Under the pieces are notes generated by a model that was not told the origin of the DNA, did no database searches, and saw nothing but the letters and a program-made list of their open reading frames with translations. A stretch of 64,000 bases of DNA from Bacteroidetes bacterium RIFCSPLOWO2_12_FULL_35_15. Lineage in GTDB: Bacteria > Bacteroidota > Bacteroidia > 2-12-FULL-35-15. The position numbers and the translations under genes were made by a program. Every line of letters starts with the position of its first letter. Positions within the stretch are counted from its first letter, which is position 1. Where the stretch lies: positions 21,548 to 85,547 of the forward strand of contig MEPB01000048.1 in NCBI GenBank assembly GCA_001769385.1, read 5' to 3'. Shown here piece after piece: positions 1 to 64,000 of this stretch.

Positions 1-113
1 GTAATTTCAGTAGAAGAAATTTTTGCAATTCGATCATTTTCAATCAATACATTGCCATGAAAGATTTTTCCTTCATTGACAATGTTTGCGTTTTTAATTA
101 AAATAGTTTTCAT
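1..113 (-). CDS. Partial CDS (N-terminus only, gene continues beyond window start): dihydroorotase-like cyclic amidohydrolase
   Basis: Reverse complement of 1-113 translates as MKTILIKNANIVNEGKIFHGNVLIENDRIAKISSTEI with no stop codon before the window edge. This is a typical dihydroorotase/amidohydrolase N-terminus. Confidence 0.45.
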   Translation of the reverse strand, partial: MKTILIKNANIVNEGKIFHGNVLIENDRIAKISSTEI

Positions 114-225
114 TTTAAAATTTTAATTTTTTGTCAATTGGGAGGGACGAAGCAATCTCCAATTAAAGCTTTGTTTATGAATTAAATGTCTGCTTCAACG
201 TAGAATGTTCCTCGCAATGATGTTA

Positions 226-1467
226 TCAGAAAGTAACATTTAATTTAATTTCTTTACCATTCCTAAGGATAGTTACTTCTACCGTGTCGCCAATTTTATA
301 GGCAGATAATCCTTTCATATAATCCATGGTACTCTCTACCTTAATTTCTCCAAACTGAATCACCACATCTCCTTTTTGTATTCCGGCTCTGGAAGCAGGT
401 TTCCCATCGGTAACACCATCAATTCTCATTCCTTTCCCTTCGTAGGTATAATCGGGCATTACCCCCATTGTGATTTTAAATTTTCGTGTACCGGCATCCG
501 GATTTTTTGTTTTCAGAAATTGAAATTTTGGAAGTTTTTCTGTTTCTTCTTCAATTTTAATAATGTATTCCAATACTTTTTTTTCACCTTTAAAATTTAT
601 TTTTATAAAATCATCACTCGGTTTATGATAATCCGAATGTTGCCCGGTAAAAAAATGTAATACCGGAATATCTTTTAAATAAAAAGAAGTTTGATCGGAA
701 GCTCCAATTCCGGCACTGTCTTTTTTGATACTGAAATCGGTATTTGTTTTATCTATCAGAGAGACCCAATCAGGTGCAGTGCCTACACCATATATAATTA
801 ATTTTTTTGTTGTATCGTTCAATCGACCGATCATGTCCATGTTGATCATGTAATTTACTTTGGAAAAATCGATTGTAGGATTTTCGCAAAATTTCTTTGA
901 ACCAAATAGCCCAAGTTCTTCTCCAGAAAAGCAGATAAACAGAAAATTAAATTTTTCTCTGCGTTGGTTTTGTGAAAAGTAACGTGCGAGTTCAATCACC
1001 CCGGCTACTCCGGAAGCATTATCATCAGCTCCATTGTGTATTTTCCCAACAGAATTTGGATCAAGTGAATTATTATCCAACCCCATTCCTAAATGATCGA
1101 AATGAGCGCCAATAACCACCGTGTTTTCGGCTCCATTATCGAGATATCCTGCAACATCAATTGCTGAAACCGATTCCCCACCAATGGTATCGTGAGCATC
1201 TTTTGGTTTTTTAAAAGTATAAGAAAAATAATAACTGTTTATATTTCCTTTTGGTTCAAGTTTTAGATTGCTGAAGTTAGTCCGGATATAATTAGCTGCT
1301 GTTAGCTCATCTTGAGTACCTGTTCCTCTTCCTTTTAGTTTATCACTTGCAAGAAATTTTATATGTTTTTTTAATTGCGCTACATTTATCTCCTGGGCGG
1401 AAATTGTAGAGAGAACAACAACTAAAAAAAAAGAGAACAAAAAATATTTTTTCATTGGAACATGCAA
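226..1467 (-). CDS. M28 family zinc aminopeptidase with C-terminal PDZ domain, signal peptide
   Basis: Motifs HFDHLGMG, DDNASGVAGVIELARYF, FSGEELGLFGS and MDMIGR are M28 metal ligands. The C-terminus GKPASRAGIQKGDVVIQFGEIKV... is PDZ-like. An N-terminal hydrophobic signal is present. Confidence 0.75.
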   Translation of the reverse strand: MHVPMKKYFLFSFFLVVVLSTISAQEINVAQLKKHIKFLASDKLKGRGTGTQDELTAANYIRTNFSNLKLEPKGNINSYYFSYTFKKPKDAHDTIGGESVSAIDVAGYLDNGAENTVVIGAHFDHLGMGLDNNSLDPNSVGKIHNGADDNASGVAGVIELARYFSQNQRREKFNFLFICFSGEELGLFGSKKFCENPTIDFSKVNYMINMDMIGRLNDTTKKLIIYGVGTAPDWVSLIDKTNTDFSIKKDSAGIGASDQTSFYLKDIPVLHFFTGQHSDYHKPSDDFIKINFKGEKKVLEYIIKIEEETEKLPKFQFLKTKNPDAGTRKFKITMGVMPDYTYEGKGMRIDGVTDGKPASRAGIQKGDVVIQFGEIKVESTMDYMKGLSAYKIGDTVEVTILRNGKEIKLNVTF

Positions 1468-1470
1468 TTT

Positions 1471-2514
1471 TTAATCAACCCAATCGGCAATAAAAACATT
1501 CGTATCGCGGGTGCCGTGGTTGTTTCGGTTTGATGAAAAGACTACCCTTTTTTTATCGGGTGAAAACATGGCAAATGCATTGAAAACACTTTCAGTTGTA
1601 ATTTGTTCCAATCCTGTTCCATCTTCGTTTATCATGTATAACTGAAAATTAAATCCATTTTCTGTTTTACAATTAGAAGAAAAAATTATTTTCTTTCCAT
1701 CAGGAGAAAAAAATGGCGCCCAGTTAGCTTTCCCTAGATGAGTGACCTGTTTTAAGTCAGAACCATCTATATTACAAACAAAAATTTCCATATCGCTGGG
1801 AGCGACTAAACCTTGAGCTAATAGATCTTTATAATTTTTTATTTCTGATTCTGTTTTTGGCCGGGAGGCACGAAATACTAATTTGCTCCCATCAGGAGAA
1901 AAAAATGCACCACCATCGTATCCTAATCCGGTTGTGATTTGTTTAAGGTTAGAGCCATCAATATTCATGGTCCATAATTCCAGATCGCCTGAACGGTTTG
2001 ATGTAAAAACAATTTTATTTCCTTTTGGAGAAACTGTTGCTTCGGCATCATAGCCGGGAGAGTCGGTAAGTTGTTTGGTAATGTTTCCTTTAAGGTCGGC
2101 AATAAAAATATCATACGAATCGAATATGTTCCATAAATATTTTCCGTTTTTCCTAAGATCTCCTGTTTCCGGACAATTATCTCCGGACTTGTGTGTGGAC
2201 GCATACAAGACGTGATTGCCATTGGGTAAAAAATAAGCACATGTTGTTCTGCCTTTTCCTGTACTGATCTTGAAAGGTTTGTATAAAGAGTCTTTCGAAG
2301 CATCAGCAATATTCATCATAAAGATCTGGTCACAATTTACGCCCCATTTTTTATTGTTTGATTGAAAAGAAAGGTTTTTGCTATCGAAGCTGAAATACGC
2401 TTCCGCATTATCACCTCCAAAAGTAAGTTGTGTGATATTTTTTAAATGTTTTTCATTTTGAGAAAATGAAATTTGATGAATAAAAAAAACAATAATTAAA
2501 AATATTTTTTTCAT
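1471..2514 (-). CDS. TolB-like periplasmic beta-propeller protein (PD40/WD40-like repeats)
   Basis: Repeated FSPDG(S/K)K(L/I)VF...SNRSG motifs are PD40 repeats. A signal peptide is present. Confidence 0.7.
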   Translation of the reverse strand: MKKIFLIIVFFIHQISFSQNEKHLKNITQLTFGGDNAEAYFSFDSKNLSFQSNNKKWGVNCDQIFMMNIADASKDSLYKPFKISTGKGRTTCAYFLPNGNHVLYASTHKSGDNCPETGDLRKNGKYLWNIFDSYDIFIADLKGNITKQLTDSPGYDAEATVSPKGNKIVFTSNRSGDLELWTMNIDGSNLKQITTGLGYDGGAFFSPDGSKLVFRASRPKTESEIKNYKDLLAQGLVAPSDMEIFVCNIDGSDLKQVTHLGKANWAPFFSPDGKKIIFSSNCKTENGFNFQLYMINEDGTGLEQITTESVFNAFAMFSPDKKRVVFSSNRNNHGTRDTNVFIADWVD

Positions 2515-2572
2515 GCGTAGATTTTTTTTATCTCTATAACGATCGGGAGCAGTATAGAACCGGCTAACAAAT

Positions 2573-3340
2573 TTAGTGTGACAATTTTTTAGAAATTTTT
2601 TTGAAACGCATTTGTAACACCCCCCAAAAAGCTTCTTTGAAAATTCCTTTGCTCATTTTTGATGAGCCTTCAACTCTGTCGGTAAATGTTATGGGAACCT
2701 CCACTAGTTTGAATCCGAGTTTGTAGGCAGTATATTTCATTTCAATTTGAAAGGCATAGCCTACAAATTTAATTTCGTCAAAATCGATTTGTTCAAGTAC
2801 TTTACGTTTATAACATTTAAATCCTGCTGTAGTGTCATAAATGGGTACCCATAATACCATTCGAACATAAACGGATGCGTAATAGGACATCAAAACGCGA
2901 CCTTTGGGCCAATTTTCGATCTTGCCATCTTTTACATAGCGCGATCCGATCGCAACATCGGCACCATTTACACAAGCTTCACGTAAACGAATTAAATCAT
3001 TTGGGTTGTGTGAAAAATCGCAGTCCATTTCAAAAATATACTCATAGCTGCGTTGTAATGCCCATTTAAAACCATGAATATAGGCCGTTCCCAATCCTAA
3101 TTTGCCTTTACGTTCTTCAATAAATAATTTACCCGGAAACTCCTGCATCAAATTTTTTACAATCACGGCAGTGCCATCCGGAGAACCATCATCTATAATT
3201 AACAGGTGAAAGGGATGAGACAAAGAAAATACTTTGCGAACCATTCGCTCTATATTTTCTTTTTCGTTGTAGGTTGGTATAATGACTAAACTATCGCTCA
3301 CAAACTGTTTTTTGAAAAACGAAGATAACGCTCTATTCAA
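2573..3340 (-). CDS. GT2 glycosyltransferase, polyprenyl-phosphate mannosyltransferase-like
   Basis: IIPTYNEKENIERMV...LLIIDDGSPDGT is a GT2 DXD-type signature. Size is ~255 aa. Confidence 0.75.
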   Translation of the reverse strand: MNRALSSFFKKQFVSDSLVIIPTYNEKENIERMVRKVFSLSHPFHLLIIDDGSPDGTAVIVKNLMQEFPGKLFIEERKGKLGLGTAYIHGFKWALQRSYEYIFEMDCDFSHNPNDLIRLREACVNGADVAIGSRYVKDGKIENWPKGRVLMSYYASVYVRMVLWVPIYDTTAGFKCYKRKVLEQIDFDEIKFVGYAFQIEMKYTAYKLGFKLVEVPITFTDRVEGSSKMSKGIFKEAFWGVLQMRFKKISKKLSH

Positions 3341-3492
3341 TAATTACCAAAGTTTTTAGGTTTTTTGGCGAATTTTCTGCACTAATTAGGTATTGTTATA
3401 AATTAAGCGGTATTAACTATACAGTTTGATGAGTAATAAAATTTCATTTTATACCATTCTTTATTTTTAAGTTTGTATTAAACTCCATTCAA

Positions 3493-5598
3493 ATGAAAAA
3501 AATAGTACTCCTGTTTTTTGTGACTTTTTGCGCACAAAAATTCATTGCACAAGAAAATTTAAAATATTGTGGTGCAGATGAATTACGCATTGCTACGTTA
3601 AAAAAAAATCCAAAAATCGCACAAGCTGTTATCAAGCGAGATGAAGAACTAGAAGCGTTTACACAAAAATATGTTGCCGATTTTTATAATAAAAAGACAC
3701 TATCAGCAACGTATATTATTCCTGTGGTTTTTCATGTCATTCACAACTGGGGAATTGAAAATATTTCGGATGCACAAATTTTAGATGGATTGGATATATT
3801 AAATAAAACGTTTCGTAAACAGTTAGCCGACACAGCTTCCATTGTTTCGGCTTTTAAACCTCTGCATGCCGACTGTGATATTGAATTCAGAGTAGCTCAG
3901 CTGGATCCGAACGGAAATTGTACGAACGGGATCAATCGTATTGCTTCGTCACTGACTACTATTGGCGATCATTCTGTAAAATCAATCATACATTGGCCTC
4001 CGACTAAATATTTGAATGTCTATATTGTTTCAAATGCTGCCGGACTCGCGGGGCATTGTGTTTGGCCGGCTGATGCCGATTCGATCCCTTTGTGGGATGG
4101 AATTGTTATCGGGTATAATTATATAGGAAGCATTGGTACCTCTAACTATACCCAATCTGTAGCATTTGCGCATGAATGCGGACATTATTTGAATTTGCAA
4201 CACATTTGGGGTGGTAATAATGTTCCGAACTTTTATTATTATCCTTGTGCCAATCCCAATAAAGATTGTAATGTGGATGATCTTGTTGCTGATACTCCGC
4301 CTACCATTGGCTGGCAAAGTTGCAATTTATCAGGAGCATCCTGCGGAAATGCAGTTGATAATGTTCAGAATACAATGGATTATTCGTATTGCAATCGAAT
4401 GTTTACTTATGGACAAAAAGCAAGAATGCAAGCTTGTTTAAATTCACCCATTGCAGGAAGAAATAATTTATGGCAAACTGCAAATCTTATTGCAACGGGT
4501 GTTTTAAACCCACCGGGAGGATTGTGTAAAGCCGATTTTACAAGCAATATAAATGTTGTTTGTCAAGGTTCAGGTACTCCAATAGTTTTTACGAATACAT
4601 CCTATAACGGAACATTCACAGACGTTTTGTGGAATTTCCCCGGTGGAACTCCTTCCACATCTGTTTCTAGTAATCCAAATGTTTCGTACGCCACTCCCGG
4701 TACTTATGATGTGACGTTGAAAGTAAAAAATGGAACTGATTCTGTGGAGGTCACAAAAGTAAATTTCATTTCGGTTTTGCCAGCTACAAGTACTGTATAT
4801 CCATTTACCGAAGGATTTGAAACCACAAGCTCATTAAATGGTTTGGAATGGTTCTCGAATAGTTTTGATACGATCAACAACTGGCAACTTAATACAAGTG
4901 CATCTTATAGCGGAACAAGCTCCGTAATGCTTAACAATTATACGAGTCCTGCCGGAACGAAAGACGAATTATTTAGTAAAATGTTAAATTTAACAGGTGG
5001 TTCAGGACTTTACGTCAGTTTTAAATATGCGTATGCAAAAAAAGACAGCACAAGTAATGATCGTCTGCAATTATATATTACAAACAATTGTAATAACAAT
5101 TGGTTGCAACGAATAAATTTAACCGGCACAGCCTTGGAAACAGCGCCAATGCAATCAACACCTTTTGTTCCTGCTTCAACAAACGAATGGAAACAGGCAT
5201 CTGTAATTATTCCTCCGACATGGCTGACCGCAAATTTCAGATTTAAGTTTGTATATACCTCTTCCGCGGGAAACAATGTATATATCGATGACATTAATTT
5301 GAATGTGAATACCGGAATAAGCGATCTGGATGAAATGAGTTCCACCTTTCAATTGTTCCCAAATCCGGCAACTTCAATTGTTACCTTGGGGTTTAAATTA
5401 ACGGAGTCAAAAAAATTAAATATAGCGATACTAAATTTACTTGGACAAACAATTTATTCTTCCGGAAAAGAAAATTATTCTGATGGAGAACATACAATCA
5501 AACTATCTCTCAGGGATATTTCACCCGGGATGTATTTTATAAATGTTGCTGATGACAACAATGACTTTAAAAAACCTTTAGTTATAATTTCAAATTAG
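3493..5598 (+). CDS. Secreted zinc metalloprotease (metzincin, M43/pappalysin-like) with T9SS type-A C-terminal sorting domain
   Basis: HECGHYLNLQH is an HExxHxxxxxH zinc site. There is a signal peptide and a PKD-like segment (WNFPGGTPS). The C-terminus LFPNPATSIVTLGF...GMYFINV is Por-secretion-tail-like. Confidence 0.6.
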   Translation: MKKIVLLFFVTFCAQKFIAQENLKYCGADELRIATLKKNPKIAQAVIKRDEELEAFTQKYVADFYNKKTLSATYIIPVVFHVIHNWGIENISDAQILDGLDILNKTFRKQLADTASIVSAFKPLHADCDIEFRVAQLDPNGNCTNGINRIASSLTTIGDHSVKSIIHWPPTKYLNVYIVSNAAGLAGHCVWPADADSIPLWDGIVIGYNYIGSIGTSNYTQSVAFAHECGHYLNLQHIWGGNNVPNFYYYPCANPNKDCNVDDLVADTPPTIGWQSCNLSGASCGNAVDNVQNTMDYSYCNRMFTYGQKARMQACLNSPIAGRNNLWQTANLIATGVLNPPGGLCKADFTSNINVVCQGSGTPIVFTNTSYNGTFTDVLWNFPGGTPSTSVSSNPNVSYATPGTYDVTLKVKNGTDSVEVTKVNFISVLPATSTVYPFTEGFETTSSLNGLEWFSNSFDTINNWQLNTSASYSGTSSVMLNNYTSPAGTKDELFSKMLNLTGGSGLYVSFKYAYAKKDSTSNDRLQLYITNNCNNNWLQRINLTGTALETAPMQSTPFVPASTNEWKQASVIIPPTWLTANFRFKFVYTSSAGNNVYIDDINLNVNTGISDLDEMSSTFQLFPNPATSIVTLGFKLTESKKLNIAILNLLGQTIYSSGKENYSDGEHTIKLSLRDISPGMYFINVADDNNDFKKPLVIISN

Positions 5599-5636
5599 TG
5601 CTTTTAATACAAGCAAACTTCTTTTTCGTTTACAAT

Positions 5637-7529
5637 TTAATGAGCTCCTTTTTTTATTTCTTCCACAATTGAAGGGTCCAGCAAAGTAGAGGTATCGCCC
5701 AGATTTGATAAATCGCCTTCAGCTATTTTGCGCAGGATACGTCTCATGATTTTTCCGCTTCGTGTTTTTGGGAGGCCTTGTACTACTTGAATTTTATCAG
5801 GTTTTGCAATTGCTCCCATGTTTTTTGTTACGGTTTCAATTATTTCTTTTTTTAAGGCATCAGCATCTTTTCGTTCATGTTCACAAATGACAAACGCATA
5901 AATGCCCCAGCCTTTTATTTCATGAGGGAATCCAACCACTGCAGATTCAACAATATCAGGATGCTGATCAATTGCATTTTCTATTTCTGAGGTTCCTAAT
6001 AAATGTCCTGAAACTTTTATTACATCGTCAACCCGACCTGATATATGGTAATATCCCTCTTCATCGCGTTTGCATGCATCACCTGTGAAATAATATCCTT
6101 TAAATGTTTCAAAATAAGTTTCTTTGCAACGTTTATGATTTTGATAAGTTGTACGAATGATACCCGGCCATGGAAATTTAAAACACAATCTTCCTTCCAC
6201 ATTATTTCCCTGTAATTCTTTTCCCTGTTCATCAAGCAAAATAGGTTGTACTCCCGGTAAAGGAAGTGTTGCAAAACCAGGTTTTGTTTTAGTGATTCCG
6301 GCTAATGGAGAGATCATGATTCCACCGGTTTCTGTTTGCCACCATGTATCCACGATCGGACATTTCTTTTTTCCAATATTTTCGTTATACCAGTTCCATG
6401 CAAATTCATTTATTGGTTCGCCAACAGTTCCCAAAACCTTTAGCGAATCTAATTTATAAGGCTTTACAAAATCCAGACCAAGCGCTTCAAGGGATCTTAT
6501 TGCAGTTGGAGCGGTATAAAAAATAGCTACCTGATGTTTATCAATAACTTGCCAGAATCTTCCAGCATCAGGATAAGTGGGGATTCCTTCAAACATTAAT
6601 GTGGTGCCTCCTGCCAGAAGTGGTCCGTAAACTAAATAGGAGTGACCGGTGATCCAGCCCACATCAGCCGTACACCAAAATATATCGCCATCATTGTATT
6701 GAAAAACATTACGGAATGTATAATCAACAAAAGTCATATAGCCCGCTATTGTATGCACAACTCCTTTTGGTTTTCCGGTGGAGCCGGAAGTGTATAATAT
6801 GAAAAGCATATCTTCTGCATCCATTATTTCGGCAGGACAATCAGCGGAACTGTTTTTAATTTCATCCTGCCACCAAACATCACGTCCGCTTTCCATCTTT
6901 ACTTCGGTATTTATATGTTTATATACAATCACTTTTTTAACCGAAGGACAAGTTAATAAGGCTTCATCAATAACATTTTTCAATGGAATTTCTTTTGCTC
7001 CACGATACGCACCATCTGAAGTAATGACCACGTTACAATCGGCATCATGAATTCTATCAGAAAGTGATTTAAAAGAAAAACCACCAAATACCACTGAGTG
7101 AATAGCTCCGATTCTCGCACATGCCAAAACCGCTATTGTTAATTCAGGAATCATGGGCATATAAATACAAATGCGGTCGCCTTTTTTTGCACCATTTTTT
7201 TTCAGCACATTTGCAAATCGACATACTTCTGAATGAAGTTCTTTATACGTGAATTTTCGTACTTCATCTTCTGGATTATTAGGTTCCCAAATGAGTGCAG
7301 TTTGATTTCCTCTTTTTTCAAGATGGCGATCAAGGCAGTTTTCGGTGATATTGAGTTGTCCGCCAATGAACCATTTTATACTTGGCTCATCAAAATTCCA
7401 CTCCAACACGTTATCCCATTTTTTATGCCAGGTAAATTGTTCAGCTTGCTCTGCCCAAAAGGCTTCAGGAGTTTCAACACTACGTTTGTATTCCTGCTGA
7501 TATTGCTCAAAAGATGTAATACGGTTCAT
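5637..7529 (-). CDS. acs: Acetyl-CoA synthetase (acetate--CoA ligase)
   Basis: Full-length 630 aa product. Motifs YTSGSTGKPKGV, WWQTETGG and a C-terminal PKTRSGKIMRR are canonical Acs. Confidence 0.95.
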   Translation of the reverse strand: MNRITSFEQYQQEYKRSVETPEAFWAEQAEQFTWHKKWDNVLEWNFDEPSIKWFIGGQLNITENCLDRHLEKRGNQTALIWEPNNPEDEVRKFTYKELHSEVCRFANVLKKNGAKKGDRICIYMPMIPELTIAVLACARIGAIHSVVFGGFSFKSLSDRIHDADCNVVITSDGAYRGAKEIPLKNVIDEALLTCPSVKKVIVYKHINTEVKMESGRDVWWQDEIKNSSADCPAEIMDAEDMLFILYTSGSTGKPKGVVHTIAGYMTFVDYTFRNVFQYNDGDIFWCTADVGWITGHSYLVYGPLLAGGTTLMFEGIPTYPDAGRFWQVIDKHQVAIFYTAPTAIRSLEALGLDFVKPYKLDSLKVLGTVGEPINEFAWNWYNENIGKKKCPIVDTWWQTETGGIMISPLAGITKTKPGFATLPLPGVQPILLDEQGKELQGNNVEGRLCFKFPWPGIIRTTYQNHKRCKETYFETFKGYYFTGDACKRDEEGYYHISGRVDDVIKVSGHLLGTSEIENAIDQHPDIVESAVVGFPHEIKGWGIYAFVICEHERKDADALKKEIIETVTKNMGAIAKPDKIQVVQGLPKTRSGKIMRRILRKIAEGDLSNLGDTSTLLDPSIVEEIKKGAH

Positions 7530-7649
7530 AAAATTGAAAGATTAAATTATGTAGGTTGATAAAGATATGAATTCAAAAATAAGAAAAGAAAATGGCTTTA
7601 AAAATTAGCAGTGATCACAATCAAGAAAACAAATGATTTGAAAATGGGA

Positions 7650-8540
7650 GTTGTAGTATGGTACGCAGATTTAGCGGATTGTTTAAGATTTAAAATGATT
7701 TTTTGTAGGTGATTGTATAAGGATATTCTGTGTTGAAGCACTTTGTAGTATGGTACGCAGATTTAGGGGAGAGTTTAAGATTTAAAAATGATTTTTGTTG
7801 CTGATTATTATAGGATATTCCGTGTTGAAGTACTTTGTGGTATGGTACGCAGATTTAGCGGATTGTTTAAGATTTAAAAATGATTTTTGTTGCTGATTGT
7901 TCTAGGATATTCCGTGTTGAAGTACTTTGTAGTGTGGAACGCAGATTTAGGGGAGAGTTTAAGATTTAAAATGATTTTTTGTAGGTGATTGTATAAGGAT
8001 ATTCTGTGTTGAAGTACTTTGTAGTATGGTACGCAGATTTAGCGGAGAGTTTAAGATTTAAAAATGATTTTTGTTGCTGATTATTATAGGATATTCCGTG
8101 TTGTACTTTGTGGTATGGTACGCAGATTTCGCGGATAGTTTAGGATTTTAAAATGATTTTTGTTGATGATTGTTATATGATTTCTGTATTGAAGATTGTT
8201 ATAAGATATTCCGTGTTGAAATACTTTGTAGTATGGTACGCAGATTTCGCGGATAGTTTAAGATTTAAAAATGATTTCTGTATTGAAGATTGTTATAAGA
8301 TATTCCGTGTTGAAATACTTTGTAGTATGGTACGGAGATTTCGCGGATAGTTTAAGATTTAAAAATGATTTTTGTTGCTGATTGTTATATGATATTATGT
8401 GTTGAAGATTGTTATAGGATATACGTTATTGAAATTCGCATTTTGAATGATCTTAATTTATTATAAAGTCCTAACTAACATTTAAATCTTATCATTTTTT
8501 TATCATAAAAATCTTAATAAATCTGCGTCCGATCGAATCA
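7650..8540. repeat. Tandem array of ~8 direct repeats (unit ~92 bp, one 118-bp variant) with a terminal inverted partial copy
   Basis: Copies of the unit containing tatggtacgcagattt start near 7657, 7749, 7841, 7934, 8025, 8114, 8232 and 8326. An inverted partial copy aaaaatcttaataaatctgcgtcc lies at ~8505-8530. The 65-aa ORF at 8153-8350 is repeat-derived. Confidence 0.85.
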
Positions 8541-8554
8541 AGAATTTTTAAAAT

Positions 8555-9355
8555 CTATTTCGATAATTCACTTGCTCTGTCTCTGGCTTTAACAATGCCT
8601 TTCTGAAGATTTTCTCCAACATGATCTGATTCGAAAGAACTGAGTGCCGTTTCAGTAGTTCCTCCTTTTGAAGCAACTGCTTTTATCAATTCATCCAGTG
8701 ATTTATTGGTGGTATTCATCAAGTGAAATGAGCCCAACATGGTTTGTTTAACAAGCATGGAAGAAGTAGCTTCATCAAATCCCATTTGTTTTCCTGCTTC
8801 GATCATTTGTTTTACAATGTAGAAAAAATAGGCTGGTCCGCTGCCACTCAATGCTGTAACAGCATCTAACAGATCCTCATTCTCAAAAAACACGGTACGT
8901 CCGGTTGTTGCCAATAAATTTTCGGCCTTACGAATTTGTTCCAGCGAAAGGGATTTGCTTGCTGTAAAGGCAGTAACTCCCATGCCTAATTCTGCAGGAG
9001 AATTTGGCATAGCACGTATGATGTTTGGATTATTTAGTGCACTTTCAATACGTTGAATTTTTACTCCTGCCATTATGGAAATAATACATTTGGCGGGTTC
9101 TAAAATATGTTTCAGTTCTTTTGCTAATTCTTCAAAATCCTGTGGCTTTACTGCAATAATTACAATATCACTTGCTGCGATTTTTGCATCATTTATCACA
9201 GTTACCTCAGCAACATTCAGTTTAATCAGTTCCTGTTTGCGTGTTTCATTTTTTTCGGCAAGTATTAAATTTTCTTTTGAAACAATATTGTATTTTAAAA
9301 AAGCGCGGGCGTATATTAAACCCATGTTGCCACATCCAACAATTGTAATTTTCAT
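8555..9355 (-). CDS. proC: Pyrroline-5-carboxylate reductase
   Basis: N-terminal Rossmann motif IVGCGNMG, a ~266 aa product and a conserved ProC C-terminal dimerisation region. Confidence 0.9.
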   Translation of the reverse strand: MKITIVGCGNMGLIYARAFLKYNIVSKENLILAEKNETRKQELIKLNVAEVTVINDAKIAASDIVIIAVKPQDFEELAKELKHILEPAKCIISIMAGVKIQRIESALNNPNIIRAMPNSPAELGMGVTAFTASKSLSLEQIRKAENLLATTGRTVFFENEDLLDAVTALSGSGPAYFFYIVKQMIEAGKQMGFDEATSSMLVKQTMLGSFHLMNTTNKSLDELIKAVASKGGTTETALSSFESDHVGENLQKGIVKARDRASELSK

Positions 9356-9417
9356 TTTGTTTTATTTTTTAATGAGTTTTCTCTTTCTGCAAAATAGATT
9401 TATTTTTAATAGATTTT

Positions 9418-9897
9418 TTAATGCGCCCTCTTTTCTTTTATTTCTATTTGTCTTTTAATGCTTTCTTCTAAAGAAATAAATGTTTCTGTACGCTGCACCC
9501 CTTTTATTGTTTGGATATGTTCATTTAACACTTCTCTCAAATGCTGGGTATCCCGACAAATTATTTTTGCAAACATACTATAAACTCCGGTTGTATAATG
9601 CAATTCGACAACTTCCGGGATCTTTTTCAATCGACTGACGGCATCATGGTATTCAGATCCTTTATCTAAAAATATTCCTAAAAATGCACAAACATCATAA
9701 CCAACTTTTGCCGGATTAATTTCTAAGTGAGAGCCCCGTACAACTCCGGTGTCAATTAATTTTTTCATTCGAACATGGACTGTTCCTGCTGATACAACTA
9801 ATTCTTTTGCAATTTCTGTGTAAGGAATTGTGGAGTCCTTCATCAGCATAGAAAGAATTTGTCTGTCTAATTTATCAAGTTGAAAATTTTGCGCCAT
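9418..9897 (-). CDS. asnC: Lrp/AsnC family transcriptional regulator
   Basis: N-terminal HTH (LDRQILSMLMKDSTIPYTEIAKEL) plus a RAM domain. It is divergent from the asnA-like gene. Confidence 0.8.
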   Translation of the reverse strand: MAQNFQLDKLDRQILSMLMKDSTIPYTEIAKELVVSAGTVHVRMKKLIDTGVVRGSHLEINPAKVGYDVCAFLGIFLDKGSEYHDAVSRLKKIPEVVELHYTTGVYSMFAKIICRDTQHLREVLNEHIQTIKGVQRTETFISLEESIKRQIEIKEKRAH

Positions 9898-10042
9898 TTA
9901 AGGATGTGTATTTTACGACAAATGTAAAAAAAATATTGTTATATTATTATATTACTAATAATATGTTCAATTTGTTGAATATTTAATAATGTAAGGTTAT
10001 ACCATTTATCTTTGCCAAAGAAATTAAATAGAAAAAATAAAA

Positions 10043-10996
10043 ATGGAAACAACAATTTTAGAAAAAACGACCATGTTATCAGAAACATTAAAAAAAATCA
10101 AACGCCCTGAATTAAAGGATATCCTTAAAATTCAACAAGGCATTATCAGAGCAACGCATGAATTCATGCATAAAAAAGATGTAGTACAGCTTATGCCTAT
10201 AATGTTATCTGCAATTACCGACCCTTTGAATCATAGTGTTGTTGACGCTTCAATTAACTATGCAGACCAAAAATGGAGCTTAACAAAATCAATGATCTTT
10301 CATAAGCAATTAGCTTTAATAAACCCTTCGCTTGATGCCATTTATATTGTTTCTCCAAATGTTAGGTTAGAGTCGAAAGACCGTGCCGGTACCGGAAGAC
10401 ATTTATTTGAATTTACCCAGGTAGATTTTGAATTTAAACGAAAAGATAAAGAATTTGTAATGGCTTTTATGGAAGAACTGATTGCTTTTGTTTTTGATTC
10501 TTTGAACAAGCAGCTTCCGGAAATCATTATTAAATTAAGAGGAGAGTTGCTTCCTGTTTTTAAGAAATTAATAACATACAGAACGGAGGAATTGGAAGCA
10601 GAATTGGGTGAAGATTATGAATTTAAAAAATCAAAAGAAAGTCTGGAACCTTTTTGGTTAGTAAATCATAAACGCGAATTTTACGACAAAGAAGATATGT
10701 CGAAACCAGGAACATTTTTAAACTATGATATTATTTGGCCGGAAGGTTATGGCGAAGGTTTATCCGGTGCAGAACGTGAATATGAATATACACAAATTTT
10801 AAAACGGATGGAAGAAACCGGAACTAATAAAGAAGTGTTTAAAGATTATTTATCTGTTGCAAAACAAGAGGGGTTTATTCCAACAGCCGGTGCAGGGTTT
10901 GGCGTAGAACGGATGACACGTTATATTTGCCAATTAAAAGATGTTGACGAAGTCACTGTGTTTTCAAGAAAACCATATAGTGAATTGATGTTTTAA
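10043..10996 (+). CDS. asnA: Aspartate--ammonia ligase (asparagine synthetase A, AsnRS-catalytic-domain-like)
   Basis: Class II aaRS-like motifs (HLFEFTQVDFE, GAGFGVERMTRYI) are present without an anticodon-binding domain. The product is ~317 aa. It is divergently paired with an AsnC regulator, as at the E. coli asnC-asnA locus. Confidence 0.5.
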   Translation: METTILEKTTMLSETLKKIKRPELKDILKIQQGIIRATHEFMHKKDVVQLMPIMLSAITDPLNHSVVDASINYADQKWSLTKSMIFHKQLALINPSLDAIYIVSPNVRLESKDRAGTGRHLFEFTQVDFEFKRKDKEFVMAFMEELIAFVFDSLNKQLPEIIIKLRGELLPVFKKLITYRTEELEAELGEDYEFKKSKESLEPFWLVNHKREFYDKEDMSKPGTFLNYDIIWPEGYGEGLSGAEREYEYTQILKRMEETGTNKEVFKDYLSVAKQEGFIPTAGAGFGVERMTRYICQLKDVDEVTVFSRKPYSELMF

Positions 10997-11059
10997 TATT
11001 TGTATGACCTGAAGTAAAAAGGAGTAGCGGAAGTGCAGTATCCCGCTTCTAATGTTGGC

Positions 11060-11095
11060 TATGTTGAAGGAGCGGCTTTCTCCGCTCCTTTTTTT
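11060..11095 (+). terminator. Rho-independent terminator downstream of asnA-like gene
   Basis: Stem ggagcggctttctccgctcc followed by a T-run. Confidence 0.5.
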
Positions 11096-11188
11096 GATAA
11101 AACAAGGTTGTAATGTTTTGATTATAAGGAAGCACTTTGTGATGCTATAAAAAAAAGAGTTATTAACTGAAAAGAAAGTTGCAATTAA

Positions 11189-11548
11189 TTATTGCTTTTT
11201 ATAATGATCCCTTATCACCACCTTTTGCAATTCGCGTTTGATGATCAGATCGGTAACAATTACCGAAAATGATTCTGAGGAATTTTCATTTACTGCTTTT
11301 TTAATTTGAACATCGCTCACATCAATACGATAAAGAATTCCCATAAATTTTTGTTGGTTGTTCTCTATTAAATTTTTTATGTGGGGTTCTATCTGTTCAA
11401 ACAATTCCTGGTATGCATTATAGGCGTTACCGGAAAATTTTATTTCCATCCCGAACATATCAAAATCCTTGATGATTTGATTGGCTGTGTCTTTTATCAG
11501 GTCAAGACGATTGAAATATTTTGTTAGATCGGTAAAGTTCATTTGCAA
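11189..11548 (-). CDS. Hypothetical protein (119 aa)
   Basis: Intact ORF whose start codon lies 1 bp downstream of the upstream gene's stop (11548/11550). No recognised motif. Confidence 0.4.
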   Translation of the reverse strand: MQMNFTDLTKYFNRLDLIKDTANQIIKDFDMFGMEIKFSGNAYNAYQELFEQIEPHIKNLIENNQQKFMGILYRIDVSDVQIKKAVNENSSESFSVIVTDLIIKRELQKVVIRDHYKKQ

Positions 11549-11549
11549 T

Positions 11550-12839
11550 TTATTTCAAATCGTATTTCTTTTTATACTTTTCGTAAAGCTTTTTTTGATC
11601 ATTGTTCAGATCAATACTAATTCCTTTTATAAAAGCAAGTTCCACATTATTTGTCCGCATATCCAACACATCACCGGTTGAAATAAAAAGTGTTGCATCT
11701 TTTCCTGCTTCTATACTTCCGGTTGAGTTATCTATCCCTAAAATTTTTGCAGTACTCAATGTAATTGCTTTTAAGGCTTGTTCTTTTGTTAGTCCGTATG
11801 CCGCAGCTGTACCGGCCATAAATGGCAAGTTGCGTGTTTCCATAGCTTCCATGTCTCCTGAGTTATCTAAACAAAAAAGTACTCCTGCTTGTTGTAATAA
11901 GTACGGAAGTTTATAAGGCAGATTAACATCATCTTCCGGATGTTCAGGCAAACTATGAACTCGTGCAACAATTACCGAAATATAATTCTCACGCAACAGA
12001 TCAGTTACCATCCAACTATCTTTGCCGCCAACAACAGTAGTTTTTTTAATTCCATTTTGTTTCGAAAAATTTACTGCCTCAATTATTTCTTTTGCATTAT
12101 CGGTATGTATAAATAATGTTTGTGTTCCATTGAAAAGACCTTTCATTGCTTCGAATCGAAGGTTTTTTTCTTCGACTACTTCTGTTTCATTATACGCTTT
12201 TGCATCGAAAAAAAGTTTTTTCAGATCAGCGGTTTGTTTAGTGTAATTTTTATTTTTTTCATACGGTCCAGGGTAAATATTGTCTTCGTCCAGATACTTA
12301 CGGATCTGCATTTTTGGCCAATTCAGATGTATGCCATCGTCAATTTTATAAGCGGCATCTTCCCAGTTCCAGCCATCTAACTTAACAATACTTGAAGTGC
12401 CGGAGATTATTCCTCCTCGAGGTGTTATCTGAGCTAATAAAACACCATTGGTTCTTACTGTTGAAATAATCTTTGAATCTGTATTGTATGCGATCAATGA
12501 ACGAACATTTGGTAAGGTGGAGCCAACTTCTTTAAAATCACTAGTTGCACGTATCGATTCCATTTCAATTAAACCTAAAGTAGAATTGGGAGAAATAATT
12601 CCCGGATAAATGTGCTTGCCTGTTGCATCTATTTTTTCATCATAGTTGCCGAGTTCGACTTTCGTTTTTGAAGCATCAATTACTTCGGTTATTTTACCGT
12701 TTTTTATTCCAATGTAGGAATTTTGAATAACACTGTCGGTTCCTAAATGAGCTATTCCATTCATGAGCAAAATGCTTTTTGTTTGAGCACTAGCGGTGAT
12801 GGTGATAAATGTGGTTAGGAGTAAAAAAAATTTTCTCAT
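11550..12839 (-). CDS. Amidohydrolase family protein (metal-dependent hydrolase), secreted
   Basis: Signal peptide and an amidohydrolase fold signature (IDATGKHIYPGIISPNSTLGL). 429 aa. Confidence 0.7.
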   Translation of the reverse strand: MRKFFLLLTTFITITASAQTKSILLMNGIAHLGTDSVIQNSYIGIKNGKITEVIDASKTKVELGNYDEKIDATGKHIYPGIISPNSTLGLIEMESIRATSDFKEVGSTLPNVRSLIAYNTDSKIISTVRTNGVLLAQITPRGGIISGTSSIVKLDGWNWEDAAYKIDDGIHLNWPKMQIRKYLDEDNIYPGPYEKNKNYTKQTADLKKLFFDAKAYNETEVVEEKNLRFEAMKGLFNGTQTLFIHTDNAKEIIEAVNFSKQNGIKKTTVVGGKDSWMVTDLLRENYISVIVARVHSLPEHPEDDVNLPYKLPYLLQQAGVLFCLDNSGDMEAMETRNLPFMAGTAAAYGLTKEQALKAITLSTAKILGIDNSTGSIEAGKDATLFISTGDVLDMRTNNVELAFIKGISIDLNNDQKKLYEKYKKKYDLK

Positions 12840-12859
12840 GGTTTGGTTTATATATACTG

Positions 12860-13310
12860 GATATTATGGTACGCAGATCTTTTAGGATTTTTAAGATTAA
12901 AAATGATTTTGTTTTATTCTATAATTATGATTTTAGGTTTTGACTGTTTTATATACTTGGTATTATGGTACGCAGATCTATATGAATTTTTATGATTTAA
13001 AATGATTTGGTTTTATGTTATAATTATGATTTTAGGTGTTGGCTGTTTTATTTAGTTGGTATTATGGTACGCAGATCTATATGAATTTTTATGATTTAAA
13101 ATGATTTGGTTTTATGTTATAATTATGATTTTAGGTGTTGACTGTTTTATATACTTGGTGTTATGGTATGCAGATCTTTTAAGATCTTTAAGATTAAAAA
13201 TGATTTTGTTTTATGCTATAATTATGATTATGATTTTATGTATTGACTGTTTTATATACTTGGTATTATGGTACGCAGATTTATTAAGATTTTTAAGATC
13301 AAAAAAGATT
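12860..13310. repeat. Tandem array of 5 direct repeats (~99 bp unit) of the tatggtacgcagat family
   Basis: Unit starts are near 12863, 12961, 13060, 13159 and 13264. The 82-aa ORF at 13101-13349 is a repeat artefact. Confidence 0.85.
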
Positions 13311-13311
13311 T

Positions 13312-13731
13312 TTATGTTGTTGAGGTTAAGATTATTTTATGTTTCTTGAATTCGTTGGAAAGAACCTTTCTTTTGTATTGTGGCTCTGTTCCAAAATTAA
13401 GAAGTAAGCCAACTTCCATCTCTGTTGCCCTTAAATAGTTGACTAACTGGATTTCATGTTCAATGATAATTTCTTCAACAGCCTTTAATTCAATCACTAT
13501 AAGATTTTCTACAACAATATCTGCAAAATAGGAACCCACAACTTCCCCTTCATAATAAACAGTTATTGGTTTTTGTTTTTCGCATTTTAGTTTCAACTTT
13601 TTTAACTCGATAGTTAATGCATTTTCATAAACTTTTTCATAGAATCCATAACCAATCGTGTTATAAACATTAAAAAATGCTTTTAATATTAGTCCTGTAA
13701 TTCCAGAATGTTTAAAGTTGTCATCCATCAT
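13312..13731 (-). CDS. GxxExxY family protein (PD-(D/E)XK nuclease-like)
   Basis: 139 aa. Contains G-F-Y-E-K-V-Y-E-N-A (GxxExxY) and the acidic/lysine residues IVVENLIVIELKA. It is flanked by the repeat array and its inverted copy. Confidence 0.7.
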   Translation of the reverse strand: MMDDNFKHSGITGLILKAFFNVYNTIGYGFYEKVYENALTIELKKLKLKCEKQKPITVYYEGEVVGSYFADIVVENLIVIELKAVEEIIIEHEIQLVNYLRATEMEVGLLLNFGTEPQYKRKVLSNEFKKHKIILTSTT

Positions 13732-13759
13732 AAAAAAAGCATAATCATTTTAAATCATA

Positions 13760-13790
13760 AAAATTCATATAGATCTGCGTACCAATAATT
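13760..13790. repeat. Inverted partial copy of the array repeat core
   Basis: atagatctgcgtacc is the reverse complement of ggtacgcagatctat. Confidence 0.6.
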
Positions 13791-16700
13791 TAATTCTCTC
13801 TCAAATATTCTTTTTCAATACTTTCGCATTCATACAATTTCTGTTTTTTTACGACAGGTTTTTGTGTTGCTGCTCCGGTCTTTTTTTCATCCAGCATTTT
13901 TTGAATGATACGTGCCCTCTCTTTCTGAATCTCTTGTCGCAATTTCAGATCTTCTTCCGTATCATAATAAATATGCCCATCAATAATTGTCTTTTCAACT
14001 TTTGCATAGATCGACAATGGATTATCGGACCATAAAACCACATCCGCATCTTTACCCACTTTAATACTTCCTACTTTTTTATCGATGTGTAACAATTTTG
14101 CCGGATTGAGTGTAACCATTTTCAAAGCATCTTCTTCGCTCATTCCACCATATTTCACTGATTTTGCAGCTTCCTGATTTAATCTGCGACCCATTTCAGC
14201 ATCATCTGAATTGATTGCTGTTGTAATTCCCATTTGTGTTAAAAGTGCTGCATTGTATGGAATGGCATCTTGCACTTCCATTTTATAAGCCCACCAATCA
14301 CTGAAAGAAGAAGCGCCTGCACCATGCGATTTCATTTTATCTGCTACTTTATATCCTTCTAAAATATGTGTGAACGTATTTACTTTAAATCCCATTGAAT
14401 CGGCAACATGCATCAGCATATTTAATTCAGATTGAACATAGGAATGACAAGTAATAAAACGTTTTTGGTTTAAAATTTCTGCCAATGCTTCTAGTTCCAG
14501 ATTCCTGCGAAATGGAGTTGTTGTAGCTTTTACTTTTTCTGATAAAGCTTCAAAGGATTTTTGTTTTGCATCGTATTCTTTCGCTCTGGTAAAATAATCG
14601 TAATACACTTGCTCCACACCCATACGCGTTTGCGGAAAACGCAGGGTGCTGAAATCACCGGCATTACTTTGTTTCACATTTTCACCCAATGCAAATTTGA
14701 TGAAGCCATCTGCTTTGGCAAATTTCATTTCTTCGGGTGATTTTCCCCAGCGTAATTTTATAAGAGCTGATTGTCCGCCAATCGGATTTGATGATCCGTG
14801 AAGTAATTGAGAAGTGGTAACTCCACCGGAAAGTTGTCTGTAGATATTAATATCCTCCGGATTAATTACATCACCTATTCGAACTTCTGAACTGGATGCT
14901 TGTGTGCTTTCATTAACACCGTTTGCAATTGCAATGTGTGAATGTTCATCAATAATTCCTGCAGTAAGATGTTTTCCTGTTCCATCAATTACCTTTGCAA
15001 AAGCAAGTTTGGGTGCACCAATATCATCCGCAATACGAACAATGCGTCCTTCAGTAATATATACATCCTGATTTTTTAAAACACCTTCTGATTCATTTGT
15101 CCAAACAGTAACATGTTTAATTAAGATGGCATCATAACGCGTTTTTAGATCATAAATAATTTTATTGAATCCATCACGGTCGTTAAGTGGTTTACCATAA
15201 GCACAAAACGGATAAATGACTTGTCCGTATTTCAGAACATCTTTTTTTACAGAATCTTTTTTCACAGATTCTTTTTTTATTTCTGTTATTAATTTAAATG
15301 TTGCACTCCAGTCGAGCCATTCGCCATCCGGAGTTTGCCCTTTCCCATTCATTGTTAATGATTCCGTATTAATAGTTCCGCTCAAACGAATGGTGCCTTT
15401 CATATCTTTAGGGTTAAAATTCAGGGAAACCGAATTGCCGAATACTATAACATTTACAGGTGTTTTAGCAGTGTCAATTAAAATATAGCCTTTTAGTTTG
15501 TCTGGTTCTCCTTCAATTTTTAATTGGTACAATCGTTTATTTCCATAAGCAAAATCATAATTGCCTCTTACATCAATAGTGCTGTAATCATTTATTTTAT
15601 AAGGATTTCCCTGAATCCAGTTTTCATAAATGATCGTTTTCTCATCAAATAAATTACCGGAAGTGATGATGAAATTTGCGATCATTCCGCTTTTTAATTT
15701 GCCTAGTTTATCTGAGATGTTTAATAATTCAGCAGGTGTGGAGGTGAGTGATCTCAATGCTTGTTTTTCTGATAAACCATAACTGATCGCTTTGCGTAAA
15801 TTTTTCCAGAAATCTTTTTTATCTTTCAGGTCAGCGGTTGTTAGTGCAAACGGAATAAAATATTTTTCCATCGCAACAGGATTTGCAGGAGCCATTTCCC
15901 AATGTTTTAATTCTGTTAATGAAACATTGATTGCATCGTAAGGGTCTTCAACATCGTATGCAATGGGGAAATTAAGAGGGATAATGAATTTACAATTCGT
16001 TGCTTTTATATCATCTAAACTTTGATATTCGGTTCCGCTTCCTTTGATGATGTAATTAATTTTAAATTCTTTTCCGATCTTATCGGCACGTAACACATTG
16101 AATTTGTCGGTTGTTTCGAAAATCTGCGGAAGCATTTGTAAATTATTAAATGCTTCAAGTGAAATATTAACCTCTCCCCCTGTCTCTCTCCTGGAGGCGA
16201 GAGGAGTTTGGTTTTTATACCAATCGGCATCCAGATAGGTCTGGCGAATTAATGCTATAGTACCCATTAAGGAGGAGGGATAATCTTGTGTGGAACATCC
16301 TTTGTCAAATGAAAATAGTGCTGCTGCTTTGTCGCTTAGGATCAATAAATTTTCTTTCCCATCGGCCAAAGAAACGATTGTGCCTGAACCTCTTACTATT
16401 CCATCTTTCTGAAAAGTTAAAACAGCACCAAATCCTAATTTCCGAAACTCATCTGCCGACAGGTTATTACCGGCAAAAATTTTAAATGCTTCTGTTTCTG
16501 CTTTCACAGCTTGATTCCATCCATAGGCACCTTTTGTATTGCTACCCATTTGTGGCAGCATCCCTTTGTAAATAGTTTTATTTTCGGGCATACCATAATT
16601 GGTATATGCATCGATCAGTGCCGGATAAATTGACTTTCCTTTCAAGTCAAATATTACAGAACCTTTTGGTATTGAAACTTTTGTTCCAACTTGTATAATG

Positions 16701-16885
16701 ATCCCGTCCTTTATTAATAGAGTTGCATTGTCGATAGTTTCATCGGCATCCACAATAATCTTAGCATTTGTAAATGCATAAACAGTGTGATTTGGGTTTG
16801 TTGTTCCGTTAACAGGAAAGGTTTCCTGTGCTAAGGAGAAACATCCAATTAATAAGGTGAATACGAGTGTAACTAAATTTTTCAT
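13790..16885 (-). CDS. Large secreted amidohydrolase family protein (two amidohydrolase-like regions)
   Basis: 1031 aa with a signal peptide. N- and C-terminal amidohydrolase signatures (HSHIAIANGVNE; HVADSMGFKVNTFTHILEG). It is the neighbour of the smaller amidohydrolase. Confidence 0.7.
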   Translation of the reverse strand: MKNLVTLVFTLLIGCFSLAQETFPVNGTTNPNHTVYAFTNAKIIVDADETIDNATLLIKDGIIIQVGTKVSIPKGSVIFDLKGKSIYPALIDAYTNYGMPENKTIYKGMLPQMGSNTKGAYGWNQAVKAETEAFKIFAGNNLSADEFRKLGFGAVLTFQKDGIVRGSGTIVSLADGKENLLILSDKAAALFSFDKGCSTQDYPSSLMGTIALIRQTYLDADWYKNQTPLASRRETGGEVNISLEAFNNLQMLPQIFETTDKFNVLRADKIGKEFKINYIIKGSGTEYQSLDDIKATNCKFIIPLNFPIAYDVEDPYDAINVSLTELKHWEMAPANPVAMEKYFIPFALTTADLKDKKDFWKNLRKAISYGLSEKQALRSLTSTPAELLNISDKLGKLKSGMIANFIITSGNLFDEKTIIYENWIQGNPYKINDYSTIDVRGNYDFAYGNKRLYQLKIEGEPDKLKGYILIDTAKTPVNVIVFGNSVSLNFNPKDMKGTIRLSGTINTESLTMNGKGQTPDGEWLDWSATFKLITEIKKESVKKDSVKKDVLKYGQVIYPFCAYGKPLNDRDGFNKIIYDLKTRYDAILIKHVTVWTNESEGVLKNQDVYITEGRIVRIADDIGAPKLAFAKVIDGTGKHLTAGIIDEHSHIAIANGVNESTQASSSEVRIGDVINPEDINIYRQLSGGVTTSQLLHGSSNPIGGQSALIKLRWGKSPEEMKFAKADGFIKFALGENVKQSNAGDFSTLRFPQTRMGVEQVYYDYFTRAKEYDAKQKSFEALSEKVKATTTPFRRNLELEALAEILNQKRFITCHSYVQSELNMLMHVADSMGFKVNTFTHILEGYKVADKMKSHGAGASSFSDWWAYKMEVQDAIPYNAALLTQMGITTAINSDDAEMGRRLNQEAAKSVKYGGMSEEDALKMVTLNPAKLLHIDKKVGSIKVGKDADVVLWSDNPLSIYAKVEKTIIDGHIYYDTEEDLKLRQEIQKERARIIQKMLDEKKTGAATQKPVVKKQKLYECESIEKEYLREN

Positions 16886-16951
16886 TTTTGTATTTTTGCG
16901 CTTTATGAAGGAATAAAAACAAAAATAGTATTTAATCCGATAGCTATCGGA

Positions 16952-17662
16952 TTGATTTTATCTTCTATACGGACAAACAGTTTTATAGAAGGATTTTTAT
17001 TACTTTTACCTGAACAAAAATCTATATACATGTTAAAAGGATTATTACATACACACTTACTTTCGGTAATTTTATTTTTACTGATCTACCTCGTTAAAAC
17101 TTTTTTATTACTTGCCAATAAAAAGGAAGGCTTAGAAAAATTTACAAAAATGGTAAAGGTTCCCGAAATGATAATCAGCGTTTTATTTTTGGGTACAGGA
17201 ATTTATCTGTTAATGCAGTTTGGACTTACAAAACTTTTGTTAATTAAAATTATTGCTGTGTTTTTATCAATTCCATTGGCAATAATTGGCTTCAAAAAGA
17301 AAAACAAAGTTCTGGCATCCTTAGCTTTTTTATTAATTGTTGCTTCTTACGGACTTGCGGAAGTAAATAAAAAAAGAATAGAACGACAGATCGTTAATCC
17401 TAAACTTGCTGATATCACCAATCCGGATTATAATTTAGTAAAACACGGAGAAGCTGTTTATGTAGCGTATTGTCAGCGATGCCATGGTAAAGGAGGAACG
17501 AATGGACCCGGTGGTTTAGATTTAACAGTTTCAATAACAGATCGTGATACAAAAATAAACCGTGTGGTAATCGGTACCGATCTGATGGCCGGATTTAAAG
17601 ATGTGTTAAATTCTCAGGAAGTTGAAGCGGTGGTTGCCTATGTTGAAACTTTAAAAAAATAG
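16952..17662 (+). CDS. Membrane-anchored c-type cytochrome
   Basis: Several TM helices followed by a CQRCHG heme-binding motif. Confidence 0.6.
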   Translation: MILSSIRTNSFIEGFLLLLPEQKSIYMLKGLLHTHLLSVILFLLIYLVKTFLLLANKKEGLEKFTKMVKVPEMIISVLFLGTGIYLLMQFGLTKLLLIKIIAVFLSIPLAIIGFKKKNKVLASLAFLLIVASYGLAEVNKKRIERQIVNPKLADITNPDYNLVKHGEAVYVAYCQRCHGKGGTNGPGGLDLTVSITDRDTKINRVVIGTDLMAGFKDVLNSQEVEAVVAYVETLKK

Positions 17663-17717
17663 TTAGTGGTTAGGAATTGTTTAAATTTCTTAAAAATAAT
17701 TTATTAGTATCAAAAGT

Positions 17718-17805
17718 GTCATTCCCACCCTAGCGGAGGAATCTTTATATTTTTAAGCACAATGGTAATCAAGTAAAAAGATTTCTCGACTTCGCTCGAA
17801 ATGAC
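17718..17805. repeat. REP/MITE-like hairpin element (gtcattYcgaNcg...gagaaatc family)
   Basis: Inverted arms gtcattcccaccctagcggaggaatcttt and aaagatttctcgacttcgctcgaaatgac. Confidence 0.7.
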
Positions 17806-17911
17806 AATGTCCTTAAAAGAGAATGTTTTACTAAAATTTATAACAGCGTCTTAATAGAGGTAAGTTTGGGAAAGCACAGAACAATCAATAACTATAACTG
17901 GCAACTGAAAG

Positions 17912-19114
17912 ATGTACGATACCTCAAAGAAAAAAGAAACAGCCATTTTGGTTGGATTGATCAATAAAAGTCAGGATGAAGAAACGGTTGTTGAATATCT
18001 TGATGAGTTAGCTTTTTTGACTGAAACAGCCGGTGCGGATGTTGTGAAGCGTTTTACACAACGATTGGAACATCCTGATTCCCGTACATTTATTGGTTCC
18101 GGAAAATTAAATGAGGTCCGTAATTTTGTTCTTGAAAACAAAATTGATATTGTAATATTCGATGATGAACTTTCTCCTGCTCAACAACGGAATCTGGAGA
18201 AAGAAATAAATTTAGAGAAAGAAATTAAAATAAAAGTAGTTGATCGTACCCGGTTGATCCTCGATATTTTCGCTTCCCGTGCTCGTACTGCACATGCAAA
18301 AACACAAGTTGAATTAGCACAATCTATTTATTTATTACCGCGCCTCACCAAAATGTGGGACCACTTGGATCGTATCAAAGGTGGTATCGGGATGAAAGGA
18401 GCAGGGGAATCCGAAATTGAAACCGACAGACGTATTGTTCGTGATCGGATATCTTTACTGAAAGATCGCTTGAAGACCATCGACAGACAGATGGAAACAC
18501 AACGCAAAAGTCGTGGTGAAATGATACGCATTGCGTTGGTTGGTTATACCAATGTTGGTAAATCTACCATCATGAATATGTTGAGCAAAAGTGATGTGTT
18601 TGCCGAAAATAAATTGTTCGCCACATTAGATACAACAGTAAGAAAAGTAGTAATTGAAAATTTACCTTTCTTGCTTTCAGATACCGTTGGGTTTATCCGT
18701 AAATTGCCTACAACACTTGTAGAATCATTCAAATCAACCTTAGATGAAGTACGTGAGGCGGATATTTTAATTCATGTGGTGGATATTTCCCATCCGGGTT
18801 TCGAAGATCAAATTAATGTGGTAAATCAAACCTTAAGTGATATTGGTGCCGGGGATAAACCTATAATTCTGGTGTTTAATAAAATTGATGCCTTTACTTT
18901 TGAAGAAAAAGAAGCAGATGATCTGACCCCTATTACAAAAAGTAATTTAAGTTTAAATGATCTGAAAAAAACATGGATGAATAAATTGCAATCCGAGTGT
19001 TTGTTTATTTCTGCTACTAACAAACTGAATATTGATGAATTCAAAAAAGTGGTGTACGAAAAAGCAAAAGAGCTTCATCTGAAACGTTATCCATATAATA
19101 ACTTTTTGTATTGA
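17912..19114 (+). CDS. hflX: GTPase HflX
   Basis: HflX N-domain, G1 motif GYTNVGKST and DTVGF. 400 aa. Confidence 0.9.
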   Translation: MYDTSKKKETAILVGLINKSQDEETVVEYLDELAFLTETAGADVVKRFTQRLEHPDSRTFIGSGKLNEVRNFVLENKIDIVIFDDELSPAQQRNLEKEINLEKEIKIKVVDRTRLILDIFASRARTAHAKTQVELAQSIYLLPRLTKMWDHLDRIKGGIGMKGAGESEIETDRRIVRDRISLLKDRLKTIDRQMETQRKSRGEMIRIALVGYTNVGKSTIMNMLSKSDVFAENKLFATLDTTVRKVVIENLPFLLSDTVGFIRKLPTTLVESFKSTLDEVREADILIHVVDISHPGFEDQINVVNQTLSDIGAGDKPIILVFNKIDAFTFEEKEADDLTPITKSNLSLNDLKKTWMNKLQSECLFISATNKLNIDEFKKVVYEKAKELHLKRYPYNNFLY

Positions 19115-19143
19115 TTGGAGTTTGTGATGATTTGTTTCGGGAT

Positions 19144-19270
19144 GTCATTCCGACCGAAGTGGAGGAATCTTTATATTTATTCGCATAATTGTAAAAAGTA
19201 AAAAGATTTCTCCACTTCGGTCGAAATGACATTTAGGAACTGTCATTTCGACTGTAAGGAGAAATCTCAT
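19144..19270. repeat. REP/MITE-like hairpin element (1.5 units)
   Basis: Arms gtcattccgaccgaagtggaggaatcttt and aagatttctccacttcggtcgaaatgac, plus gtcatttcgactgtaaggagaaatctcat. Confidence 0.75.
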
Positions 19271-19431
19271 ATTGAATTCTATAATCATAAAAGCGCGTGG
19301 TCACTTCGAGTTCGACCGGAGGGAGAGTATCGAGAAGAAGAGGGAAAAAAATGAATCCAAACATGTTCTTAATACACTTTCCTGAAAAAGAAAGGTTAAC
19401 GAACCCAAAACCTGGATTATGAATAAATAAA

Positions 19432-20274
19432 TTGAACCAAATTTATGCTGAATCTATTTTGAGAAACATTAAAATTCAAGATATTTATATTTATCCGATA
19501 AAATCCCTGGGAGGTATTCGTTTGGAGCAGGCATTGCTTGAACAACGCGGCTTGCAGCATGATAGAAGATGGATGTTGGTAGATGAAAACAATCGGTTTT
19601 TAAGTCAGCGGGAAATGGCACAGCTCACTTTATTTACTCTTTCACAACATAATTCCGGTTTCAAAATTAAAGCTCGTTTCGGAAACGAAGAAGAGTTCGA
19701 ACTCCCTTTTCAAATTCAGCAAGGTGAAACAATTCAGGCAACTGTTTGGGATGATATGTGTCCGGCAATTGAATATGCGAAAGGAAGTATTTGGTTTACG
19801 AAACAGATCAAACAGAAATGCAAATTGGTTTATATGCCTGACAATACCATGCGTTTTGTTGATAAGGAATATGCTCATAAAAATGAAATTGTATCGTTTA
19901 GTGATGGTTATCCAATGTTATTGATCGGACAAGAATCATTGGATGATCTGAACAAAAGATTACAACATCCAATTGGTATGGAACGATTTCGCCCAAACCT
20001 TGTTACTCACGGCAGTAATGCCTTTGAAGAAGATGATTGGAAACAAATCAGAATCAACACGGTTGAAATAAAAATTGCAAAATCCTGTGCGCGTTGTGTC
20101 ATTCCTTCTATAAATCCGTTAACCGCTCAAATAGAAAAAGAACCTAATGCAAGCCTTTCTAAATATCGTATGCGGGATAATAAAATTTACTTCGGACAAA
20201 ATTTACTTCACAAAAATGGCGGATTGATTTCTTGTGGAGATGAGGTGAAAATTACCGAAATGTTAAAATTTTAA
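19432..20274 (+). CDS. MOSC domain-containing protein (MOSC N-terminal beta-barrel + MOSC)
   Basis: YIYPIKSLGG, RFRPNLV and a conserved Cys (SCARC). Confidence 0.8.
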   Translation: MNQIYAESILRNIKIQDIYIYPIKSLGGIRLEQALLEQRGLQHDRRWMLVDENNRFLSQREMAQLTLFTLSQHNSGFKIKARFGNEEEFELPFQIQQGETIQATVWDDMCPAIEYAKGSIWFTKQIKQKCKLVYMPDNTMRFVDKEYAHKNEIVSFSDGYPMLLIGQESLDDLNKRLQHPIGMERFRPNLVTHGSNAFEEDDWKQIRINTVEIKIAKSCARCVIPSINPLTAQIEKEPNASLSKYRMRDNKIYFGQNLLHKNGGLISCGDEVKITEMLKF

Positions 20275-20372
20275 TTTTGTGTGAAATACATTTATAACTT
20301 TGACACTTATCATTTTTTACTTTTTTATTAAAATTAAATTATCTGAATTAATTATTTATTAAAATAAAGAAC

Positions 20373-21281
20373 ATGCAAGCTAAAAAGAGATTTATTACAA
20401 GGATTATGTTTGCCGGAATCATTTGTGTTGGATTAACACAATGTGCTAAAGATGGTGCCGAAGGTCCTGCCGGAACAAATGGAACAAATGGAGTGGATGC
20501 CAATGCAATTTCTGCTGCTGATCAAGCTGCTTATAATGCTGCAAATGGTTTAAAAGGAGGTTTAGCCTATAATGAATTTTATATTTCCGAAACAGATTTT
20601 CCTCAACCTGCAGATACCATGATCACTAACAATCCTGATTTTTTCCGTTGTGCATCTTGTCATGGAATGGATCTGTTAGGTAGTAATGGTGCTGCTATTG
20701 CGGATGTGCCAACAGCAAGTGCGCCAACTGTTTCTTCCATAAATTTAAATACGTATGCTGCATCTCATAACATTAAACAAGTATATGATGCGGTGAAGCA
20801 TACGGGTGGTCGTTTACGTAAGCCAATTTCGTATAACAGTTTTACTTCCTTAAACAGTAATATGCCTGATTATGGTTTGATCATGAGTGATGGAATGATC
20901 TGGAATATTGTAAAATATCTGAAAGAAAAAGCTGTGAATACCGATAAGCTATATGACCTGACTACTTCCGGAACGTATCCCGGTGGAACAGCCACTTTTA
21001 CAAATTTTGGAAAAGATGGAATTGCAGCGAAAGGGATCATTTATTATAATGCAAATTGTACTACTGCAGGTTGCCATAATTCTACAGGATCTATACCTAG
21101 TTCTACTGAAACAGTTGGAGGCATTTTACGTTCAGAGCCGTATGCTGCTTATCACCTCATAAAATTTGGATTCCCCGGAACAGCTATGATCAATCTTCCT
21201 TTTCAATTAACAACAATGCCTGATACAACACTTCAAAATTTATACAAAGCAATTTCTGATACAACAGCTTTTCCGAATTAG
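20373..21281 (+). CDS. Lipoprotein with c-type heme-binding motif
   Basis: Lipobox LTQC and a CASCHG CxxCH motif. Confidence 0.5.
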   Translation: MQAKKRFITRIMFAGIICVGLTQCAKDGAEGPAGTNGTNGVDANAISAADQAAYNAANGLKGGLAYNEFYISETDFPQPADTMITNNPDFFRCASCHGMDLLGSNGAAIADVPTASAPTVSSINLNTYAASHNIKQVYDAVKHTGGRLRKPISYNSFTSLNSNMPDYGLIMSDGMIWNIVKYLKEKAVNTDKLYDLTTSGTYPGGTATFTNFGKDGIAAKGIIYYNANCTTAGCHNSTGSIPSSTETVGGILRSEPYAAYHLIKFGFPGTAMINLPFQLTTMPDTTLQNLYKAISDTTAFPN

Positions 21282-21295
21282 AAAATCTAATTCAT

Positions 21296-21345
21296 AAAAA
21301 AAGCCAATTGAAAATTTTTTCAATTGGCTTTTTTTATTCCCCTTT
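21296..21345 (+). terminator. Rho-independent terminator
   Basis: gccaattgaaaattttttcaattggc stem followed by a T-run. Confidence 0.55.
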
Positions 21346-21603
21346 AAAGAGATGTTCTGCCTATGCTTGCATGAAATTCTGAATGCACATTTATTTCCTG
21401 CCTCGCTTTTAATTCGCTGCGCATTTTTTATTTCAAAGATAAAATATTTCTAATGAAAAGACCTGTCAGGTTTTCAAAACCTGACAGGTCTGGTATCACA
21501 ATGCTTTAGTTCTTCTCTCTGCGTGGAGAGCCTAAGTGGATGGGCTACTCAAAGATAAATTCCGTTTTCTAAAGTTTGAAGATTTAACTCAGTTGGTTGA
21601 TTA

Positions 21604-22038
21604 TTATTTTTTTATGAATTTTTGTTCTGCTTCATATATTATTGTATCAGGTAAATTACCTAAATCAATTTCGATATAATGAAAATGAAGGGAAGTTGGA
21701 GTTATTAAGGTTGTCCATCTAGTTGTATCAGCACCTAATATCATTGATAATGAGTCATTATTAAAGGTGTAAGTACCTGTGTCTTTTGCAACCATATTAT
21801 CAAATTCAATAAAAGTGTTATTACTGTTGAACCTAATCCAATATGTGTTGGAAGGTACATTTATTGTATCTGCGTTTCCCAGAATACCATTTGTATAATT
21901 GTAAGAAATATTCTTCTGTAATTCCCACAAATTAATTAGACTAATAGCTACCGCAGATGCTGTTGGACTTGGGCTTTGTTTGTCTTTTGTGCAACTCAAA
22001 AGAAAGAGGAATGATAAAAATAAATAATAAATTTTCAT
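21604..22038 (-). CDS. Hypothetical lipoprotein
   Basis: Signal peptide with Cys lipobox (LLSCTKD). Confidence 0.45.
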   Translation of the reverse strand: MKIYYLFLSFLFLLSCTKDKQSPSPTASAVAISLINLWELQKNISYNYTNGILGNADTINVPSNTYWIRFNSNNTFIEFDNMVAKDTGTYTFNNDSLSMILGADTTRWTTLITPTSLHFHYIEIDLGNLPDTIIYEAEQKFIKK

Positions 22039-22083
22039 GGAAATATATGTGTTAGATTACCTTTTGATACATTGATTAGTTCT

Positions 22084-22848
22084 TTATTTTTTCTTGCCGA
22101 AACCAAAACCAATACCAAACTCTACTCCGTAAGAATAAAGATAGAGTTTATGATACCAAGCATCATCACCCAGTGCACTGTCACGATGTGAAGTTAGAAA
22201 ACCAGTAAATGTTGGTTTAAGACTTAGAATCACATTCTGCTTTGTATAATAATTTAATCCTATACTACCATTGCCACTGAGATAATTGGAAAAACTAAAA
22301 GCTTCTCTTTCGTAAGTCGAAACAACTCCTATATGTTTTATCACACTTCTTGAAATATTGTAATAATTAATGCCTAAGGCGAAAGTGGCATAAAGCCTTT
22401 TTGATAATTCAAACTCTCCATTCATTAGTAATGGAATTCCAATTAAATAATAATTCATTTTATATGTACGATAGTCATAATAATTTATTTGACCATATTT
22501 ATCATACGAAATGTAATATAAAAACCTTTTTGTATAATATCCTTTGTTTTCAAGTATTAAACCAGTCTGAATGAAAAAATGTTTGGCACACTTATATGAT
22601 AATAGTGTTGAAGCGTGCCAACCTATTTTTGGAATTTGATCAGATGTTTTATAACCAACACCAGAACTGTTGATTGGCGGTTCTGCAATTTTATGACTTA
22701 TTCTATAGTTATAGTCTGGTGAAAATAAAAAATTTAAAGCCCATTTTGATTCCTTGGTCACTTGCATATTTGTCGAATCTTGCGCCAACAATGAATGCCA
22801 AATAAAAATACAATAAACTAAAATTAAGAATTTTTTCATCATCGCCAT
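22084..22848 (-). CDS. Outer-membrane beta-barrel (porin-family-like) protein
   Basis: Signal peptide and alternating aromatic beta-strand pattern with a C-terminal F/G-rich strand. The start codon overlaps the upstream ORF's stop (ATGA). Confidence 0.5.
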   Translation of the reverse strand: MAMMKKFLILVYCIFIWHSLLAQDSTNMQVTKESKWALNFLFSPDYNYRISHKIAEPPINSSGVGYKTSDQIPKIGWHASTLLSYKCAKHFFIQTGLILENKGYYTKRFLYYISYDKYGQINYYDYRTYKMNYYLIGIPLLMNGEFELSKRLYATFALGINYYNISRSVIKHIGVVSTYEREAFSFSNYLSGNGSIGLNYYTKQNVILSLKPTFTGFLTSHRDSALGDDAWYHKLYLYSYGVEFGIGFGFGKKK

Positions 22849-24056
22849 TAATTTAATATGAGTTTGCCAATGTGGGTAATGCCTTTACAATTAACTACTT
22901 TGATTATATATATTCCCTTTGGATGATCTGTAAGATCAATTGAAATATTTTGATTTTCAGAAGCAATAACCTGTTTTTTCCAAATACAATTTCCTAAAGT
23001 ACCATATACATAAATTCCAGAATCTAATTTATCGCTGAATTGCAAAGTAAATATTCCTGTGGTTGGATTAGGATAAATTTTAAACACCCCATCTTCCTTT
23101 TCTTCAATATTAATAGCATTTAACAGTGTTACTTTACGGTTATCGGAGCTGTCGCAATTGAGAACCACAATTTGTTCGGTAAGGGTATCTGTAATTCCAT
23201 TATTATCATTTATTATTAATGTTGTCATGTAGGTACCGGGGGTATTGAAAAATACTTTTGGATGTGCAAGTTGGGATGTTGTGCCATTTCCAAAATCCCA
23301 ATGATAACTATACAGCGTACCTAAAGTATCATCGCCAAATAATCCATCAAAACTTAGTGTATCATTGGGGCAATCCAACGTATCTGTATCTGTTTTTGTT
23401 TCAGATAATTCTTTTGCCCCATTGAGATAAATTTTATATGCGTAATCATCTGCATAGCTAAACATATCGTGAACATCTATCTTTAATTTTCCCGACAAGG
23501 TTGTCATGTAAGTATTAGAATGATAATTTGAAACTGCCCCGTACGAGCTAAGCTGACGCGTTTTGCTTTTTTGTGCGGCAGGGCTTAGGTTGTTTTTAAT
23601 TTCTGTTAAGCTTTGCTTACAAGATGTTTCAAATCGTTCATCAAGTTTTATTGGTCCGTTTTCATAAGCACTACTCATTCTCCATTCATTTGGTTGATTT
23701 ACAAAACCTGCTTCAACAGGATTAGAATGAATGTAATCGACTTTTTGTTGGATCATTTTATTGCTATATAAAAAGAAAGGATGGTTATCATGTTTCCAAA
23801 ATTGCATGCCTTGTTTTTGTGGACTATGCTTTCCATAAAATTCGAATTGATAAAGCATCCATTCTTTTCTGCTCTCTTGAGGATTTTCAGTAATTGCTTT
23901 CAATAATTTTTTTGCTGTAAAAGATTTCAAATCTCTTAAACTATTCGAAATTTCACCGTTTTCAGAATACGAAATAAAATGAACATGGCTTGGCATGATG
24001 CAATAACAATATATTTTCAGATTTTTTATTTTTCTGGCAGTACTGAATACTTTCAA
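22848..24056 (-). CDS. Chimeric ORF: IS200-like/RAYT HUH tyrosine-transposase domain read through into PKD domain + T9SS type-A CTD
   Basis: N-terminal YCIMPSHVHFI (HuH) ... YIHSNPVEAGFVNQPNEWRMSS is RAYT-like. Downstream are YHWDFGNGTTS (PKD) and KIYPNPTTGIFTLQF...GIYIIKVV (CTD). Confidence 0.55.
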   Translation of the reverse strand: MKVFSTARKIKNLKIYCYCIMPSHVHFISYSENGEISNSLRDLKSFTAKKLLKAITENPQESRKEWMLYQFEFYGKHSPQKQGMQFWKHDNHPFFLYSNKMIQQKVDYIHSNPVEAGFVNQPNEWRMSSAYENGPIKLDERFETSCKQSLTEIKNNLSPAAQKSKTRQLSSYGAVSNYHSNTYMTTLSGKLKIDVHDMFSYADDYAYKIYLNGAKELSETKTDTDTLDCPNDTLSFDGLFGDDTLGTLYSYHWDFGNGTTSQLAHPKVFFNTPGTYMTTLIINDNNGITDTLTEQIVVLNCDSSDNRKVTLLNAINIEEKEDGVFKIYPNPTTGIFTLQFSDKLDSGIYVYGTLGNCIWKKQVIASENQNISIDLTDHPKGIYIIKVVNCKGITHIGKLILN

Positions 24057-24171
24057 TTAAAATTTCCTGATATTCTCTTCTTGTAAAAACATCAATCCAT
24101 CCAGCAACACTAAAACTTACAAAATATAAACCCGTGCTATCTGTTTTGTATTTCTCTGACATAGAAAACAA
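23600..24171 (-). mobile_element. IS200/IS605-family Y1 (REP-associated tyrosine transposase-like) gene, frameshifted
   Basis: The N-terminal 69-aa ORF 23962-24171 (GLYFVSFSVAGWIDVFTRREY...) and the rest in another frame overlap at 23962-24056. T-homopolymer runs lie at ~24010-24030. Confidence 0.6.
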
Positions 24172-24321
24172 ATTTAGTAAAAATGAAATTTAAACTTTTA
24201 CTTCAACCATTTTCTTTCGTAAGCAGCGCTTACAGACAACAAAAAACACGAAGTAGCTATACACGAGCTTGCACTCGAACTTCGCGCTTACTGTTTTTCT
24301 ATACCTTAATGGCCTATGGGG

Positions 24322-24915
24322 TTAATAATTCGAACTGCCTAAAGTAATGGAGTTAAAAAATGTATTTTTATTTGCTGTTAAATTTGTTAAATCATCTTGA
24401 AAGCCTGCAATCATAAATGTAAGAAGTGATTTTGGTTTATAATAAATGCGTGTATATGATAATACGATTCTACCAGTATAAAGATCATTATATGTTAAAT
24501 TCATCTCCAATCCTTTATATCCGCTTGATAAGGCAAGTGTGTTCATTTCTGTTTGTGACGAATTTGTACTTCCAATAAAACTATTTACAATTGCGCTTAA
24601 AGTATCGCCCTGTGTAAGTTGTAAGGCATTAGTAAATGTAGTGTTTGAAGAATCCAGATTCGCACCGGTAAATTTTAGTATGTGAAAAAATAAAGAGGAG
24701 TCTTTCACCATTGAATAATGTTTAATATTTAGTGTATCCATAACTGTTGGATTATCTGGCAAGGAAAAGTTAAATCGTACTGTATCATTAATCACAGAGT
24801 CTTCCGAAAGCCTAATGACAGGCGTTTTGTCAACTACTATAGGCCATGGAGGAGTTTGACAAAACAGATTAGTAATTTGTATTGAACAAATAATTGCAAG
24901 TATGTAATTTTTCAT
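24322..24915 (-). CDS. Hypothetical secreted protein
   Basis: Signal peptide, S/T/N-rich, 197 aa. Confidence 0.4.
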   Translation of the reverse strand: MKNYILAIICSIQITNLFCQTPPWPIVVDKTPVIRLSEDSVINDTVRFNFSLPDNPTVMDTLNIKHYSMVKDSSLFFHILKFTGANLDSSNTTFTNALQLTQGDTLSAIVNSFIGSTNSSQTEMNTLALSSGYKGLEMNLTYNDLYTGRIVLSYTRIYYKPKSLLTFMIAGFQDDLTNLTANKNTFFNSITLGSSNY

Positions 24916-25011
24916 GGTTTATATTTTTTTGTCCTGTTTTTTAAATTCATCATAGAGCCAGAAATAATCTAAATTCTTAATTTATTCCTTCACAAACTTT
25001 TTATCACTATT

Positions 25012-27342
25012 TTATTGTTTAATTAATTTTTTTATTTCCATTTCTTCCAATTCATTAATGCTGCGTACATAATAAATACCTGCTGAATAAGCAGAAATAT
25101 CAATACTAAATACCGTATTAGATGAAGCATCGCTTGACCAAATAGCTTTGCCCATCATATCAAAAACTTTTAAATCTTTTATCCCAATGGGTTGGTTGTT
25201 ATGAGTTACAACAATTTGAAAAGTGCCGTTGTTTGGATTTGGTATAATGCTGATTCCAGAAACCGTTTGTGTTTTTGAAACAGTACCTTGTGTATTAACT
25301 AATGCAGACGAATTCGTATTTTGTACAATAGGGTTATTATCGCTATTACTTGCAGATTCAATATTATCGGTTTCTTTTGGATAGTTTACAAAAGTTGTTT
25401 GTCCTGTATAGGCTACTAAATTTTCTGTTGGTGATTGATTATTTGAGTCTGTTGAAGCTATTGGTTTCCTGTATTCTCCATCCGTTGCACAATGAAATCG
25501 TTGAACTGTGGCAGCAAATTCTGAACCTGCCTGAGCTTGGAAACCAGGTAATAATGCGATTTCTTCCCCTGCATGATAGGTTACATCAGCATTATTATTA
25601 ACAGTATTGCTTGCTGTGATAGTATTAAAGGCTTCAACAGTTGTTGGATTACCTGAGTTACCAAAAGTTATTCCACCAACAACTGAAGGGTAAGGGATTG
25701 TAATTACCCTGTCCATATAATTAACTGTTGCAACGGTGTTGCCTTGAATAATATGATACAAATTATAATACAGCATATAGTCCAAACCATTGTATTCTCC
25801 ATCAGGTGAACCAATATTATCGCCATTCATTTTATGATACCCATATGGTGGTCTTGGAATTCTACATTCTTCGTCATAAACTCGGCTGTCGGCAGACCAT
25901 TCAAATGTCGCACAATTACCACCTGTATAATGATAACAATAAGGTCCATTACAAGGTGCACTATTGATCAAATCTGTATATTTACTATCAGGTATTGGGT
26001 TTATTCCACCATGCAATACCTGACGAAGTAATGGCATATGCCAGTTCTGAAGTGCAAGACCTGGTATGCCATAATCTAAAGTTGCAGCATATTGCCTTCC
26101 AGCAAGGCTAATAGCTGTTATATTATGCGGTGGTTGAGGTAATAAGGAAGTCAATAAAAGTGCTAATTCAGCTGCATGATTTGGATTTGCGTAATAAATT
26201 GGATGTGAAATGATCTGTTCCATTATTGGAACAGGATTAGGATATGTTAAGGATACATTATCATACCAACAATTACCAATTGCTGCCAACTGTTCAACCT
26301 TATAATCTTCATGAACTGGCCCCAATCCATAACCTTGAAAAAGAACAATATTACTTAATACTTTTGGTTCGTACTGATAAGTATTACAAGAATGAACAAA
26401 AGGAAAGCATTCAGCATAAGTAGGCTGAGCAGGGGCAGGCAAAAAGTCAGGATCTGATAGTACATTATTAATATAGCAAGTTGCTTCGCTTGCCCCATAA
26501 AGAAGGTACCAAGGATTTGGACCATTAACTACAAGATTTCCATCAGGTTGTTTTACTTTCCAATCATTATTTTGTAAATAAGTCATAATTCTATTGGTGA
26601 TATTTAGAGCTTCTTGTCGGATATTAGTATTGCCATCATAATTATTCAATGATTGCGCAACCCATTGCCCGGAAGAATTTTTTATTTTATATTCAATTGG
26701 TGAATAAATTGGTAGGCAGCGTGCCATTAATGCAAAGCCACTAAACAAATGCCATATCTGGTCATGACTCATCCATGTACCGGGTTGAAATCCTTGAGCA
26801 ACAGCATCATAATAATCCGAGTAAACGGTATTAATTGATGTGGATGAGGCGATACCATTTTTCAATTTGGGATGATCATCTAAAAACGTACTATATACAT
26901 CATCCCTCATAAAAAAGCCATTTAAATTAGCGGATGATTGTGTTAAAGGAGGTGTTGCATTAATGTTATAAAAGAATGTTTCAGCTTCTTCATCCAAGCG
27001 GTTAAAAGCTTTTAAAGCGTAATATAATTCTTGAACAGTTGTATCTGTTAGTTGATTATTATCACGTAATAATTTATATTCAGTAGCCAAAACGGCAATA
27101 TAGTTGCCAAGGCAAATTATTTGGTCACCCCATTTTGCTCCTGAAATTGTATTAGTAATGTTATACCCTCTTTCGCCCATTGGAGATGAACATCCCTGGC
27201 AATCACCTTTTGCCAAAAAATCGTTTACCAAACGGTAATGATACCACCAATATTTTTTCAAATTTAGTTGGTCGGTTTGGGCATTTACATGAATCGAATG
27301 GATAAATGTAAGTACAAATAAAATTTTATATAATCTTTTCAT
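25012..27342 (-). CDS. Large secreted protein with T9SS C-terminal sorting domain
   Basis: Signal peptide. The C-terminus VSGISIIPNPNNGTFQIVV...GIYYVRS is Por-secretion-tail-like. 776 aa. Confidence 0.6.
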   Translation of the reverse strand: MKRLYKILFVLTFIHSIHVNAQTDQLNLKKYWWYHYRLVNDFLAKGDCQGCSSPMGERGYNITNTISGAKWGDQIICLGNYIAVLATEYKLLRDNNQLTDTTVQELYYALKAFNRLDEEAETFFYNINATPPLTQSSANLNGFFMRDDVYSTFLDDHPKLKNGIASSTSINTVYSDYYDAVAQGFQPGTWMSHDQIWHLFSGFALMARCLPIYSPIEYKIKNSSGQWVAQSLNNYDGNTNIRQEALNITNRIMTYLQNNDWKVKQPDGNLVVNGPNPWYLLYGASEATCYINNVLSDPDFLPAPAQPTYAECFPFVHSCNTYQYEPKVLSNIVLFQGYGLGPVHEDYKVEQLAAIGNCWYDNVSLTYPNPVPIMEQIISHPIYYANPNHAAELALLLTSLLPQPPHNITAISLAGRQYAATLDYGIPGLALQNWHMPLLRQVLHGGINPIPDSKYTDLINSAPCNGPYCYHYTGGNCATFEWSADSRVYDEECRIPRPPYGYHKMNGDNIGSPDGEYNGLDYMLYYNLYHIIQGNTVATVNYMDRVITIPYPSVVGGITFGNSGNPTTVEAFNTITASNTVNNNADVTYHAGEEIALLPGFQAQAGSEFAATVQRFHCATDGEYRKPIASTDSNNQSPTENLVAYTGQTTFVNYPKETDNIESASNSDNNPIVQNTNSSALVNTQGTVSKTQTVSGISIIPNPNNGTFQIVVTHNNQPIGIKDLKVFDMMGKAIWSSDASSNTVFSIDISAYSAGIYYVRSINELEEMEIKKLIKQ

Positions 27343-27353
27343 TATTGAGTCCT

Positions 27354-27839
27354 TTAGCGTTTTAATTTCAAATAATATTCTTTTCCATTATAATTGCTTT
27401 TCAACCAAAAATCTTTCATTGTCAATCTTTGAATTGCCCAAATACATGGTTGATGTAATGTTATATTATTGGGAGGCATTAAACTATTATTGGGAGGGAA
27501 GGGAGTACTTGTACTAATTTCAATGTCCTTTTTATTATTAGTAAATGCCCAATGTCCACTAAATCCTTCATTGGGGTTTACAATCAAATTATTACATCTA
27601 AATTCATAGGTTGGATCGTTATCACCATGTGCCTGATGAAACCTGTATTTCCCATAATAAGGATCTTTAAAATAAGCAGAGGAATCGTTACCGTTTATTG
27701 AAAAATAATCAACAATCCAGTCGCCATTCACTATCCTGTGTTCTTTTGTAAAGATTGATAATAATGGTCCATCTGGATATTTTTTGCAACTTGTAATTAC
27801 TATGACTACAAGTATTGTATACAGTAATTTTTTTTTCAT
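27354..27839 (-). CDS. Hypothetical lipoprotein
   Basis: Lipobox ITSCKK. Its start overlaps the upstream gene's stop. Confidence 0.45.
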   Translation of the reverse strand: MKKKLLYTILVVIVITSCKKYPDGPLLSIFTKEHRIVNGDWIVDYFSINGNDSSAYFKDPYYGKYRFHQAHGDNDPTYEFRCNNLIVNPNEGFSGHWAFTNNKKDIEISTSTPFPPNNSLMPPNNITLHQPCIWAIQRLTMKDFWLKSNYNGKEYYLKLKR

Positions 27840-29439
27840 TTTTTTTGTACTTTTTCGAGTTTTTCAATACGTTTATTTTGTTCTACAACATACAGGGTTA
27901 GTTCCTCAATTTTTTTCAATAAAAGTTTATTCATTTCTGCAAGGTCAACACCATTTTCAATTACTTCTTTTTCAGACGGTATGCCAGATAAGTGTTTATT
28001 AGTTTTGTAATAATTTTCTACTTCGTTTAATTTTGGAAGGATATAATTTTCATTGAATACATAATCTGCCCAGTTTGAAACAGTAGCAAATGCTGATTGC
28101 ATTACTACTTTGCCGCTTACTGTTAAAAGTGCATCCGCATAATGCAGGCTATTTGCCGTTAACTGTTGGGTACCAATTACCACCTTACCATGTAGAATGG
28201 AATTACCGTTTACATCTAATTTTGCGTTTGGGGTATCTGTGCCAATACCAACTAATCCAGCTTGTCCATTAAACCAGTACACATAATTACATTCCCTCCA
28301 TTATCACCAGCACTCATATAAATATTTCCTCCACTTGGTCCAGTACACATTAATACATCTTTACCGCAATAATAATTTACTAATAAACGTGGTGCTATAC
28401 CATCGCTATTCTCTCCAGCGATATCTATTATTCCATTTGCGCCATCCCAACCCATTGACATTAGATTGGAAAACCCATCGGAAGTATATCCTCCCGATGC
28501 TAATAAACCTTCAAAATAATTAAGAGGTACTGTGGGTGCAAAACAAAAACTTGGTGGAGGTATAGGGTCGACAGGGCCAAAACTTAAGACCTCAGAATGT
28601 CCGGCTGAAGCTGGTGTGAAGCTTATTTTTTTGTTCCCTGCAAAAGTAAGACTGCCGTTGGCGGTAAAATTCCCACTTACTTTAACATCTCCATTCACAT
28701 CCAATTTAGCCTGTGGAGCTTTTGTTCCAATACCAAAATTTCCGGTGGTGGTTTGTATAATGTCATTGTTGTTTACTTGTAAACCTGTAAAGGTTGAAAT
28801 TTCTTGCCAGACACCACTACTCGAAAGTACTTGGGTAAAACTATTGTTAAATTGAATGTGTTCAATTTTTCCATTTTGATCATGTTTGATAATCCCTTCA
28901 CCTTGCCCATTTAAATTATGAAGAATAAGATCACCGTCAATCCGCAAATTTCCGTTCACGTGTAATTTTTCCATTGGTGAAACGGTTCCAATCCCAACCT
29001 TCCCTGGAGCGGTTTGTATAATGTCAGTATTGTTTAATTGTAAACCGATGAGGGTTGAAATTTCACTCCAAACACCACTACTGCTTAATACCTGTGAAAA
29101 ATTTTGGTTAAAAGGGATACGTTCAATTTTTCCTAAATTATCATACCTGATAATTCCATTTCCTGTCCCGCTTAAATTCTTTAAGAACAAATCGGCATTC
29201 GGATCAATTTCCAATGCTTTTAAATTATTAGTCCTGAAAATTAAGGAGGTGGCATTGGTAGTGCCAATAAAATCTGTACTGGTAACACTATTTCCATTGG
29301 TGTTCCATTTTTGCTGATTCTGAGGCAAAGGAGTTGCCGGGCCCTGGGCAAGTACATTTACCACAGATAAAATAATTAAGTTAATTAAGAGTAGCGCTTT
29401 GTTGAAAAAAGCGTGCGTTGGCAAAAGCGTGCGTTTCAT
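27836..29439 (-). pseudogene. Tail-fibre-like repeat protein (GxGT...AKLDVNG repeats, C-terminal coiled-coil domain), split by a frameshift near 28250-28285
   Basis: ORFs 28252-29439 and 27836-28282 overlap. Both carry the same repeat: GIGTKAPQAKLDVNGD vs GIGTDTPNAKLDVNGN. Confidence 0.55.
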
Positions 29440-29774
29440 TTTTTCGGGTTTTAAGTTAGGGAAATTAGAGTATGCTTTGGCTAACCTAGTTCAAGTATTT
29501 ATGAAAAGCAAATTTCTTATTCAAATTTAGCCGGCATTTTTATCCAACGGTGGTTTTTTTGATCCTGCGGTAGTTTTCTGTCGCAAAAGGGTGATAAGGC
29601 TCATGTTTATTTGCTGCAGATTTACAGACTGACTCTTCTTTTTAAAAGTATTAAATACTATAATCATTGCCACTGCAATTAATCTTTTTTAAAATCAGCG
29701 AATCTGCGGCTGTATCCTTAAGCTCTTCAAAGGCACAATTTTAGAGAGCCAGACATAACCCTGCCCCAGGCATT

Positions 29775-31436
29775 TTATTTTCGATACAGCACCCTCAACA
29801 TTTTTTCATCTCTTTTATACACATCAATAAAAAAGTGCAACTCATTACAATCATCTGCTTCCACCGTAAAATAATTAATATAAATTGGGATCGGATGTTT
29901 GATGTAAACATATTTTTGTCTTTCAATACGAAGATCCTTTTTTAAGGAGTCAAAAGGATAATTGAGACTATCGTCACGGATCAGGAATTTTGCAAAATCC
30001 ATGAACTTTTCTAAACGCACACAACCGTGACTCATGGCTCGCATTTCGCGATTAAAAAGTCTTCGGTTATCCGTATCGTGCATATATACACCATATTTAT
30101 TTTCGAAATTAAATTTTAAAATTCCAAGTGAATTGTCGTCACCCATGCGTTGACGCAATTTCCAGGGGAAATAATTTTTAGTGTATTTTTTCCAGTTAAT
30201 AACTGTGTCAACAATATTATTATACCTGTCAAGCACATCAAAATTTTTCCTTCGCAAATAAGAAGTATCTCGTTTTAAAATGGGTAAAATTTCTTTTGTG
30301 GCAATACTAAGCGGAACGGTCCAGTATGGATAAATAATAAAATAACGAATCGTACTTTTCAGCAATGGCGTTGGATGATCAGGTGTCCCCGTAATCACCC
30401 GCGATTTCATCACCAGTGTATCTTCTTCTATCACCCGCATTTCATACTTAGGAATATTCACCCAAACAAATTGTTTTTCGGCAGGTGCATTTTTCCATCG
30501 CCAACGTTCCATATTTAGTTCTATCTGATGGATGTAATCTTGTTTGGTTCGTTGCAAAGCTTTAAATGTAAGTTTGCCGATCTTCCCATCTTCAGTTAAA
30601 TTATTTTTGCATTGAAAATTTTTGATCGCTTTTGCTAATTTGATCGAATCATTACCACTAACTTCTTTATAATAATCATGACTGGCTATCAAACGGTTTT
30701 TTAAACGTTCCTTAAATGTTAATGAATCTGATTCGCGACTTGCTAAACTATCCCAGTCTGAATCTTTAAATTCAAATTTGAAATTTTTTAATGCCTTTTT
30801 TAATTTCCGGTACTGCTCATTTTTGGGCTCCAGAGAATCGATTGCGGAGCGAATTGCATTTTTCGTTAATGCGGCATTTAAAATTACTACCAAATTGGTA
30901 TCCATTTGATCTGCTTTCCACTCACGGGTGAGACTATCCGCATTTAAGCGACCTTTATGAACGTTTATGGCAAAAGTAAAAAAGGCATCCGTTAATAACA
31001 GGTCGAGTTCTGAAACTTTTACAGCATCAAATTTTTTAGTTACACTATCTTTTTCTGTTTTTATTAAACTATCAATTTTTTCTATATGGTAATCCCTTGA
31101 GATCAAACCATATTCATCCGCATTTTTCAAGATTGTTAAAAGGGTATCACCTTGTTTATTAAGTTTTCCTTTATCGGTCCAGCTAACTTCAAAATCCTTT
31201 ATCTGATAAAATTCGATAATAGATTTGCTTGAAAAAAGACTGTCGTTCGCAATAATCAGTGTTTTTAAAGTGTCGGCATCTTCGAGTTGATCGGACAGCA
31301 GATCAGTTACTTCTTCATTGATAAGTTCGGGATCTTCCACCAATACAATTGGCTTCGGTTTTGGTTCCGAACATTTATTACAACCCAGAATAGTGAATAC
31401 AACAAATAGAAAGAAAAATGAAGTTTTGCGATACAA
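29775..31436 (-). CDS. L,D-transpeptidase family protein (YkuD/YcbB-like) with peptidoglycan-binding region
   Basis: Catalytic motif MSHGCVRLE (HxxxxxxxxSxGC) and an N-terminal lipobox. Confidence 0.8.
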   Translation of the reverse strand: MYRKTSFFFLFVVFTILGCNKCSEPKPKPIVLVEDPELINEEVTDLLSDQLEDADTLKTLIIANDSLFSSKSIIEFYQIKDFEVSWTDKGKLNKQGDTLLTILKNADEYGLISRDYHIEKIDSLIKTEKDSVTKKFDAVKVSELDLLLTDAFFTFAINVHKGRLNADSLTREWKADQMDTNLVVILNAALTKNAIRSAIDSLEPKNEQYRKLKKALKNFKFEFKDSDWDSLASRESDSLTFKERLKNRLIASHDYYKEVSGNDSIKLAKAIKNFQCKNNLTEDGKIGKLTFKALQRTKQDYIHQIELNMERWRWKNAPAEKQFVWVNIPKYEMRVIEEDTLVMKSRVITGTPDHPTPLLKSTIRYFIIYPYWTVPLSIATKEILPILKRDTSYLRRKNFDVLDRYNNIVDTVINWKKYTKNYFPWKLRQRMGDDNSLGILKFNFENKYGVYMHDTDNRRLFNREMRAMSHGCVRLEKFMDFAKFLIRDDSLNYPFDSLKKDLRIERQKYVYIKHPIPIYINYFTVEADDCNELHFFIDVYKRDEKMLRVLYRK

Positions 31437-31662
31437 GGGAAAAAAATTTGTTCTTCAAAGGTACAAAATTGCCCTACATGGCAGGAAGAAACTAATTATA
31501 TTAAAAGTATGCACCATAAATCCGCTTTAAAAGGATTTTGTGCTATTAACAAGTTGTTAACAATTGAGCAAAGTTTTTAACGACCTGTTTTTTATCATCT
31601 TTTTTAATGCTTAATTTGATTTTTAAATAAAATCATACTATTAACAGGACTAATTTTTACTA

Positions 31663-32232
31663 ATGAAAATAAAAAACATTTTCTCTATAACCTTAATTAT
31701 TGTGGCTATGGTTGTAGCTTTTAACTCAAGCGGGATTGCACAAGCAAGTTATTACAAAGGGTATGTCATATTATTAACCGGAGATACACTCAAAGGAGAG
31801 ATCAAAATGAACCCCAAACGCGAATTTGATAATTTTACCAAAGCTTCTTACCGAAAAAGTGAAGGGTCGGAAATAAAAACATTTAGTCCTAAAAAGATCA
31901 AAGAATACCATGTTAATGGAATAATTTATGTTTCGAGAAATATCGAAGGGGAACAAATTTTCATGAAACAACTTTCAGGTGGATGGGTTAACTTATACGA
32001 AGCACAAGTGGAAGTATATCAAATGAATGAACTGAAGATCAAATCGGATTATTACATGGAAAAAGTAGCTGAAGCCGGTCCAATAAAAATAAAATCAGGT
32101 AGGTTTAGAAAGCAGGTAGAAGAAGTAATGTCGGACAATCTGGAAATAGTAAAAGCCTTACAGGATAAAACGTACGACTACGAGAATATTGTTGAAGTAT
32201 TTAACAGCTATAATAAATCTGCAAAAAATTAA
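31663..32232 (+). CDS. Hypothetical secreted protein
   Basis: Signal peptide, 189 aa, no recognised motif. Confidence 0.4.
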   Translation: MKIKNIFSITLIIVAMVVAFNSSGIAQASYYKGYVILLTGDTLKGEIKMNPKREFDNFTKASYRKSEGSEIKTFSPKKIKEYHVNGIIYVSRNIEGEQIFMKQLSGGWVNLYEAQVEVYQMNELKIKSDYYMEKVAEAGPIKIKSGRFRKQVEEVMSDNLEIVKALQDKTYDYENIVEVFNSYNKSAKN

Positions 32233-32247
32233 CTATTGATATAGCAA

Positions 32248-32285
32248 AAAAAAGAGGCTGATGAACATCAGCCTCTTTTTTTTGT
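32248..32285 (+). terminator. Rho-independent terminator
   Basis: agaggctgatgaacatcagcctct stem followed by T8. Confidence 0.6.
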
Positions 32286-32330
32286 ATAAATTAAAATAAA
32301 TGAGGTAATTTGCCTCTTGCCTTATGAAAC

Positions 32331-33461
32331 GTGTCGATTAGGAAATACATACTTCTTTTTACAGTCCTCTTTTTTTTCTGTGATTTTTATCCATCACAAA
32401 AAAAAGTAGAATTGCTCGTGGCTGAATATGACGATAATGCCGCTATTAATCATTTACAATATCTGAACAATTATGTTTTTCTGGATGGTGTGATGGTTTC
32501 AAAAGAAACCATTTTAAGTGTTCCAACCGAAAAAATTGGTGTAAAAGGCAACTATGTAAGATTTGATATTGGTAAAAATAAGATCTATCGTAATCGTTAT
32601 GTTGTAACAGGTATTGGCAACATCATTGATTTCAGAAATAAAAAATTATTGCTTACCGAAAAAGATGAATTTGTGGCATTTCAAGGTGATAGTATTGTAT
32701 TTCATACCGATGATATTTTTAAAGGCAACTATTTTTCTGTATTCAACCTGAAAACTGAAAAATATCAAAAAGTAGAAAATGCAAACTTTAATCCCATCCC
32801 CAGACCGGATGTGGAGGTGGATGAAACAACCAAGCCGTTTAGCATTAACATGTATCGTGTAAACGGAAAAAAAGAAGTACTGGTGAAAGATGCCGGTTAT
32901 GGAGAATCTCAGCCGCTTATTGGAGAAGATGTAAAACGGAAGTTCCCTATCTTCTGGCTGAATAATACTTCGTTTTTATATGTCAATTTCAATAAGAATC
33001 AGCAAATAGCAAGTATTTATAAAGTAAATACGGACAATACCTCCGAAAAAATTGCTGATATAGAGGAAATCCCGGCAAGTGCGGAAAATACATTTTTTGA
33101 ATTTGGTGAAGGTGGTGCTGTAATTTATTCCTGTGGAAAAGGCCGTTTCCAAATAGATCTGGTAAAAAAGAAAGCGGATAAGATTTTATTTGAGACGATT
33201 GGAAATAATTTTTTTGTTGAATCAGAAGAAAATCCAAAATATGGAAGAATGATAAAATTTGATACCAAAGAAATAGGAAAAAAATGGTGTCGGTTTGATA
33301 ATGCGAAAACAATAAATGGTTTTGCAGCTTTTCAAAATGATATGGTAATTGGTACCGAACGTTATCCACAAGGAGTTGTCGTTTGGAATACAATAACAAA
33401 TAAATGGACCACACTGGAAATCTCCTCGCTGGCAGAAATTATTGGCTGGGTGGAGAACTAA
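32331..33461 (+). CDS. Hypothetical protein
   Basis: 376 aa with an N-terminal hydrophobic segment. No recognised motif. Confidence 0.4.
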   Translation: MSIRKYILLFTVLFFFCDFYPSQKKVELLVAEYDDNAAINHLQYLNNYVFLDGVMVSKETILSVPTEKIGVKGNYVRFDIGKNKIYRNRYVVTGIGNIIDFRNKKLLLTEKDEFVAFQGDSIVFHTDDIFKGNYFSVFNLKTEKYQKVENANFNPIPRPDVEVDETTKPFSINMYRVNGKKEVLVKDAGYGESQPLIGEDVKRKFPIFWLNNTSFLYVNFNKNQQIASIYKVNTDNTSEKIADIEEIPASAENTFFEFGEGGAVIYSCGKGRFQIDLVKKKADKILFETIGNNFFVESEENPKYGRMIKFDTKEIGKKWCRFDNAKTINGFAAFQNDMVIGTERYPQGVVVWNTITNKWTTLEISSLAEIIGWVEN

Positions 33462-33675
33462 GATAAAATAGTTTAAAGTTTGAAGGTTCTATTCTCATTA
33501 ACACTTTTTACTTAAGAACTTTAATTTTTTTAATTCGGGCAACAATTAAAAATTTACCTTTGCCCTCTCTTAAAATAAGAAATTTAGTTTTAGGATTCGT
33601 TTAACGAACTTTTTAAATTAAACTTTCGAACTTTAAACCTTGTCCTGATCAAATTCAGGATCTAATAAAAGTAAA

Positions 33676-34734
33676 ATGTCAGAAGAAAAAATAATTGTCG
33701 GGATTTCACAAGGCGATATTAATGGGATAGGGTTAGAAGTGATCATAAAAACATTTCTGGATCCACAAATGTTTGATATCTGTACTCCTGTTGTTTTTGG
33801 TTCAAACAAAACGGCTTCTTTTCATCGTAAGGCATTAAATATTGAAGACTTTAGTTTTAATCAGATCAAGGATGTTTCAGAAATAAATCATAAGCGCGCT
33901 AATATTATCAACGTGTATGAGGAAGAGGTGAATGTGGAGCTGGGCAAACAAACTGCTGATGGTGGAAAATACGCATTAAAATCTCTGGAAGCAGCAGCTT
34001 ATGCATTGGCTCAGGGGAAAATTCATGTATTGGTTACTGCACCAATTAATAAGGAGAATATTCAATCTCCCGATTTTAAGTTCCCTGGTCATACCGAGTA
34101 TCTGGATGAAAAATTTGCCGATGGGAAAAGCAGTTTAATGTTTTTAGTGAGTGATACTTTACGTGTAGCTGTTGCCACTGGTCATATTCCCGTAACACAG
34201 GTTGCCCAGGCACTAACTTCCGAAAAAATTCAAAGCAAGTTACAAGCATTGAACAAATCACTGATTCAGGATTTTGAGATCCGTAAACCTAAAATTGCCG
34301 TTTTAGGTTTAAATCCTCATGCCGGAGATAATGGCGTGATAGGAAACGAAGAACAAAACATCATTATTCCGGCAATTAACAAAATGAAGGAGGAAGGCAT
34401 GTTGGTTTATGGTCCTTACTCAGCAGATGGTTTTTTTGGAAATGGGGCATACAAAAATTTTGATGCAGTATTAGCCATGTATCACGATCAGGGATTGATA
34501 CCTTTTAAAACAATTGCATTTAATTCGGGAGTGAATTTTACAGCCGGATTACCAATTGTCCGCACCTCCCCGGATCATGGAACAGCTTATGATATTGCAG
34601 GAAAAAATGTGGCTTCCGAAGAATCTTTTCGAAGAGCAATATATACTGCAATTGATATTTATAAAAGACGTAAATTGTTTAAAGAGATAAGCATCAATCC
34701 CTTAAAGATTAACCCAATAAAACGGGAACGGTAA
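33676..34734 (+). CDS. pdxA: 4-hydroxythreonine-4-phosphate dehydrogenase
   Basis: GDINGIG, PGHTEYL, GLNPHAGD... and TSPDHGTAYDIAG are PdxA signatures. Confidence 0.9.
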   Translation: MSEEKIIVGISQGDINGIGLEVIIKTFLDPQMFDICTPVVFGSNKTASFHRKALNIEDFSFNQIKDVSEINHKRANIINVYEEEVNVELGKQTADGGKYALKSLEAAAYALAQGKIHVLVTAPINKENIQSPDFKFPGHTEYLDEKFADGKSSLMFLVSDTLRVAVATGHIPVTQVAQALTSEKIQSKLQALNKSLIQDFEIRKPKIAVLGLNPHAGDNGVIGNEEQNIIIPAINKMKEEGMLVYGPYSADGFFGNGAYKNFDAVLAMYHDQGLIPFKTIAFNSGVNFTAGLPIVRTSPDHGTAYDIAGKNVASEESFRRAIYTAIDIYKRRKLFKEISINPLKINPIKRER

Positions 34735-34909
34735 AGATCTCATCTGCCAAAAAACATATTTAATAGATAAAAATCGGTTAAAAAGCTTGTTTTTTATCCG
34801 ATTTTTCAATTTTTCAACACAAAACCACCCGAAATTATATTTTCATCAATATTTTGAAGTAAGGCAGAATTTTTTACCTTTGTGACCTTTCTTTAAAACT
34901 TAGGCAAAA

Positions 34910-35443
34910 ATGCAGACCAGAAAAGAATATATTATTCAGTTTGTAGGTTTGAGTGTTGGAGAGCATTTATTTGAATTTAATATCAGTGATTCGTTCTTTG
35001 AAGGCCTTGATTATTCTGAAATAAAACAAGGTAACATTAACGTTATTCTCAAATTATTAAAACAATCCAGTATGATGGTTTTTAGTTTTGAGATCAGCGG
35101 AACAGTAAGAATGAATTGCGATCGTTGTGCGGCAGAATTTGATTTGCCAATCAATGGAAACTATAAACTGATTGTGAAAGTAGGAGGGAATGATGCAAGT
35201 GGCGAAGATGATGATATTATTACCATTGCTGCCAATGAACATGAATTAGATCTGTCACAATATTTGTATGAATACATTACACTTTCTTTGCCGGGTAAAC
35301 GAGTTCATCCGGATGATAAAAAAGGGAAAAGTACATGCGATAAAGAAATGCTAAAAAAACTAGATCATTTTATTACTGAAGAAGAGAAAGAGGAGGAAAA
35401 CGATCCTCGTTGGAACGATCTGAAAAATATAAAATTAAATTAA
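34910..35443 (+). CDS. yceD: YceD/DUF177 family protein
   Basis: Lies immediately upstream of rpmF-plsX-fabH. Has the CDRC Cys pair and an acidic tail. Confidence 0.75.
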   Translation: MQTRKEYIIQFVGLSVGEHLFEFNISDSFFEGLDYSEIKQGNINVILKLLKQSSMMVFSFEISGTVRMNCDRCAAEFDLPINGNYKLIVKVGGNDASGEDDDIITIAANEHELDLSQYLYEYITLSLPGKRVHPDDKKGKSTCDKEMLKKLDHFITEEEKEEENDPRWNDLKNIKLN

Positions 35444-35478
35444 AAAGTAAATAATAACAATTAAATAAATACAGTAAA

Positions 35479-35664
35479 ATGCCACATCCTAAGCGAAAAT
35501 TATCGAGATCGAGAAGAGACAGCCGTAGAGGTCAAGACAAAGCAGTAGCGTCAACCCTTTCAACATGTTCAAATTGCGGAGCCCCAACATTGTACCACCG
35601 TGTTTGTGGTGAATGTGGTTTCTACAGAGGAAAACTAGCAGTTGAGAAAAAAGTTTCTGCTTAA
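35479..35664 (+). CDS. rpmF: 50S ribosomal protein L32
   Basis: 61 aa with KLSRSRRDSRR and C-x2-C...C-x2-C. The synteny is conserved. Confidence 0.85.
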   Translation: MPHPKRKLSRSRRDSRRGQDKAVASTLSTCSNCGAPTLYHRVCGECGFYRGKLAVEKKVSA

Positions 35665-35762
35665 TAAATTAAGTTAAATAAGTAATTGGTTAATCGGGTA
35701 TTTAAGCAATGTGTGCTTAGCCTTATTTTTCTGTTTACTCAATAACCATTAGCTTTTCATTT

Positions 35763-36701
35763 ATGAAGATAGGTATAGATATTATGGGCGGTGATTTTGC
35801 ACCCGAAGCAACAATTTTCGGGGCAATTTTAGCTAGTAATGAGTTACCAAAAAATATTCACCTTGTATTAATTGGTGATAAGGATCAGATAGTTGCTGGT
35901 ATCAAAAAGCATGAGGCTGATCCAAAGAATTTTGAAATCGTTCATACCACCGATATTGTTGGTATGGGGGAGCACCCTACTAAAGTCTTTTCACAAAAAC
36001 CCAACTCCTCAATGGCTGTTGGGTTTCGTCTTTTAAAAGAAGGGAAAATCGATGGCTTTGCCAGCAACGGAAATACAGGTGCTATGCTTGTTGGTTCTAT
36101 GTTTAGCATAAAAGTAGTTCCCGGTGTGATCCGTCCTTGCATCACTGTTATCTTACCCAAAGAAAATGGTGGCGTGGGTCTTTTATTAGATGTGGGTACC
36201 AATGCTGATTGTAAGCCGGATGTGTTATATCAGTTCGGTGTACTCGGATCTTTATATGCCGAACATGTTTATGGGATCAAAAATCCAAAAGTTGCTTTAT
36301 TAAATATTGGTGAAGAGCCGGAAAAAGGGAACCTGGTTGCGCAAGCAGCTCATTCGTTAATGAAGGATTCTAAAGATTTTAATTTCATCGGAAATGTGGA
36401 AGGTCGTGATATTTTTAATGACTTTGCAGATGTTATTGTATGCGATGGCTTCACTGGAAATGTGGTTTTAAAAGAAGCCGAAGCTTTTTATACGATGATC
36501 AAAAAGAGAGGATTGAGTGATCCCTACTTCGATCGGTTTAATTATGAAAATTATGGAGGAACACCCGTGTTAGGTGTTAATTCTACGGTCATGATCGGAC
36601 ACGGCATTTCAAATGAAATTGCAGTGAAAAATATGATATTACTTACAAAAGGTGTTGTTGAGGCTAAATTAGCCGACAAAATAAAAGACGTATTTCAATA
36701 A
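35763..36701 (+). CDS. plsX: Phosphate acyltransferase
   Basis: MKIGIDIMGGD start, 312 aa, upstream of fabH. Confidence 0.9.
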   Translation: MKIGIDIMGGDFAPEATIFGAILASNELPKNIHLVLIGDKDQIVAGIKKHEADPKNFEIVHTTDIVGMGEHPTKVFSQKPNSSMAVGFRLLKEGKIDGFASNGNTGAMLVGSMFSIKVVPGVIRPCITVILPKENGGVGLLLDVGTNADCKPDVLYQFGVLGSLYAEHVYGIKNPKVALLNIGEEPEKGNLVAQAAHSLMKDSKDFNFIGNVEGRDIFNDFADVIVCDGFTGNVVLKEAEAFYTMIKKRGLSDPYFDRFNYENYGGTPVLGVNSTVMIGHGISNEIAVKNMILLTKGVVEAKLADKIKDVFQ

Positions 36702-37696
36702 TGACAAAAACTACCGCTTCTATCACTGCTGTTGCAGGATATGTTCCTGATTACATTCTTTCAAATGAGGAATTAGTAAAAATGGTTTCTACTGATGCGA
36801 ACTGGATCGAAACACGTACAGGAATCAAAGAACGAAGAATATTAAAAGGAGAAGGCTTAGGAACATCTGATATGGCAGTGATCGCTATCGAACGATTGTT
36901 AAAAAAACGTGGCATTACCCCATTGGATATCGATATGATCATTGTGGCTTCTGTTACTCCTGATTTGATTTTTCCTTCAACTTCCAATATTATCTGTGAT
37001 AAAATAGGAGCAACCAATGCCTGGGGATTCGACCTGGCAGCAGCTTGTTCAGGATTTATTTTTGCACTTACAACAGGAACTCAGTTTATTGAGACCGGTA
37101 AATGCAAAAAAGTAATAGTAGTTGGAGCAGATAAAATGTCCTCTATTTTAGATTATACCGATCGTTCCACGTGTATAATTTTTGGTGATGGTGCAGGAGC
37201 CGTATTACTGGAGCCAACTACAGACGGGCATGGAGTTATCGATTCCATATTAGGAGTTGATGGTTCGGGCAGGGCTCATTTACATCAAAAAGCAGGAGGT
37301 TCTGTAAAGCCTCCTTCACATGCCACTATTGATGCAAAAGAACATTTTGTATATCAGGAAGGACAAGCAGTCTTTAAAAGAGCTGTTGTAGGAATGGCAG
37401 AAGTTTCGGCAGAAATAATGGTAAAAAATAAGTTAACAGCTGATGATGTTGCATGGTTGGTGCCGCATCAGGCAAATAAACGGATCATCGATGCCACGGC
37501 TGAACGCATGGGTTTATCATCTGAAAAAGTGATGTTGAATATTCAAAAATATGGTAATACCACTGCAGCAACAATACCATTATGCTTATGGGATTATGAA
37601 AAACAATTAAAAAAGGGTGACAATATTATTTTGTCAACTTTTGGCGCAGGTTTTACCTGGGGAGCAATTTATGTTAAATGGGCATATAACTCTTAA
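36701..37696 (+). CDS. fabH: 3-oxoacyl-ACP synthase III
   Basis: Active-site AACSGF and His/Asn (HQANKRI), GNTTAAT. 331 aa. Confidence 0.9.
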   Translation: MTKTTASITAVAGYVPDYILSNEELVKMVSTDANWIETRTGIKERRILKGEGLGTSDMAVIAIERLLKKRGITPLDIDMIIVASVTPDLIFPSTSNIICDKIGATNAWGFDLAAACSGFIFALTTGTQFIETGKCKKVIVVGADKMSSILDYTDRSTCIIFGDGAGAVLLEPTTDGHGVIDSILGVDGSGRAHLHQKAGGSVKPPSHATIDAKEHFVYQEGQAVFKRAVVGMAEVSAEIMVKNKLTADDVAWLVPHQANKRIIDATAERMGLSSEKVMLNIQKYGNTTAATIPLCLWDYEKQLKKGDNIILSTFGAGFTWGAIYVKWAYNS

Positions 37697-37754
37697 TTTA
37701 CTTGGAATGAAAATTTATTTTTTATAGAGTACTAATTTTAAAAAATTAAATCAA

Positions 37755-38243
37755 ATGAAATTAAACGAAATACAGGATTTAATAAAGTTTGTTGCAAAAT
37801 CTGGCGTTAGCGAGGTTGAACTAGAGACTAAAGATGTGAAAATTATCATCAAAACTCCTGCAGGAAGAGGAAAAGAACAGGTTTTTGTTCAGCCTGTTAC
37901 ACAACCTGTTGCTCAAGTTGCAGCGCCTGTAACTCAACAAGTAGTTACAACATCTCAGGAAATAAAAACTGCTGAACCAGTTGTAACTTCAGAAGAAGCA
38001 AAATACATTACCGTAAAATCTCCGATGATAGGAACCTTTTATCGTTCTTCTTCACCTGATAAGCCTTCCTTTGTAAATGTAGGTGATGATATTGATACCG
38101 GTAAAGTAATTTGCATTATTGAAGCAATGAAGCTGTTCAATGAAATAGAGTCAGAAGTTAAAGGGAAAATTGTAAAAGTATTGGTAAATGATGCAACTCC
38201 GGTTGAATACGATCAACCATTATTTTTAGTAGATCCAAGTTAA
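37755..38243 (+). CDS. accB: Acetyl-CoA carboxylase biotin carboxyl carrier protein
   Basis: Biotinyl-lysine motif EAMKLFNEIE and an A/P/Q/V-rich linker. Confidence 0.9.
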   Translation: MKLNEIQDLIKFVAKSGVSEVELETKDVKIIIKTPAGRGKEQVFVQPVTQPVAQVAAPVTQQVVTTSQEIKTAEPVVTSEEAKYITVKSPMIGTFYRSSSPDKPSFVNVGDDIDTGKVICIIEAMKLFNEIESEVKGKIVKVLVNDATPVEYDQPLFLVDPS

Positions 38244-38331
38244 GTTAGAGAATTAGTTAATTAGAGAAATGGAGATTCTGGATCATTAAATCTCCAATTC
38301 TCTATTTCAACAAATCATCAATTCAAAAACC

Positions 38332-39672
38332 ATGTTCAAAAAGATATTAATAGCAAACAGAGGCGAAATAGCATTACGTATTATTCGTACCTGTAAGGAA
38401 ATGGGAATAAAAACGGTAGCTGTCTATTCTACTGCCGATAAAGATTCATTGCATGTAAAATTTGCCGATGAGGCAGTGTGCATTGGTCCTCCGCCAAGTA
38501 AAGATTCCTACTTAAATATACAAAGTATTATTTCAGCTGCTGAAATTACCAATGCTGATGCGATTCATCCGGGTTATGGTTTTTTATCAGAGAATGCAAA
38601 GTTTTCAAAAATTTGTCAGGAGCATAATATAAAATTTATTGGGGCTACACCCGAAATGATCAATTCCATGGGCGACAAAGCTTCTGCAAAAGCAACCATG
38701 ATCGAAGCCGGTGTTCCTTGTGTTCCGGGTTCAGAAGGTTTATTGGAAAGTGCAGCGCAAGCAATAGAATTAGCCCCGAAGGTTGGTTATCCTGTGATCA
38801 TCAAAGCTACTGCAGGTGGCGGTGGTAGAGGAATGCGTATTGTCTGGAAAGAAGAAGAAATGGAAGCCCTGTATGATTCCGCATTTAAAGAAGCAGAAGC
38901 TGCATTTGGAAATGGCGCCATGTATATGGAAAAATATATTGAAGAACCACGCCATATCGAAATTCAAATTGTTGGTGATCAATATGGAAAAGCGTGTCAT
39001 TTATCAGAAAGAGATTGTTCCATTCAAAGACGTCATCAAAAATTGGTAGAGGAAACTCCATCCCCTTTTATGACCACTGAATTGCGTGATGCAATGGGTG
39101 CTGCTGCTGTTAAAGCTGCAACAGCCGTTAGGTACGAAGGCGTTGGAACTGTTGAGTTTTTGGTTGATAAGCACCGCAATTTTTATTTTATGGAAATGAA
39201 TACACGTATTCAGGTGGAGCATCCGATAACTGAAGAGGTAATCAACTATGATTTGGTACGTGAACAAATATTGGTTGCAGCAGGTGTTCCTATTTCCGGA
39301 AAAAATTATTTTCCTCAATTATGTGCAATTGAATGTCGGATCAATGCTGAAGATCCATTTAATAATTTCCGTCCTTCACCGGGTAAAATTACTACGTTAC
39401 ATACACCGGGCGGACATGGCATTCGTGTAGATTCTCATATTTATGCAGGTTATACGATTCCTCCGAATTATGACAGCATGGTTGCAAAACTTATAACCGT
39501 TGCTCAGACACGTGAGGAAGCCATTGCAAAAATGCACCGTGCTTTAAGTGAGTACGTTATTGAAGGTGTAAAAACAACCATCCCTTTTCATTTAAAATTA
39601 ATGAAAGACGAAAATTTTATTAAAGGAAATTATACAACAAAGTTTTTGGAAGATTTTGATCTTACTGAATAA
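38332..39672 (+). CDS. accC: Acetyl-CoA carboxylase biotin carboxylase subunit
   Basis: ATP-grasp ([23 protein letters not shown]). 446 aa. Confidence 0.95.
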
Positions 39673-39693
39673 ATCCTATTATTTCTTATACAA

Positions 39694-39728
39694 AAAAGGA
39701 GCTTCAATTTTTGAAGCTCTTTTTTTTG
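39694..39728 (+). terminator. Rho-independent terminator after accC
   Basis: ggagcttcaatttttgaagctc stem followed by T8. Confidence 0.6.
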
Positions 39729-39874
39729 CACTAACTTTTTCAATTAGAAATTCCAATTAGAAATTCCAATTTGAAGGAGCTATTTCATCAGCTGTCTTTG
39801 CTAAAAACCTGAGTTCGATAACTTGATATAAATATCATTAAATATTAATAGACGGAGGATATTATTTCGGAACT

Positions 39875-40105
39875 GTCATTTCGAACGAAATGAAATGAAG
39901 AGAGAAATATCATTTTGCGAAGAAGAGATTTCTCCCTCTGGTCGAAATGACATTTAGGAAAGTCATTTCGAACGAAATGAAGAGAGAAATCTCATTTTGC
40001 GAAGAAGAGATTTCTCCCTCTGGTCGAAATGACTTTAGGAAAGTCATTTCGAACGAAATGAAATGAAGAGAGAAATCTCATTTTTGCAAAGAAGAGATTT
40101 CTCCC
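39875..40105. repeat. Tandem cluster (~3 units, ~75 bp each) of the REP/MITE-like hairpin family
   Basis: The unit gtcatttcgaacgaaatgaa(atgaa)gagagaaatctcattttgcgaagaagagatttctccctctggtcgaaatgac is repeated. The 72-aa ORF 40063-40281 is repeat-derived. Confidence 0.8.
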
Positions 40106-40162
40106 GGAGTTTCTTCCCGCATTATTTCCAAAAAGGAAAAATAGTTTTTAAATTTGATGGAT

Positions 40163-41761
40163 TTATTTCACAGGCATCAATGACAATTTTCCGTAAGATT
40201 GTTTATTACCCGCCTTTACAATATAAATATATGATCCATTTGCTATTTTCCTTCCGGCATCATCTCTTCCATCCCAAATGATTTCATGTGTTCCGGACAT
40301 TTCCTGATTGCTTTGAAGCGTTTTTAATTTAGTTCCGAGAATAGAATAAATTTCAATAGTGACTTTCGAAGTTTCGCTAATGAAATAGCCGATATTCACC
40401 TTGTTTTCGAAAGGATTAGGATACGCATACGTTCTCAGGTCAGATGAAACCCGACTAATGTGTTCGTTGATCCCATTCACAACGTATTCTTGTGACAACA
40501 TTGAATCGATGTTGTATAGTTCATCCCCCGGTTCATAAATTAACCATTGGAACGAATCGAACAGCATTTCATTTGTGGTGCTGGTTCCTGCAATAACAGT
40601 AACAGGCGGACTGCTTGGGTTATTTGGGTTTGAAGTTGTATTGTCAAATATATGCCTGGAATATAGCTTATAGCCATTCGGAACTTTTACCAGCTGCTTA
40701 AATGTATAATATCCTTGCCAATCGAAATTCCAGTTATTTATTCGAATCAATGGAATAGTATCAGTAGCCGCATAGGCATAGTTTACCATAAATGTAGCCA
40801 GTTTATGCGAATGAGGAAATGCTGAGAACATCGAAATACTATAAGGTAGTGTTCCTGATGCAGGATATTGTGCTGTAAACGTTTTAACAGTGTTTGCCGG
40901 AATATATAATGACCAGTTTTGTAAAGGAGTAGTCACATATACCGGACGAACACCTGTTGTTCCCGGAGGATAAAAATAGATCCTGATTTTTGTGCTGTCC
41001 TGAACTCCCGCAGTTCCTGCAGGATAATGAATCTGAAGTACAATTTTCGAACCTGATTTTATAGAAATCCCCATTTTTAAAGGTCCGGAGCTTGGAAAAA
41101 CGGTTGGAGAAGCCCCTGGAGCATAACCACCAATACTAAAATCTCCGGAAATGTTGTAACAAGCCCCCGTTAGATCGCTTGTCGTTGTCCCAAGTGTATC
41201 TATGTTTGCAATAACGTGATGCACAATCGTTGCATTTCCTGCAACTATTTCATAAGCCCGGATAATGCGATTTTGAGTGAGCCCGGTCGGAATAGAAAAA
41301 CAGACATAACTATCATTCGTAGAAGCATTGCTTGTAAATGTTGGTATTTTTAGCTCAAGGTCAGGTGCCCCATATAATTGGTACTGAGGATAAACAGGCG
41401 GAGCCGGTGCAAGTGTTGTATCACCGGCAGGTGTTCCATTAGCGATCCAGTTCAGGATAGCATTTTTTTCAGGAGTAGAAATAAGATGTTCATGTGAAAA
41501 ACGTGAATAAGTTGTGTCAGGTGACCAGGGAGGCATATAATTGGAATTTAAATATGCAGTGATCGTTGATGCATGTGAAATCACCTGAGAGTAGGTAATG
41601 AAAGATGGCGCGTGTTGATTTTCATGATGACAACCATCACATCTGTTGATAAATATTGGTGCAACATCACTGTAAACCAGTTGAGCAAATGTAGGTCCTG
41701 AAAAGAAGGAAATAAAGATAACAAGGGATAGCTTTTTCATAAGAATGTAGTTTTTTGTCAT
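40163..41761 (-). CDS. Secreted protein with N-terminal c-type cytochrome-like heme motif and T9SS type-A C-terminal sorting domain
   Basis: Signal peptide. APIFINRCDGCHHENQHAP is a CxxCH motif. The C-terminus YAYPNPFENKVNIGYF...GSYIYIVKAG is a CTD. Confidence 0.55.
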   Translation of the reverse strand: MTKNYILMKKLSLVIFISFFSGPTFAQLVYSDVAPIFINRCDGCHHENQHAPSFITYSQVISHASTITAYLNSNYMPPWSPDTTYSRFSHEHLISTPEKNAILNWIANGTPAGDTTLAPAPPVYPQYQLYGAPDLELKIPTFTSNASTNDSYVCFSIPTGLTQNRIIRAYEIVAGNATIVHHVIANIDTLGTTTSDLTGACYNISGDFSIGGYAPGASPTVFPSSGPLKMGISIKSGSKIVLQIHYPAGTAGVQDSTKIRIYFYPPGTTGVRPVYVTTPLQNWSLYIPANTVKTFTAQYPASGTLPYSISMFSAFPHSHKLATFMVNYAYAATDTIPLIRINNWNFDWQGYYTFKQLVKVPNGYKLYSRHIFDNTTSNPNNPSSPPVTVIAGTSTTNEMLFDSFQWLIYEPGDELYNIDSMLSQEYVVNGINEHISRVSSDLRTYAYPNPFENKVNIGYFISETSKVTIEIYSILGTKLKTLQSNQEMSGTHEIIWDGRDDAGRKIANGSYIYIVKAGNKQSYGKLSLMPVK

Positions 41762-42074
41762 GTTTAAATATGATATTAATCATGTTTTACAGATAACAAG
41801 TATAAAAATACATTTTATTAAAAGCAAATTTTTGCTTATTAAAAAATTTTTAAGTAAAAAAGCAGACAGGGTAAGTAATTCTTTTTCGTGTATTTATTTT
41901 TAATAAATAATTAATCGAACTCTTTTTAAATGTGTTAATTTTTGTAAAACTGATTTAACATTTTCTGTTTGCTATAATATCAATACGTATCTTAATTTCT
42001 ATTTTAAATTTGGGTATTTAAAATTTCTTTGTATTTTTCCACATAAATTCAGTAGTTCAATAAATAATTTAAAA

Positions 42075-42404
42075 TTGATTTCTATGAAAAATAAATTTAT
42101 TCTAAGCTTAATCTGTGTATTATTCAGTGTAATGTCCTATAGCCAGGGGGCTGTTGTTCAGGGACAACCTTCAACTGCTGATAAAAAAGAAAAAACCTTG
42201 GAACAAAAAATGGAAGGCACATATATGATTATTCATACCGGCAATAAAGTTACTGAGCTTTTAACTACTGATATCCTTTTAGAAATTGAAAAAAGAAGAG
42301 AAGAAACAAAGGAAATCTATTATGTTTACAGTCAGTATATAACGATAAAAATTCTTCCAAGAAGTGTTATTACAGCTCCTGACTTTGACCCTAAAAAATA
42401 CTAA
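42075..42404 (+). CDS. Small hypothetical secreted protein
   Basis: Signal peptide, 109 aa, upstream of the giant adhesin gene. Confidence 0.35.
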   Translation: MISMKNKFILSLICVLFSVMSYSQGAVVQGQPSTADKKEKTLEQKMEGTYMIIHTGNKVTELLTTDILLEIEKRREETKEIYYVYSQYITIKILPRSVITAPDFDPKKY

Positions 42405-42455
42405 CATTTTTTTTCATCTTAATTATCCACATTTTAATTTTTAATTACATTAATT

Positions 42456-45400
42456 ATGAAAAAAATAATACTAATTAACTGTCTTATATTCTTAAGTATT
42501 ATAAAAGCATTTGCACAACCCGCTAATGACGGTTGTGCCGGAGCTCAATCTGTTACACCTGATGGAACCTGTGTTGCAGGGACTACTGTAGATGCTACTG
42601 ATGGCTGGACGGGAAGTGTCGGTTGTCAATCCGGAGCTAGTCATCCGGAGGTTTGGTACTCTTTTGTTTCCACTGGAACGCAAGCAAGTTTCACAATTAC
42701 AAATGGTACAATGACTGGAAATATTGAGTTGGTTTTAGTTGAATCCTCTGGTCCTTGTGCCGGGCTGGCTTTAACAGGATCCTCTTGCGGAGCTTCTCCT
42801 TTAAGTGCTTCGTTTAATGGTTTGGTGATCGGTACAACCTATTATTATACCATTTCTTCTTCTACTTCTTCGCTTGGAACTTTTACAACTTGTGTAACCA
42901 CATCCAATCCTCCTCCGGTCTCCGGACAAGATTGTGGAAATGCTGCAATATTATGTAATAACAATCCTTTTTCACAGGGTACCTCAAGTGCTGGTGCAGG
43001 AGCTGTTTTTGGAAATGCTTCTAATGAAAATTTATCTGCATTGGGTTGTTTGGCATCTGATGAGCGTCAATCAAAATGGTATAAATTTACCATAGGTTGT
43101 ACAGGTACCATAGAGTTTTTAGTGGATCCTAATGATAATGCAAATGACTATGATTGGGCTGTTTATGATATTACTACTTCCGGTTGTGCATTAACTCCAG
43201 GTGGCGCAGCTGCAGGAGGAGCAACCCAGGTAGCTTGTAATTACAGTGGTTGTCCTGGAAATACAGGGATTCTGAATCCTTTAACGGATCCATGTACGAT
43301 AACTAATTATACAACATGCGAAGCGGCCGGAGGGCCCGGTAATTGCAGTGGTGCTGATATTGGTCAGTTTAGTATTGCACCTCCGACTCTTACTGCTGGC
43401 CATACGTATGCATTAATTATTGATAACTTTTCTCTTTCAAATGCAGGATTCGCATTCTCTTGGTTAAGTGGTGGAACAGCAACTATTGGACCTGATGCAA
43501 ATTATACGTATGCAAATCCATCCTGTGGCGTGTTTAATTTTACTAAATCGTGTGCTACAATTAATTCAACTTTTCTTTGGACCTTTGGTGATGGAGGAAC
43601 TTCAACTTTACAAAATCCTTCACATACTTATGTAACCGGTGGAACTTACATAATTTCTTTACAAGTTACGGACGCTCTTGGTTGTATTAATACAAGCAGC
43701 CAAACAGTTGCTTTTTTAACACCGCTAGCAACAGCTACTCCGGCATCACAAAGTATTTGTTCGGGTACATCTACTTCTATTGCATTAAGTAGTACTGTAA
43801 TCGGAACAACTTATGCCTGGACTGTTAGCGAAACTGGTGTTTCAGGAGCCAGTGCCGGAAGCGGTTCTTCTATTGCCCAGACATTGACTTTAACAGGAGC
43901 TGTTGCCGGAACTGCAACATATACGATTACTCCTACAGCTGCCGGTTGTGTTGGTGCAACAATCACGGTTACAATTACTGTCAACCCTAGTGCTACCATC
44001 GTACTTTCTTCTGCTGTTGGTACAAATGCGCAAACAGTTTGTGCATTAGCAGCAATTGCAAATATTACTTATACTGTTGGCGGAGCTGGAACTGGTGCAG
44101 GTGTTACCGGTTTGCCTGCTGGCGTTACCGGAGCATTTGCAGGAACGACATTCACTATCAGCGGTACACCAACAGCAACCGGAACTTTTAACTATGTTGT
44201 TACAACTACCGGAACCTGTACTCAGGCAACAGCAACCGGAACTATTATCGTGAATCCCAATGCGACAATTACACTAACTTCAGCTGCAGCTACAACAGCT
44301 CAGACGCTTTGTGTAAGTACAGCAATTACAAATATTACATACACAGTTGGTGGAGGTGGAACAGGTGCAGGGGTAACAGGTTTACCGGCTGGCGTAACAG
44401 GTTCTTTTGCAGGCGGTGTTTTCACAATCAGCGGCACTCCTACTGCAACAGGCACGTTTAATTACACGGTAACAACAACAGGAAGTTGCACGCAGGCAAC
44501 AGCACTCGGAACAATAACGGTAAACCCGAATGCCAGCATAACTTTAACATCCGCAGTAGGTTCTAATGCACAAACTATTTGCTTAACATCACCTGTCACA
44601 ACTATTACCTATACAGTTGGTGGTGGTGGAACCGGAGCTGGTGTAACAGGTTTGCCGGCAGGTGTATCAGGTTCTTTTGCAGGAAGTACATTTACGATCA
44701 GCGGAACTCCAACTGCAACAGGTACATTTAACTATGTAGTAACAACTACCGGAACCTGTACACAGGTTACCGCATTAGGGACTATCATTGTTAATCCGAA
44801 TGCGACAATTACCTTAACGTCTGCAATAGCTACTACAGCACAGACTCTTTGTGTAAGTACAGCAATTACAAATATTACATATACCATTGGTGGAGGTGGA
44901 ACAGGTGCAGGGGTAACAGGTTTGCCGGCCGGGGTAACAGGTTCTTATGCAGGTGGAATTTTCACAATCAGCGGCACTCCTACCGCAACAGGCACTTTTA
45001 ATTATACAGTAACAACAACGGGAACCTGTACCCAGGCAACAGCGCTGGGAACAATAACGGTAACCCCGAATGCAACCATAACTTTAACATCCGCAGTAGG
45101 TACCAATGCACAAACTATTTGCTTAACATCACCTGTCACAACGATTACCTATACGGTTGGTGGTGGTGGAACCGGTGCAGGTGTGACAGGTTTACCTGCA
45201 GGTGTAACGGGTTCTTTTGCCGGAAGTACATTCACGATCAGCGGAACACCAACAGCAACAGGTACATTTAACTATGTAGTTACAACTACCGGAACCTGTA
45301 CGCAGGTTACCGCATTAGGGACTATCATTGTTAATCCGAATGCGACAATTACCTTAACGTCTGCAATAGCTACTACAGCGCAGACTCTTTGTGTAAGTAC

Positions 45401-48400
45401 AGCAATTACAACTATTACTTACTCCATTGGTGGAAGCGGAACAGGGGCAGGTGTAACAGGTTTACCCGCGGGCGTAACAGGTTCTTTTGCCGGAGGAGTA
45501 TTTACAATAAGTGGAACTCCAACAGCATCAGGCACATTTAATTACACCGTAACAACAACGGGTACTTGCACACAAGCAACTGCTACAGGCAGCATAACAG
45601 TTAATCCATTACCTGCCATAACTTCAATCCCTTTTACAAATGAAACTACTTGTGGTGCTAGTGATGGAACAATAACAATTAATGCAACAGGTACCGGACT
45701 GACATATTCTATTAATGGTGGAACTTCATTTGTTGGAACTAATCTTTTTACAGGATTAGCAGCAGGAAGTTACACGATTGTTGTTGAAAATGCAGCAGGT
45801 TGTACAGTCAATGGTGGTGTAATATCTATCAGCAGCGCTGGTGCTCCTGCAACGCCTGCCGCTAATGCAGCCCCAAATCCTCTGTGTGAAGGTTCAGCTT
45901 TAACATTAACAGTTGTCGCCCCGGTTGGAGGCGTAACTTATAACTGGTCAGGTCCGGGAGGATATTCAGCAACAGGATCATCTGTTTCTATTCCAGGTGT
46001 TACAACCGCTATGACCGGTGTTTATACTGTAACCGGGAGTATTGGCTCTTGTGTGAGTCCGGGAGGATCAGTAACAGTAACTGTGGATCCAAATGCTGCC
46101 ATTGCTTTAACTTCAGCAGTAGGAACAGATATACAAACATGGTGTCTAACAAATACCATCACTACCATTAGTTATACAATTACCGATGGCGGCACGGGAG
46201 CTGGCGTAACAGGATTGCCAATAGGAGTAACAGGCTCTTATGCAGGAGGCATATTTACGATCAGTGGCACACCAACAGAAACCGGAACATTTAATTATAC
46301 AGTGACTACAACCGGAACTTGTACGCAAGCAGTGGCAAGCGGAACAATAACTATCAATCCCAATGCAATTATTACGTTGACATCTGCAGCCGGAACAGAT
46401 TCACAAATTGAATGTATCAACACTGCAATTACCGCCATAACCTATTCCGTAACCGGTGGTGGAGCAGGTGCCGGAGTTACAGGTTTACCGACAGGTGTAA
46501 CAGGTTCTTTTGCAGGAAGCATATTCACTATCAGCGGAATACCAACAGCTACCGGTACGTTTAATTATACAGTCACCACAACAGGAACCTGTACACAAAC
46601 AACAGCAACTGGAAGTATCATTGTAAACCCGGATGCAGCTATCACTTTAACATCAGCTGTTGGAACAGATGCACAAACATGGTGTCTTACTGATGCAGTA
46701 ACTACTATAACCTATTCTATAACAGGTGGTGGAACTGGTGCTGGTATAACTGGTTTGCCGGCAGGGGTGACTGGTTCTTTTTCAGGAGGGGTTTTTACAA
46801 TTAGCGGAACACCAACAGTAACCGGTGTTTTTAATTATCTGGTAACAACAACCGGATCCTGCACTCAAGCAAGTGCAACCGGAAGCATCACCATAAATTC
46901 AAATGCCATAATTACATTAACATCAGTAGCGGGAAGTGATATACAAACGTCCTGTATCAATGTCGCGATCACTCCAATAACATACTCTGTTTCAGGTGGT
47001 GGTGCCGGTGCCGGAGTAACAGGTTTACCAGCAGGTGTGGCAGGTTCTTTTTCAGGAGGGATATTCACTATCAGCGGAACTCCAACAGCAACAGGCATAT
47101 TTAACTACACGGTAACTACTACCGGTACTTGCACTCAGACAACAGCAACCGGTACCATAAATGTAAATCCGGATGCCATTATTGCTTTAACCTCAGCGGT
47201 TGGAACAGAAGCACAAACAGTATGTATTAATATACCAATCACTACTATTACATATTCAGTAACAGGAGGCGGAACAGGAGCCGGTGTAACAGGTTTGCCT
47301 ATAGGCATAACCGGATCATTTGCTGGGGGTGTGTTTACTATTTTTGGGACACCAACAGCATCAGGCACATTTAATTATAGCGTAACAACAACCGGTACGT
47401 GTAGCCAAGCAACTGCACTTGGAACAATAATAGTGGACAGTGATGCAGCTATTGCTTTAACATCTGTTGCAGGAACTGACGCACAAACAGCATGTATAAA
47501 TACAGCCATCACTTCAATCACATATTCTATAACAGGGAGTGGAACAAATGCCGGAGTAACCGGATTACCTGCAGGAGTAACAGGTTCATTGGCTGCAGGG
47601 GTCTTTACTATAAATGGAACACCTACTGCAACCGGTACATTTAATTATACCATAACAACAACAGGAACCTGTATCCAAACTACAGTATTGGGAAGTATGG
47701 TCATTAATCCGGATGCTGTTATTGCTTTAACATCGGCAGCCGGAACCAATTCACAAACGCTATGTATCAATACAGCGATTTCTGTAATTACATATTCCAT
47801 AACAGACGGTGGAACAGGAGCTGGTGTAACTGGTTTGCCGGCAGGTGTAACAGGATCATTTGCTGCAGGTGTGTTTACAATTTCCGGAACACCATCCACA
47901 TCAGGAACATTTAATTATACGGTAACAACAACAGGTACTTGTCTCCAAGCAACAGCAACCGGAAGCATTATTATTAATGCATTACCGATCATCGATACTA
48001 CTAACATTGTAATTACTCCGGCTACCTGTGGACTATCGGATGGATCTATAACCGGCATCACCGCTTCAGGTGCAACAGTATTAGCCTACACATGGAATGG
48101 AGCAGCAAGCGCTACAACTGATCTGATTAATGTTCCGGTTGGTGCATACACATTGGTGGCGATGGATATAAATAATTGCTCATCTTCAATGGGGCCGGTT
48201 CAAATAATAAACCCCGGAGCCCCTGCTGCTCCAGCCGCTCCGAGTCCTGCGGCTTATTGCCAAGGCGCTGCAATTGCCGATTTAACGGCAACGGGCACAG
48301 GAGGAACATTAACATGGTATGCAGATGCAGGCTTAATAGCTCAGGTAGGTACAGGTAGTCCTTTTACAACAGGCGTTACAAGTACCAGCACTTTTTATGT

Positions 48401-50168
48401 TACAGAAACGGTAAGTGGCTGCCAGAGTTCAGCAACAGTGGTAACTATTACGGTTAATCCTCCGCCATCCGCTCCAACAGCTCCAAGCCCGGCATCTTAT
48501 TGTCAGGGTGATACTATTGCTGATTTGACGGCAACAGGTACAGGTGGAACATTCACCTGGTATTCAGATGCCGGTTTAATAACTCAAGTAGGTACGGGTA
48601 GCCCTTTTGCATCAGGAGCTACAAGTACCGGTACTTTTTATGTAACAGAAACGGTAAGTGGTTGTCAGAGTGCGGCAACAACGGTAACTATTACAGTTAA
48701 TCCTCCTCCATCAGCACCAACTGCTCCAAGTCCTTCTGCTTATTGCCAAGGTACTGCCATTGCTGATTTAACAGCCTCCGGAACAGGGGGAACATTTACA
48801 TGGTATTCGAATCCAGGCTTAACAACTCAGGTAGGAACAGGTAGTCCTTTTGCATCCGGAGCAACAAATACAACTACTTTTTATGTAACAGAAACTTTAG
48901 GTGGATGTCAGGGTCCTGCAACAGCAGTAACTGTTACGTTTACTCCTGCCCCATTGGCTCCAACAGCTCCAAGCCCTGCAGCGTATTGCCAGGGTGCAGC
49001 TATTGCAGATTTAACAGCAACAGGTACAGGAGGCACATTCACCTGGTATTCAGATTCCGGTCTAACCACACAAGTGGGAACAGGAAGCCCTTTTGCCTCC
49101 GGAGCCACAAGTACCGGCACTTTTTATGTAACAGAAACAATAACCGGGTGTCAGAGCTTAGCAACAGCAGTAACCATTACCGTTAATTCGCCTCCATCAT
49201 CACCAACTGCTCCAAGTCCTGCAGCGTATTGTCAGGGTGATGCTATTGCGAATTTAACAGCGACAGGAACAGGCGGAACATTCACATGGTATTCAAATCC
49301 CGGCTTGACCACTCAAGTAGGGACAGGAAGTTCTTTTGCATCCGGAGCCACCAGTACCAGCATTTTTTATGTTACACAAACCATATCAGGATGTCCGAGT
49401 TCAGCAACTGCAGTGACTATTACAATTAATAATATACCAACTACTCCAACCGCAGGAAGCAACAGCCCAATATGCGAGGGTTCTGCATTAAATTTAACTT
49501 CTGATACAGTAACAGGAGCAACCTATAGCTGGACAGGTCCAAACGGATTCAATTCTCCTGCTGAGGATCCGGTTGTTAGTACTAGCGCTACTGTGGCGAT
49601 GTCTGGAACATATTCAGTTACTGTAACAGTAGCAGGTTGTACCAGTCTGGCAGGAACAACTTCCGTAATTGTGAATCCGCTACCTATTGCCAGTGCAGGA
49701 GTTGATGCAATGATCCTATCCGGTAGTTCCATAACATTAACGGCCAGCGGTGGCGGGTCGTATTTATGGAGTACAGGTGATACTGACACAACTATTACAG
49801 TTTCACCTACTGTTACTACAGATTATTGCGTAACGGTGATGGATGTAAATTCCTGTTCAGATAGTGATTGTGTTCGGGTAATTGTTGAAATACCTTGCGG
49901 AACATTATTTGTACCGCTTGCATTTTCACCAAATGGTGATAATGAAAATGATGTGTTGTCTGTTTATGGAGATTGTATTACGTATCTTGAATTTGTAATT
50001 TTTGATCGTTGGGGAGAAAAAGTATTTGAAACAAGCGACCAAACAATAAGTTGGGACGGTACCTACAAAGGAAAAAAATTGGATACTGCTGTTTTTGTTT
50101 ATTATTTGAAGGCAACAGTAAAAGGGGAATCAATAAACAAACACGGTAATATTACATTAACGAAATAA
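42456..50168 (+). CDS. Giant SprB-like cell-surface repeat adhesin with gliding-motility-associated (T9SS type-B) C-terminal domain
   Basis: 2570 aa with a signal peptide. SprB repeats (TCGASDGTITINATG; TCGLSDGSITGITASG). About 20 tandem ~90-aa T/G-rich Ig-like repeats and 5 x ~82-aa repeats. The C-terminus FSPNGDNENDVLSVYG...FDRWGEKVF is a type-B CTD. It is followed by sprF/porP. Confidence 0.8.
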   Translation: MKKIILINCLIFLSIIKAFAQPANDGCAGAQSVTPDGTCVAGTTVDATDGWTGSVGCQSGASHPEVWYSFVSTGTQASFTITNGTMTGNIELVLVESSGPCAGLALTGSSCGASPLSASFNGLVIGTTYYYTISSSTSSLGTFTTCVTTSNPPPVSGQDCGNAAILCNNNPFSQGTSSAGAGAVFGNASNENLSALGCLASDERQSKWYKFTIGCTGTIEFLVDPNDNANDYDWAVYDITTSGCALTPGGAAAGGATQVACNYSGCPGNTGILNPLTDPCTITNYTTCEAAGGPGNCSGADIGQFSIAPPTLTAGHTYALIIDNFSLSNAGFAFSWLSGGTATIGPDANYTYANPSCGVFNFTKSCATINSTFLWTFGDGGTSTLQNPSHTYVTGGTYIISLQVTDALGCINTSSQTVAFLTPLATATPASQSICSGTSTSIALSSTVIGTTYAWTVSETGVSGASAGSGSSIAQTLTLTGAVAGTATYTITPTAAGCVGATITVTITVNPSATIVLSSAVGTNAQTVCALAAIANITYTVGGAGTGAGVTGLPAGVTGAFAGTTFTISGTPTATGTFNYVVTTTGTCTQATATGTIIVNPNATITLTSAAATTAQTLCVSTAITNITYTVGGGGTGAGVTGLPAGVTGSFAGGVFTISGTPTATGTFNYTVTTTGSCTQATALGTITVNPNASITLTSAVGSNAQTICLTSPVTTITYTVGGGGTGAGVTGLPAGVSGSFAGSTFTISGTPTATGTFNYVVTTTGTCTQVTALGTIIVNPNATITLTSAIATTAQTLCVSTAITNITYTIGGGGTGAGVTGLPAGVTGSYAGGIFTISGTPTATGTFNYTVTTTGTCTQATALGTITVTPNATITLTSAVGTNAQTICLTSPVTTITYTVGGGGTGAGVTGLPAGVTGSFAGSTFTISGTPTATGTFNYVVTTTGTCTQVTALGTIIVNPNATITLTSAIATTAQTLCVSTAITTITYSIGGSGTGAGVTGLPAGVTGSFAGGVFTISGTPTASGTFNYTVTTTGTCTQATATGSITVNPLPAITSIPFTNETTCGASDGTITINATGTGLTYSINGGTSFVGTNLFTGLAAGSYTIVVENAAGCTVNGGVISISSAGAPATPAANAAPNPLCEGSALTLTVVAPVGGVTYNWSGPGGYSATGSSVSIPGVTTAMTGVYTVTGSIGSCVSPGGSVTVTVDPNAAIALTSAVGTDIQTWCLTNTITTISYTITDGGTGAGVTGLPIGVTGSYAGGIFTISGTPTETGTFNYTVTTTGTCTQAVASGTITINPNAIITLTSAAGTDSQIECINTAITAITYSVTGGGAGAGVTGLPTGVTGSFAGSIFTISGIPTATGTFNYTVTTTGTCTQTTATGSIIVNPDAAITLTSAVGTDAQTWCLTDAVTTITYSITGGGTGAGITGLPAGVTGSFSGGVFTISGTPTVTGVFNYLVTTTGSCTQASATGSITINSNAIITLTSVAGSDIQTSCINVAITPITYSVSGGGAGAGVTGLPAGVAGSFSGGIFTISGTPTATGIFNYTVTTTGTCTQTTATGTINVNPDAIIALTSAVGTEAQTVCINIPITTITYSVTGGGTGAGVTGLPIGITGSFAGGVFTIFGTPTASGTFNYSVTTTGTCSQATALGTIIVDSDAAIALTSVAGTDAQTACINTAITSITYSITGSGTNAGVTGLPAGVTGSLAAGVFTINGTPTATGTFNYTITTTGTCIQTTVLGSMVINPDAVIALTSAAGTNSQTLCINTAISVITYSITDGGTGAGVTGLPAGVTGSFAAGVFTISGTPSTSGTFNYTVTTTGTCLQATATGSIIINALPIIDTTNIVITPATCGLSDGSITGITASGATVLAYTWNGAASATTDLINVPVGAYTLVAMDINNCSSSMGPVQIINPGAPAAPAAPSPAAYCQGAAIADLTATGTGGTLTWYADAGLIAQVGTGSPFTTGVTSTSTFYVTETVSGCQSSATVVTITVNPPPSAPTAPSPASYCQGDTIADLTATGTGGTFTWYSDAGLITQVGTGSPFASGATSTGTFYVTETVSGCQSAATTVTITVNPPPSAPTAPSPSAYCQGTAIADLTASGTGGTFTWYSNPGLTTQVGTGSPFASGATNTTTFYVTETLGGCQGPATAVTVTFTPAPLAPTAPSPAAYCQGAAIADLTATGTGGTFTWYSDSGLTTQVGTGSPFASGATSTGTFYVTETITGCQSLATAVTITVNSPPSSPTAPSPAAYCQGDAIANLTATGTGGTFTWYSNPGLTTQVGTGSSFASGATSTSIFYVTQTISGCPSSATAVTITINNIPTTPTAGSNSPICEGSALNLTSDTVTGATYSWTGPNGFNSPAEDPVVSTSATVAMSGTYSVTVTVAGCTSLAGTTSVIVNPLPIASAGVDAMILSGSSITLTASGGGSYLWSTGDTDTTITVSPTVTTDYCVTVMDVNSCSDSDCVRVIVEIPCGTLFVPLAFSPNGDNENDVLSVYGDCITYLEFVIFDRWGEKVFETSDQTISWDGTYKGKKLDTAVFVYYLKATVKGESINKHGNITLTK

Positions 50169-50305
50169 AACAGGTTACGAATAAACAAATAAAAACGAAT
50201 TTACAAAACGAATCAAAAATGAAGATGTGTAGCAAATTAGTAAACATTTTTTTATTGCCGACTTGTAAGTTCTTAGCAAAAACTGAACATTAAAACAATA
50301 ACGAG

Positions 50306-51373
50306 ATGAAAACAAAAAACGAAATGGCTGTCCTGACAATTAAAAAGGCATTTTTTATTGCTGTATTAGTAGGATTAGTTAATTATGTTCCTGCAATAGC
50401 ACAGGATATTCACTTTTCGCAATTTGATGAAACCCCATTGCAATTGAATCCTGCAAATGCAGCTGTGCGGCACGAAATATCTGTAATTGCCAATTATAAA
50501 AATCAGTGGCAAAGTGTTGGGGCGCCTTATAAAACATTTGCATTTTCAGGAGAAGTTAAATTATTAAAAAAGAAAAAACAAAACCTTGGATTAGGAATTG
50601 ATTTTTTTAATGATAAAGCCGGTGATTCACAAATGGGAACTACTCAGGCAAATTTATCTCTTTCAGGAATTATTCCGCTTAATTCTAAAAGTCTTATTTC
50701 CGGTGGATTAATGTGTGGCTTTGCACAACGTACCATGACAAGCGGAAAACTTAGTTGGGGAAAACAATATAACGGAATGGACTATGATGCAAGTTTGCCA
50801 ACCGGTGAAATAAGTTCTGTTAGTAATTATACCTTTCTTGATCTTGGTGCCGGAGTACAATATAGCTATGGTACACATGAAATGTATATCTCTGCCAATG
50901 ATGCAAGAAAGATAAATATTGGAGTGTCTGTTTTTCACCCGCATCAACCGGCCTATTCCTATTATGGAGATAAGTCGCAAAGATTGCACATGAAACTAAT
51001 ATTTCATGGTGATGCAGCATTGGGAATAAAAAACACAAACCTGATATTAAAACCTTCTTATATTATTTTCATACAAGGAGCAACAAAAGAAATAACACCC
51101 GGTATGACCTTCCAGTATGTTTTACAGGAGTCCTCAAAATATACGGGCATCAAAAAAGCTTCTGCTGTTTCTCTTGGTGCTTATTATCGAACACAAGATG
51201 CATTTATAGCAATAGTAAAGTATGAATATTCAAATTATGCAGTCGGATTTAGTTACGATATTAATCTTTCAAAATTAAAAACAGTTTCTTCTGCTCGTGG
51301 CGGATTCGAAATTTCTTTACGATTTATTGCCCCTGCTGCTTTTGGTAAAAGCACTTCAAGAGCAAGGCTATAA
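50306..51373 (+). CDS. sprF: PorP/SprF family type IX secretion system membrane protein
   Basis: N-terminus AQDIHFSQFDETPLQLNPANA is the PorP/SprF signature. ~355 aa beta-barrel. Positioned directly after the type-B CTD adhesin. Confidence 0.8.
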   Translation: MKTKNEMAVLTIKKAFFIAVLVGLVNYVPAIAQDIHFSQFDETPLQLNPANAAVRHEISVIANYKNQWQSVGAPYKTFAFSGEVKLLKKKKQNLGLGIDFFNDKAGDSQMGTTQANLSLSGIIPLNSKSLISGGLMCGFAQRTMTSGKLSWGKQYNGMDYDASLPTGEISSVSNYTFLDLGAGVQYSYGTHEMYISANDARKINIGVSVFHPHQPAYSYYGDKSQRLHMKLIFHGDAALGIKNTNLILKPSYIIFIQGATKEITPGMTFQYVLQESSKYTGIKKASAVSLGAYYRTQDAFIAIVKYEYSNYAVGFSYDINLSKLKTVSSARGGFEISLRFIAPAAFGKSTSRARL

Positions 51374-51880
51374 ATTAGTAATAGTGTGACTATTTTATTG
51401 ATTTCTTTTTGAAATGAAGTTCGGCAGGATGCCGGTTAATAAAAGCGGAGCGGGACGCTCTGCTTAACAGAGAGCATAAAAAAAGCTTCTGCTGTTTCTC
51501 TTGGTGCTTATTATCGAACACAAGATGCATTTATAGCAATAGTCAAGTATGAATATTCAAATTATGCAGTCGGATTTAGTTATGATATTAATCTTTCAAA
51601 ATTAAAAACAGTTTCTTCTGCTCGTGGCGGATTCGAAGTTTCTTTACGATTTATTGCCCCCGCTGCTTTTGGTAAAAGCACTTCAAGAGCAAGGCTATAA
51701 ATTAGTAATTGTGAACTGTTTTATTGATTTCTTTTTGAAATGAAGTTTAGCAGGATGCCGGTTAACAGAGCAAGGCTATAAATTAGTAATAGTGTGAACT
51801 GTTTTATTGATTCTTTTTGAAATGAAGTTCGGCAGGATGCCGGTTAATAAAAGCGGAGCGGGACGCTCTGCTTAACAGAG
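51152..51880 (+). repeat. Direct tandem duplication (2.3 copies) of the sprF 3' end plus downstream hairpin region
   Basis: Copy A is 51152-51476, copy B is 51477-51770 (~97% identical with a 25-bp internal deletion) and partial copy C is 51771-51880. All junctions are at ttaacagag. Confidence 0.85.
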
Positions 51881-52004
51881 GATTCTCCACTTAACATGTT
51901 TTTCAGCTTGATCTTTCCGAATAAATCATGTATTTTCTTTTACAAAAAAAGTGCTGAAATTAGTTTCAGCACTTTTTTTATTTAACCAGTTTTTTAGCAT
52001 TGTA

Positions 52005-55000
52005 TCATTTCAGCAAAGTAACAATGCCTTTATAATAATGTACATTCTTTTTGATGTCAGTAACATTAATTGAATAAACATATACATCTACCTCTGCCAT
52101 TTCGCTTCCTCCTTTTGTTTTACCGGTCCAGGGTTTATTGATATCATCGGTTTTATAAACGAGATTTCCCCAGCGATCATAGATGCTCATCTCATATTTC
52201 TCAATAAAAATACCTCTTCCTGAAAAACTATCATTCAACCCGTTTCCATTGGGTGTAAATGCACTGGGAATGTAAAACATAAAATCAGGTTCGATAGTGA
52301 TGTTTTGATAGGCCGTATCCCAACAATTGTATTGGGTGGAGGTGATCAATGTAATGATATAGGTTCCGGTATCCGCATACGTATGAGGTGTTGGATCAGC
52401 ATTGGAAAATGTTGTCAGATCTCCCAGATCCCAGGACCAAAAATTTGCTCCGGTCGATAAATTTGTGAACGTAATGATCGGAGTAAGAATGGTCGTACTT
52501 GTTGGCTGAACATTAAAATCTGCAACCGGATTCGGATATACCACGATGTAATTATTTTGTGTGAAGGTGCTTATACAGCCTTTATCAGAGGTAACTGTTA
52601 AAGTCACACCGGATGCTATCGGTACAAAAACAGAATCATTGGTATAACAATTTGTTGGAGACGGAGAATTACTGCTTGCGGCCTGTCAGCAATGTAACGG
52701 TATATATTCCTGCCGCAGCAAAGTTATGCGAAGGGCTTTGAGTGGTATTGACAGGTGTGCCATCACCGAAATCCCAATTCCAGGAAGTGATCGTTCCTGA
52801 AACGCTGCTTGAGTTGTCGGTAAATTGGGTGGCATTACCGGCGCAAACACTTGTATTTGTGAAATCAGCAACCGGCATGGAATAGATTGTAATTGTAGCC
52901 ACCGTGGTATCGGGGCAACCCAGCGATGTGGAATGAGTAATAAGCGTGACCGTATAATTTCCTGCTGTTGCATATAAATGTGCCGGACTCCAGCTTGTTG
53001 TATTGATGGCTGTACCATCACCAAAATCCCATGACCAATTTGCCATACTCCCCATTGCAGGATCGGTAGATGTGTTTGTAAATAGTGCAGAATCAAGTAA
53101 GCAGGTATTACTGAACGTGAATGTTGATGTAGGAGCATCAAAAGAAGTTACAGAAATAGTCGCAACATTGGAACATCCGTCACTGGTTGTGGCCAACAAA
53201 GTAACAGTATAAATACCTGCACTGGAATAATAATTAGTAGGATCTTGTGCAGTACTTGTTGCTCCGCTACCGCCAAATGTCCATAAATAGCCGGCTAGCG
53301 AAGTAGAAGCATCCACCGAAGAGGTATTGATAAAAGGCATGGTGTCGCCTGCGCATACATTTCCAAAGGTAAAGTTTGCAGTAGGAATATAATACACCTG
53401 AACAGGTTTGCTGATTGTAGTGGTGCAACCAAAACTATTACCTGCTATCAACGTAGCATTATACATTCCTGCTGCAGCATAGGTATGCGAAGGATTTTGA
53501 GTATTATCTAAAGGTGTGATATCACCGAAATCCCAATTCCAGGAAGTGATCGTTCCGGAGCTAGTGCTTGAATTGTCGGTAAATTGGGTGATATTGCCTG
53601 CACAAACACTTGTGCTGTTAAAATCCGCAAGAGGAGCAGGGTTAACAGTCACGGTTATCTGATCAGTTGCCGTACATCCATTTGCATCGGTAATGGTTAC
53701 CGTATAAGTTCCTGTTGCAGCAGCGGTAATGGATTGACTTGTTTCAGTGGTGTTCCAACTGTAAGAGCTGGAATTATTGGCTGTAAGAAGTACGTTACCT
53801 CCCGGACAAAATGCAAGGGGACCATTTGGAGTGATGGAGGCGCTGGCAACATTTACGGTAATGGTAATACTGTTTTGTGAGGTGCAACCATATCGGTCTG
53901 TTTCGGTAACACTATATACGGTAGTCACCAAAGGAGAAGTAGTAAAAGTTGCTGCGCTTGAGGTAAATCCCGCAGGGACCGATGTCCAGCTGTATGTATA
54001 AGGTTGGGATCCTAAAATCGTAGTTGCCGAAACCGTTACACTTTGTCCTAAGCAGATTGCTGTTGCAGATGGTGTAATAGTAGTTACAGGGCAAAGATTA
54101 ACTTCAATAACAGAAAGAGAATTATAACTGTTGCAATCCAGGTCGTTCCATGTTCCGGCAGGATAAATTTGTGTACATTCTTCATCTCCGGAATTATTAG
54201 GCTCACCAGCGGCCCAGTTTTCGTAACCTAAGGGACTACCATCATACCATGAGAAGGGACCACCGGGGAATGATCGTCCATAGCCGATCCATATAACCTG
54301 ACTTGCATAGCCCTGATTATTTAAAGCATTCATCAGATCCGTATTTTCAGTACCTGATTGAACAGAGATCAGATCGGCACCGAATGTTTGGGCATACGTT
54401 TCTGCTGCAGGACCCGACATAAACTGAGGATTAATAAAATATAAACTACAGGAATTGTCCATGTTCACCAGTTCTGTATTACCCGCACCTATTAATGTAG
54501 AACGAATAAGCGAAAGATTACAATTATTAGGAGGAGGTAAAGGAGAGCATCCAACAGCATCAGTACCTGCAACGCAAGGGCACAGATCATTGTAATTAGG
54601 TACCCCATCGCCATCGCTATCTGCTGTTCCATTTGCCGTAACATTGGCCACTAACAATAAACCATAAGGACCACCTCCGTTATAAACCAATACATCCACA
54701 TAATTAATTCCCGGAACCCAGGGACCAACTAAGGTCATGTTTAGTTGTGTTCCTGCTGCAAAGCCTCCTCCGCTAAAGCCGGTACTATTGCCATTTATAA
54801 ATACATCTGATATGGTATTGTCAACATATCCCGATAAGTTCAAAGTAAAACTACCGGGAGTGGATACACTATTGCCATTGCAATCGGGTGGCAAGTTGAT
54901 TGTTAATCTGAAATAGCGATATCCCAGCTGGGCGTCAGGATCCGTGCAAGGTACATTGGATTCAGAGATCCAGTTCCCATTATTGATCGGAGGAGGTAAG

Positions 55001-55293
55001 GTGGCAGGGTCTATCCATGCTCCTACCGCACAAGCGTTTGAAATTAAAGCAGATCCATACGTTTGAGTCAATGGTCCGGGTGGCACACCAAATATTACAG
55101 GTGATACCAACCAAAGCGGATCGATGGATCCTTGTGGTCCTTGCCCGGTAGCTAAAGTTATAGGATTAGGAAATGTTTGCGCCTGACCATTAACGAAGAA
55201 AGTTAATGCAAACACATTCATTAAAAGAAAAACCTTTTTTAATTTTAAATACCTTAGGCCATTCAGTTTAGTGATAGACATTTTATTTGTCAA
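52005..55293 (-). pseudogene. C-type-lectin/PKD/TSP3-repeat protein with gliding-motility-associated (type-B) C-terminal domain, interrupted by a frameshift near 52665-52685
   Basis: ORF 52669-55293 (signal peptide; DSDGDGVPNYND; C-type lectin GEPNNSGDEECTQIYPAGTWNDLDCN; multiple PKD WNWDFGDG) continues in another frame (..ASSNSPSPTNC..VTLTVTSDKGCIST) into ORF 52005-52607, which holds a PKD and the type-B CTD FTPNGNGLNDSF...YDRWGNLVY. Confidence 0.6.
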
Positions 55294-55594
55294 TTTTTAT
55301 TTAGTAAAAATTCAAGGCTGAGGGTTTGAAATGAAAAATTTCAAACCCTTATAGATGCGTTTCATATGCAATTTACAAACAAATTTGAATTACATCGAAA
55401 TTATGTTCTCAAAAATCAAAAAATTAATCCTGGTTGATTCATTTAAAATTTTCCTTAATAATTTTTTTAGATTAGTGTTATTGATTTAATTATTTAAAAA
55501 TAGCTTAAATTTGATAATATATATAAATCTAGATTACATTGAGTTTGTAAATAAAGCATCGTCCTAATCTCTCACAGTTAATAATCAAACAATA

Positions 55595-57358
55595 ATGAAA
55601 AGTAAACTATTTATTGTTTTAGTTTTTCTGGGGGAGATTTTGATCGGACAAGAAAAAGTTGAGAAACTTAAAAAGCAAATCACTACCTACACCTATCTCA
55701 ACCACTACGATTCCGCACAAACAATAGTGCTTGACTATCTTGACCAAAAAGAGCTTTCACCTTTAGAAATATTTTACGGACATTTTTTGTTTGCCGATAT
55801 TTTAAAATCTTCGAACAAACCAATTGAGGCAATTGAAAAGTTTAAGGAATGTAAAAAATATCTCGATGCAATTGCAGAAAATAAAAACTACTTGTCACTT
55901 ATTGATGGCGACATTGCTGAATGTTATTTCAATATGTCACAGTATGAAGATGCGAAAAGATATGCCTTGTTGTCGCTGCAAACCAGTCCTGATTCTAGCC
56001 TTAGAGGAAGCGGGCATGCTGTAAATTATATGATATTGGGTTATGCCAATTACATTTCAAAAAATTATTCGTTGGCACTGGAAAATTATAACAATGCGAT
56101 GAAACGATATAACGCTTATGGTGCGTCATGCGAATTGCCCTTGTGCTATATGAAAATTGCCAAGGTGTATAATTCGATGGGAAATGAAAAACTTGCAGAA
56201 GAAAACATAAACAAAGCTATTTCAATAAGTGATTCCTGTGAGATTGAAAATTATAAACTGCTTTCAAAACGGACCTTGTTTGATATTTATAAAGAAAATA
56301 AAAATTACGAAAAAGCATTAATGCAATTGGAGGAAATAAATAACCTGGTTGCTAAACTGGAATACGCGAAACAAGGCAAGGTAATGAGTGAAATGGAGGT
56401 GAAATACAAAACTTTACTTTCTCAAAAAGAAATAGAAAATCTTAAAAAAATAAATGAGGCAAATAAAAAAACACTTGCAGAACAAGAGAGGGTACTTTTC
56501 ATTGTAATAGTTGCAATATTAATTTTATGTGTTTTCCTTTTTTTTCTGGTACGAATTTCCAATCAACGAAAAAAAGCAAAGCAGGAACTCGAATTGCTGA
56601 ATGTCTCACTTGAGCAAAAAGTAATTAAAAGAACGAAAGAGTTAGCTGAAGACATACTTGTTCGTAGAGAATTAGAAAAGCAATTGAGCGAAAAAATAAA
56701 TGAAATGGAAACGCTCATTTCAAAGCTTTCTCATGATCTGCGCTCTCCGCTTTTAAGTGTTCTTGGATTGATCAATGTTGCTGAAAATGATCCTGAATCC
56801 GACAAGTCAATATATTTAGATAAAATAAAAGAATCGATAAAAAGACTCGATCATATTATCATTGACATAACCAATACGATATATGTTTCTACTATGGAGC
56901 AGAATCCGGAAGTGATTCAGTTTGAAAAGATGATCAACGAAACAATAGCGGTTTTGCAATTTAGAGAAAATTTTGAAAAAATAAAGATCAGCATCCTCAT
57001 TAATCAGACAAAGGATTTTTATTCCGATCCGAAATTTTTACAATCTATCATTCAGAATCTGCTTGAAAATGCAGTAAAATATAGCAACTGCCTCATTGAG
57101 CCGTGCATTGAAATAGTAGTTCAGGAAGATGCCAAAGGAGTACTACTAAAAATAACAGATAATGGAACGGGGATCAGTCCTGAATTTCATGATAAAATAT
57201 TCGACATGTTTTTCCGTGGAACAGAGATTTCGAAAGGTACGGGACTTGGATTATACATTGTAAAAAAAGCTGTTGAGAAGCTCCATGGAAAAATTGAATT
57301 GCAAAGCGAAAAAGGAAAAGGAACTATCTTTACAATTCATCTTCCAAATCTGATTTAG
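55595..57358 (+). CDS. Sensor histidine kinase with N-terminal TPR repeats and one TM helix
   Basis: H-box LSHDLRSPL, N/G boxes NLLENAVKYS, DNGTGI and GTGLGLYIV. TPR-like N-terminal half. Confidence 0.8.
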   Translation: MKSKLFIVLVFLGEILIGQEKVEKLKKQITTYTYLNHYDSAQTIVLDYLDQKELSPLEIFYGHFLFADILKSSNKPIEAIEKFKECKKYLDAIAENKNYLSLIDGDIAECYFNMSQYEDAKRYALLSLQTSPDSSLRGSGHAVNYMILGYANYISKNYSLALENYNNAMKRYNAYGASCELPLCYMKIAKVYNSMGNEKLAEENINKAISISDSCEIENYKLLSKRTLFDIYKENKNYEKALMQLEEINNLVAKLEYAKQGKVMSEMEVKYKTLLSQKEIENLKKINEANKKTLAEQERVLFIVIVAILILCVFLFFLVRISNQRKKAKQELELLNVSLEQKVIKRTKELAEDILVRRELEKQLSEKINEMETLISKLSHDLRSPLLSVLGLINVAENDPESDKSIYLDKIKESIKRLDHIIIDITNTIYVSTMEQNPEVIQFEKMINETIAVLQFRENFEKIKISILINQTKDFYSDPKFLQSIIQNLLENAVKYSNCLIEPCIEIVVQEDAKGVLLKITDNGTGISPEFHDKIFDMFFRGTEISKGTGLGLYIVKKAVEKLHGKIELQSEKGKGTIFTIHLPNLI

Positions 57359-57427
57359 AGATTGTTTAAATTTTATTCAAATGTATTATATGTCACTCCT
57401 TCGACTTTGCTCAGAATAAATTCCAGA

Positions 57428-57483
57428 AGAAATCTCATTTCTAGCTTAATTTTATTGAGATTTCTCCCTCTGGTCGAAATGAC
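57428..57483. repeat. REP/MITE-like hairpin element
   Basis: gaaatctcatttc...gagatttctccctctggtcgaaatgac. Confidence 0.6.
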
Positions 57484-57581
57484 AGAATGGTTAAAAATAT
57501 TGTAATTAGATTCTTTTATTAAATTTTAACAGGCTCTTAATTTCAAATTTAATTGTGCCTTTTCATTTTCATATAGTGGAC

Positions 57582-57604
57582 GAGCGTCCAGTTTTTTGAA
57601 GATT
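57582..57604 (+). terminator. Possible terminator hairpin
   Basis: gtggacgagcgtccag palindrome followed by T6. Confidence 0.4.
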
Positions 57605-57659
57605 TATTATTCATACGATCAGATTCTATTGCAACCATTGTCTTTTTCATTTTCAAATA

Positions 57660-58679
57660 TCACCCTGTTGCTTTCAGCACCATTTTTTTTAATGCTTCGA
57701 TCCATTTAGGCGAATCGTTCAAACTTTCTACCAATTGAATTTTTTCTCCACCATTAGCTTTGAAAATTTCATTGTATTCGGTGCCGATCTCATAAATGGT
57801 TTCTAAGCAATCAGCAACAAAAGCCGGGGAGAAAACAAGCATTTTCTTTTTGCCTTCTTTCGCTTTTTGTGCAATTACTTTATCGCTGTATGGCTTTATC
57901 CACATGTCATCCAAACGTGATTGAAATGAAGTTTCATATTTCCCTTCGGGAATATTCAAACGTTTTACTAATTGCCGCGTGGTTTCAAAACAATTTGCCC
58001 GGTAACAGTATTGATTATTTTCTGTGATGGAATTACAACAATCACCAAAATTACAGGTATTGTCACCGTAATGAGCTGCTCCTTTGTTTATATGTCGTTC
58101 GGGTAAACCGTGATAACTGAAAATAAAATAATCATACTCCGTTTGATCGTATTTTTTTGCAACTTCTACACAAGCATCTATAAAATCAGGGTTGTCGTAA
58201 AATTTAGAAATTACTTCAAATGATGGCGTTACTTCCCATTTGCTGATAATTCGTAATGCCTCTGCTACAGATGAACCGGTACTGGAGGAAGCATATTGTG
58301 GATACAAAGGGATCATAATTATTTTTTCAACCTTTGCTTCGCGTAAATTAGATAATGCGGATTCCATATCCGGACTTTGATAACGCATTCCTAATTCAAC
58401 AACAAATCCATCACCCAATTCTTTTTGTAATAATGCTTTTACTTTATTTCCATACATCAACAATGGAGAACCCACTTTTGTCCAGATATGCTTATACAAT
58501 TTTGCAGATTTTGGCGAACGAAAGGGAACAATAATTCCATTTACCAATAAAAAACGTCCTAGGGGATTTATGTCAATGACACGGGGATCATTTAAAAATT
58601 GTGATAAATATTTTCTGACATCTGATGTTTTCGGACTGTCGGGAGTTCCTAAATTAATTAATAGTACGCCTGTTTTCAT
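57660..58679 (-). CDS. hemH: Ferrochelatase
   Basis: 339 aa with LINLGTPDSP start and conserved His/Glu regions (FSYHGLPER). Confidence 0.9.
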   Translation of the reverse strand: MKTGVLLINLGTPDSPKTSDVRKYLSQFLNDPRVIDINPLGRFLLVNGIIVPFRSPKSAKLYKHIWTKVGSPLLMYGNKVKALLQKELGDGFVVELGMRYQSPDMESALSNLREAKVEKIIMIPLYPQYASSSTGSSVAEALRIISKWEVTPSFEVISKFYDNPDFIDACVEVAKKYDQTEYDYFIFSYHGLPERHINKGAAHYGDNTCNFGDCCNSITENNQYCYRANCFETTRQLVKRLNIPEGKYETSFQSRLDDMWIKPYSDKVIAQKAKEGKKKMLVFSPAFVADCLETIYEIGTEYNEIFKANGGEKIQLVESLNDSPKWIEALKKMVLKATG

Positions 58680-58722
58680 TTAATGTGATAGTTTTAATTC
58701 ATATGGTTTGAAGAATAAATTT

Positions 58723-58931
58723 AACCACATAGAAACATAGTTTTTACTTGGTTGTTAAGTTATTCATAGCATTCTGACACAAAGGCTAAACAAATGTGTA
58801 CAACACATTTGATCCCTATTTAAAATTATTGCAGTTCATAAAATTAAGTTTATATCTATGTTGAAAATTCATTTTCTATGTAACAAATAATTATTCACTT
58901 TTTTAATGGTGAACTATGTTTCTATGTGGTT
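58723..58931. repeat. ~18-bp terminal inverted repeats bracketing a ~170-bp AT-rich segment (MITE-like)
   Basis: aaccacatagaaacatag (58723-58740) and ctatgtttctatgtggtt (58914-58931). Confidence 0.5.
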
Positions 58932-58947
58932 CAATAATTCAATAGTT

Positions 58948-60564
58948 TCATTTTTTTATAATCTTAAAGCGAATCATCATCGAAAAGATAATTAAGAGTA
59001 ACGATACATACATTGCATATCTTCCAAAATAATCTCCGTAACGTGTATAAAAAGTAATCTCATTGCTTAACTGAATCCGTTGACTGATAACAGCAGGGGT
59101 CCACCATCCGGTTGCTTGTTGTATCTCCCCCAGGGGATTGATAAAACAGGACGTGCCAGTGTTAGCAGAACGAACAACCCATCTTCTGTTTTCGATAGCC
59201 CGTAATGTTCCATATTTTAAATGTTGTTTATAGCCCGGTGTGTCGCCCCACCAGCCATCATTGGTGATGATAGCAATAAATTGTGCACCATTCTGAACAT
59301 ACTTACTTACAAACTCACCAAATAAACTTTCATAACAAATAACAGGAGCCGATTTTATTGAATCGTCTGAAGAAGTGAAAACGGTGCGTTCTGTTTGAGT
59401 ACCCAAACTTCCAATAGTGCCGCCCATATCGAGCGCAAATTTTTCAAGTGGTTTGAACAAAGCCGGGAATGGCATCCGCTCCACACCGGCCACTAATTGT
59501 GATTTGTGATAAATTTGTATGCGACCACTGTTATCCAGTTGCAATGCCGTGTTGTAAGCATCGTAATAGGTATTTGAGCCTGAAAATTTACGTGCAGTTG
59601 CCGATAATTTTTCATCCACCTGAAACGCTTTTGCAGTAGAAGCCCCGGTTATGATCTTTAATTTTGGAAACTGTTTTAAGAATTGTTGTATAGTGAGTAT
59701 GCTACTGCTTTGCTTCAGTTGATTCTCCCATAGTTCTTCTGTAAGTGCGGTTTCCGGGAAAACCAGAAAATCAGTTGTTGAATCTGTTTTTTGCGCAGCG
59801 AGCTGCAACATTTTAGTTAATTGCTCTTCATAAGATCCGGTAAATTTTTCATTGTAAGGGTCAATATTCGGCTGAACAATGACAACTTGTATTCCCCCTT
59901 TTAAAAATTTATTTTGAAAAAAAGAAATAACAGTTGATGCTGCAACAGGAATAATAAGAACAGCAGCCAATGCAACTAACTGATACCTGATACCCGATAC
60001 CTGATGTCCGATACCTGATACCTGGTATTTTTTATAGATCTCAAATACCAATGCATTAATAACCAAGATCCATAAACTTCCGCCAAGCATTCCGGTATAT
60101 TCATACCATTGAATTAAATTGGGTGTATCTGCAAAAGCATTACCAAGAGTAAGCCAGGGCCAGGACAGTTCGCCATCCAGGTGCCAGTATTCAAATGCCA
60201 GAAAAAAACAGACAAATGCGAAGCTTCCCCATTTTTCGCCAATACGTTTTTTTACCTGATGAAAAAATAAAAATGGAATCGACATTAAAATGGAATTGCC
60301 AATAAAAGCCAATACTGCACCACCAAAAGATGCATTTTTTATCCACCAGGTCGCAACAAGGTTCCAGGTGAGAAATGTAAGGAAAGCACAAACAAAAATA
60401 GTAAGAGATTTGTTTTTCAAGGGGTTTTTGAAAACCGATTGTTCAACTATTAACAAAGGAACAAAAGCTATAAATAACAGAGGAGCCAAACCTGTTGGAA
60501 TCCACGAAAGGCCTAAAAGCAGACCGCTTACTAATGAAAGGGATAAAAGTTGAAGTGTTTTCAC
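58948..60564 (-). CDS. lnt: Apolipoprotein N-acyltransferase
   Basis: N-terminal multi-TM domain plus a C-terminal CN-hydrolase domain (catalytic Cys in VICYESLF). 538 aa. Confidence 0.85.
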   Translation of the reverse strand: MKTLQLLSLSLVSGLLLGLSWIPTGLAPLLFIAFVPLLIVEQSVFKNPLKNKSLTIFVCAFLTFLTWNLVATWWIKNASFGGAVLAFIGNSILMSIPFLFFHQVKKRIGEKWGSFAFVCFFLAFEYWHLDGELSWPWLTLGNAFADTPNLIQWYEYTGMLGGSLWILVINALVFEIYKKYQVSGIGHQVSGIRYQLVALAAVLIIPVAASTVISFFQNKFLKGGIQVVIVQPNIDPYNEKFTGSYEEQLTKMLQLAAQKTDSTTDFLVFPETALTEELWENQLKQSSSILTIQQFLKQFPKLKIITGASTAKAFQVDEKLSATARKFSGSNTYYDAYNTALQLDNSGRIQIYHKSQLVAGVERMPFPALFKPLEKFALDMGGTIGSLGTQTERTVFTSSDDSIKSAPVICYESLFGEFVSKYVQNGAQFIAIITNDGWWGDTPGYKQHLKYGTLRAIENRRWVVRSANTGTSCFINPLGEIQQATGWWTPAVISQRIQLSNEITFYTRYGDYFGRYAMYVSLLLIIFSMMIRFKIIKK

Positions 60565-60594
60565 ATTAAAAAATTACGGACAAAGATAATAAAA

Positions 60595-61212
60595 TCACTG
60601 TTCGTTTGAGGGAACTAAATATTTTGGAATACCCCATTTGCCAACCCATTCATTCATCAGAATTTTTTTTCCATCATTTCTGAGAAAATTTCCTTCCTCA
60701 TCTTTTTTTATAATATATAACTTTCCTTCTTTCAGAGCTGTTAACACCTCATTTTGAATTATCGGTGGAGGTGTTTTTTTGCAATTATCAAGTAATGAAA
60801 TTCCGACCTCATTGTTTTTCTTATCCATTTCGGAACTTACTGAATCAGGTAATATGCTATCTTCCAATTCCTGTTTTTTATATTGTAAAAAATTTCCTCT
60901 CTCATGTGCGATCCCAAGTTTTCTTGCTTTTCTTTTACCTATTTCAGAACTTAAGAAAGCCATCCAATAGGCGTGTTTAAATGCATCCAGCTTCCCTCCA
61001 TTGTTGTCGATACCTATTATTTTTACTTGTTTGATGGAGTCAACAATTTTTTGAACATCCTGTGTAATGTGAAATGCTTTTTTTGCAACAAAGGGATGTG
61101 CGAATACCCAGACTTTTTCCGGGCACGACAGTTTTGAAAATTTAGATTGAGCAAATATCGTATTTGTCAGTCCGAAACAAATTAGTAATATAGTAGAAGT
61201 TAAGCCTTTCAC
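60595..61212 (-). CDS. Hypothetical secreted protein
   Basis: Signal peptide, 205 aa. Conserved-looking DAFKHAYWMAFL...GIAHERG segment of unknown function. Confidence 0.4.
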   Translation of the reverse strand: MKGLTSTILLICFGLTNTIFAQSKFSKLSCPEKVWVFAHPFVAKKAFHITQDVQKIVDSIKQVKIIGIDNNGGKLDAFKHAYWMAFLSSEIGKRKARKLGIAHERGNFLQYKKQELEDSILPDSVSSEMDKKNNEVGISLLDNCKKTPPPIIQNEVLTALKEGKLYIIKKDEEGNFLRNDGKKILMNEWVGKWGIPKYLVPSNEQ

Positions 61213-61257
61213 ATAAATAGATTTAAGCTAAATTTATAAAATATTAATTTCATATTA

Positions 61258-62721
61258 ATGAAACAATTTTTATTAAAAGAAAAAATTCCTGCCATTACCT
61301 GGATCATTTATCTGATCATCACATTTATTGCGGTTTTTTTTCATGAAGCAAATAGGGATGAGGCACAGGCCTGGCTTATTGTAAGGGATCTGAACATTGG
61401 AGAAATATTTTCGCAACTCAATGTAAAAGGACATCCGGGTTTATGGTATCTGATCCTGCTTCCATTTGCAAAATTAGGATTTCCATACATTACAATGCAC
61501 CTGATCCATTGGTTAATTATGTCAATTGCAGTTGGAATATTTTTATATAAAGCACCATTAAATTTTTATACAAAACTGTGCTTTGTTTTCTCGTATTATA
61601 TAGTATTTGAATATACTATTATTGCCAGAAACTATGGATTAACTGTTTTAATTTTATTCCTGATCGCAGCTTTTTATAAATACCGATTTACTTCTCCCTA
61701 TAAATATGCGCTATTAGTTTTATTATTATTGAATTGTAATGTTCATTCCATTGGTGCGGGTATCGCTTTGTTAATAGTATATATAGCCGAAGTAAAAAAA
61801 GAAGGTCTGATAAGTAAATTAAAATTCCCGATCATAATTATAGTTGCAGGTTTCTTCGCAGCAATTATTCAATTGATCCCATCAGCACATTTATCACATG
61901 ATGTAACTATACATGCTGATTATCTCCCTCTTCTGAATATAAATTCCATTTGGGTCACAACCACCGGTATTCAAAATGCATTTATTCCAATAACACCTGA
62001 ATACGAGGAATTAAAAGTTGCTTTGTTTTTTACTTTTGTTTTCGTTCTCTTCTTATTTAATTTCTATAAAACAAAACAGATTTTTACCTTTTTACTTATT
62101 TCCAGTTTGTGGTTGTTTTACATATTCTCTACAAAGCTGTCCGGCTCCTGGAGACATGAAGGACTATTACTCATTTTTATTGTTTTTTCAATATGGATCA
62201 ATTCCTATTATCAGAACAATAATAAGCCGGAAGAGATACGATCTAAAATAGATAATTTTTTAAAAATATTTTTAACATTGGCTCTTTGTATCAATACCAT
62301 ATTTGGCTTAAGTACTATAAAAAAAGAAATTCAGAATAATTTTTCCGGAACAAAAGAACTCTCCGAATTCATTATTCAAAATCACCTGGAAAATAATGAT
62401 ATTGCTTGTTATCGTTCCTGGAGAGCATCAGGCATATCTCCTTATTTACCTAAAACTCATTTATGGTTTATCGACAGGCAGGAGTATGGAACCTATTTTA
62501 TTTTGGATTCGATATTCCAAAAAAAAGGCGATGCATTAACGGAGGAAGAGGTCTTATCAATCACAAAAAGTAAATATAAGGAAGTGTTACTATTATTGAA
62601 TGAACCATTATTAAAGGGGAACGACAATAGTTTTAATTCTGTTTTATTATTTAATACTAAAAAAATGAATTGGGGAACTGACGATGAGATCTTTTATTTA
62701 TACAAAATAAAGTTCGACTAA
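61258..62721 (+). CDS. Polytopic membrane protein, possibly ArnT/PMT-like (GT-C) glycosyltransferase
   Basis: 487 aa with ~11 predicted TM helices and an N-terminal acidic loop (HEANRDEAQAW). Weak family assignment. Confidence 0.35.
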   Translation: MKQFLLKEKIPAITWIIYLIITFIAVFFHEANRDEAQAWLIVRDLNIGEIFSQLNVKGHPGLWYLILLPFAKLGFPYITMHLIHWLIMSIAVGIFLYKAPLNFYTKLCFVFSYYIVFEYTIIARNYGLTVLILFLIAAFYKYRFTSPYKYALLVLLLLNCNVHSIGAGIALLIVYIAEVKKEGLISKLKFPIIIIVAGFFAAIIQLIPSAHLSHDVTIHADYLPLLNINSIWVTTTGIQNAFIPITPEYEELKVALFFTFVFVLFLFNFYKTKQIFTFLLISSLWLFYIFSTKLSGSWRHEGLLLIFIVFSIWINSYYQNNNKPEEIRSKIDNFLKIFLTLALCINTIFGLSTIKKEIQNNFSGTKELSEFIIQNHLENNDIACYRSWRASGISPYLPKTHLWFIDRQEYGTYFILDSIFQKKGDALTEEEVLSITKSKYKEVLLLLNEPLLKGNDNSFNSVLLFNTKKMNWGTDDEIFYLYKIKFD

Positions 62722-62761
62722 GGGGCTGTTTAATATTTCAATTGCATAAATTGTATGATCT

Positions 62762-62790
62762 GTCATTTCGAACGTAGAGAGAAATCTCAT
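62762..62790. repeat. REP/MITE-like half-element
   Basis: gtcatttcgaacgtagagagaaatctcat. Confidence 0.6.
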
Positions 62791-62973
62791 TTTATGATAA
62801 TTACATTGAGAATCTTTCGGACTTTATCCTGAGCAAAGTTGAAGGGTTCAACATGACAGGATGGTTACAATAAACTTGATATAGATCTTGCTTCTTATTC
62901 AAATGGATTTTATTTGTATAAAATATTTGTAATACCATTTGCCATTATAAAATGGTCTAATTTGAATTGCCGG

Positions 62974-63041
62974 GCACGTTTCTCGACTCCGTTCGAAATG
63001 ACTAGCGCGCAGTCATTTCGAGCGGAGTCGAGAAAGTGTGC
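62974..63041. repeat. REP/MITE-like hairpin element (near-perfect palindrome)
   Basis: gcacgtttctcgactccgttcgaaatgact, then the spacer agcgcgc, then agtcatttcgagcggagtcgagaaagtgtgc. Confidence 0.7.
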
Positions 63042-63201
63042 AGGAGAAAATTTTGGACTATAATATATTTAGAATTAGTATAAATGGAGAACTCACAGAT
63101 TATAAAAAATTGGTTATTAGTAAATAGGTTTAATTACAAGGCGCTTTAAAAATCTAAAAATGGAAAGTTTTACTAAAATATTAAAAAGCTTCTAAAACAT
63201 A

Positions 63202-64000
63202 TTATCTCATCAGATACATTTTGCCCCAGCCTTTTTTGAAATATTGATCCGCATCTGTCTGGCGCTTCTCAATGTCTTCACCATTCAATTTTGTAATTAC
63301 CCGGTAAAGGTAAACACCATTGGCTAGCCGATCTCCAAACTCATCTCTTCCATCCCAGGCGTAATCTGTAATATTTCTACCCACATGTATGGCACCAATT
63401 TCATCCTGAAAAATTTCACGAACTACTTTTCCGGTGATGGTCATAATTTGTATCTTAAAATTGCTTGGCTGTTCCGAGCCTGTTAATGTAAATACAAAAT
63501 GGGTAGCTGTTGAAAACGGATTAGGATAATTCATCACCTCGGTAATGCTTGCTTTATTTATTATTTCGAAACTGATCTTATAATCTATAGCTCCTGATTG
63601 ATTACCTGATTTATCCTTCGCCTGAACAATTAATTGATACGTTCCATCTTGTGAATAGGCAGGAGTATAATTTATTTTACAACTGTTATTAGGTAATACC
63701 GCAGGGATGAACGTTAAGATAGTACTAAAATAAATACGTTGTGCAACGCTATTTGAAGGAGTTTGTATAAAAAGTTTAAAATCGCTGGTGTCGTTCAATG
63801 CTAAAAATTGATTTTCATCTTTTAGCTTTATTAAAATATTTGGTTTTGCAGATACGATATCATTATTCAAAATATGTACTCCGTCAAAGGTAACATCTAA
63901 CAAAGGATTGATCTTATCAGCGGCAACATTAAATGGAATCCGGATAATGTTATTAAAATGATATTGTTCCAGTTGCGAACGTGTTTGATTGATTGGATTT
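63202..64000 (-). CDS. Partial CDS (C-terminal part, N-terminus beyond window end): secreted protein with T9SS type-A C-terminal sorting domain
   Basis: The C-terminus YPNPFSTATHFVFTL...GVYLYRVIT is Por-secretion-tail-like. The reading frame stays open to the window edge. Confidence 0.55.
   Translation of the reverse strand, partial: NPINQTRSQLEQYHFNNIIRIPFNVAADKINPLLDVTFDGVHILNNDIVSAKPNILIKLKDENQFLALNDTSDFKLFIQTPSNSVAQRIYFSTILTFIPAVLPNNSCKINYTPAYSQDGTYQLIVQAKDKSGNQSGAIDYKISFEIINKASITEVMNYPNPFSTATHFVFTLTGSEQPSNFKIQIMTITGKVVREIFQDEIGAIHVGRNITDYAWDGRDEFGDRLANGVYLYRVITKLNGEDIEKRQTDADQYFKKGWGKMYLMR

Follow-up and report, generated by a model that had tools for sequence, protein, structure and literature searches.

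A gene-less tandem-repeat element between proC and acs shares its arms with GxxExxY gene cassettes

In Proteobacteria, REP and BIME elements are accompanied by a RAYT transposase, an association that underlies the REPIN concept. Mycobacterial MIRU/VNTR loci are direct tandem repeats of 40–100 bp that lie between co-directional genes at several loci and differ in copy number between strains; MIRUs contain short open reading frames (ORFs) coupled to the flanking genes, and have neither an opposing inverted arm nor a cognate gene. The GxxExxY protein family (PF13366/TIGR04256) has thousands of members and, to our knowledge, no known function. Here we analysed a tandem array between proC and acs in a 64-kb stretch of a Bacteroidetes genome (hereafter, the window). 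Searches with a hidden Markov model (HMM) of its arms place the array in one repeat family with a structure that encloses a GxxExxY gene elsewhere in the window, as a preliminary description had suspected; the proC–acs element is the gene-less form.

The repeats resemble the REP/BIME–RAYT system (PMC2817692) in that they are short and intergenic and occur as inverted doublets and clusters, in that one nuclease gene is flanked by inverted repeats and outnumbered by gene-less copies, and in that the gene is vertically inherited and no target-site duplications were seen at the copies inspected. Unlike RAYT, the product of the flanked gene is a PD-(D/E)XK protein of ~130 amino acids and not a Y1 (IS200/IS605-type) transposase; whereas a REP is an imperfect palindrome of 20–40 bp, the arm forms no hairpin and carries heptamer-like motifs phased at 10 bp; and the arrays in the window repeat one arm head to tail in a single orientation instead of alternating. 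Pneumococcal BOX elements (boxA–(boxB)n–boxC; PMC3049150) are likewise modular, gene-less and intergenic with inverted ends, and share variable tandem modules (~45 bp to 100 bp) whose number is strain-dependent, larger arrays being more variable. However, the module that BOX repeats (boxB) lies inside the element and differs from its inverted ends, whereas here the repeated module holds the terminal arm; BOX has no nuclease cassette that shares its ends, and the sequences are unrelated. The BrickBuilt MITE of Porphyromonas gingivalis (PMC4596501), also from the Bacteroidota, intergenic and present at multiple loci, combines small inverted ends with an internal tandem array, but its units are 23 nt long without a spacer (92–136 bp here), its promoter activity was shown experimentally whereas the units here lack promoter motifs, and it is unrelated in sequence and has no link to GxxExxY. 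With MIRUs, the array shares tandem direct units, co-directional flanking genes, dispersed loci and a polymorphic unit number, but it faces an inverted arm and is not spanned by an ORF (92 is not a multiple of 3).

Architecture of the proC–acs element

The element consists of an inverted arm (subtype A), an interior of ~50 bp and eight units that each join an arm of subtype B to a linker (array 1; Table 1). The eight head-to-tail copies and the periodicity of ~92 bp reported previously are real. TRF returned a period of 92 with 6.0 copies and 87% matches (7651–8194) and, at the end of the array, a period of 94 (8177–8406). With up to 2 mismatches, TATGGTACGCAGAT matches the window 15 times against 0.31 expected from shuffles, with eight matches in 7657–8339, five in 12865–13280 and one, inverted, in 13773–13786. 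Each unit is 89–118 bp long (start-to-start spacings of 92, 92, 92, 92, 89, 118 and 94) and comprises TATGGTACGCAGAT followed by GAT(T) motifs ~10 bp apart; its arm (tgtagtatGGTACGCAGAT, the phased GAT(T) motifs and a AAAAATGATTTTT end) is followed by ~40 bp of linker. Of the GAT-to-GAT intervals, 29 of 49 measure 9–11 nt.

The 26-bp insertion noticed in one unit proved to be an internal duplication within the 118-bp unit. The segments between the cores (~25–40 bp) are recurring variants and not unique spacers, as had been stated; there are three of them and they do not strictly alternate. Their order is X Y Y′ X Y ..., and a three-unit higher-order repeat (TRF period 276, 92% matches) explains why the spacers appeared to alternate. 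GGTACGCAGAT bears a resemblance to the XerC arm of dif, a reading that we dropped: a site-specific resolvase would not leave eight direct copies in place, and beyond this sequence the arm does not match.

The inverted copy of the core beyond the array is a true member of the family, as described earlier, but of the other subtype (A, ttattaagatttttatgataaaaaaatgat; arrayed B, ttagcggattgtttaagatttaaaaatgat). At its outer end, 18 bp separate it from the stop codon of proC, and the opposed A and B arms are 72% complementary over 43 nt. Nothing is enclosed between them, in agreement with the preliminary description: the interior has no ORF, and a search for a GxxExxY remnant between the arms gave a local alignment score of 20, compared with 20.9 ± 2.7 for shuffles. 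With opposed arms and an ORF-free interior, the element has the inverted ends and the small, transposase-free build of a MITE; its gene-bearing counterpart carries the same arms but encodes GxxExxY, which is not a known transposase. The array does not lie immediately upstream of acs, as had been thought, because ~118 bp, conserved in the sister lineage L039, separate it from the acs ATG. The only Bacteroidetes-type −7 box of the spacer falls outside the array, and is therefore the likely acs promoter on sequence grounds. Besides acs and proC, the genes around array 1 include AsnC, a tRNA-synt_2-like gene, amidohydrolases and an M43 peptidase; a scan for tRNA and tmRNA found none.

Table 1. Coordinates of the repeat elements and associated features in the window
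Feature	Position	Strand	Remarks
acs (acetyl-CoA synthetase)	5637–7529	−	downstream of the element
Bacteroidetes-type −7 box (TATTTTTG)	7574–7581	−	only one in the proC–acs spacer; 45 nt upstream of the acs ATG
Array 1, eight head-to-tail B-type units	7647–8435	+	between proC and acs
Starts of B units	~7647, 7739, 7831, 7923, 8015, 8104, 8222, 8316		
26-bp internal duplication	8163–8220	+	TRF period 26, 2.2 copies; makes unit 6 118 bp long
Partial linker tail of the B array	8408–8435		
Interior between array 1 and the A arm	8436–8486	.	no ORF; partly conserved in sister lineage L039
Single inverted A-type arm (cGGACGCAGATttattaagatttttatgataaaaaaatgat)	8487–8537	−	nhmmer E = 1.2e-8
proC (pyrroline-5-carboxylate reductase)	8555–9355	−	upstream of the element
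Array 2, five 99-bp units	12846–13313	+	amplified downstream arm of the GxxExxY cassette
Innermost unit of array 2, A-type arm	13262–13313		
GxxExxY gene, PD-(D/E)XK fold	13312–13731	−	Pfam PF13366 E = 1e-38; TIGR04256 E = 1e-37
Upstream (inverted) arm of the GxxExxY cassette	13737–13786	−	

The GxxExxY cassette

The earlier report of a direct array plus an inverted terminal copy around a GxxExxY gene at 12.86–13.79 kb was confirmed by the units, the Pfam match and the arm. The gene is bracketed by a convergent pair of arms of the same family as the proC–acs array; the upstream arm begins 6 nt past the point where the preceding gene, for an amidohydrolase, stops and is identical over 41 nt to units 2 and 3 of array 2. 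An AF2 model of the protein (pLDDT of 89.5) adopts the PD-(D/E)XK fold, and the catalytic residues D71, E81 and K83 do not vary among 47 homologues, so the predicted nuclease is probably active. Foldseek searches of the PDB returned generic PD-(D/E)XK folds only (Cas4 SSO0001, a Spirosoma restriction-endonuclease-like protein and lambda-exonuclease-like proteins), with a weak likeness to the Cas4 fold (E = 1e-3, TM 0.42). The protein had no matches in PADLOC, PHROGs or PDB sequences, and no relatives in IMG/VR.

Arms adjoin GxxExxY genes across phyla

Phased-motif arms adjoin all 14 other GxxExxY loci that we inspected, as a convergent pair at 10 and in other arrangements at 4. These loci come from Bacteroidota, Ignavibacteriota, Spirochaetota, Fusobacteriota, Gemmatimonadota and Alphaproteobacteria. 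From its outer end, an arm reads GGWACRCWGAT, followed by 3–4 further GAT-type motifs ~10 bp apart. Convergent pairs surround the GxxExxY gene in the window and in L031/32, L033/34, L035/36, L037/38, L045–54, L055–60 and L181, and also around the genes of more remote homologues from Bacteroides finegoldii, Bernardetia, Treponema and Prevotella. Among the non-convergent cases, the arms have the same orientation in Fusobacteria, Sphingomonas has an upstream arm only, and two Gemmatirosa paralogues have an arm doublet directly downstream of the gene.

Across the 64 kb, the HMM of the window arms matched two loci only (proC–acs and the GxxExxY cassette), and a broader arm HMM, run on the 485 kb of non-viral DNA retrieved, matched only GxxExxY flanks and gene-less elements. 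The window-arm HMM found no match in 1 Mb of viral loci, and none of 120 pattern matches in the viral collection was significant by the arm HMM. In the metagenome collection the exact core pattern is uncommon, turning up in 10 stretches. A scan of the genome collection for the tandem 11-mer gave 14 matches, mostly coding repeats or chance (L008–L013 and L015–L020), among which only L007 and probably L014 are related. We found no description of the arm family in Rfam 15 or the searchable literature.

Arm identity is 73–93% within one element, and averages 71–72% between elements. The 11-mer is kept across lineages, and where arms differ (for example, CAGAT versus CTGAT) the changes are transversions, by which pairing in an RNA stem would be lost; the arm sequence itself, and not merely its complementarity, is conserved. 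GxxExxY cassettes occupy orthologous positions across lineages, with protein identities of 68–84%, which indicates that they are stably inherited and not visibly jumping.

Gene-less copies

Gene-less copies with the same arms occur at L039/40, L027, L030, L022 and L007; three of these, all from another metagenome (L022, L027 and L030), are A/B pairs of the same two subtypes. Inverted doublets are present at L027, L039, L186 (B. finegoldii) and L189 (Gemmatirosa), and an alternating cluster at L022. A 24.8-kb B. finegoldii record holds two gene-less pairs, the first with near-perfect inverted repeats of ~29 nt, as well as one mini-hairpin and the gene cassette. BLAST with the arm located ~34 places in 14 B. 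finegoldii records, which have one GxxExxY gene, and 56 in two Gemmatirosa replicons, which have three; gene-less pairs far outnumber the gene in both. As in REPINs, these inverted doublets and clusters are intergenic and many per genome, although only two loci were seen in 64 kb of the window lineage. No consistent direct repeat adjoins L027 or four B. finegoldii copies, and there was no empty site to compare; it is therefore the dispersed copies only that suggest mobility.

A probable non-autonomous member of the family

We interpret the array as a B arm that was amplified in tandem within a small inverted-repeat element without a gene, which is probably REPIN- or BOX-like and non-autonomous and belongs to the family of the GxxExxY cassettes (probability of about 0.7). 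The gene-bearing members of the family are the PD-(D/E)XK cassettes, normally with a convergent arm pair. Less certainly, the arms may be recognition sites of the GxxExxY nuclease, which would then maintain or spread the gene-less copies, as RAYT transposases do for REP and REPIN elements. Any influence of the array on acs is probably incidental. Were proC transcription to continue into the array, it would yield ~780 nt of RNA that is untranslated and nearly without structure, with 3.65 C for each G; Rho factor loads on RNA of this sort, so the array may uncouple proC from acs and is a possible modifier of their transcriptional coupling.

More tentatively, GxxExxY proteins may in general be the cognate nucleases of a widespread arm family, the cassette serving as a vertically kept 'master' and the gene-less doublets and arrays as the population that it maintains; we regard this as possible rather than probable. 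The arms would then consist of 2–4 CRCRGAK-type motifs phased at 10 bp, and the system would be a PD-(D/E)XK analogue of RAYT–REPIN, extending from the Bacteroidota to the Gemmatimonadota and Alphaproteobacteria. With phased-motif arms at every GxxExxY gene inspected, mostly as a convergent pair, and gene-less copies besides, the arms are a concrete candidate substrate for a large protein family without a known function, and point to a second route to REP-like repeat populations in bacteria, by way of a different nuclease fold.

Alternative explanations

The preliminary description had offered the empty footprint of the GxxExxY-enclosing element as one reading. A complete cassette that once lay between proC and acs and lost its gene in place, leaving the arms, would account for the architecture common to both window loci (one arm facing an array) and for the near identity of the A arm to the innermost cassette arm at 13270. 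Yet residual ORF similarity was not found between the arms, the sister lineage L039 is already gene-less at the same site, in more distant relatives proC and acs are separated by other genes and the element is absent there, no inspected cassette has a B-type arm beside the GxxExxY gene, and another organism has gene-less A/B pairs at three loci. The missing remnant, the gene-less sister and the recurrent pairs argue for a non-autonomous family member and not a gene-loss scar, and we consider the footprint improbable. It is also unlikely that the array is a selected cis-regulatory device, in which the phased GAT motifs would be binding sites of a host protein, or the C-rich RNA a Rho-dependent insulator, with the number of units tuning acs or proC–acs coupling. 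Such a device would fit the phasing, the extreme GC skew (+0.55; minus-strand RNA A325 C190 G52 U214), a gene-sense RNA free of structure, a position between two genes read in the same direction, a short way upstream of the putative acs promoter, and the tendency of arrays towards the downstream side (array 1, array 2 and L055–60). However, the same family lies at unrelated loci beside unrelated genes, orthologous cassettes work with one arm, and near-identical genomes differ in unit number with nothing else changed. Furthermore, the units contain neither a TAnnTTTG box nor the Bacteroidetes −33/−7 pattern on either strand, fewer sigma-70 promoter-like sites than shuffles and, by scan, no intrinsic terminators.

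An autonomous structured RNA, another reading proposed earlier, or a riboregulator in each unit, draws on the regular unit and its conserved 50-nt core, but single units fold no better than shuffles (z-scores on both strands of −0.2, +0.07, +1.3, +0.8, −1.3 and +1.0) and the A arm together with the last unit gives a non-significant z-score of −1.07. The minimum free energy per unit is 0 to −4 kcal/mol, with the gene-sense strand almost structure-free; hairpins form only between two opposed arms, and a single arm has no significant self-structure. Rfam yielded no match in the window at gathering thresholds, none in either array at E ≤ 5 and none for the B. finegoldii, Bernardetia, Treponema and Fusobacteria arms; promoter boxes are absent and the transversions between arms are not compensatory. 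We judge an array of small structured RNAs very improbable. Almost no weight falls on a degenerate CRISPR array or an assembly artefact, despite the regular spacing and the origin from a short-read metagenome. CRISPR, in which repeats of 23–55 bp alternate with unique spacers of like length, is rejected by the 92-bp units, the recurrence of three inter-core variants and the absence of cas-like genes among the eight neighbouring genes scanned. Against an artefact of one dataset, contig L001 carries the 1,025-bp proC–acs spacer, 8-unit array included, without a change and L003 carries it with 2 SNPs, although both may share one population with the window.

Unit-number turnover

Unit number changes quickly. 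At proC–acs there are two units in the sister lineage (L039/40; ProC 97% identical), five in L002 and eight in the window, L001 and L003, and the 5-unit form differs from the 8-unit form by an exact gap of 276 bp, or three units, with 0 mismatches. Array 2 has four or five units between assemblies. Tandem modules thus vary at one locus between strains, as in BOX and VNTR loci, although the assemblies are short-read, so repeat collapse could contribute to the 5-versus-8 and 4-versus-5 differences, and units 2 and 3 of array 2 are near-identical. The exact 276-bp indel, together with the three-unit higher-order repeat, suggests that array 1 expanded as its units recombined unequally or slipped against one another. 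By itself, the array is a minisatellite that evolves fast and could be used as a strain marker.

Arm amplification also recurs. The orthologous GxxExxY cassette has a single downstream arm in L031/32/33/37, and downstream-arm units of 133–136 bp number two in L060, three in L055 and at least three in L056; two lineages have each amplified the cassette's downstream arm, independently of one another.

A repeat family tied to a nuclease gene

The array of repeats upstream of acs is modest taken alone; the part to pursue is a family-wide tie between the conserved part of its repeat unit, here termed an arm (an 11-mer at the outer end followed by GAT-type motifs ~10 bp apart), and genes of the uncharacterised GxxExxY nuclease family (PF13366/TIGR04256). 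Literature on GxxExxY, PF13366/PDDEXK_3 and the arm sequences contained no description of such flanks that we could find.

Coordinates of features in the window
Feature	Position	Strand	Remarks
acs	5637–7529	minus	one border of the array spacer
TAnnTTTG box	7574–7581	minus	45 nt ahead of the acs ATG
Array 1	7647–8435		eight head-to-tail units; start-to-start 92, 92, 92, 92, 89, 118, 94 bp
Inverted arm of element 1	8487–8537		single; ~52–80 bp past the last unit; nhmmer E = 1.2e-8
proC	8555–9355	minus	other border of the array spacer
Array 2	12846–13313		five 99-bp units; core shared with array 1; faces 3′ end of GxxExxY gene
GxxExxY gene	13312–13731	minus	139 aa; PF13366 E = 1e-38; TIGR04256 E = 1e-37
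Inverted arm of GxxExxY cassette	13737–13786		begins 6 nt past the preceding gene's stop codon
Convergent genes	38332–39672; 40163–41761	plus; minus	flank the hairpin-rich repeat
Hairpin-rich repeat	39870–40110		~2.5 copies of 82 bp
Repetitive ORF	42456–50168		2,570 aa
ORF	50306–51373		precedes the second 82-bp repeat
Second 82-bp repeat	51686–51847		two copies; 93% matches

The proC–acs array

The acs–proC spacer (1,025 bp) is identical in the independent contig L001 and two SNPs apart in L003, which confirms the tandem array with an inverted terminal copy recorded in the preliminary description. With up to 2 mismatches, the 14-mer TATGGTACGCAGAT occurs 15 times in the window (0.31 expected by chance), with 8 matches in this array, 5 at 12865–13280 and 1, inverted, at 13773–13786. 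Each unit comprises an outer block, tACTTTGTAGTAT, the 11-mer GGTACGCAGAT followed by GAT(T) motifs every 9–11 nt and terminating in AAAAATGATTTTT, and a linker of ~40 nt; the GAT-to-GAT interval is 9–11 nt in 29 of 49 cases. The arrayed arms are of one subtype (B) and the opposing arm of another (A). In unit 6, 26 bp are duplicated internally. The inter-core variants, described previously as alternating, do recur, and their apparent alternation is explained by a 276-bp higher-order repeat in which units 1–3 resemble units 4–6 (92% matches). Because these segments recur as variants and cas genes are absent among the scanned neighbours, a CRISPR array was ruled out.

The suggestion that the units form a structured RNA was not borne out: no Rfam family matched at gathering thresholds anywhere in the window, nothing was found inside either array at E ≤ 5 over 7400–14000, and single units folded no better than shuffled sequences on either strand (z −1.3 to +1.3; z = −1.07 for the A arm with the last unit). 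No tRNA or tmRNA genes were found by scanning. Sigma-70-like sites are rarer than in shuffles, a scan for intrinsic terminators returned none, and the Bacteroidetes TAnnTTTG box is absent from every unit; the only box in the spacer falls in a 118-bp stretch that is kept in the sister lineage (L039/40).

The gene-sense (minus) strand of array 1 has the composition A325 C190 G52 U214 (plus-strand GC skew, +0.55) and a predicted minimum free energy of 0 to −4 kcal/mol per unit. Transcription from proC entering the array would give ~780 nt of untranslated, C-rich, G-poor and unstructured RNA, the type on which Rho loads. Because of this resemblance, the array may shield acs from proC read-through, as a putative side effect.

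Arms bracket GxxExxY genes

The inverted arm beside the GxxExxY gene stops ~17 nt short of its ATG and has 41 identical nucleotides in common with units 2 and 3 of array 2, which faces it; convergent arms thus enclose the gene, and the downstream one is amplified. Related metagenome-assembled genomes (MAGs) have the gene in the same slot, between genes for amidohydrolases of ~1,030 aa and 429 aa, with one arm upstream and an inverted arm downstream (protein identity to the window 82–84% in L031/L032, 72% in L033/34, 73% in L037/38 and 68% in L055–60). Paralogues are bracketed in the same way: those in L035/36 have hgmA and a glyoxalase-family gene as neighbours, and those in L045–54 and in L181 (labelled Ignavibacteriae) have leuS and serS. 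Arms are 73–93% identical within one cassette, compared with averages of 71–72% between cassettes.

GxxExxY genes only 32–59% identical to the window protein were inspected in records from distant lineages. Where the locus is annotated, the gene shares the orientation of both neighbours and fills a tight slot: radA and an FAD protein gene in Bacteroides finegoldii, ade and a guanylyltransferase gene in Bernardetia, and fabD and fabG in Sphingomonas. All of the inspected genes have flanking arms made of 2–4 copies of a lineage-specific motif in ~10-bp phase: tCACCACAGAGGACGCAGAGGACACGGAGG in B. finegoldii, AACACAGAGATAAGGAGAACCACAGAGA in Bernardetia, CACACGGATTCG... in Treponema, GACGCGGATGCCGCGGATCACGCGGAT and GAACCGCAGAGGACGCAGAGGGCCGCAGAGG in Gemmatirosa, CACGCGAAGGCGCGAGGACGCGAAG in Sphingomonas and ACAAATCGGGACAAATCGAACAAAT in Prevotella. 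The pair is convergent at 11 of 15 inspected loci, the window included; the other 4 have same-orientation arms (Fusobacteria), an upstream arm only (Sphingomonas) or an arm doublet directly 3′ of the gene (two Gemmatirosa paralogues). In L044, from a relative, a 92-aa DUF559/MTES_1575 gene (Pfam; 15436–15714) lies just upstream of an amidohydrolase gene and has no flanking arms of this family.

Gene-less copies

Arms also occur without the gene. In the sister lineage (97% identity in ProC), the proC–acs site is a 423-bp spacer that contains the same A arm but only two B units. Metagenome Ga0156174 has both subtypes in three kinds of structure: a simple convergent A/B pair (L027); four full A units, with a further degenerate one, opposite a single B arm ~650 bp off, with no ORF of ≥80 aa called between (L030); and nine arms of regularly alternating orientation (L022). 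A further MAG (L007) has two direct units and one inverted. In a B. finegoldii record of 24.8 kb, the gene cassette occurs together with two convergent pairs that lack the gene and with one mini-hairpin; all share one arm, and no target duplication was found beside any of them. By BLAST, places matching this arm outnumber GxxExxY genes ~34 to one across 14 B. finegoldii records and 56 to three across two Gemmatirosa replicons. Gemmatirosa also has two arm types whose doublets nest. On Gemmatirosa plasmid 1 (L189, 19950–20117 and 25800–25920; genome 72% G+C), these hairpin doublets consist of an inner AACCACAGAGGACACGGAGG arm pair inside or beside an outer AACCGCAGAGGGCCGCAGAGG pair, and the inner arm is 94% identical to the B. 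finegoldii arm over 33 nt despite the distance between phyla.

A general arm HMM matched only arm elements across 485 kb of fetched non-viral DNA, an HMM of the window arm had zero matches in 1 Mb of viral loci, and no GxxExxY relatives were found in IMG/VR. The end of a Spirosomataceae MAG contig (L014, 1–500) has at least 5 tandem units of ~105 bp, each with a doubled motif, GGTACGCAGATTAGACAGATGACGCAGATTTGGTGGATT; this is probably a Cytophagales example of the same amplification.

Origin and turnover of the arrays

The gene-less element at proC–acs had been proposed as the empty footprint of a gene-bearing one. This reading is unlikely: no trace of a lost ORF was found in the element, and in more distant relatives the proC–acs interval contains other genes instead of the element. 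These findings favour a non-autonomous family member over a deletion scar. In the relatives L041 (5801–9020) and L044 (10801–12200), both with ProC 82–85% identical, two to four other genes separate proC from acs, and the adjacency that hosts the array is thus a lineage-specific rearrangement junction.

The proC–acs element has 2 units in L039/40, 5 in L002 and 8 in the window, L001 and L003, and array 2 has 4 in L001 and 5 elsewhere, although 5 versus 8 and 4 versus 5 could reflect short-read collapse. L002 differs from the window solely by one exact 276-bp gap (three units), with zero mismatches. In the orthologous GxxExxY cassette the downstream arm is single in four lineages, and in the L055–60 lineage it comprises 2, 3 or at least 3 units of 133–136 bp. 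These differing unit numbers show that arm amplification is recurrent and recent; the higher-order repeat and block indel suggest growth by unequal recombination or slippage. Each unit in L055 (2900–3300), L056 (2900–3400) and L060 (2900–3160) copies the start and first codons of the next gene, an amidohydrolase (…ttttttcat…), so the duplication extended into that gene's start.

A candidate partner and known systems

The 11-mer is conserved across lineages, and among the differences between paired arms are transversions (CAGAT versus CTGAT), which would disrupt helix formation in RNA. For these reasons, the arms would be recognised by a sequence-specific protein on one DNA face rather than act as an RNA stem. 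The candidate that suggests itself is GxxExxY, whose AF2 model (pLDDT 89.5) shows a PD-(D/E)XK fold weakly similar to those of Cas4 and restriction-endonuclease-like proteins; across 47 homologues, D71, E81 and K83 do not vary.

For the proC–acs array, we take MIRU-type VNTRs to be among the closest analogues. The BrickBuilt MITE with a minisatellite in P. gingivalis (PMC4596501) is another, and pneumococcal BOX elements (PMC3049150) are alike in their modular ends and variable tandem module. A classical MITE is a less likely fit, as no consistent target duplication was found beside L027 or the four B. finegoldii copies and GxxExxY is not a known transposase; REP sensu stricto was rejected, as the unit is not palindromic and the bracketed gene does not encode a Y1 transposase. 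In population structure the closest analogue is REP/BIME–RAYT (PMC2817692), although the enzyme fold differs and GxxExxY arms are non-palindromic. With GxxExxY, a vertically inherited nuclease gene lies between copies of its own repeat, gene-less doublets and clusters abound, and no target duplications were found. By analogy, we infer that GxxExxY and its arms parallel the RAYT–REP/BIME partnership.

Other repeats in the window

The hairpin-rich repeat, with palindromes GTCATTTCGAAC... and GAGAAATCTC..., appears to be a second REP-like family occurring together with GxxExxY-linked arms; its motifs also occur within or beside arm elements in L030 (7290–7560) and L023. The second 82-bp tandem repeat lies in a spacer. 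The 2,570-aa ORF consists mostly of coding repeats of 270 bp and 243/486 bp (TRF scores 1,056–1,527) and probably encodes a giant repetitive surface protein.

Follow-up and report, generated by a model that had tools for sequence, protein, structure and literature searches.

A GxxExxY gene cassette with inverted, word-built arms, long inherited between two amidohydrolase genes of a Bacteroidetes bacterium and recurring at other operon junctions

Introduction

The closest known kinds to the locus described here are the ORF-bearing intervening sequences (IVSs) of 23S rRNA and the REPIN/RAYT systems. To our knowledge, the role of the ORFs found in rRNA IVSs has been an open question since the 1990s. 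In Coxiella, the terminal inverted repeats of the 23S IVS form a 28-bp stem, and two or three tandem GACAGAT heptamers precede the ORF start; their copy number varies by strain, and it is at the first of them that RNase III cleaves (PMC4990558). The features of REPINs and RAYTs have been described in PMC3116915.

Here, we analysed a 64,000-nt stretch of DNA (the window) in which a GxxExxY gene lies between two amidohydrolase genes. GxxExxY genes are often present in several copies per genome. Literature searches (GxxExxY, PDDEXK_3, PF13366, PDDEXK with inverted repeats) returned nothing on the biology of this family or on a link between the gene and repeats. The gene and the repeat arms on its two sides form a discrete cassette that is present, empty or decayed at the same junction in relatives.

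Like the IVSs of Coxiella burnetii and Leptospira, which carry an S23p (PF05635) ORF, this cassette is a small ORF enclosed by inverted repeats predicted to form a long stem, and the tandem words just upstream of its ORF start, variable in number, may correspond to the short '...CAGAT' words of the IVSs (PMC4990558). It also sits, co-oriented, in a non-coding and probably transcribed part of a host operon, and shows a sporadic distribution with vertical maintenance once acquired (PMC4990558). However, it is located in the spacer of an mRNA operon and not in helix 9, 25 or 45 of 23S rRNA (the window holds no rRNA), and it encodes a predicted PD-(D/E)XK nuclease (PF13366) instead of a four-helix-bundle S23p/PF05635 protein. 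Its words recur every 10-11 nt or so, against 7 in Coxiella, and have a different exact sequence. Furthermore, strong purifying selection acts on the GxxExxY gene, in contrast to the decay of the S23p ORF in Coxiella, and gene-less doublets and long tandem arm arrays are not described for IVSs.

As in REPIN/RAYT systems, a single conserved and vertically inherited gene lies between inverted repeat copies, the repeat is also found in other intergenic regions as inverted doublets able to form hairpins, singlets and tandem clusters, and the genome-specific repeat variant matches the copies beside the gene (PMC3116915). In contrast, the enzyme is a 139-aa protein of predicted PD-(D/E)XK fold, not a Y1/HUH transposase (PF01797), and the arms are runs of periodic words, not a single short GC-rich palindrome. 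REPINs number tens to hundreds of copies per genome, chiefly as inverted doublets.

Results and discussion

The GxxExxY gene and its product

The gene (13312-13731, minus strand) encodes a 139-aa protein matching PF13366 PDDEXK_3 (E=1e-38, 132.7 bits for a cut-off of 22) and TIGR04256 GxxExxY (E=1e-37, 129 bits for a cut-off of 35). The residues G29-F-Y-E32-K-V-Y35, D71 and E81-L-K83 are invariant in an alignment of 86 homologues, and E32, D71, E81 and K83 are the predicted catalytic residues. An AlphaFold2 run on the single sequence was useless (pLDDT 29); the rerun on the 86-sequence alignment gave a model with the restriction-endonuclease-like PD-(D/E)XK fold proposed in the original prediction.

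At E<=1e-3, 14,028 clusters (50% identity) match this protein. A sequence search of the PDB gave no match, nor did PADLOC and PHROGs. Relatives were absent from the phage genomes and IMG/VR contigs searched, and the plasmid search returned only four records. The dN/dS of the gene is 0.04-0.15, with saturated dS, and hence the gene is under strong purifying selection.

Arms and tandem array at the amidohydrolase junction

Both flanking genes are amidohydrolases according to Pfam, as originally proposed, and they are distant paralogues of each other (25% identity, E=2e-16). The upstream gene (13790-16885, minus strand; Amidohydro_1/3) encodes a 1031-aa two-domain protein and is syntenic in L011-L016 and L035-L039. 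The downstream gene (11550-12839, minus strand) encodes a 429-aa protein with orthologues P0121-P0240.

The five direct repeats of about 99 bp said to run into the 139-aa ORF are indeed there, as a plus-strand array at 12846-13330 that was recovered by TRF, repeat search and unit alignment. TRF reports a 99-nt period with 4.6 copies and 88% matches at 12846-13312, and the repeat search gives successive spacings of 99, 99 and 99. The units span approximately 12848-12946, 12947-13045, 13046-13144 and 13145-13249, followed by a partial unit (13250-13330) extending into the final codons of the ORF. They share a 14-mer core, TATGGTACGCAGAT, starting on the plus strand at 12865, 12964, 13063, 13162 (one mismatch) and 13267. 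With up to two mismatches, this core is found 15 times in the whole window for 0.31 expected, a count reached in none of 100 shuffles. Each unit consists of one 3' arm ('antisense' relative to the gene) and about 45 nt of the spacer preceding the next gene, whose ATG lies about 25 nt past the outermost arm copy.

On the other side of the gene, the spacer between the stop of the upstream amidohydrolase (13790) and the GxxExxY ATG (13731) is filled by a single 5' ('sense') arm at 13736-13786 on the minus strand (inverted-repeat search; nhmmer E=6e-12), which begins 3-5 nt after that stop codon. Read on the minus strand, this arm is TTGGTACGCAGATCTATATGAATTTTTATGATTTAAAATGATT. The inverted core reported after the ORF therefore exists at this position, but since the GxxExxY ORF is on the minus strand, this copy lies 5' of the gene, before the ATG, and the 99-nt array lies 3' of it. 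Each arm of the cassette is a run of words of about 10-11 nt, the outermost being (A/T)GG(T/A)ACGCAGAT. Over 49 nt, positions 13736-13784 are 94% complementary to array units 2 and 3, and BLAST aligns the 5' arm to the same units with 42/42 identities: 5'-arm sequence has been transferred into them.

The exact copy number of the array is uncertain. Units 2 and 3 are 99% identical to each other, an independent assembly (L001, 99.8% identical) is 99 nt shorter, the length of exactly one unit, and within the array two short public contigs come to an end, all of which would fit an artefact of short-read metagenome assembly. We consider such an artefact extremely unlikely as the source of the array: two independent assemblies both hold at least four units with the same unit-specific differences, and comparable arrays exist at other loci in other datasets. 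Conclusions that do not depend on the array are unaffected by its copy number.

A second, gene-less cluster

The array noted at 7.65 kb (7651-8433) proved to belong to the same repeat family by repeat search, nhmmer and alignment. This second cluster (7643-8435, plus strand; also found by TRF) lies in the acs-proC spacer, upstream of acs (5637-7529, minus strand). Its units are 92-94 nt long, with sub-repeats of 26-27 nt, and contain eight arm cores in all (nhmmer E=1e-13 to 1e-15). It encloses no gene, in agreement with its description as a gene-less array, but this description missed that it also ends in an inverted partial copy: a 'sense' partner arm at 8485-8535 on the minus strand (inverted repeat of 51 nt, 82%; nhmmer E=4e-9), some 20 nt beyond the proC stop (proC, 8555-9355, minus strand). 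The approximately 50 nt between the array and this partner arm contain no ORF, and tblastn found no GxxExxY remnant in them. We take the segment 7643-8535 as a gene-less representative of the family in which one arm was amplified; it may be a cassette that decayed or else a non-autonomous copy. A profile search across the 64 kb found no arm copies beyond the two clusters. The window also carries a separate, unrelated MITE-like family, which flanks hflX.

History of the junction in relatives

The cassette is syntenic at the amidohydrolase junction in at least five other lineages. In L011-L016, L039 and L043 the gene has one arm on each side, and only one downstream arm, with no array, is present in a relative whose protein is 96% identical. 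The view of a gene embedded in an array does not survive this comparison: the fivefold array is a later amplification of the 3' arm. The array alone is new: in this strain, the 3' arm and adjacent spacer were amplified in tandem very recently, to 4-5 units. No relative carried the array while lacking all remains of the gene.

Empty junctions are found in L035, with an 18-nt spacer, and in L036/L037 (52-nt spacer in L036), while L038 carries a decayed cassette made of sense words, a 3' gene remnant (LLNFGTEPQYKRKVLSNEFKKH) and antisense words. The module is thus absent from some orthologous spacers, as expected for a discrete insertion, but it is not a recent arrival. Identity to relatives is 80-82% for GxxExxY and 77-79% for the flanking amidohydrolases. 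The arms are conserved and co-vary between orthologues: they are 76-97% identical, against 28-78% for 4-fold sites, and the 5' arm is 91% identical to its L043 orthologue while 4-fold sites of the adjacent gene reach 72%. The cassette is therefore an old, vertically inherited one that has undergone sporadic clean loss (L035, L036) or decay (L038).

Presence, absence and decay at one chromosomal site recall the homing cycle. If the gene were a free-standing homing-endonuclease gene, or had arrived recently by mobile insertion, the nuclease would have cut an empty amidohydrolase spacer and the cassette would have been copied in from a donor allele. The small size of the gene and the predicted PD-(D/E)XK fold would suit this explanation, and small PD-(D/E)XK homing endonucleases exist, such as I-Ssp6803I. 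We nevertheless consider it improbable. The homing-type event that had been suggested is not obvious in the data, as the divergence of GxxExxY tracks that of the amidohydrolases under strong purifying selection with saturated dS, and the nearest occupied relative differs by about 11% of nucleotides. Moreover, the gene has no phage or intron link, with no match among phages, viral contigs or defence families and only the four plasmid records, and homing-endonuclease genes do not come with inverted word arms, gene-less doublets or arrays.

Like MITEs and insertion sequences, the cassette ends in inverted repeats, has gene-less derivatives, is present in some relatives and absent from others, and lies in intergenic spacers. 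It differs from them by the long-term purifying selection on its gene and its host-congruent divergence, and no transposase family was detected in it. Comparison of filled and empty junctions revealed no target-site duplication. Near-identical cassettes at different loci were not found, so nothing directly attests to recent transposition.

The same architecture at other loci

The link between GxxExxY and the repeats is real and general across phyla. An inverted-repeat z above 6 was obtained for 10 of 17 GxxExxY ORFs, six of these 17 loci being orthologues of one junction and hence not independent, versus 3 of 165 other ORFs taken from these loci (Fisher p=6e-10). The three control ORFs include a genuine RAYT with REP hairpins in L005 (PF01797, E=1e-27), which serves as a positive control. 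CRCRGA[TA] words, for a background of about 0.1 per 150 nt, are mostly sense upstream of GxxExxY genes (22 versus 2 antisense) and mostly antisense downstream (18 versus 8 sense). In most loci, CRCRGAT-type words reach the ATG with a period of 10-11 nt and a variable number of arm units. GxxExxY genes with word arms were found in metagenomes of 34-72% GC and in replicons of Fusobacteriota, Spirochaetota and Gemmatimonadota. GxxExxY genes elsewhere carry their own versions of the words; neither they, nor the junctions of relatives, nor the modelled fold contradicted the original prediction on the points it had named as refuting it.

This architecture occurs around GxxExxY genes at other operon junctions. 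For instance, L049 has a hemCD-GxxExxY-hemB arrangement with an inverted-repeat z of 16; L036 has an empty site at this hem junction, where L039 carries a pair of arms without a gene. Another cassette lies between hmgA and hppD in L046. In the window, JAURXZ01 (L006/L011), L039 and Treponema (L042), the cassette and the gene-less copies of a genome carry a matching arm variant, and solo arms of the genome-specific variant also occur elsewhere in genomes with a cassette. Gene-less inverted doublets are present in L010, L039, L042 and L044 as well as in the second cluster of the window, and arms have been independently amplified in tandem in L020, L019, L023, L025 and L004. A strict form of the repeat pattern retrieved only 7 loci among 185,579 species representatives.

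The layout has exceptions. Words are in direct orientation at L041, L029, L030 and L045 and one-sided at L021 and L022, and L044 has a complete hairpin downstream of the gene; therefore, a stem enclosing the ORF cannot be obligatory. In addition, a PF05635 (23S IVS protein) gene in an operon spacer of L010 has inverted arms built from different words. With the Coxiella S23p ORF and its GACAGAT words, this gene indicates that word arms also accompany proteins outside the nuclease family, and a reading of the words by GxxExxY itself becomes less plausible.

A generic REP/MITE-like intergenic repeat, spread by another enzyme, might surround GxxExxY by coincidence. The repeat does occur without GxxExxY, at 7643-8535 and at seven MAG loci (L004-L010), and other repeat families exist, such as the one beside hflX and the REP sequences of the true RAYT in L005. 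However, those REP sequences are different, the association between gene and arms has been kept at orthologous loci across saturated synonymous divergence, and words of the same type, oriented in the same way, accompany the gene again at unrelated loci and in other phyla. Coincidence thus appears very unlikely.

Pairing of the arms and transcription

The arm duplex has a predicted dG of -33 to -70 kcal/mol over loci (z -6 to -11); within this clade the values are -33 to -46 kcal/mol, with z from -6.5 to -10.5. Among seven orthologues, 9 of 29 pairs show double compensatory changes (e.g. TGGTAC/GTACCA, TAGTAC/GTACTA, TAGGAAC/GTTCCTA). GxxExxY has the same orientation as its neighbours in 26 of 32 cases. 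Scans for sigma-70 promoters and intrinsic terminators, whose models are ill-suited to Bacteroidota, gave no signal above shuffles. Rfam gave no match for the whole window at the gathering threshold, nor for 7400-14000 at E<=1. The words were also compared by eye with sigma-54 sites, DnaA boxes and the -7/-33 promoter of Bacteroidota; these candidates were dropped, as spacing and letters appeared to misfit.

These properties could indicate that the arms are purely cis-acting RNA elements, i.e. a pairing or processing signal of the 5' and 3' UTRs through which a small gene would be expressed from, and cut out of, the polycistronic transcript of the host. GxxExxY would then have a job unrelated to the repeats, arrays would come from slippage in periodic AT-rich DNA and gene-less copies from deletion of the gene. 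The stable duplex with its compensatory changes, the co-orientation with the flanking operon genes and the words that reach and sometimes enter the start codon, with promoter- or terminator-like signals no more frequent than chance, are all consistent with this explanation. It has a precedent in the RNase III cleavage of the IVS at the first GACAGAT repeat, the unrelated PF05635 gene has the same architecture, and L038 shows a gene-less state arising by internal deletion. Nevertheless, it leaves unexplained the presence of the cassette at different junctions (amidohydrolase, hem, hmgA) with clean empty sites, and loci with direct or one-sided words cannot form the enclosing stem. Furthermore, intact catalytic residues and purifying selection call for a substrate, and the arms are the only consistent companion of the gene. 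We therefore regard a purely cis-acting role as rather unlikely.

A possible nuclease-arm system

On the basis of sequence comparison, we lean, with limited confidence, towards an old, vertically inherited GxxExxY cassette lodged between two co-transcribed amidohydrolase genes, with the arms as putative substrate of the nuclease. The cassette would be promoterless and transcribed with the host operon. By analogy with ORF-bearing 23S rRNA IVSs, where such a structure is cut by RNase III, the arms may pair into a stem of about 45 bp. The nuclease would act on arm DNA, recognizing either a hairpin or cruciform or the words themselves. This interaction could explain how cassettes enter spacers, how one arm converts another, how clean deletions arise and how gene-less doublets and tandem arrays form, a relationship that would resemble that of RAYT transposases with REPINs. 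Against this nuclease-arm interaction, the gene-less arm pairs could all be deletion remnants and not copies mobilised in trans.

A broader proposal, also drawn from sequence patterns and put forward tentatively, is that GxxExxY genes, and in parallel PF05635 genes, constitute cross-phylum cassettes of transcribed spacers (operon junctions, rRNA helices) with tandem GAT-word arms, the PD-(D/E)XK protein possibly recognizing, moving, converting, deleting and amplifying these arms. If true, this would be a previously unrecognised nuclease-driven counterpart of RAYT/REPIN, from which REP-like repeats between genes, as well as tandem arrays, would arise in Bacteroidota and other phyla.

The recurrence of the layout in several phyla suggests that these gene cassettes, selfish or domesticated, form a class that has received little description. 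GxxExxY cassettes offer a concrete candidate substrate, arm DNA or RNA, together with an evolutionary model that would be both IVS-like and REPIN-like, in which the arms may seed dispersed repeats and fast-changing tandem arrays.

The array was also considered as a CRISPR array, a candidate that was rejected because whole units of 92-99 nt repeat head to tail without unique spacers. Such arrays may explain why assemblies break at GxxExxY genes, and gene callers run ORFs through the words and call spurious ORFs in the arrays. For instance, the 99-nt period keeps the reading frame, and an 82-aa ORF (13101-13349, plus strand) is called in a public assembly; this coding reading was rejected because the sister array has a period of 92 nt and relatives have a single arm.

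Organization of the locus

The sequence derives from an uncultured Bacteroidia population (35.7% GC), and is close to ENA contig ERZ4903185 k141_2980285 (L001 among our comparison loci), which is 99.8% identical. All relevant genes are carried by the minus strand. In transcription order, the gene of a 1031-aa amidohydrolase (13790-16885) is followed by a 51-nt 'sense' copy of the repeat core (13786-13736) reading TTGGTACGCAGATCTATATGAATTTTTATGATTTAAAATGATT, the 139-aa GxxExxY ORF (13731-13312), five tandem 99-nt units in the opposite orientation (13330-12846) and the gene of a 429-aa amidohydrolase (12839-11550), whose ATG lies about 25 nt past the units. The repeats, ORF and inverted copy of the original prediction are therefore real: the 14-nt core has 15 matches in the window at no more than two mismatches, whereas 0.31 are expected, and the ORF clearly belongs to PF13366/TIGR04256. 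However, the orientation of the gene had to be corrected: as it lies on the minus strand, the inverted copy is upstream and the array downstream. We call cassette the gene with its two inverted arms, an arm being a run of 10-11-nt '...CGCAGAT'-type words (sense upstream, antisense downstream).

A profile search of the window also found 15 core copies, confined to exactly two clusters. The second, located between proC and acs, comprises eight cores in 92-94-nt units (7643-8435). It was first viewed as a gene-less array and indeed encloses no gene, but its inverted partner arm (8485-8535) had been overlooked.

Vertical inheritance of the cassette

In several MAGs and metagenomes, the best GxxExxY homologues (63-96% identity) likewise lie where these two amidohydrolase genes meet: L011 (GCA_030654175.1), L012-L015, L016 (GCA_038258655.1), L039/L040 (GCA_005772895.1) and L043. 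At every one of these loci, the gene stands between a single sense arm on its 5' side and a single antisense arm on its 3' side. GxxExxY has diverged from the window in step with the amidohydrolases (80-82% versus 77-79% identity), and dN/dS is 0.04-0.15, with dS near saturation. Other relatives have an empty junction, i.e. an 18-nt spacer in L035 (the closest by amidohydrolase identity, 87%) and a 52-nt spacer in L036/L037. In L038 (4.5-Mb contig), the junction is decayed: within 220 nt, it retains sense words, ~25 codons from the 3' end of the gene (LLNFGTEPQYKRKVLSNEFKKH...) and antisense words. Hence, given this synteny, co-divergence, low dN/dS and the empty or decayed relatives, the cassette is old and vertically inherited, being at times lost cleanly and at times decaying. 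This architecture and history are highly probable. The module had been described as looking like a discrete insertion, suggestive of a selfish or homing-type element; it is not a recent insertion, and recent homing is improbable, since the cassette is syntenic in relatives and diverges in step with its neighbors.

The 'empty' spacer of L036 (4949-5000) contains ATGCAACGCTATCAATAATC (compare ATGGAACGCAGAT...), which could be a vestige of the sense arm. In that case, the junction of L036 would have lost its cassette and would not represent a naive site.

Recent amplification of the arms

Unlike the cassette, the array at 12846-13330 is new, since only one arm follows the gene in L043, whose GxxExxY is 96% identical (89% in nucleotides), and the L001 array is shorter by exactly one 99-nt unit. 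Each unit consists of an arm and ~45 nt of the spacer preceding the amidohydrolase ATG. Units 2 and 3, and not units 1, 4 and 5, match the 5' arm over 42/42 nt, which indicates a transfer of sequence between oppositely oriented arms. Arms were also amplified in tandem, independently, in L019, L023, L025 and L020, the last having 3-4 units of ~62 nt on the 3' side of the gene. When L001, L002 and L003 are compared with the window, two short public contigs stop inside the array, and the one-unit difference is either a true copy-number polymorphism or the result of the assembler having merged units 2 and 3, which are near-identical; that the array itself is an assembly artefact is barely credible.

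The orthologous spacer of three related MAGs holds 3 (L004, ~6780-6930), 1 (L006, ~6756) and 1-2 (L007, ~7300-7440) arm copies, so array length changes in both directions over short periods, also where no GxxExxY gene is close by. An 82-aa ORF (13101-13349, plus strand) traverses the repeat units, 99 nt being 33 codons. The public assembly annotates it as a gene (L001, 10383-10631), almost certainly in error, since the sister array has a period of 92 nt and relatives have a single arm.

Association of GxxExxY genes with arms

Our survey of GxxExxY genes covered eighteen loci of JGI metagenomes (36-67% identity; 34-66% GC), four on plasmids or chromids and two more from Bacteroidia. Many show highly significant flanking inverted repeats of 10-11-nt words, for instance GGAACGCGGAT, GGAACACGGAT, GCACAGATGG and GATGAACGCGG, with z of 15 (L018), 9.5 (L020), 13.7 (L024), 13.8 (L025), 6.6 (L033) and 16 (L049). 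A z above 6 was obtained for 10 of 17 GxxExxY ORFs (6 of the 17 being orthologues of one junction) versus 3 of 165 controls, which comprised every other ORF of 90 aa or more at these loci (Fisher p=6e-10). The three control hits are a genuine RAYT (PF01797) with REP hairpins in L005, the hflX gene of the window, which lies between copies of an unrelated MITE-like family, and an ORF adjoining a GxxExxY gene. The motif CRCRGA[TA] occurs 22 times in sense and twice in antisense upstream of GxxExxY, and 18 times in antisense and 8 times in sense downstream, for a background of ~0.1 per 150 nt.

Furthermore, ATCCGTGTACC units precede both GxxExxY and the next gene in Fusobacteriota, the words CACACGGAT and ATCCGTGTT flank GxxExxY in Treponema, and a hairpin of 3+3 CGCGGAT words lies downstream of the gene in Gemmatirosa. 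Words are mostly inverted, with direct arrangements in L041, L029, L030 and L045 and one-sided ones in L021 and L022. The genes are co-stranded with 26 of 32 neighboring ORFs. The proposed link between gene and repeat thus holds, and is more general than anticipated; a coincidental juxtaposition is very improbable.

The L005 RAYT (3305-3766; IS200-like Y1 transposase; REP hairpins AACAACGGATTTTAATCCGTTG) served as positive control of the flank test. The same 8-kb stretch contains a solo GGTACGCAGAT arm.

Other junctions and gene-less arms

Other Bacteroidia cassettes lie at the hemCD-hemB (L049) and hmgA-hppD (L046) junctions, always co-oriented with their neighbors, their arms filling 40-50-nt spacers. 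The hem junction is empty (10 nt) in L036 and holds a gene-less arm pair in L039, whose outer word ATAGGAACGCGGAT is the variant flanking the GxxExxY gene of L039 itself. Gene-less and cassette copies likewise share their arm variant within the window and within MAG JAURXZ01 (L006 and L011). In Treponema, a gene-less pair 1.1 kb away has arms near-identical to those at GxxExxY. A strict pattern for the arm variant of the window retrieved seven intergenic loci in Bacteroidota MAGs, including an inverted doublet (L010) and the orthologous spacer of L004, L006 and L007 described above, with no GxxExxY gene within the 8-kb stretch examined per locus. In L009 (4700-4810 and 6700-6960), another kind of word repeat, CCGCAGAGGCGCAGAGGCGCGAAG, comes before the GGTACGCRGAT arms, which suggests composite clusters of more than one word family.

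Constraint on the arms and possible mechanism

Arms are 76-97% identical between orthologues versus 28-78% at 4-fold degenerate sites of the adjacent gene, although aligning low-complexity AT-rich sequence inflates arm identity. The outermost word varies from genome to genome, but the two arms of any one genome share it (TGGTAC/GTACCA, TAGTAC/GTACTA, TAGGAAC/GTTCCTA), with double changes in 9 of 29 stem pairs among 7 sequences. Predicted duplexes span ~40-50 bp, with z of -6 to -11 and dG of -33 to -46 kcal/mol in the clade of the window, reaching -70 kcal/mol or lower where GC content is high. This pattern is compatible with selection for pairing, with a recognition sequence common to both arms and with conversion between arms, among which the data do not discriminate.

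ORF-bearing 23S rRNA intervening sequences (IVSs) are the closest described objects. In Coxiella burnetii, a 28-bp terminal-inverted-repeat stem surrounds an S23p (PF05635) ORF preceded by two or three tandem GACAGAT heptamers, in strain-variable number; RNase III cleaves at the first repeat, and the IVS was acquired horizontally, then maintained vertically (PMC4990558). REPIN/RAYT systems are the second close analogue, a vertically inherited gene being flanked by repeats that are also scattered between genes as hairpin doublets, singlets and clusters (PMC3116915). However, the cassette belongs to neither, being outside rRNA and devoid of a PF05635 ORF or Y1 transposase; it may still work like one or both. 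In L010 (4041-4388, minus strand; MAG JAZKBF01), inverted arms of tandem AATTTGAAAAT words enclose a gene for a PF05635 '23S rRNA-intervening sequence protein' (four-helix-bundle), which begins right behind a stop codon within an operon spacer. The architecture is therefore common to two unrelated small-protein families with different words.

Since the cassette has no recognisable promoter or terminator signals (although such scans say little in Bacteroidota) and its words extend up to the start codon, it would most likely be transcribed with the host operon. The arms would then pair as in IVSs, and their processing as RNA stems is possible, though somewhat less likely than not. Since a strongly conserved nuclease needs a substrate and nothing but the arms accompanies the gene consistently from phylum to phylum, the nuclease might act on arm DNA, recognizing a hairpin/cruciform or the words. 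Such action would explain how cassettes reached different spacers, how one arm converts the other, how cassettes are lost cleanly and how doublets and arrays arise; this cognate interaction is proposed with similar caution. The composite explanation as a whole is somewhat more probable than not. Its main rival, in which the arms keep an RNA role without any link between nuclease and repeat, is rather unlikely.

The GxxExxY family

The window protein matches 14,028 clusters at 50% identity (E<=1e-3). It has no relative in a PDB sequence search and no matching family in PADLOC or PHROGs, and we found no description of the GxxExxY-arm cassette in the searchable literature. These data define a type of cassette that recurs around the genes of a large family of proteins of unknown function, the arms being a directly testable candidate substrate.

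Many database GxxExxY proteins have N-terminal extensions resembling read-through of upstream words (e.g. L027). L021 carries two tandem GxxExxY genes (2992-3396 and 3544-3945) next to where a transposase-like ORF ends. Among the database representatives, several proteins of 250-270 aa contain two GxxExxY domains and are fusions of tandem genes.

Other repeats in the window

A second, unrelated hairpin/MITE-like family, GTCATTTCGAMC...GGTCGAAATGAC, has 14 core matches versus 1.3 expected (17717-17806, 19143-19253, 39874-40105, 57472 and 62761-63023). It forms an inverted pair around hflX (17912-19114; z=22) and an 82-nt tandem at 39892-40105. Moreover, 44050-49430 contains long in-frame tandem repeats with 71-80% matches at periods of 270 and 243/486 nt, which presumably encode the domain repeats of a large surface or T9SS-type protein.

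Follow-up and report, generated by a model that had tools for sequence, protein, structure and literature searches.

The 64-kb window (the whole stretch of DNA analysed here, from an uncultured Bacteroidia bacterium) carries a real family of REP-like dispersed hairpins that are under selection for structure. We show herein that the selected hairpin is a unit of ~25 nucleotides, and not a two-arm palindrome of ~90 nucleotides. The units quite probably belong to a known class, the CGTC/TGTC-tagged REPs (Di Nocera 2013), that is, the Ssn-related motifs (SRM)/NTS (Chenal 2025).

Across the whole window, GTCATTYCGA was matched 13 times against 0.26 ± 0.46 expected, a number reached in 0 of 100 shuffles. 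A covariance model, R1, found 12 clear units in the 64-kb window (E<0.02), and six decayed or variant copies were read directly from the sequence, for only three of which R1 gave partial matches (E 0.39, 3.3 and 2.3) (Table 1). The family is present at all six loci named in the original prediction, and every unit lies outside coding regions, as had been claimed; the units occupy five intergenic regions in all, the intergenic share of the window being 13.3%. They are arranged as inverted pairs plus one tandem cluster, and the earlier REP/BIME-like reading, of dispersed intergenic hairpins selected for structure in just these arrangements, is borne out.

Table 1. Units of the repeat family in the window, with R1 calls and local arrangement
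Unit	Strand	R1 call	E	Sequence and features	Arrangement
17718..17744	+	17715-17746	0.018	TTCC/GGAA stem variant, decayed centre (GTCATTCCCACCCTAGCGGAGGAATCT)	left member of tags-outside dimer upstream of hflX
17779..17805	-	17777-17808	8e-7	GTCATTTCGAGCGAAGTCGAGAAATCT	right member of dimer with 17718..17744; spacer 34 nt
19144..19170	+	19141-19172	4.5e-6	GTCATTCCGACCGAAGTGGAGGAATCT, TTCC/GGAA stem	
19204..19230	-	19202-19233		GTCATTTCGACCGAAGTGGAGAAATCT	
19242..19267	+	19239-19269	7e-8	GTCATTTCGACTGTAAGGAGAAATCT	third unit of locus; preceded by tags-inside spacer ATTTAGGAACT
19300..19331	+		0.39 (partial)	decayed (GTCACTTCGAGTTCGACCGGAGGGAGAGTATC); head with 1 mismatch	
39875..39910	+	39872-39912	0.0015	long unit, expanded centre, tail ATAT not ATCT	opens first of three dimers; 82-nt tandem cluster 3' of accC
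39926..39951	-	39924-39954	4.6e-8	short unit, GTCATTTCGACCAGAGGGAGAAATCT	
39962..39992	+	39959-39994	4.5e-4	long unit	
40008..40033	-	40006-40036	1.9e-6	short unit, same sequence as 39926-39951	
40043..40078	+	40040-40080	5.9e-4	long unit	
40095..40105	-			short unit truncated to tail AGATTTCTCCC; read from sequence	
57392..57435	+			decayed long partner unit (GTCACTCCTTCGACTTTGCTCAGAATAAATTCCAGAAGAAATCT); read from sequence	
57458..57483	-	57456-57486	1.4e-8	short unit, GTCATTTCGACCAGAGGGAGAAATCT, identical to locus 3 short units	between convergent genes
62762..62787	+	62759-62789	1.6e-8	GTCATTTCGAACGTAGAGAGAAATCT	
62808..62857	-			decayed long partner; CTTCRACTTTGCTCAGRATAAA in common with 57392-57435	
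62978..63002	-		3.3 (partial)	variant, diverged tail without conserved T-C	left member of tags-inside pair; spacer TAGCGCGCA
63012..63036	+		2.3 (partial)	variant, diverged tail	right member of the same pair

The conserved object can be written (T/C)GTC-A-N4-GA-[2 bp + GNA loop]-GA-N4'-T-C; TCTGTCATTTCGACCAGAGGGAGAAATCTCA is an example, written on the tagged strand. When this strand is folded, an unpaired 5' (T/C)GTC tag is followed by a 5-bp stem, made of an A-T and four covarying pairs, then by a tandem G·A/A·G step and two further covarying pairs with a GNA triloop at the tip, and a conserved C lies directly 3' of the stem. The pattern GTCA-N4-GA-N7-GA-N4-TC, in which pairing is not imposed, returned 135 distinct sequences, with the N4 segments Watson-Crick paired at four of four positions in 128 and both inner pairs formed in 112. 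In an alignment of 63 units (A1), 98% of the cells were paired, and sliding the register lowered pairing to 17-58%. Double-change cells numbered 91 in A1, a level reached in 0 of 500 shuffles, where the figure was 26.5. Invariant in A1 are the GTC tag (63 of 63, the base before it being T or, more rarely, C), the A-T and T-A pairs, the G-A/G-A step and the C after the stem (C28), which within the window is kept in 11 of the 12 strong units, the exception being 39875-39910. Other members of the family carry Watson-Crick pairs in place of the GA/GA step, including the NTS-like GTCATTCCCGCGAAGGCGGGAATC. A single unit is marginally stable, at -2.6 kcal/mol as DNA with z about 0, in nearest-neighbour models that give no credit for sheared G·A pairs or GNA loops.

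It is the unit, rather than the long palindrome, that is selected; in 65 of 104 dimers, the stems of the two partners are different. The claim that the second arm is the complement of the first in each copy is true only of 19144-19230 and, roughly, of 62978-63036. Comparison of the arms shows differences in 8 of 27 positions for locus 1 (17718-17805) and in 2 of 27 for locus 2 (19144-19230), and at locus 3 (39875-40105) they are unequal in length (31-36 versus 26 nt). The C7-G22 pair of one arm is T7-A22 in its partner at loci 1 and 2, which would leave C·A and G·T mismatches in a long hairpin. Compensatory changes, proposed as a test of the hairpin, were indeed found, but inside each arm and not between arms. 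The 30-40-nt loops described earlier hold only for loci 1 and 2 (34 and 33 nt), with 15-22 nt elsewhere. Units 19144-19170 and 19204-19230 could together form a long hairpin of -28 kcal/mol as DNA and -51.5 kcal/mol as RNA.

Beyond the window, at least 120 genome stretches contain exact copies of the unit, and 15 or more phyla are represented. Dimers are oriented with tags outside in 104 cases and with tags inside in 28, and single units and tags-inside pairs are common. Presence is lineage-specific: relatives with 86% HflX identity lack the units, and the gap between the cytochrome c gene and hflX is 249 bp here versus 3-40 bp in those relatives. Across four assemblies, the hflX region differed by 2 SNPs and one scaffold gap only. 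An identical HflX region is present in ENA ERZ4903185 contig k141_2980285, and the right end of the window in ERZ27254836 contig k141_742198. A search for empty sites among related loci gave no clean filled/empty pair, the comparison of L285 with L283 showing a replacement and not an insertion. All-against-all clustering of the ORFs near units at 196 loci revealed no recurrent neighbour gene, and the largest cluster of small ORFs there was a phage protein. Rfam gave 0 matches at the gathering score and, by E-value, generic hairpin (miRNA precursor) matches only; a literature search with the literal sequence returned nothing relevant.

In a recent study, small GIY-YIG nucleases bound SRM/NTS repeats and cut them strand-specifically, acting on single-stranded DNA and not on dsDNA or RNA (Chenal 2025, Nat Commun 16:2388, PMC11893778); the cognate proteins of such repeats are those of CDD cd10448 (GIY-YIG_unchar_3). 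Cleavage is governed by the three bases upstream of the palindrome and binding by the C right after it (PMC11893778). In Neisseria, Ssn activity restricts incoming single-stranded DNA during transformation. Like SRM/NTS, the window family is a hairpin repeat with an orientation, in which an HGTC tag precedes the palindrome and a C follows it directly. An SRM is a 20-50-nt hairpin with an oriented upstream GTC, and both the invariant GTC and the covarying hairpin are present here, as is C28. Hundreds of dispersed copies are a further likeness, as are small single-domain GIY-YIG genes with repeats on both sides (L159, L290; NTS-matching, L292, L293), a feature found in other genomes, with no GIY-YIG gene within the window. 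The window units differ from SRM/NTS in their tandem G·A step and AT-rich stem. Moreover, the window contains no ssn gene, and any Ssn function would be a putative one in a host that belongs to the uncultured Bacteroidia. The published motif, HGTCWYN(0-2)YYVSBRHN(0-5)WNVSBRGN(0-2)RNCYNB (PMC11893778), gave 0 matches in the window and matched 0 of 145 tandem-G·A units; the position that it does not accept is the A in the G·A step.

The CGTC-tagged REPs, as described by Di Nocera, De Gregorio and Rocco (2013, BMC Genomics 14:522, PMC3733652), who divide them into four families, include Neisseria dRS3 and Rickettsia RPE-4/-6 and were reported in Bacteroidetes. They share with the window family an unpaired CGTC/TGTC tag, a stem of ~9 positions starting A-T, T-A, a short loop, a short 3' tail, a 3' intergenic location, and a predominance of tags-outside ('HH') dimers with heterodimers common. 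Against the 8-9-position stem, 4-5-nt loop and 3-nt tail given there, the tag, the A-T/T-A pairs and a C-T-N tail are all found in our units; the loop is slightly off, since it is 3 nt (GNA), and the stem has 9 positions, two of them G·A and not Watson-Crick. HH dimers predominate (104 versus 28), and neither a RAYT (156 loci) nor any recurrent neighbour (196 loci) accompanies the units. Clusters of CGTC-tagged REPs are called rare in that paper, whereas the window has a tandem cluster.

The genes beside the units elsewhere point to a small GIY-YIG (Ssn-type) nuclease as the cognate protein family. Units of the GTCATTTCGA type lie in the flanks of small GIY-YIG genes of Mucilaginibacter and Flavobacteriales (on both sides in L159 and L290, and also in L286 and L151), whose products match PF01541 with E 1e-15 to 1e-17; L290 is from Mucilaginibacter ginsenosidivorax CP042437. 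Among IMG/VR homologues, L294 (43% identical) has, on both sides of the gene, a unit of the tandem-G·A kind whose stem is TTCT, and in L292, L293, L297, L298 and L300 (38-44% identical), the flanking hairpins match the published NTS/SRM pattern, the same one that misses the tandem-G·A units. Near GIY-YIG genes, R1 matched 11 times in 37 kb, whereas control loci from Bacteroidota gave 6 matches in 507 kb, a ~25-fold difference in density. No GIY-YIG/ssn gene turned up in a search of the window together with ~17 kb past its two ends, which leaves this genome's cognate enzyme unseen. It would be encoded elsewhere in the genome, as a ~100-aa single-domain Ssn-type GIY-YIG nuclease that may bind the unit hairpin when the DNA is single-stranded and nick just upstream of the tag. 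The units themselves accumulate as tags-outside inverted pairs and tandem clusters in 3' intergenic DNA.

The alternative that survives best, although unlikely, is that the units are primarily RNA elements in 3' UTRs that stabilize mRNA 3' ends or attenuate read-through, with the Ssn link being secondary. Their placement agrees with this: the five unit-bearing regions comprise 3 of 7 convergent gaps, 2 of 30 co-directional gaps and 0 of 7 divergent (promoter) gaps, and each lies downstream of at least one gene, a positional bias from which RNA roles were argued in Di Nocera 2013 (PMC3733652). Such a bias may, however, arise simply because insertions into promoters and genes are selected against. 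The dimers also fold long as RNA, with z -12 at locus 2 and z -2.7 to -2.9 at loci 1 and 3, but covariation keeps the small unit and not the long hairpin, with partners differing as described above, G·U pairs are scarce (6 of 441 cells in A1), and SsnA is inactive on RNA (PMC11893778). The original prediction placed the units often at convergent or terminator positions; three of the five regions are indeed convergent, but no hairpin-plus-T-run site found in a terminator scan overlaps any unit. Separate terminator-like sites lie at 39699-39719 and 57577-57590. A terminator role for the units is not indicated.

The first reading of this DNA had the units as REP/REPINs mobilized by the RAYT (a Y1 HUH transposase) at 23.6-24.2 kb, and it is largely refuted and now very improbable. 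The elements do look like REPs, in that a tag precedes the hairpin and that they form inverted pairs and clusters, and a Y1/RAYT-like gene is confirmed at that position; yet the gene is broken, with a +1 frameshift within a run of A and its stop codon lost, and the nearest unit is more than 4 kb away. Its flanks, where a check for units in the inverted REPIN arrangement had been suggested, carry another, GTAG-tagged hairpin; it is a pseudogene that retains traces of a GTAG-tagged REP of its own. At intact homologues (up to 85% identity), GTAGGCGCTAAGCnnnnGCTTAGTGAC and GTAAGCnnnnGCTTAC form the flanks, inverted relative to each other, and at three such loci the GTAG-tagged REP stands on both sides with zero GTCATTTCGA units in +/-10 kb. 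The unit tag is (T/C)GTC and not the GT[AG]G of RAYT-associated REPs, and no RAYT was found in 156 unit-bearing loci. In Di Nocera 2013, CGTC-tagged REPs have no adjacent transposase, and same-genome RAYTs are not flanked by them (PMC3733652). The pseudogene is unrelated to the units, and the RAYT was rejected as their partner. GTAG REPs, BIMEs and REPINs with their RAYT (TnpA-REP) do resemble the present family: the hairpin is small and tagged, doublets are inverted and have conserved spacers, clusters occur, and the gene of the protein that acts in trans is flanked by its own repeats. They differ from it in tag and in enzyme (an HUH Y1 transposase versus a GIY-YIG nuclease). That the units are MITEs derived from an insertion sequence of the DDE type, whose terminal inverted repeats would be the outer GTCATTTCGA sequences, is hardly credible, for although the pairs measure ~90 bp with inverted ends and are lineage-specific, no target-site duplication was seen at dimer borders at three loci, single units and tags-inside pairs are common, no recurrent transposase lies near units, and covariation within the unit across 15 or more phyla is unexpected of terminal inverted repeats.

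Returning to the Ssn-type nuclease, we regard it as doubtful that this enzyme spreads the hairpins as well as reading them. The lineage-specific gains and the genes flanked by inverted units are consistent with such spread, as are the conserved tags-inside spacer (ATTTAGGAA) common to loci 2 and 3 and the 82-nt tandem module at locus 3.

The present assignment corrects a tempting misassignment, in which a REP beside a RAYT is read as a REPIN, and probably assigns a repeat family of Bacteroidia to the Ssn/SRM system, itself described only recently. Common in Bacteroidota, the tandem-G·A, AT-rich form of the motif also turns up in many other phyla, and since it is invisible to the published SRM pattern, censuses of Ssn/SRM pairs are probably undercounts. 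In all other respects, the family is an ordinary dispersed repeat. If the nuclease also spreads its hairpins, the system would be one of GIY-YIG-based single-strand-DNA homing or transposition, analogous to RAYT/REPIN and built on an unrelated catalytic fold, and tandem-G·A/GNA mini-hairpins would represent a separate and very widespread specificity group overlooked by current SRM searches.

A previous study (Di Nocera et al. 2013, PMC3733652) defined a superfamily of "CGTC-tagged" REPs, which carry a CGTC, TGTC or CCTC tag, a stem of 8-9 positions whose first pairs are A-T and T-A, a short loop and a tail of 3 nt, lie in 3' intergenic DNA, and occur predominantly as tags-outside dimers, often heterodimers. 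They are known from Proteobacteria, Chlorobi, Bacteroidetes, Spirochaetes and Thermotogae, include Neisseria dRS3 and Rickettsia RPE-4 and RPE-6, and have no associated transposase, even where the species has RAYTs (REP-associated Y1 transposases). A recent study (Chenal et al. 2025, PMC11893778) showed that SsnA both binds and cleaves the 28-nt Neisseria Transformation Sequence (NTS, CGTCATTCCCGCGMAVGCGGGAATCYRG), inside which dRS3 lies. This GIY-YIG nuclease (CDD cd10448), a single domain of ~100 aa, acts on single-stranded DNA only and on the tagged strand only. Cleavage is governed by three bases 5' of the palindrome and binding by the C just 3' of it; ssn genes typically have such motifs on their flanks, and an ssn homologue is encoded in 81% of genomes with >200 motifs. 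We conclude that the repeat family of the window is a family of CGTC/TGTC-tagged REPs, also called Ssn-related motifs (SRMs).

The window has 35.7% G+C and encodes type IX secretion (T9SS) sorting domains, and the nearest relatives of its proteins are labelled "Bacteroidia bacterium". The repeat was present at all six loci named in the original prediction; GTCATTYCGA was counted 13 times where 0.26 was expected, and no shuffle reached that number. Covariance model R1, derived from unrelated copies of the unit, detected 12 units at E<0.02, and six more copies, decayed or variant, were identified by direct sequence reading, only three of them giving partial R1 matches. Every copy lies within five intergenic regions, intergenic DNA being 13.3% of the window; units occupy 3/7 convergent, 2/30 co-directional and 0/7 divergent gaps. 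At locus 3 (39875-40105, after accC), long units (31-36 nt) are paired with short ones (26 nt) in an 82-nt tandem module. The tags-inside spacer ATTTAGGAA is common to loci 2 and 3, which suggests copying of composite modules rather than of single units. The inner segment common to two decayed partner units (CTTCGACTTTGCTCAGAATAAA versus CTTCAACTTTGCTCAGGATAAA) points to a distinct "long" subtype pairing with the short GTCATTTCGACCAGAGGGAGAAATCT type.

The conserved unit is only ~25 nt long, (T/C)GTC-A-N4-GA-[N1N2-GNA-N2'N1']-GA-N4'-T-C, and it, rather than the ~90-nt palindrome originally proposed, is the selected object. Among 135 distinct sequences gathered by a fixed-spacing pattern (GTCA, GA, GA and TC fixed, no pairing imposed), all four N4 positions were Watson-Crick complementary in 128, N4 plus both inner pairs in 112, and a GNA loop was present in 96. 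In a 63-sequence alignment the structure was 98% paired, falling to 17-58% when the register was slid, and it had 91 double-change cells where shuffles gave 26.5 (0/500 reached 91). Since Watson-Crick pairs replace the G·A/A·G step in other members (GA/TC 39, TG/CA 7, GG/CC 7, CC/GG 6, CG/CG 4), the step is a stem position. Nearest-neighbour folding gives a single unit only -2.6 kcal/mol as DNA. Tandem sheared G·A pairs and GNA triloops, as in d(GCGAAGC), are unusually stable and receive no credit in such folding, which may account for this weak energy.

Covariation had been predicted between the two arms of each copy; it holds within units instead. The arms of 17718-17805 differ at 8/27 positions. 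Those of 19144-19230 differ at only two, which compensate each other within the unit: one arm has C7-G22 where its partner has T7-A22, so that the long hairpin contains a C·A mismatch and a G·T pair. Partner stems were unlike in 65 of the 104 tags-outside dimers from all fetched loci. Within-unit covariation and unlike partners together argue that selection acts on the unit hairpin. The long dimer hairpin can still form at locus 2 (z = -8.9 as DNA, -12 as RNA) and is much weaker at loci 1 and 3. The prediction of a REP-like family selected for structure was right, the unit being structure-constrained and strand-oriented.

The units agree with CGTC-tagged REPs in tag, stem, loop and tail, dimers, 3' intergenic siting and lack of a transposase, and their invariant alignment columns are exactly the cleavage tag and binding C of the NTS. 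The published degenerate SRM motif demands S at the position that the A of the G·A step takes here, and for that reason it matched no window unit and 0/145 tandem-G·A units. Exact matches to GTCATTTCGA-N(6-26)-GAGAAATCT were found in 76 stretches of IMG/VR and in at least 120 of GTDB genomes, with hosts that include Bacteroidota (Pedobacter, Mucilaginibacter, Bacteroidales), Clostridia, Nitrospirota, Desulfobacterota, Chloroflexota, Verrucomicrobiota, Planctomycetota, Omnitrophota, Spirochaetes, Acidobacteria, Uhrbacteria of the Candidate Phyla Radiation (CPR), Coriobacteriia and Proteobacteria. Around hflX, the source organism's close relatives (86% HflX identity) have no units, and their cytochrome c-hflX gap is 3-40 bp versus 249 bp in the window; the window copies are therefore lineage-specific. 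R1 made only six matches in 80 HflX-orthologous Bacteroidota loci (507 kb). Relatives, too, have a repeat hot spot in the gap 3' of hflX.

A gene association was seen in other genomes, from both directions. Among loci fetched solely for containing the unit, small GIY-YIG ORFs (PF01541, E 1e-15 to 1e-17) adjoin units in three or four cases. Conversely, GIY-YIG homologues fetched without regard to repeats had tagged hairpins within ~150 nt of the gene at 13/13 loci, with 11 R1 matches in 37 kb versus 6 in 507 kb of controls; those from IMG/VR (38-44% identical) have related flanking hairpins, and the published SRM regex matched a single stretch in each of L297, L298 and L300. No GIY-YIG gene was detected in the window (HMM and tblastn), and neither a GIY-YIG gene nor further units were called in the ~17 kb fetched beyond both window ends.

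The RAYT noted in the original prediction is not the partner of this family. It is a pseudogene that lost its stop codon with the deletion of one base, and its frame continues into the neighbouring PKD/T9SS-tail ORF. The corrected protein (175 aa) has >1000 homologues of ~177 aa, up to 85% identical, and resembles Bacteroidetes subclass 2.6 of Quentin et al. 2018 (HVH and YIHSNP motifs, ~179 aa). Three loci with intact homologues are classic REPtrons, genes flanked by their own REPs (L001, L004 and L007, around 9600-10900), the inverted flanks being a canonical GTAG-tagged REP, GTAGGCGCTAAGCnnnnGCTTAGTGAC, plus GTAAGCnnnnGCTTAC; none has units within 10 kb. Decayed remnants of both sequences lie on either side of the window RAYT. 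These flanks and the unit-free homologue loci rule the RAYT out.

Features of the window and of loci fetched from other genomes (L-numbers)
Sequence	Position	Feature
Window	7651-8406	ORF-free tandem array, period 92-94 nt, ~8 copies, directly upstream of minus-strand gene 5637-7529; core TATGGTACGCAGAT..TTTAAGATTTAAAAATGATTTT
Window	12846-13312	ORF-free tandem array, period 99 nt, ~4.6 copies, directly upstream of minus-strand gene 11550-12839; same core
Window	19231-19241	tag-to-tag spacer ATTTAGGAACT, like the next two
Window	39952-39961	tag-to-tag spacer ATTTAGGAAA
Window	40034-40042	tag-to-tag spacer TTTAGGAAA
Window	22848-24056	ORF, PKD and T9SS domains fused with a partial match to Y1_Tnp
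Window	23640-24320 (-)	RAYT pseudogene; +1 A in A-run near 24030
Window	42456-50168	giant 2570-aa ORF; tandem repeats of 270 nt (~13) and of 243 nt (5), at 60-93% identity, presumably repeated domains
Window	51147-51880	direct duplication of 327 nt (98% identity) at the 3' end of gene 50306-51373; also a 51-nt element, present three times, with hairpin GGCAGGATGCCGG
Window	~51543	end of contig k141_2980285 (ERZ4903185, public assembly of source genome), within the 327-nt duplication
Window	57392-57435	decayed partner unit, CTTCGACTTTGCTCAGAATAAA
Window	62808-62857	decayed partner unit, CTTCAACTTTGCTCAGGATAAA
L206	5200-5650	downstream of hflX, different tandem hairpin family (GCAACCCTGAAAGGGTTGA)
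L285	2297-2378	downstream of hflX, TTGC-type unit dimer
L283	5181-5840	97-99% identical to L285; instead, 658-bp segment with small reverse-strand ORF
L159, Mucilaginibacter MAG		units on both sides of GIY-YIG ORF, tags outward
L151, Flavobacteriales MAG		dimer upstream of GIY-YIG ORF
L193		GIY-YIG ORF; nearest detected units ~0.9 kb off
L125, Flavobacteriales MAG	7141-7740	frameshifted GIY-YIG gene, partial match; immediate flanks a different, GTCAC-type hairpin (GGTCACTTCGATACAATTTTACTCCTGCGTCACAAAATCRCTCAGTGACC), resembling decayed GTCACTTCGA copy at window 19300
L290, M. ginsenosidivorax chromosome		GTCATTTCGA-type units on both sides of GIY-YIG gene
L286, L289		GTCATTTCGA-type units adjoining GIY-YIG gene
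L294, IMG/VR		tandem-G·A unit with TTCT stem (TGTCATTCTGAGCGAAGCGAAGAATCT) on both sides
L292, L293, IMG/VR		units fitting published NTS/SRM pattern, e.g. TGTCATTCCCGCGCAGGCGGGAATCCAG
L297, L300, IMG/VR		other GC-rich TGTCAT hairpins on both sides
L291, L295, L296, L298, L299, IMG/VR		longer GTCAT-tagged repeats

As to function, a putative Ssn-type nuclease, with its gene elsewhere in the genome, would recognize the unit as single-stranded DNA and nick it, and by analogy with Neisseria transformation this might affect incoming or replicating single-stranded DNA. Units in 3' UTRs may alternatively have a role at the RNA level, although no unit makes a terminator-like site in a scan of the window. 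The 82-nt tandem module, the ATTTAGGAA spacer and the IS-like motif-ssn-motif order are compatible with a possible spread of these Ssn-related motifs by module-wise amplification or Ssn-dependent mobility. The family is notable mainly for its tandem-G·A form, which the published search motif misses.

What the first reader, a model, noticed from the sequence alone, without database searches (positions are those of the whole stretch)
22848..24321. Frameshifted IS200-like/RAYT HUH transposase read through into a PKD + T9SS-CTD tail, with palindromes upstream
The 69-aa ORF (GLYFVSFSVAGWIDVFTRREY...) and the N-terminus of the 402-aa ORF (YCIMPSHVHFI...YIHSNPVEAGFVNQPNEWRMSS) together form a ~180-aa Y1 HUH transposase of the REP-associated (RAYT) type. 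The two parts are in different frames and overlap at 23962-24056, next to T-homopolymer runs. After the transposase domain the ORF continues without a stop into a PKD domain and a type-A T9SS sorting domain, yet the chimera has no signal peptide. The likeliest reading is a RAYT insertion into, or fusion with, the 3' portion of a T9SS cargo gene. The upstream ORF 24322-24915 has a signal peptide and may be the severed 5' part. The 150 bp upstream contains gtaagcagcgcttac and gcgcttac palindromes that could be the cognate REP sequences.
Basis: partly seen in the sequence, partly recalled or inferred. Interest (0 to 1): 0.7.

Follow-up and report, generated by a model that had tools for sequence, protein, structure and literature searches.

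The report
Dead RAYT transposase fused to gene remnant
A decaying REP-associated transposase gene, still flanked by its hairpin repeats, has replaced the front of a secreted-protein gene, and two small mutations make it read into the leftover tail, so the odd "fusion protein" is an accident and not a new kind of protein.

Summary
On the minus strand, the 69-aa ORF plus the start of the 402-aa ORF form one 177-aa REP-associated tyrosine transposase (RAYT). It is split by one extra A in an A-run at 24022-24027. Removing that A restores the junction found in intact homologues (84-87% identical) and lifts the NCBIfam RAYT score to 97 bits (cut-off 80). Homologues stop after ...LDER[IVLF]; here that codon is GAA, so translation runs through the downstream REP hairpin into a PKD + T9SS sorting-domain tail.

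The tail is the 3' remnant of a larger cargo gene. In relatives, 94% and 81% nucleotide homology starts abruptly at 23540, exactly where the REP ends (GTACGGGG). The relatives' 490 or more upstream residues are absent from the window.

It is a complete member of a free-standing 175-197-aa family with its native stop.

The upstream palindromes are real. The same inner palindrome and outer REP hairpin flank the gene on both sides in 21 related loci, with compensatory stem changes.

Verdict: a pseudogenised REPtron abutting a truncated cargo gene. It is ordinary genome decay with no evidence of function.

The parts
24322..24915 (-). Left neighbour: an intact small secreted protein (197 aa, signal peptide, no Pfam family). 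It is NOT part of the disrupted cargo gene.
   Evidence: 62 homologues of 175-197 aa, mostly aligned end to end. P0164 (68% id) has the same C-terminus LGSSNY*. Homology with the P0164 locus (L117) stops exactly at the stop codon at 24322.
24292..24321 (-). Left edge of the inserted block: CCCCATAGGCCATTAAGGTATAGAAAAACA, possibly a degenerate REP foot (CCCC-GTAG-GCGCTAAG in relatives).
   Evidence: Read directly from the sequence. Resemblance to the CCCCGTAGGCGCTAAGC ends of relatives is weak; this is inference.
24247..24291 (-).
   Evidence: Hairpin found. Same architecture as the outer REPs of 21 related RAYT loci.
24219..24233 (-). Upstream inner palindrome GTAAGC-GCT-GCTTAC.
   Evidence: Conserved on both sides of the RAYT gene in relatives.
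23962..24162 (-). RAYT 5' fragment (MSEKYKTDSTGLYFVSFSV...; 66 aa from the ATG, ending at an out-of-frame stop).
   Evidence: called as a 66-aa gene, OFY85692.1. Aligns to residues 1-46 of intact homologues.
24022..24027 (-). Frameshift site: an A6 run where intact relatives have AAAAAT/AAGAAT/AAAAAC (K-N). One extra A.
23631..24026 (-). RAYT 3' fragment in the frame of the 402-aa ORF (NLKIYCYCIMPSHVHF ... VDYIHSNPVEAG ... PIKLDERF). HUH motif and catalytic Tyr are present.
   Evidence: HUH and Tyr align to E. coli TnpA-REP 4ER8. The repaired protein scores 97 bits against NF047646.
23628..23630 (-). Lost stop codon: GAA where all intact relatives have TAA/TGA/TAG after ...DER[IVLF].
   Evidence: for example L016 ...CGA GTT TAA ACA... 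against window ...CGA TTT GAA ACA....
23606..23620 (-). Downstream inner palindrome GTAAGC-AAA-GCTTAA (one mismatch), translated as part of the 'linker'.
   Evidence: (inverted repeat I1).
23537..23589 (-). Downstream outer REP hairpin C-CTAAGC-[29-nt loop]-GCTTAG-CTCGTAC-GGGG, translated as part of the 'linker'. Right end of the REPtron.
   Evidence: The loop is homologous to the REP loop of the closest RAYT locus, L014. It ends at the cargo breakpoint.
22848..23540 (-). 3' remnant of a T9SS cargo gene (230 codons + stop): PKD domain ~23169-23390, type-A T9SS C-terminal sorting domain ~22857-23078.
   Evidence: Pfam/NCBIfam hits. 94% nt identity to L012 and 81% to L010, starting sharply at 23540/23541. 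tblastn shows residues 1-299 of the relative's protein are absent from the window.

Best explanation
The locus is a decaying 'REPtron': a RAYT (TnpA-REP, HUH/Y1) gene flanked on each side by an inner GTAAGC-N3-GCTTAC palindrome and an outer REP hairpin in inverted orientation. It occupies 23537-24321. It sits directly after the stop codon of an intact small gene (ORF197), and its right REP end (GTAC-GGGG) is joined to codon ~300+ of a T9SS cargo gene. That cargo gene's 5' portion of at least 1.5 kb (signal peptide and an uncharacterised large N-terminal domain) has been lost. The RAYT carries two inactivating lesions. One is a +1 A insertion in an A-run, which separates the first beta-strand region from the HUH and Tyr motifs. 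The other is loss of its stop codon (probably TAA to GAA). Because the 31 codons across the downstream palindrome and REP happen to be open and in frame with the cargo remnant, a 402-codon chimeric ORF results. It has no signal peptide, so the T9SS sorting domain cannot act. The chimera is therefore a by-product of decay, not a functional protein.

Shown: the frameshift, the stop loss, the REP architecture and its conservation, the exact breakpoints, the intactness of ORF197, and the absence of the cargo 5' part.

Inferred: the order of events and the mechanism of the loss. The most likely mechanism is a REPtron lying in the intergenic space after ORF197, followed by an adjacent deletion from the REP end into the cargo gene. 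The junction shares GGGG with the relative's cargo sequence.
For: - The repaired protein is 84-87% identical over 177 aa to more than 100 free-standing 175-182-aa transposases, none of which carries PKD or T9SS domains.
- It passes the NCBIfam REP_Tyr_transpos cut-off only after repair (97 against 80 bits).
- The HUH motif and Tyr align with E. coli TnpA-REP 4ER8.
- Relatives have a stop right after DER[IVLF] and lack the extra A.
- 21 related loci share the flanking inner palindrome plus outer REP. The stems covary (CTAGGC/CTAAGC/CTAAGT/CTAATC/CTGATT/CGAAGG/CGAAGC, each with a perfect complement), and extra REP copies cluster round the gene.
- Cargo homology begins abruptly at 23540, at the REP end.
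- Downstream synteny (OMP beta-barrel gene, 144-aa gene) is conserved in L010, L012 and L013.
- ORF197 is intact.
- The fusion protein's 90% cluster holds only itself and the RAYT-less P0001.
- The identical sequence occurs in at least five assemblies.
Against: - No read-level confirmation of the A6 run. The assemblies may all derive from one aquifer population (Rifle MAG RIFCSPLOWO2_12_FULL_35_15).
- No relative was found with ORF197 and the intact cargo gene on one contig, so the ancestral arrangement is pieced together from two short contigs (L117, L012) that may come from different organisms.
- The tail shows no stops or frameshifts and no excess of non-synonymous changes (9 syn: 4 nonsyn on the window branch). 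So the truncation is recent, or the test lacks power.
- The two outer REPs flanking the gene have different stems (CGAAGT against CTAAGC), which a simple single-element history does not explain.
Confidence: 0.8

Rival explanations
1. Simple insertion: a RAYT element inserted into one cargo gene whose 5' half is ORF 24322-24915 and whose 3' half is the PKD-CTD tail.
For: ORF197 has a signal peptide. Joining it to the tail at ...SNY|HS... would be in frame. A 15/16-nt imperfect direct repeat (GGCAGTTCGAATTAT / GGCAGTTTCAAATTAT) flanks the block (about 0.3% of random pairs reach this score).
Against: ORF197 homologues are free-standing 175-197-aa proteins with the same C-terminus and stop. Cargo homologues have a different, long N-terminal region immediately upstream of GVVSNY. 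No hit to the joined construct spans the junction. Both repeat copies are native to their own genes, so they are not a target duplication.
Confidence: 0.02
2. The frameshift is a sequencing or assembly error, or a programmed recoding site. The organism would then make a full-length RAYT-REP-PKD-CTD fusion protein with some function, such as a tethered or exported HUH nuclease.
For: The frameshift lies in a homopolymer. The HUH and Tyr motifs are intact. The tail has no disabling mutations.
Against: - The same A6 is seen in at least five assemblies made by different assemblers and from different samples.
- A6 is too short for efficient transcriptional slippage, and a +1 shift at AAA-AAA-T is not a known efficient recoding signal (established knowledge, not tested here).
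- All listed homologues are unfused and unshifted.
- There is no signal peptide, so a T9SS sorting domain cannot function (established T9SS biology).
- The linker is a translated REP hairpin.
Confidence: 0.06
3. The junctions are chimeric joins made by assemblers at repeated REP sequences, so the RAYT is not really adjacent to the cargo remnant.
For: REPs are repeats. Several short contigs (L004, L005, L009) end at the upstream REP, and L008 switches to a different RAYT allele inside the gene.
Against: Both junctions are reproduced identically in L001, L002, L003, L006 and L007, including a 317-kb scaffold. No other copy of either REP or palindrome exists in the 64-kb window. The contig ends near 24287 coincide with a SNP at 24282 (L006), which is enough to break unitigs.
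Confidence: 0.04
4. The block arose by recombination between two different REPtrons or REPs (one CGAAGT-type, one CTAAGC-type), which deleted everything between them. This is an alternative to a deletion from a single resident element.
For: The two outer REPs have different stems, although relatives usually have matching inverted partners. A second RAYT allele exists in the population (L008).
Against: E. coli REPtrons also mix REP subtypes (PMC6006769). No second REP or RAYT copy lies within 64 kb. The event cannot be reconstructed without relatives.
Confidence: 0.15

Closest known systems
REP-associated tyrosine transposases (RAYT / TnpA-REP) and their REPtrons. The closest described group is the Bacteroidetes-dominated subclass 2.6 of Quentin et al. 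2018 (= Bertels Group 5) (PMC6006769, PMC5581495).
   Same: A single-domain HUH/Y1 protein of ~177 aa (subclass 2.6 median 179 aa) from the phylum Bacteroidota. The Y motif YIHSNP is close to YIH[QN]NP. The gene is flanked by inverted hairpin repeats with a GT[AG]N foot, and further copies lie nearby in relatives. It passes NCBIfam NF047646 after repair.
   Different: This copy is a pseudogene (a +1 frameshift and a lost stop). Its HuH motif is SHVH, not NH[LIV]H, and its W motif is WK, not WQ, so subclass assignment is not established. No dispersed REP copies were seen in the 64 kb available.
E. coli TnpA-REP bound to a REP (PDB 4ER8; PMC3479197)
   Same: Sequence alignment covers the HUH motif (PEHMH / PSHVH) and the catalytic Tyr region (VDYIYINPV / VDYIHSNPV). 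REPs with a GTAG-type foot flank the gene.
   Different: The similarity is only distant (E = 6e-5 over two short stretches). The Bacteroidota protein has extra insertions, and its REPs carry an additional inner 15-nt palindrome.
IS200/IS605 TnpA (Y1_Tnp, PF01797)
   Same: The same HUH/Y1 fold family (Pfam hit 9e-8 after repair). Subterminal hairpins serve as recognition elements.
   Different: It scores far below the IS200 NCBIfam cut-off (21 against 55 bits). The Y motif is the RAYT type (Y..NP), not Y...Q. It is not a multi-copy IS.
T9SS cargo proteins with PKD + type-A C-terminal sorting domain (TIGR04183 / PF18962)
   Same: The tail has a bona fide PKD_4 domain and a Por_Secre_tail domain. 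It is 94% identical in nucleotide sequence to the 3' end of such a gene in a relative.
   Different: It lacks the signal peptide and the whole N-terminal functional domain, so it is a remnant and not a cargo.

Membership tests
RAYT / TnpA-REP (NCBIfam NF047646 REP_Tyr_transpos) | Whole-protein score above the curated equivalog cut-off (80 bits). | tested here: met
   The repaired 177-aa sequence scores 97.0 bits. As encoded, the fragments score only 68 and 17 bits, so the gene as it stands fails and only the reconstruction passes.
RAYT / TnpA-REP | HUH motif and a single catalytic Tyr in a Y..NP context. | tested here: met
   PSHVHF and VDYIHSNPV align with the PEHMHC and VDYIYINPV regions of 4ER8. 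That these regions are the HUH motif and the catalytic-Tyr motif is from the literature (PMC6006769) and my own knowledge.
RAYT / TnpA-REP | Gene flanked by REP hairpins in inverted orientation (REPtron). | tested here: met
   Window: REP 24247-24291 and REP 23537-23589, plus inner palindromes. The same architecture occurs in 21 relatives with compensatory stem changes.
RAYT / TnpA-REP | Cognate REPs/REPINs dispersed in many copies in the host genome. | tested here: inconclusive
   There are no further copies in the 64-kb window. Relatives show 2-7 copies clustered round the gene. The whole genome was not available.
RAYT / TnpA-REP | Intact ORF encoding an active nuclease. | tested here: not met
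   A +1 frameshift at 24022-24027 and loss of the stop at 23628-23630. Activity cannot be tested here.
TnpA-Y1 subclass 2.6 (Quentin 2018) / RAYT Group 5 (Bertels 2017) | Motifs NH[LIV]H, WQ and YIH[QN]NP; ~179 aa; Bacteroidetes. | tested here: inconclusive
   Length and phylum fit, and YIHSNP is close. But SHVH and WK differ from the published consensus (against PMC6006769). No phylogeny was made.
IS200/IS605 transposase (NF033573) | Score above the cut-off of 55 bits. | tested here: not met
   21.3 bits.
T9SS type-A cargo protein | C-terminal sorting domain (TIGR04183 / PF18962). | tested here: met
   38.7 bits against a cut-off of 23, and 44.4 bits against 27.
T9SS type-A cargo protein | N-terminal Sec signal peptide for export to the periplasm before T9SS transport. 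| tested here: not met
   The ORF begins inside the cytoplasmic transposase (MSEKYKTD... or MPSHVHF...). There is no hydrophobic leader, by direct reading. No signal-peptide predictor was available.

The most novel reading that the evidence does not exclude
The locus records a REPtron-driven rearrangement in an uncultivated Bacteroidota. In this reading the RAYT-REP block, or RAYT cleavage at its REP end (GTAC|GGGG), directly caused the loss of at least 1.5 kb of a neighbouring T9SS cargo gene, joining at a GGGG shared with the target. That would be a natural example of a supposedly domesticated, immobile RAYT system remodelling a gene. The mismatch between the two flanking REP types and the second RAYT allele in the population (L008) would then reflect ongoing REPtron turnover.
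Probability: 0.2. Interest if true: 0.4.

Novelty: new member of a known kind. Interest (0 to 1): 0.2.

Why it matters
The practical value is mostly in annotation. GenBank lists the pieces as two hypothetical proteins (OFY85691.1, OFY85692.1). Domain-architecture surveys would count a spurious 'Y1 transposase + PKD + T9SS' fusion. The locus also gives a well-delimited example of the REPtron layout of the Bacteroidota RAYT lineage: an inner GTAAGC-N3-GCTTAC palindrome plus an outer REP with a covarying stem and a TAC-GGGG foot. It shows that such systems decay and can sit at deletion breakpoints. It opens no new biological question.

Tried and rejected
- Joined ORF197 to the tail and searched for an intact homologue. 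No hit spans the junction, and ORF197 proved to be a complete family of its own.
- Scanned JGI metagenome contigs with the tail to find long orthologous loci. Only distant PKD relatives came back, none useful.
- Looked for the missing cargo N-terminus, and for the gene that follows ORF197 in L117, elsewhere in the window. Both are absent.
- Tried to name the lost N-terminal domain. There was no Pfam hit and no convincing PDB sequence hit (only one short, weak match). Its 'ELMNE/ELWNE' motif recalls clan GH-A glycosidases, but that is from memory only and unverified.
- Tried to show that the L117 downstream gene is the cargo's N-terminus. The last homology search gave no protein covering both.
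- Compared lineage-specific synonymous and non-synonymous counts for relaxed selection in the tail. There were too few changes to say.
- Considered the 15/16-nt flanking direct repeat as a target-site duplication. Rejected, because each copy is native to its own gene.
- Ran Rfam and promoter/terminator scans of the region. Nothing informative.
- Folding energies of the flanks alone are not significant (z about -1.5). The case for the hairpins rests on comparative covariation, not on energy.
Full report
**1. What is there**

All features are on the minus strand. The window holds a 197-aa ORF (24322-24915), a 69-aa ORF (23962-24171) and a 402-aa ORF (22848-24056).

- The 402-aa ORF hits Y1_Tnp (PF01797) and NCBIfam REP_Tyr_transpos at residues 3-127.
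- It hits PKD_4 at residues 223-296 and the T9SS type-A sorting domain at residues 327-401.
- The 69-aa ORF hits the N-terminal part of the same RAYT model.

The source is the aquifer MAG 'Bacteroidetes bacterium RIFCSPLOWO2_12_FULL_35_15', where the pieces are annotated as hypothetical proteins OFY85691-3.

**2. The transposase and its two lesions**

The frameshift:
- The two frames overlap at an A6 run at 24022-24027.
- Deleting one A gives MSEKYK...CQKNKNLKIYCYCIMPSHVHF....
- This repaired protein is 84-87% identical over 177 aa to more than 100 free-standing proteins of 175-182 aa from Bacteroidota metagenomes and MAGs. Some of them are annotated as 'REP element-mobilizing transposase RayT'.
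- Their DNA at the same position reads AAAAAT, AAGAAT or AAAAAC (Lys-Asn), without the extra A.

Family assignment:
It fails the IS200 model (21 against 55 bits).
- Its HUH motif (SHVH) and Tyr motif (VDYIHSNP) align with those of E. coli TnpA-REP, PDB 4ER8.

The lost stop:
- All intact relatives end ...LDER[IVLF] followed at once by a stop.
- The window has GAA at 23628-23630. Compare L016 'CGA GTT TAA ACA' with window 'CGA TTT GAA ACA'.

The gene therefore carries two independent lesions: a +1 frameshift between the N-terminal strand and the HUH motif, and a lost stop codon. The identical sequence occurs in at least five assemblies from several samples and assemblers. The frameshift is therefore unlikely to be a one-off error, although I could not inspect reads.

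**3. The palindromes**

In 21 related loci the RAYT gene is bracketed on both sides, in inverted orientation, by two elements:
- an inner 15-nt palindrome, GTAAGC-N3-GCTTAC;
- an outer hairpin of the form caC-[6-nt stem]-loop-[stem]-CGCCTAC-GGGG.

The stems differ between lineages by fully compensatory changes: CTAGGC, CTAAGC, CTAAGT, CTAATC, CTGATT, CGAAGG and CGAAGC, each with its exact complement. Extra copies cluster near the gene. This is the REPtron layout described for TnpA-REP genes, with a GT[AG]N foot (PMC6006769).

The window has the same parts:
- upstream REP at 24247-24291 (CGAAGT stem);
- inner palindrome at 24219-24233;
- downstream inner palindrome at 23606-23620;
- downstream REP at 23537-23589 (CTAAGC stem), ending GTAC-GGGG.

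The loop of the downstream REP is homologous to that of the closest RAYT locus, L014. The downstream set was missed because it lies inside the ORF: the 31-codon 'linker' (ETSCKQSL...RQLSSY) is simply translated palindrome plus REP. No other copies occur in the 64 kb.

**4. The tail**

- The PKD-CTD part is 94% (L012) and 81% (L010) identical in nucleotide sequence to the 3' end of a cargo gene in related metagenome contigs.
- The downstream neighbours are the same: a 254-aa OMP beta-barrel gene and, in L010, the 144-aa gene as well.
- Homology starts abruptly at 23540/23541, exactly at the end of the REP. The four bases GGGG are shared by the REP consensus and by L012's coding sequence, so the junction is ambiguous by 4 nt.
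- In the relatives, the sequence upstream of 'G(V/A)VSNY' is a long uncharacterised domain. At least 299 aa are visible in L012, and they align from residue 199 of the 598-aa P0229. It has no Pfam or PDB sequence match.
- None of this domain is present anywhere in the window.

The tail is therefore a 230-codon 3' remnant, and at least ~1.5 kb of the gene is gone.

**5. ORF197 is not the missing half**

- A full HMMER scan found 62 homologues, nearly all 175-197 aa and aligned end to end.
- The closest, P0164 (68% identical), ends with the same ...FFNSITLGSSNY*.
- In the P0164 locus (L117), homology with the window stops exactly at the stop codon. An unrelated gene with its own signal peptide follows 18 nt later.
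- An imperfect 15/16-nt direct repeat flanks the block (about 0.3% of random pairs reach this score). Both copies are native to their respective genes, so it is not a target duplication.

**6. Most likely history and mechanism**

A REPtron occupies 23537-24321, directly after an intact gene, and its right REP end is fused to the interior of a cargo gene. The simplest account has three steps:
- a resident or inserted REPtron in the intergenic space;
- an adjacent deletion from the REP end into the cargo gene, either by microhomology at GGGG or by RAYT cleavage at the REP foot;
- decay of the RAYT by frameshift and stop loss.

The order of these events is inferred, not shown. A variant in which two REPtrons of different REP type recombined is not excluded. 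It would account for the mismatched REP stems and for the second RAYT allele seen at the end of contig L008.

The chimeric ORF lacks a signal peptide, so its T9SS sorting domain cannot work. No homologue shows such a fusion. The tail has no disabling mutation, and the substitution counts are too few to detect relaxed selection. This suggests a recent event.

**7. Comparison with known systems and verdict**

This is a pseudogenised member of the known RAYT/TnpA-REP family. By length, phylum and Y motif it is closest to the Bacteroidetes subclass 2.6 / Group 5, though its HuH and W motifs differ from the published consensus and I made no tree. It works, or worked, like a REPtron. As it stands it is dead.

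The striking 'transposase + PKD + T9SS' architecture is an accident of a lost stop codon and an open frame across a REP. Interest is low. Its value is in correcting the annotation and as a clean example of Bacteroidota REPtron anatomy at a deletion breakpoint.

Noticed in passing
window 24322-24915 (-); relatives P0164-P0225: ORF197 belongs to an uncharacterised family of small secreted proteins (175-197 aa) with no Pfam family. It has invariant DT, DS, DTL and C-terminal FFNSI motifs. Here and in L117 it sits directly downstream of a large T9SS cargo gene.
   Followed up: partly
window 25012-27342 (-): A 776-aa T9SS cargo protein carries an NCBIfam '3-coathanger stack' domain (GCX_COOH, 1e-17) and a type-A sorting domain. 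Its orthologue in L117 is only ~67% identical in nucleotide sequence, although a stretch further upstream in L117 (415-1021, matching window 27646-28252) is 87% identical.
   Followed up: no
L008:1872-1951 (same locus in sample SAMN03842441): A 98%-identical strain contig shares the upstream REP region but switches, inside the first 30 codons of the RAYT, to a different allele (…SNGLYFVSFSVVGWIDIFSRQKYRDI). This is either a second RAYT copy or allele in the population, or a graph chimera.
   Followed up: partly
L012:1-900: The close relative's cargo gene is itself split by a frame change (frame 0 to frame 2 near ...GIDFEGNN|FNNSTDSPQKWG) in a Logan contig. This is either an assembly error or independent decay of the same gene.
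   Followed up: no
window 22848-23360 against L010/L012: Conservation is mosaic. The PKD-CTD part is nearly identical among the window, L012 and even L010 (81% overall), while the 60 codons just upstream and the neighbouring OMP gene are much more diverged in L010. This may reflect recombination or strong constraint on the PKD-CTD module.
   Followed up: no
window 24325-24339 and 23523-23538 (-): An imperfect 15/16-nt direct repeat (GGCAGTTCGAATTAT / GGCAGTTTCAAATTAT) lies at nearly the same offset from the two ends of the REPtron, in the same codon phase (..SNY). About 0.3% of random pairs reach this score. Both copies are native to their genes, and the repeat is unexplained beyond coincidence or microhomology.
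   Followed up: yes
L026 and L027 (one MAG, DATHOD01); L024 and L031 (one MAG, JAHEYA01): Single MAGs carry two RAYT copies. In DATHOD01 the copies are diverged (81% and 77% identical to the query), and each has its own REP stem (CTAAGT against CTAATC), which fits RAYT-REP co-evolution. In JAHEYA01 the two copies have near-identical flanks.
   Followed up: partly
window 42456-50168 (+): A very large ORF (2570 aa). Not examined.
   Followed up: no
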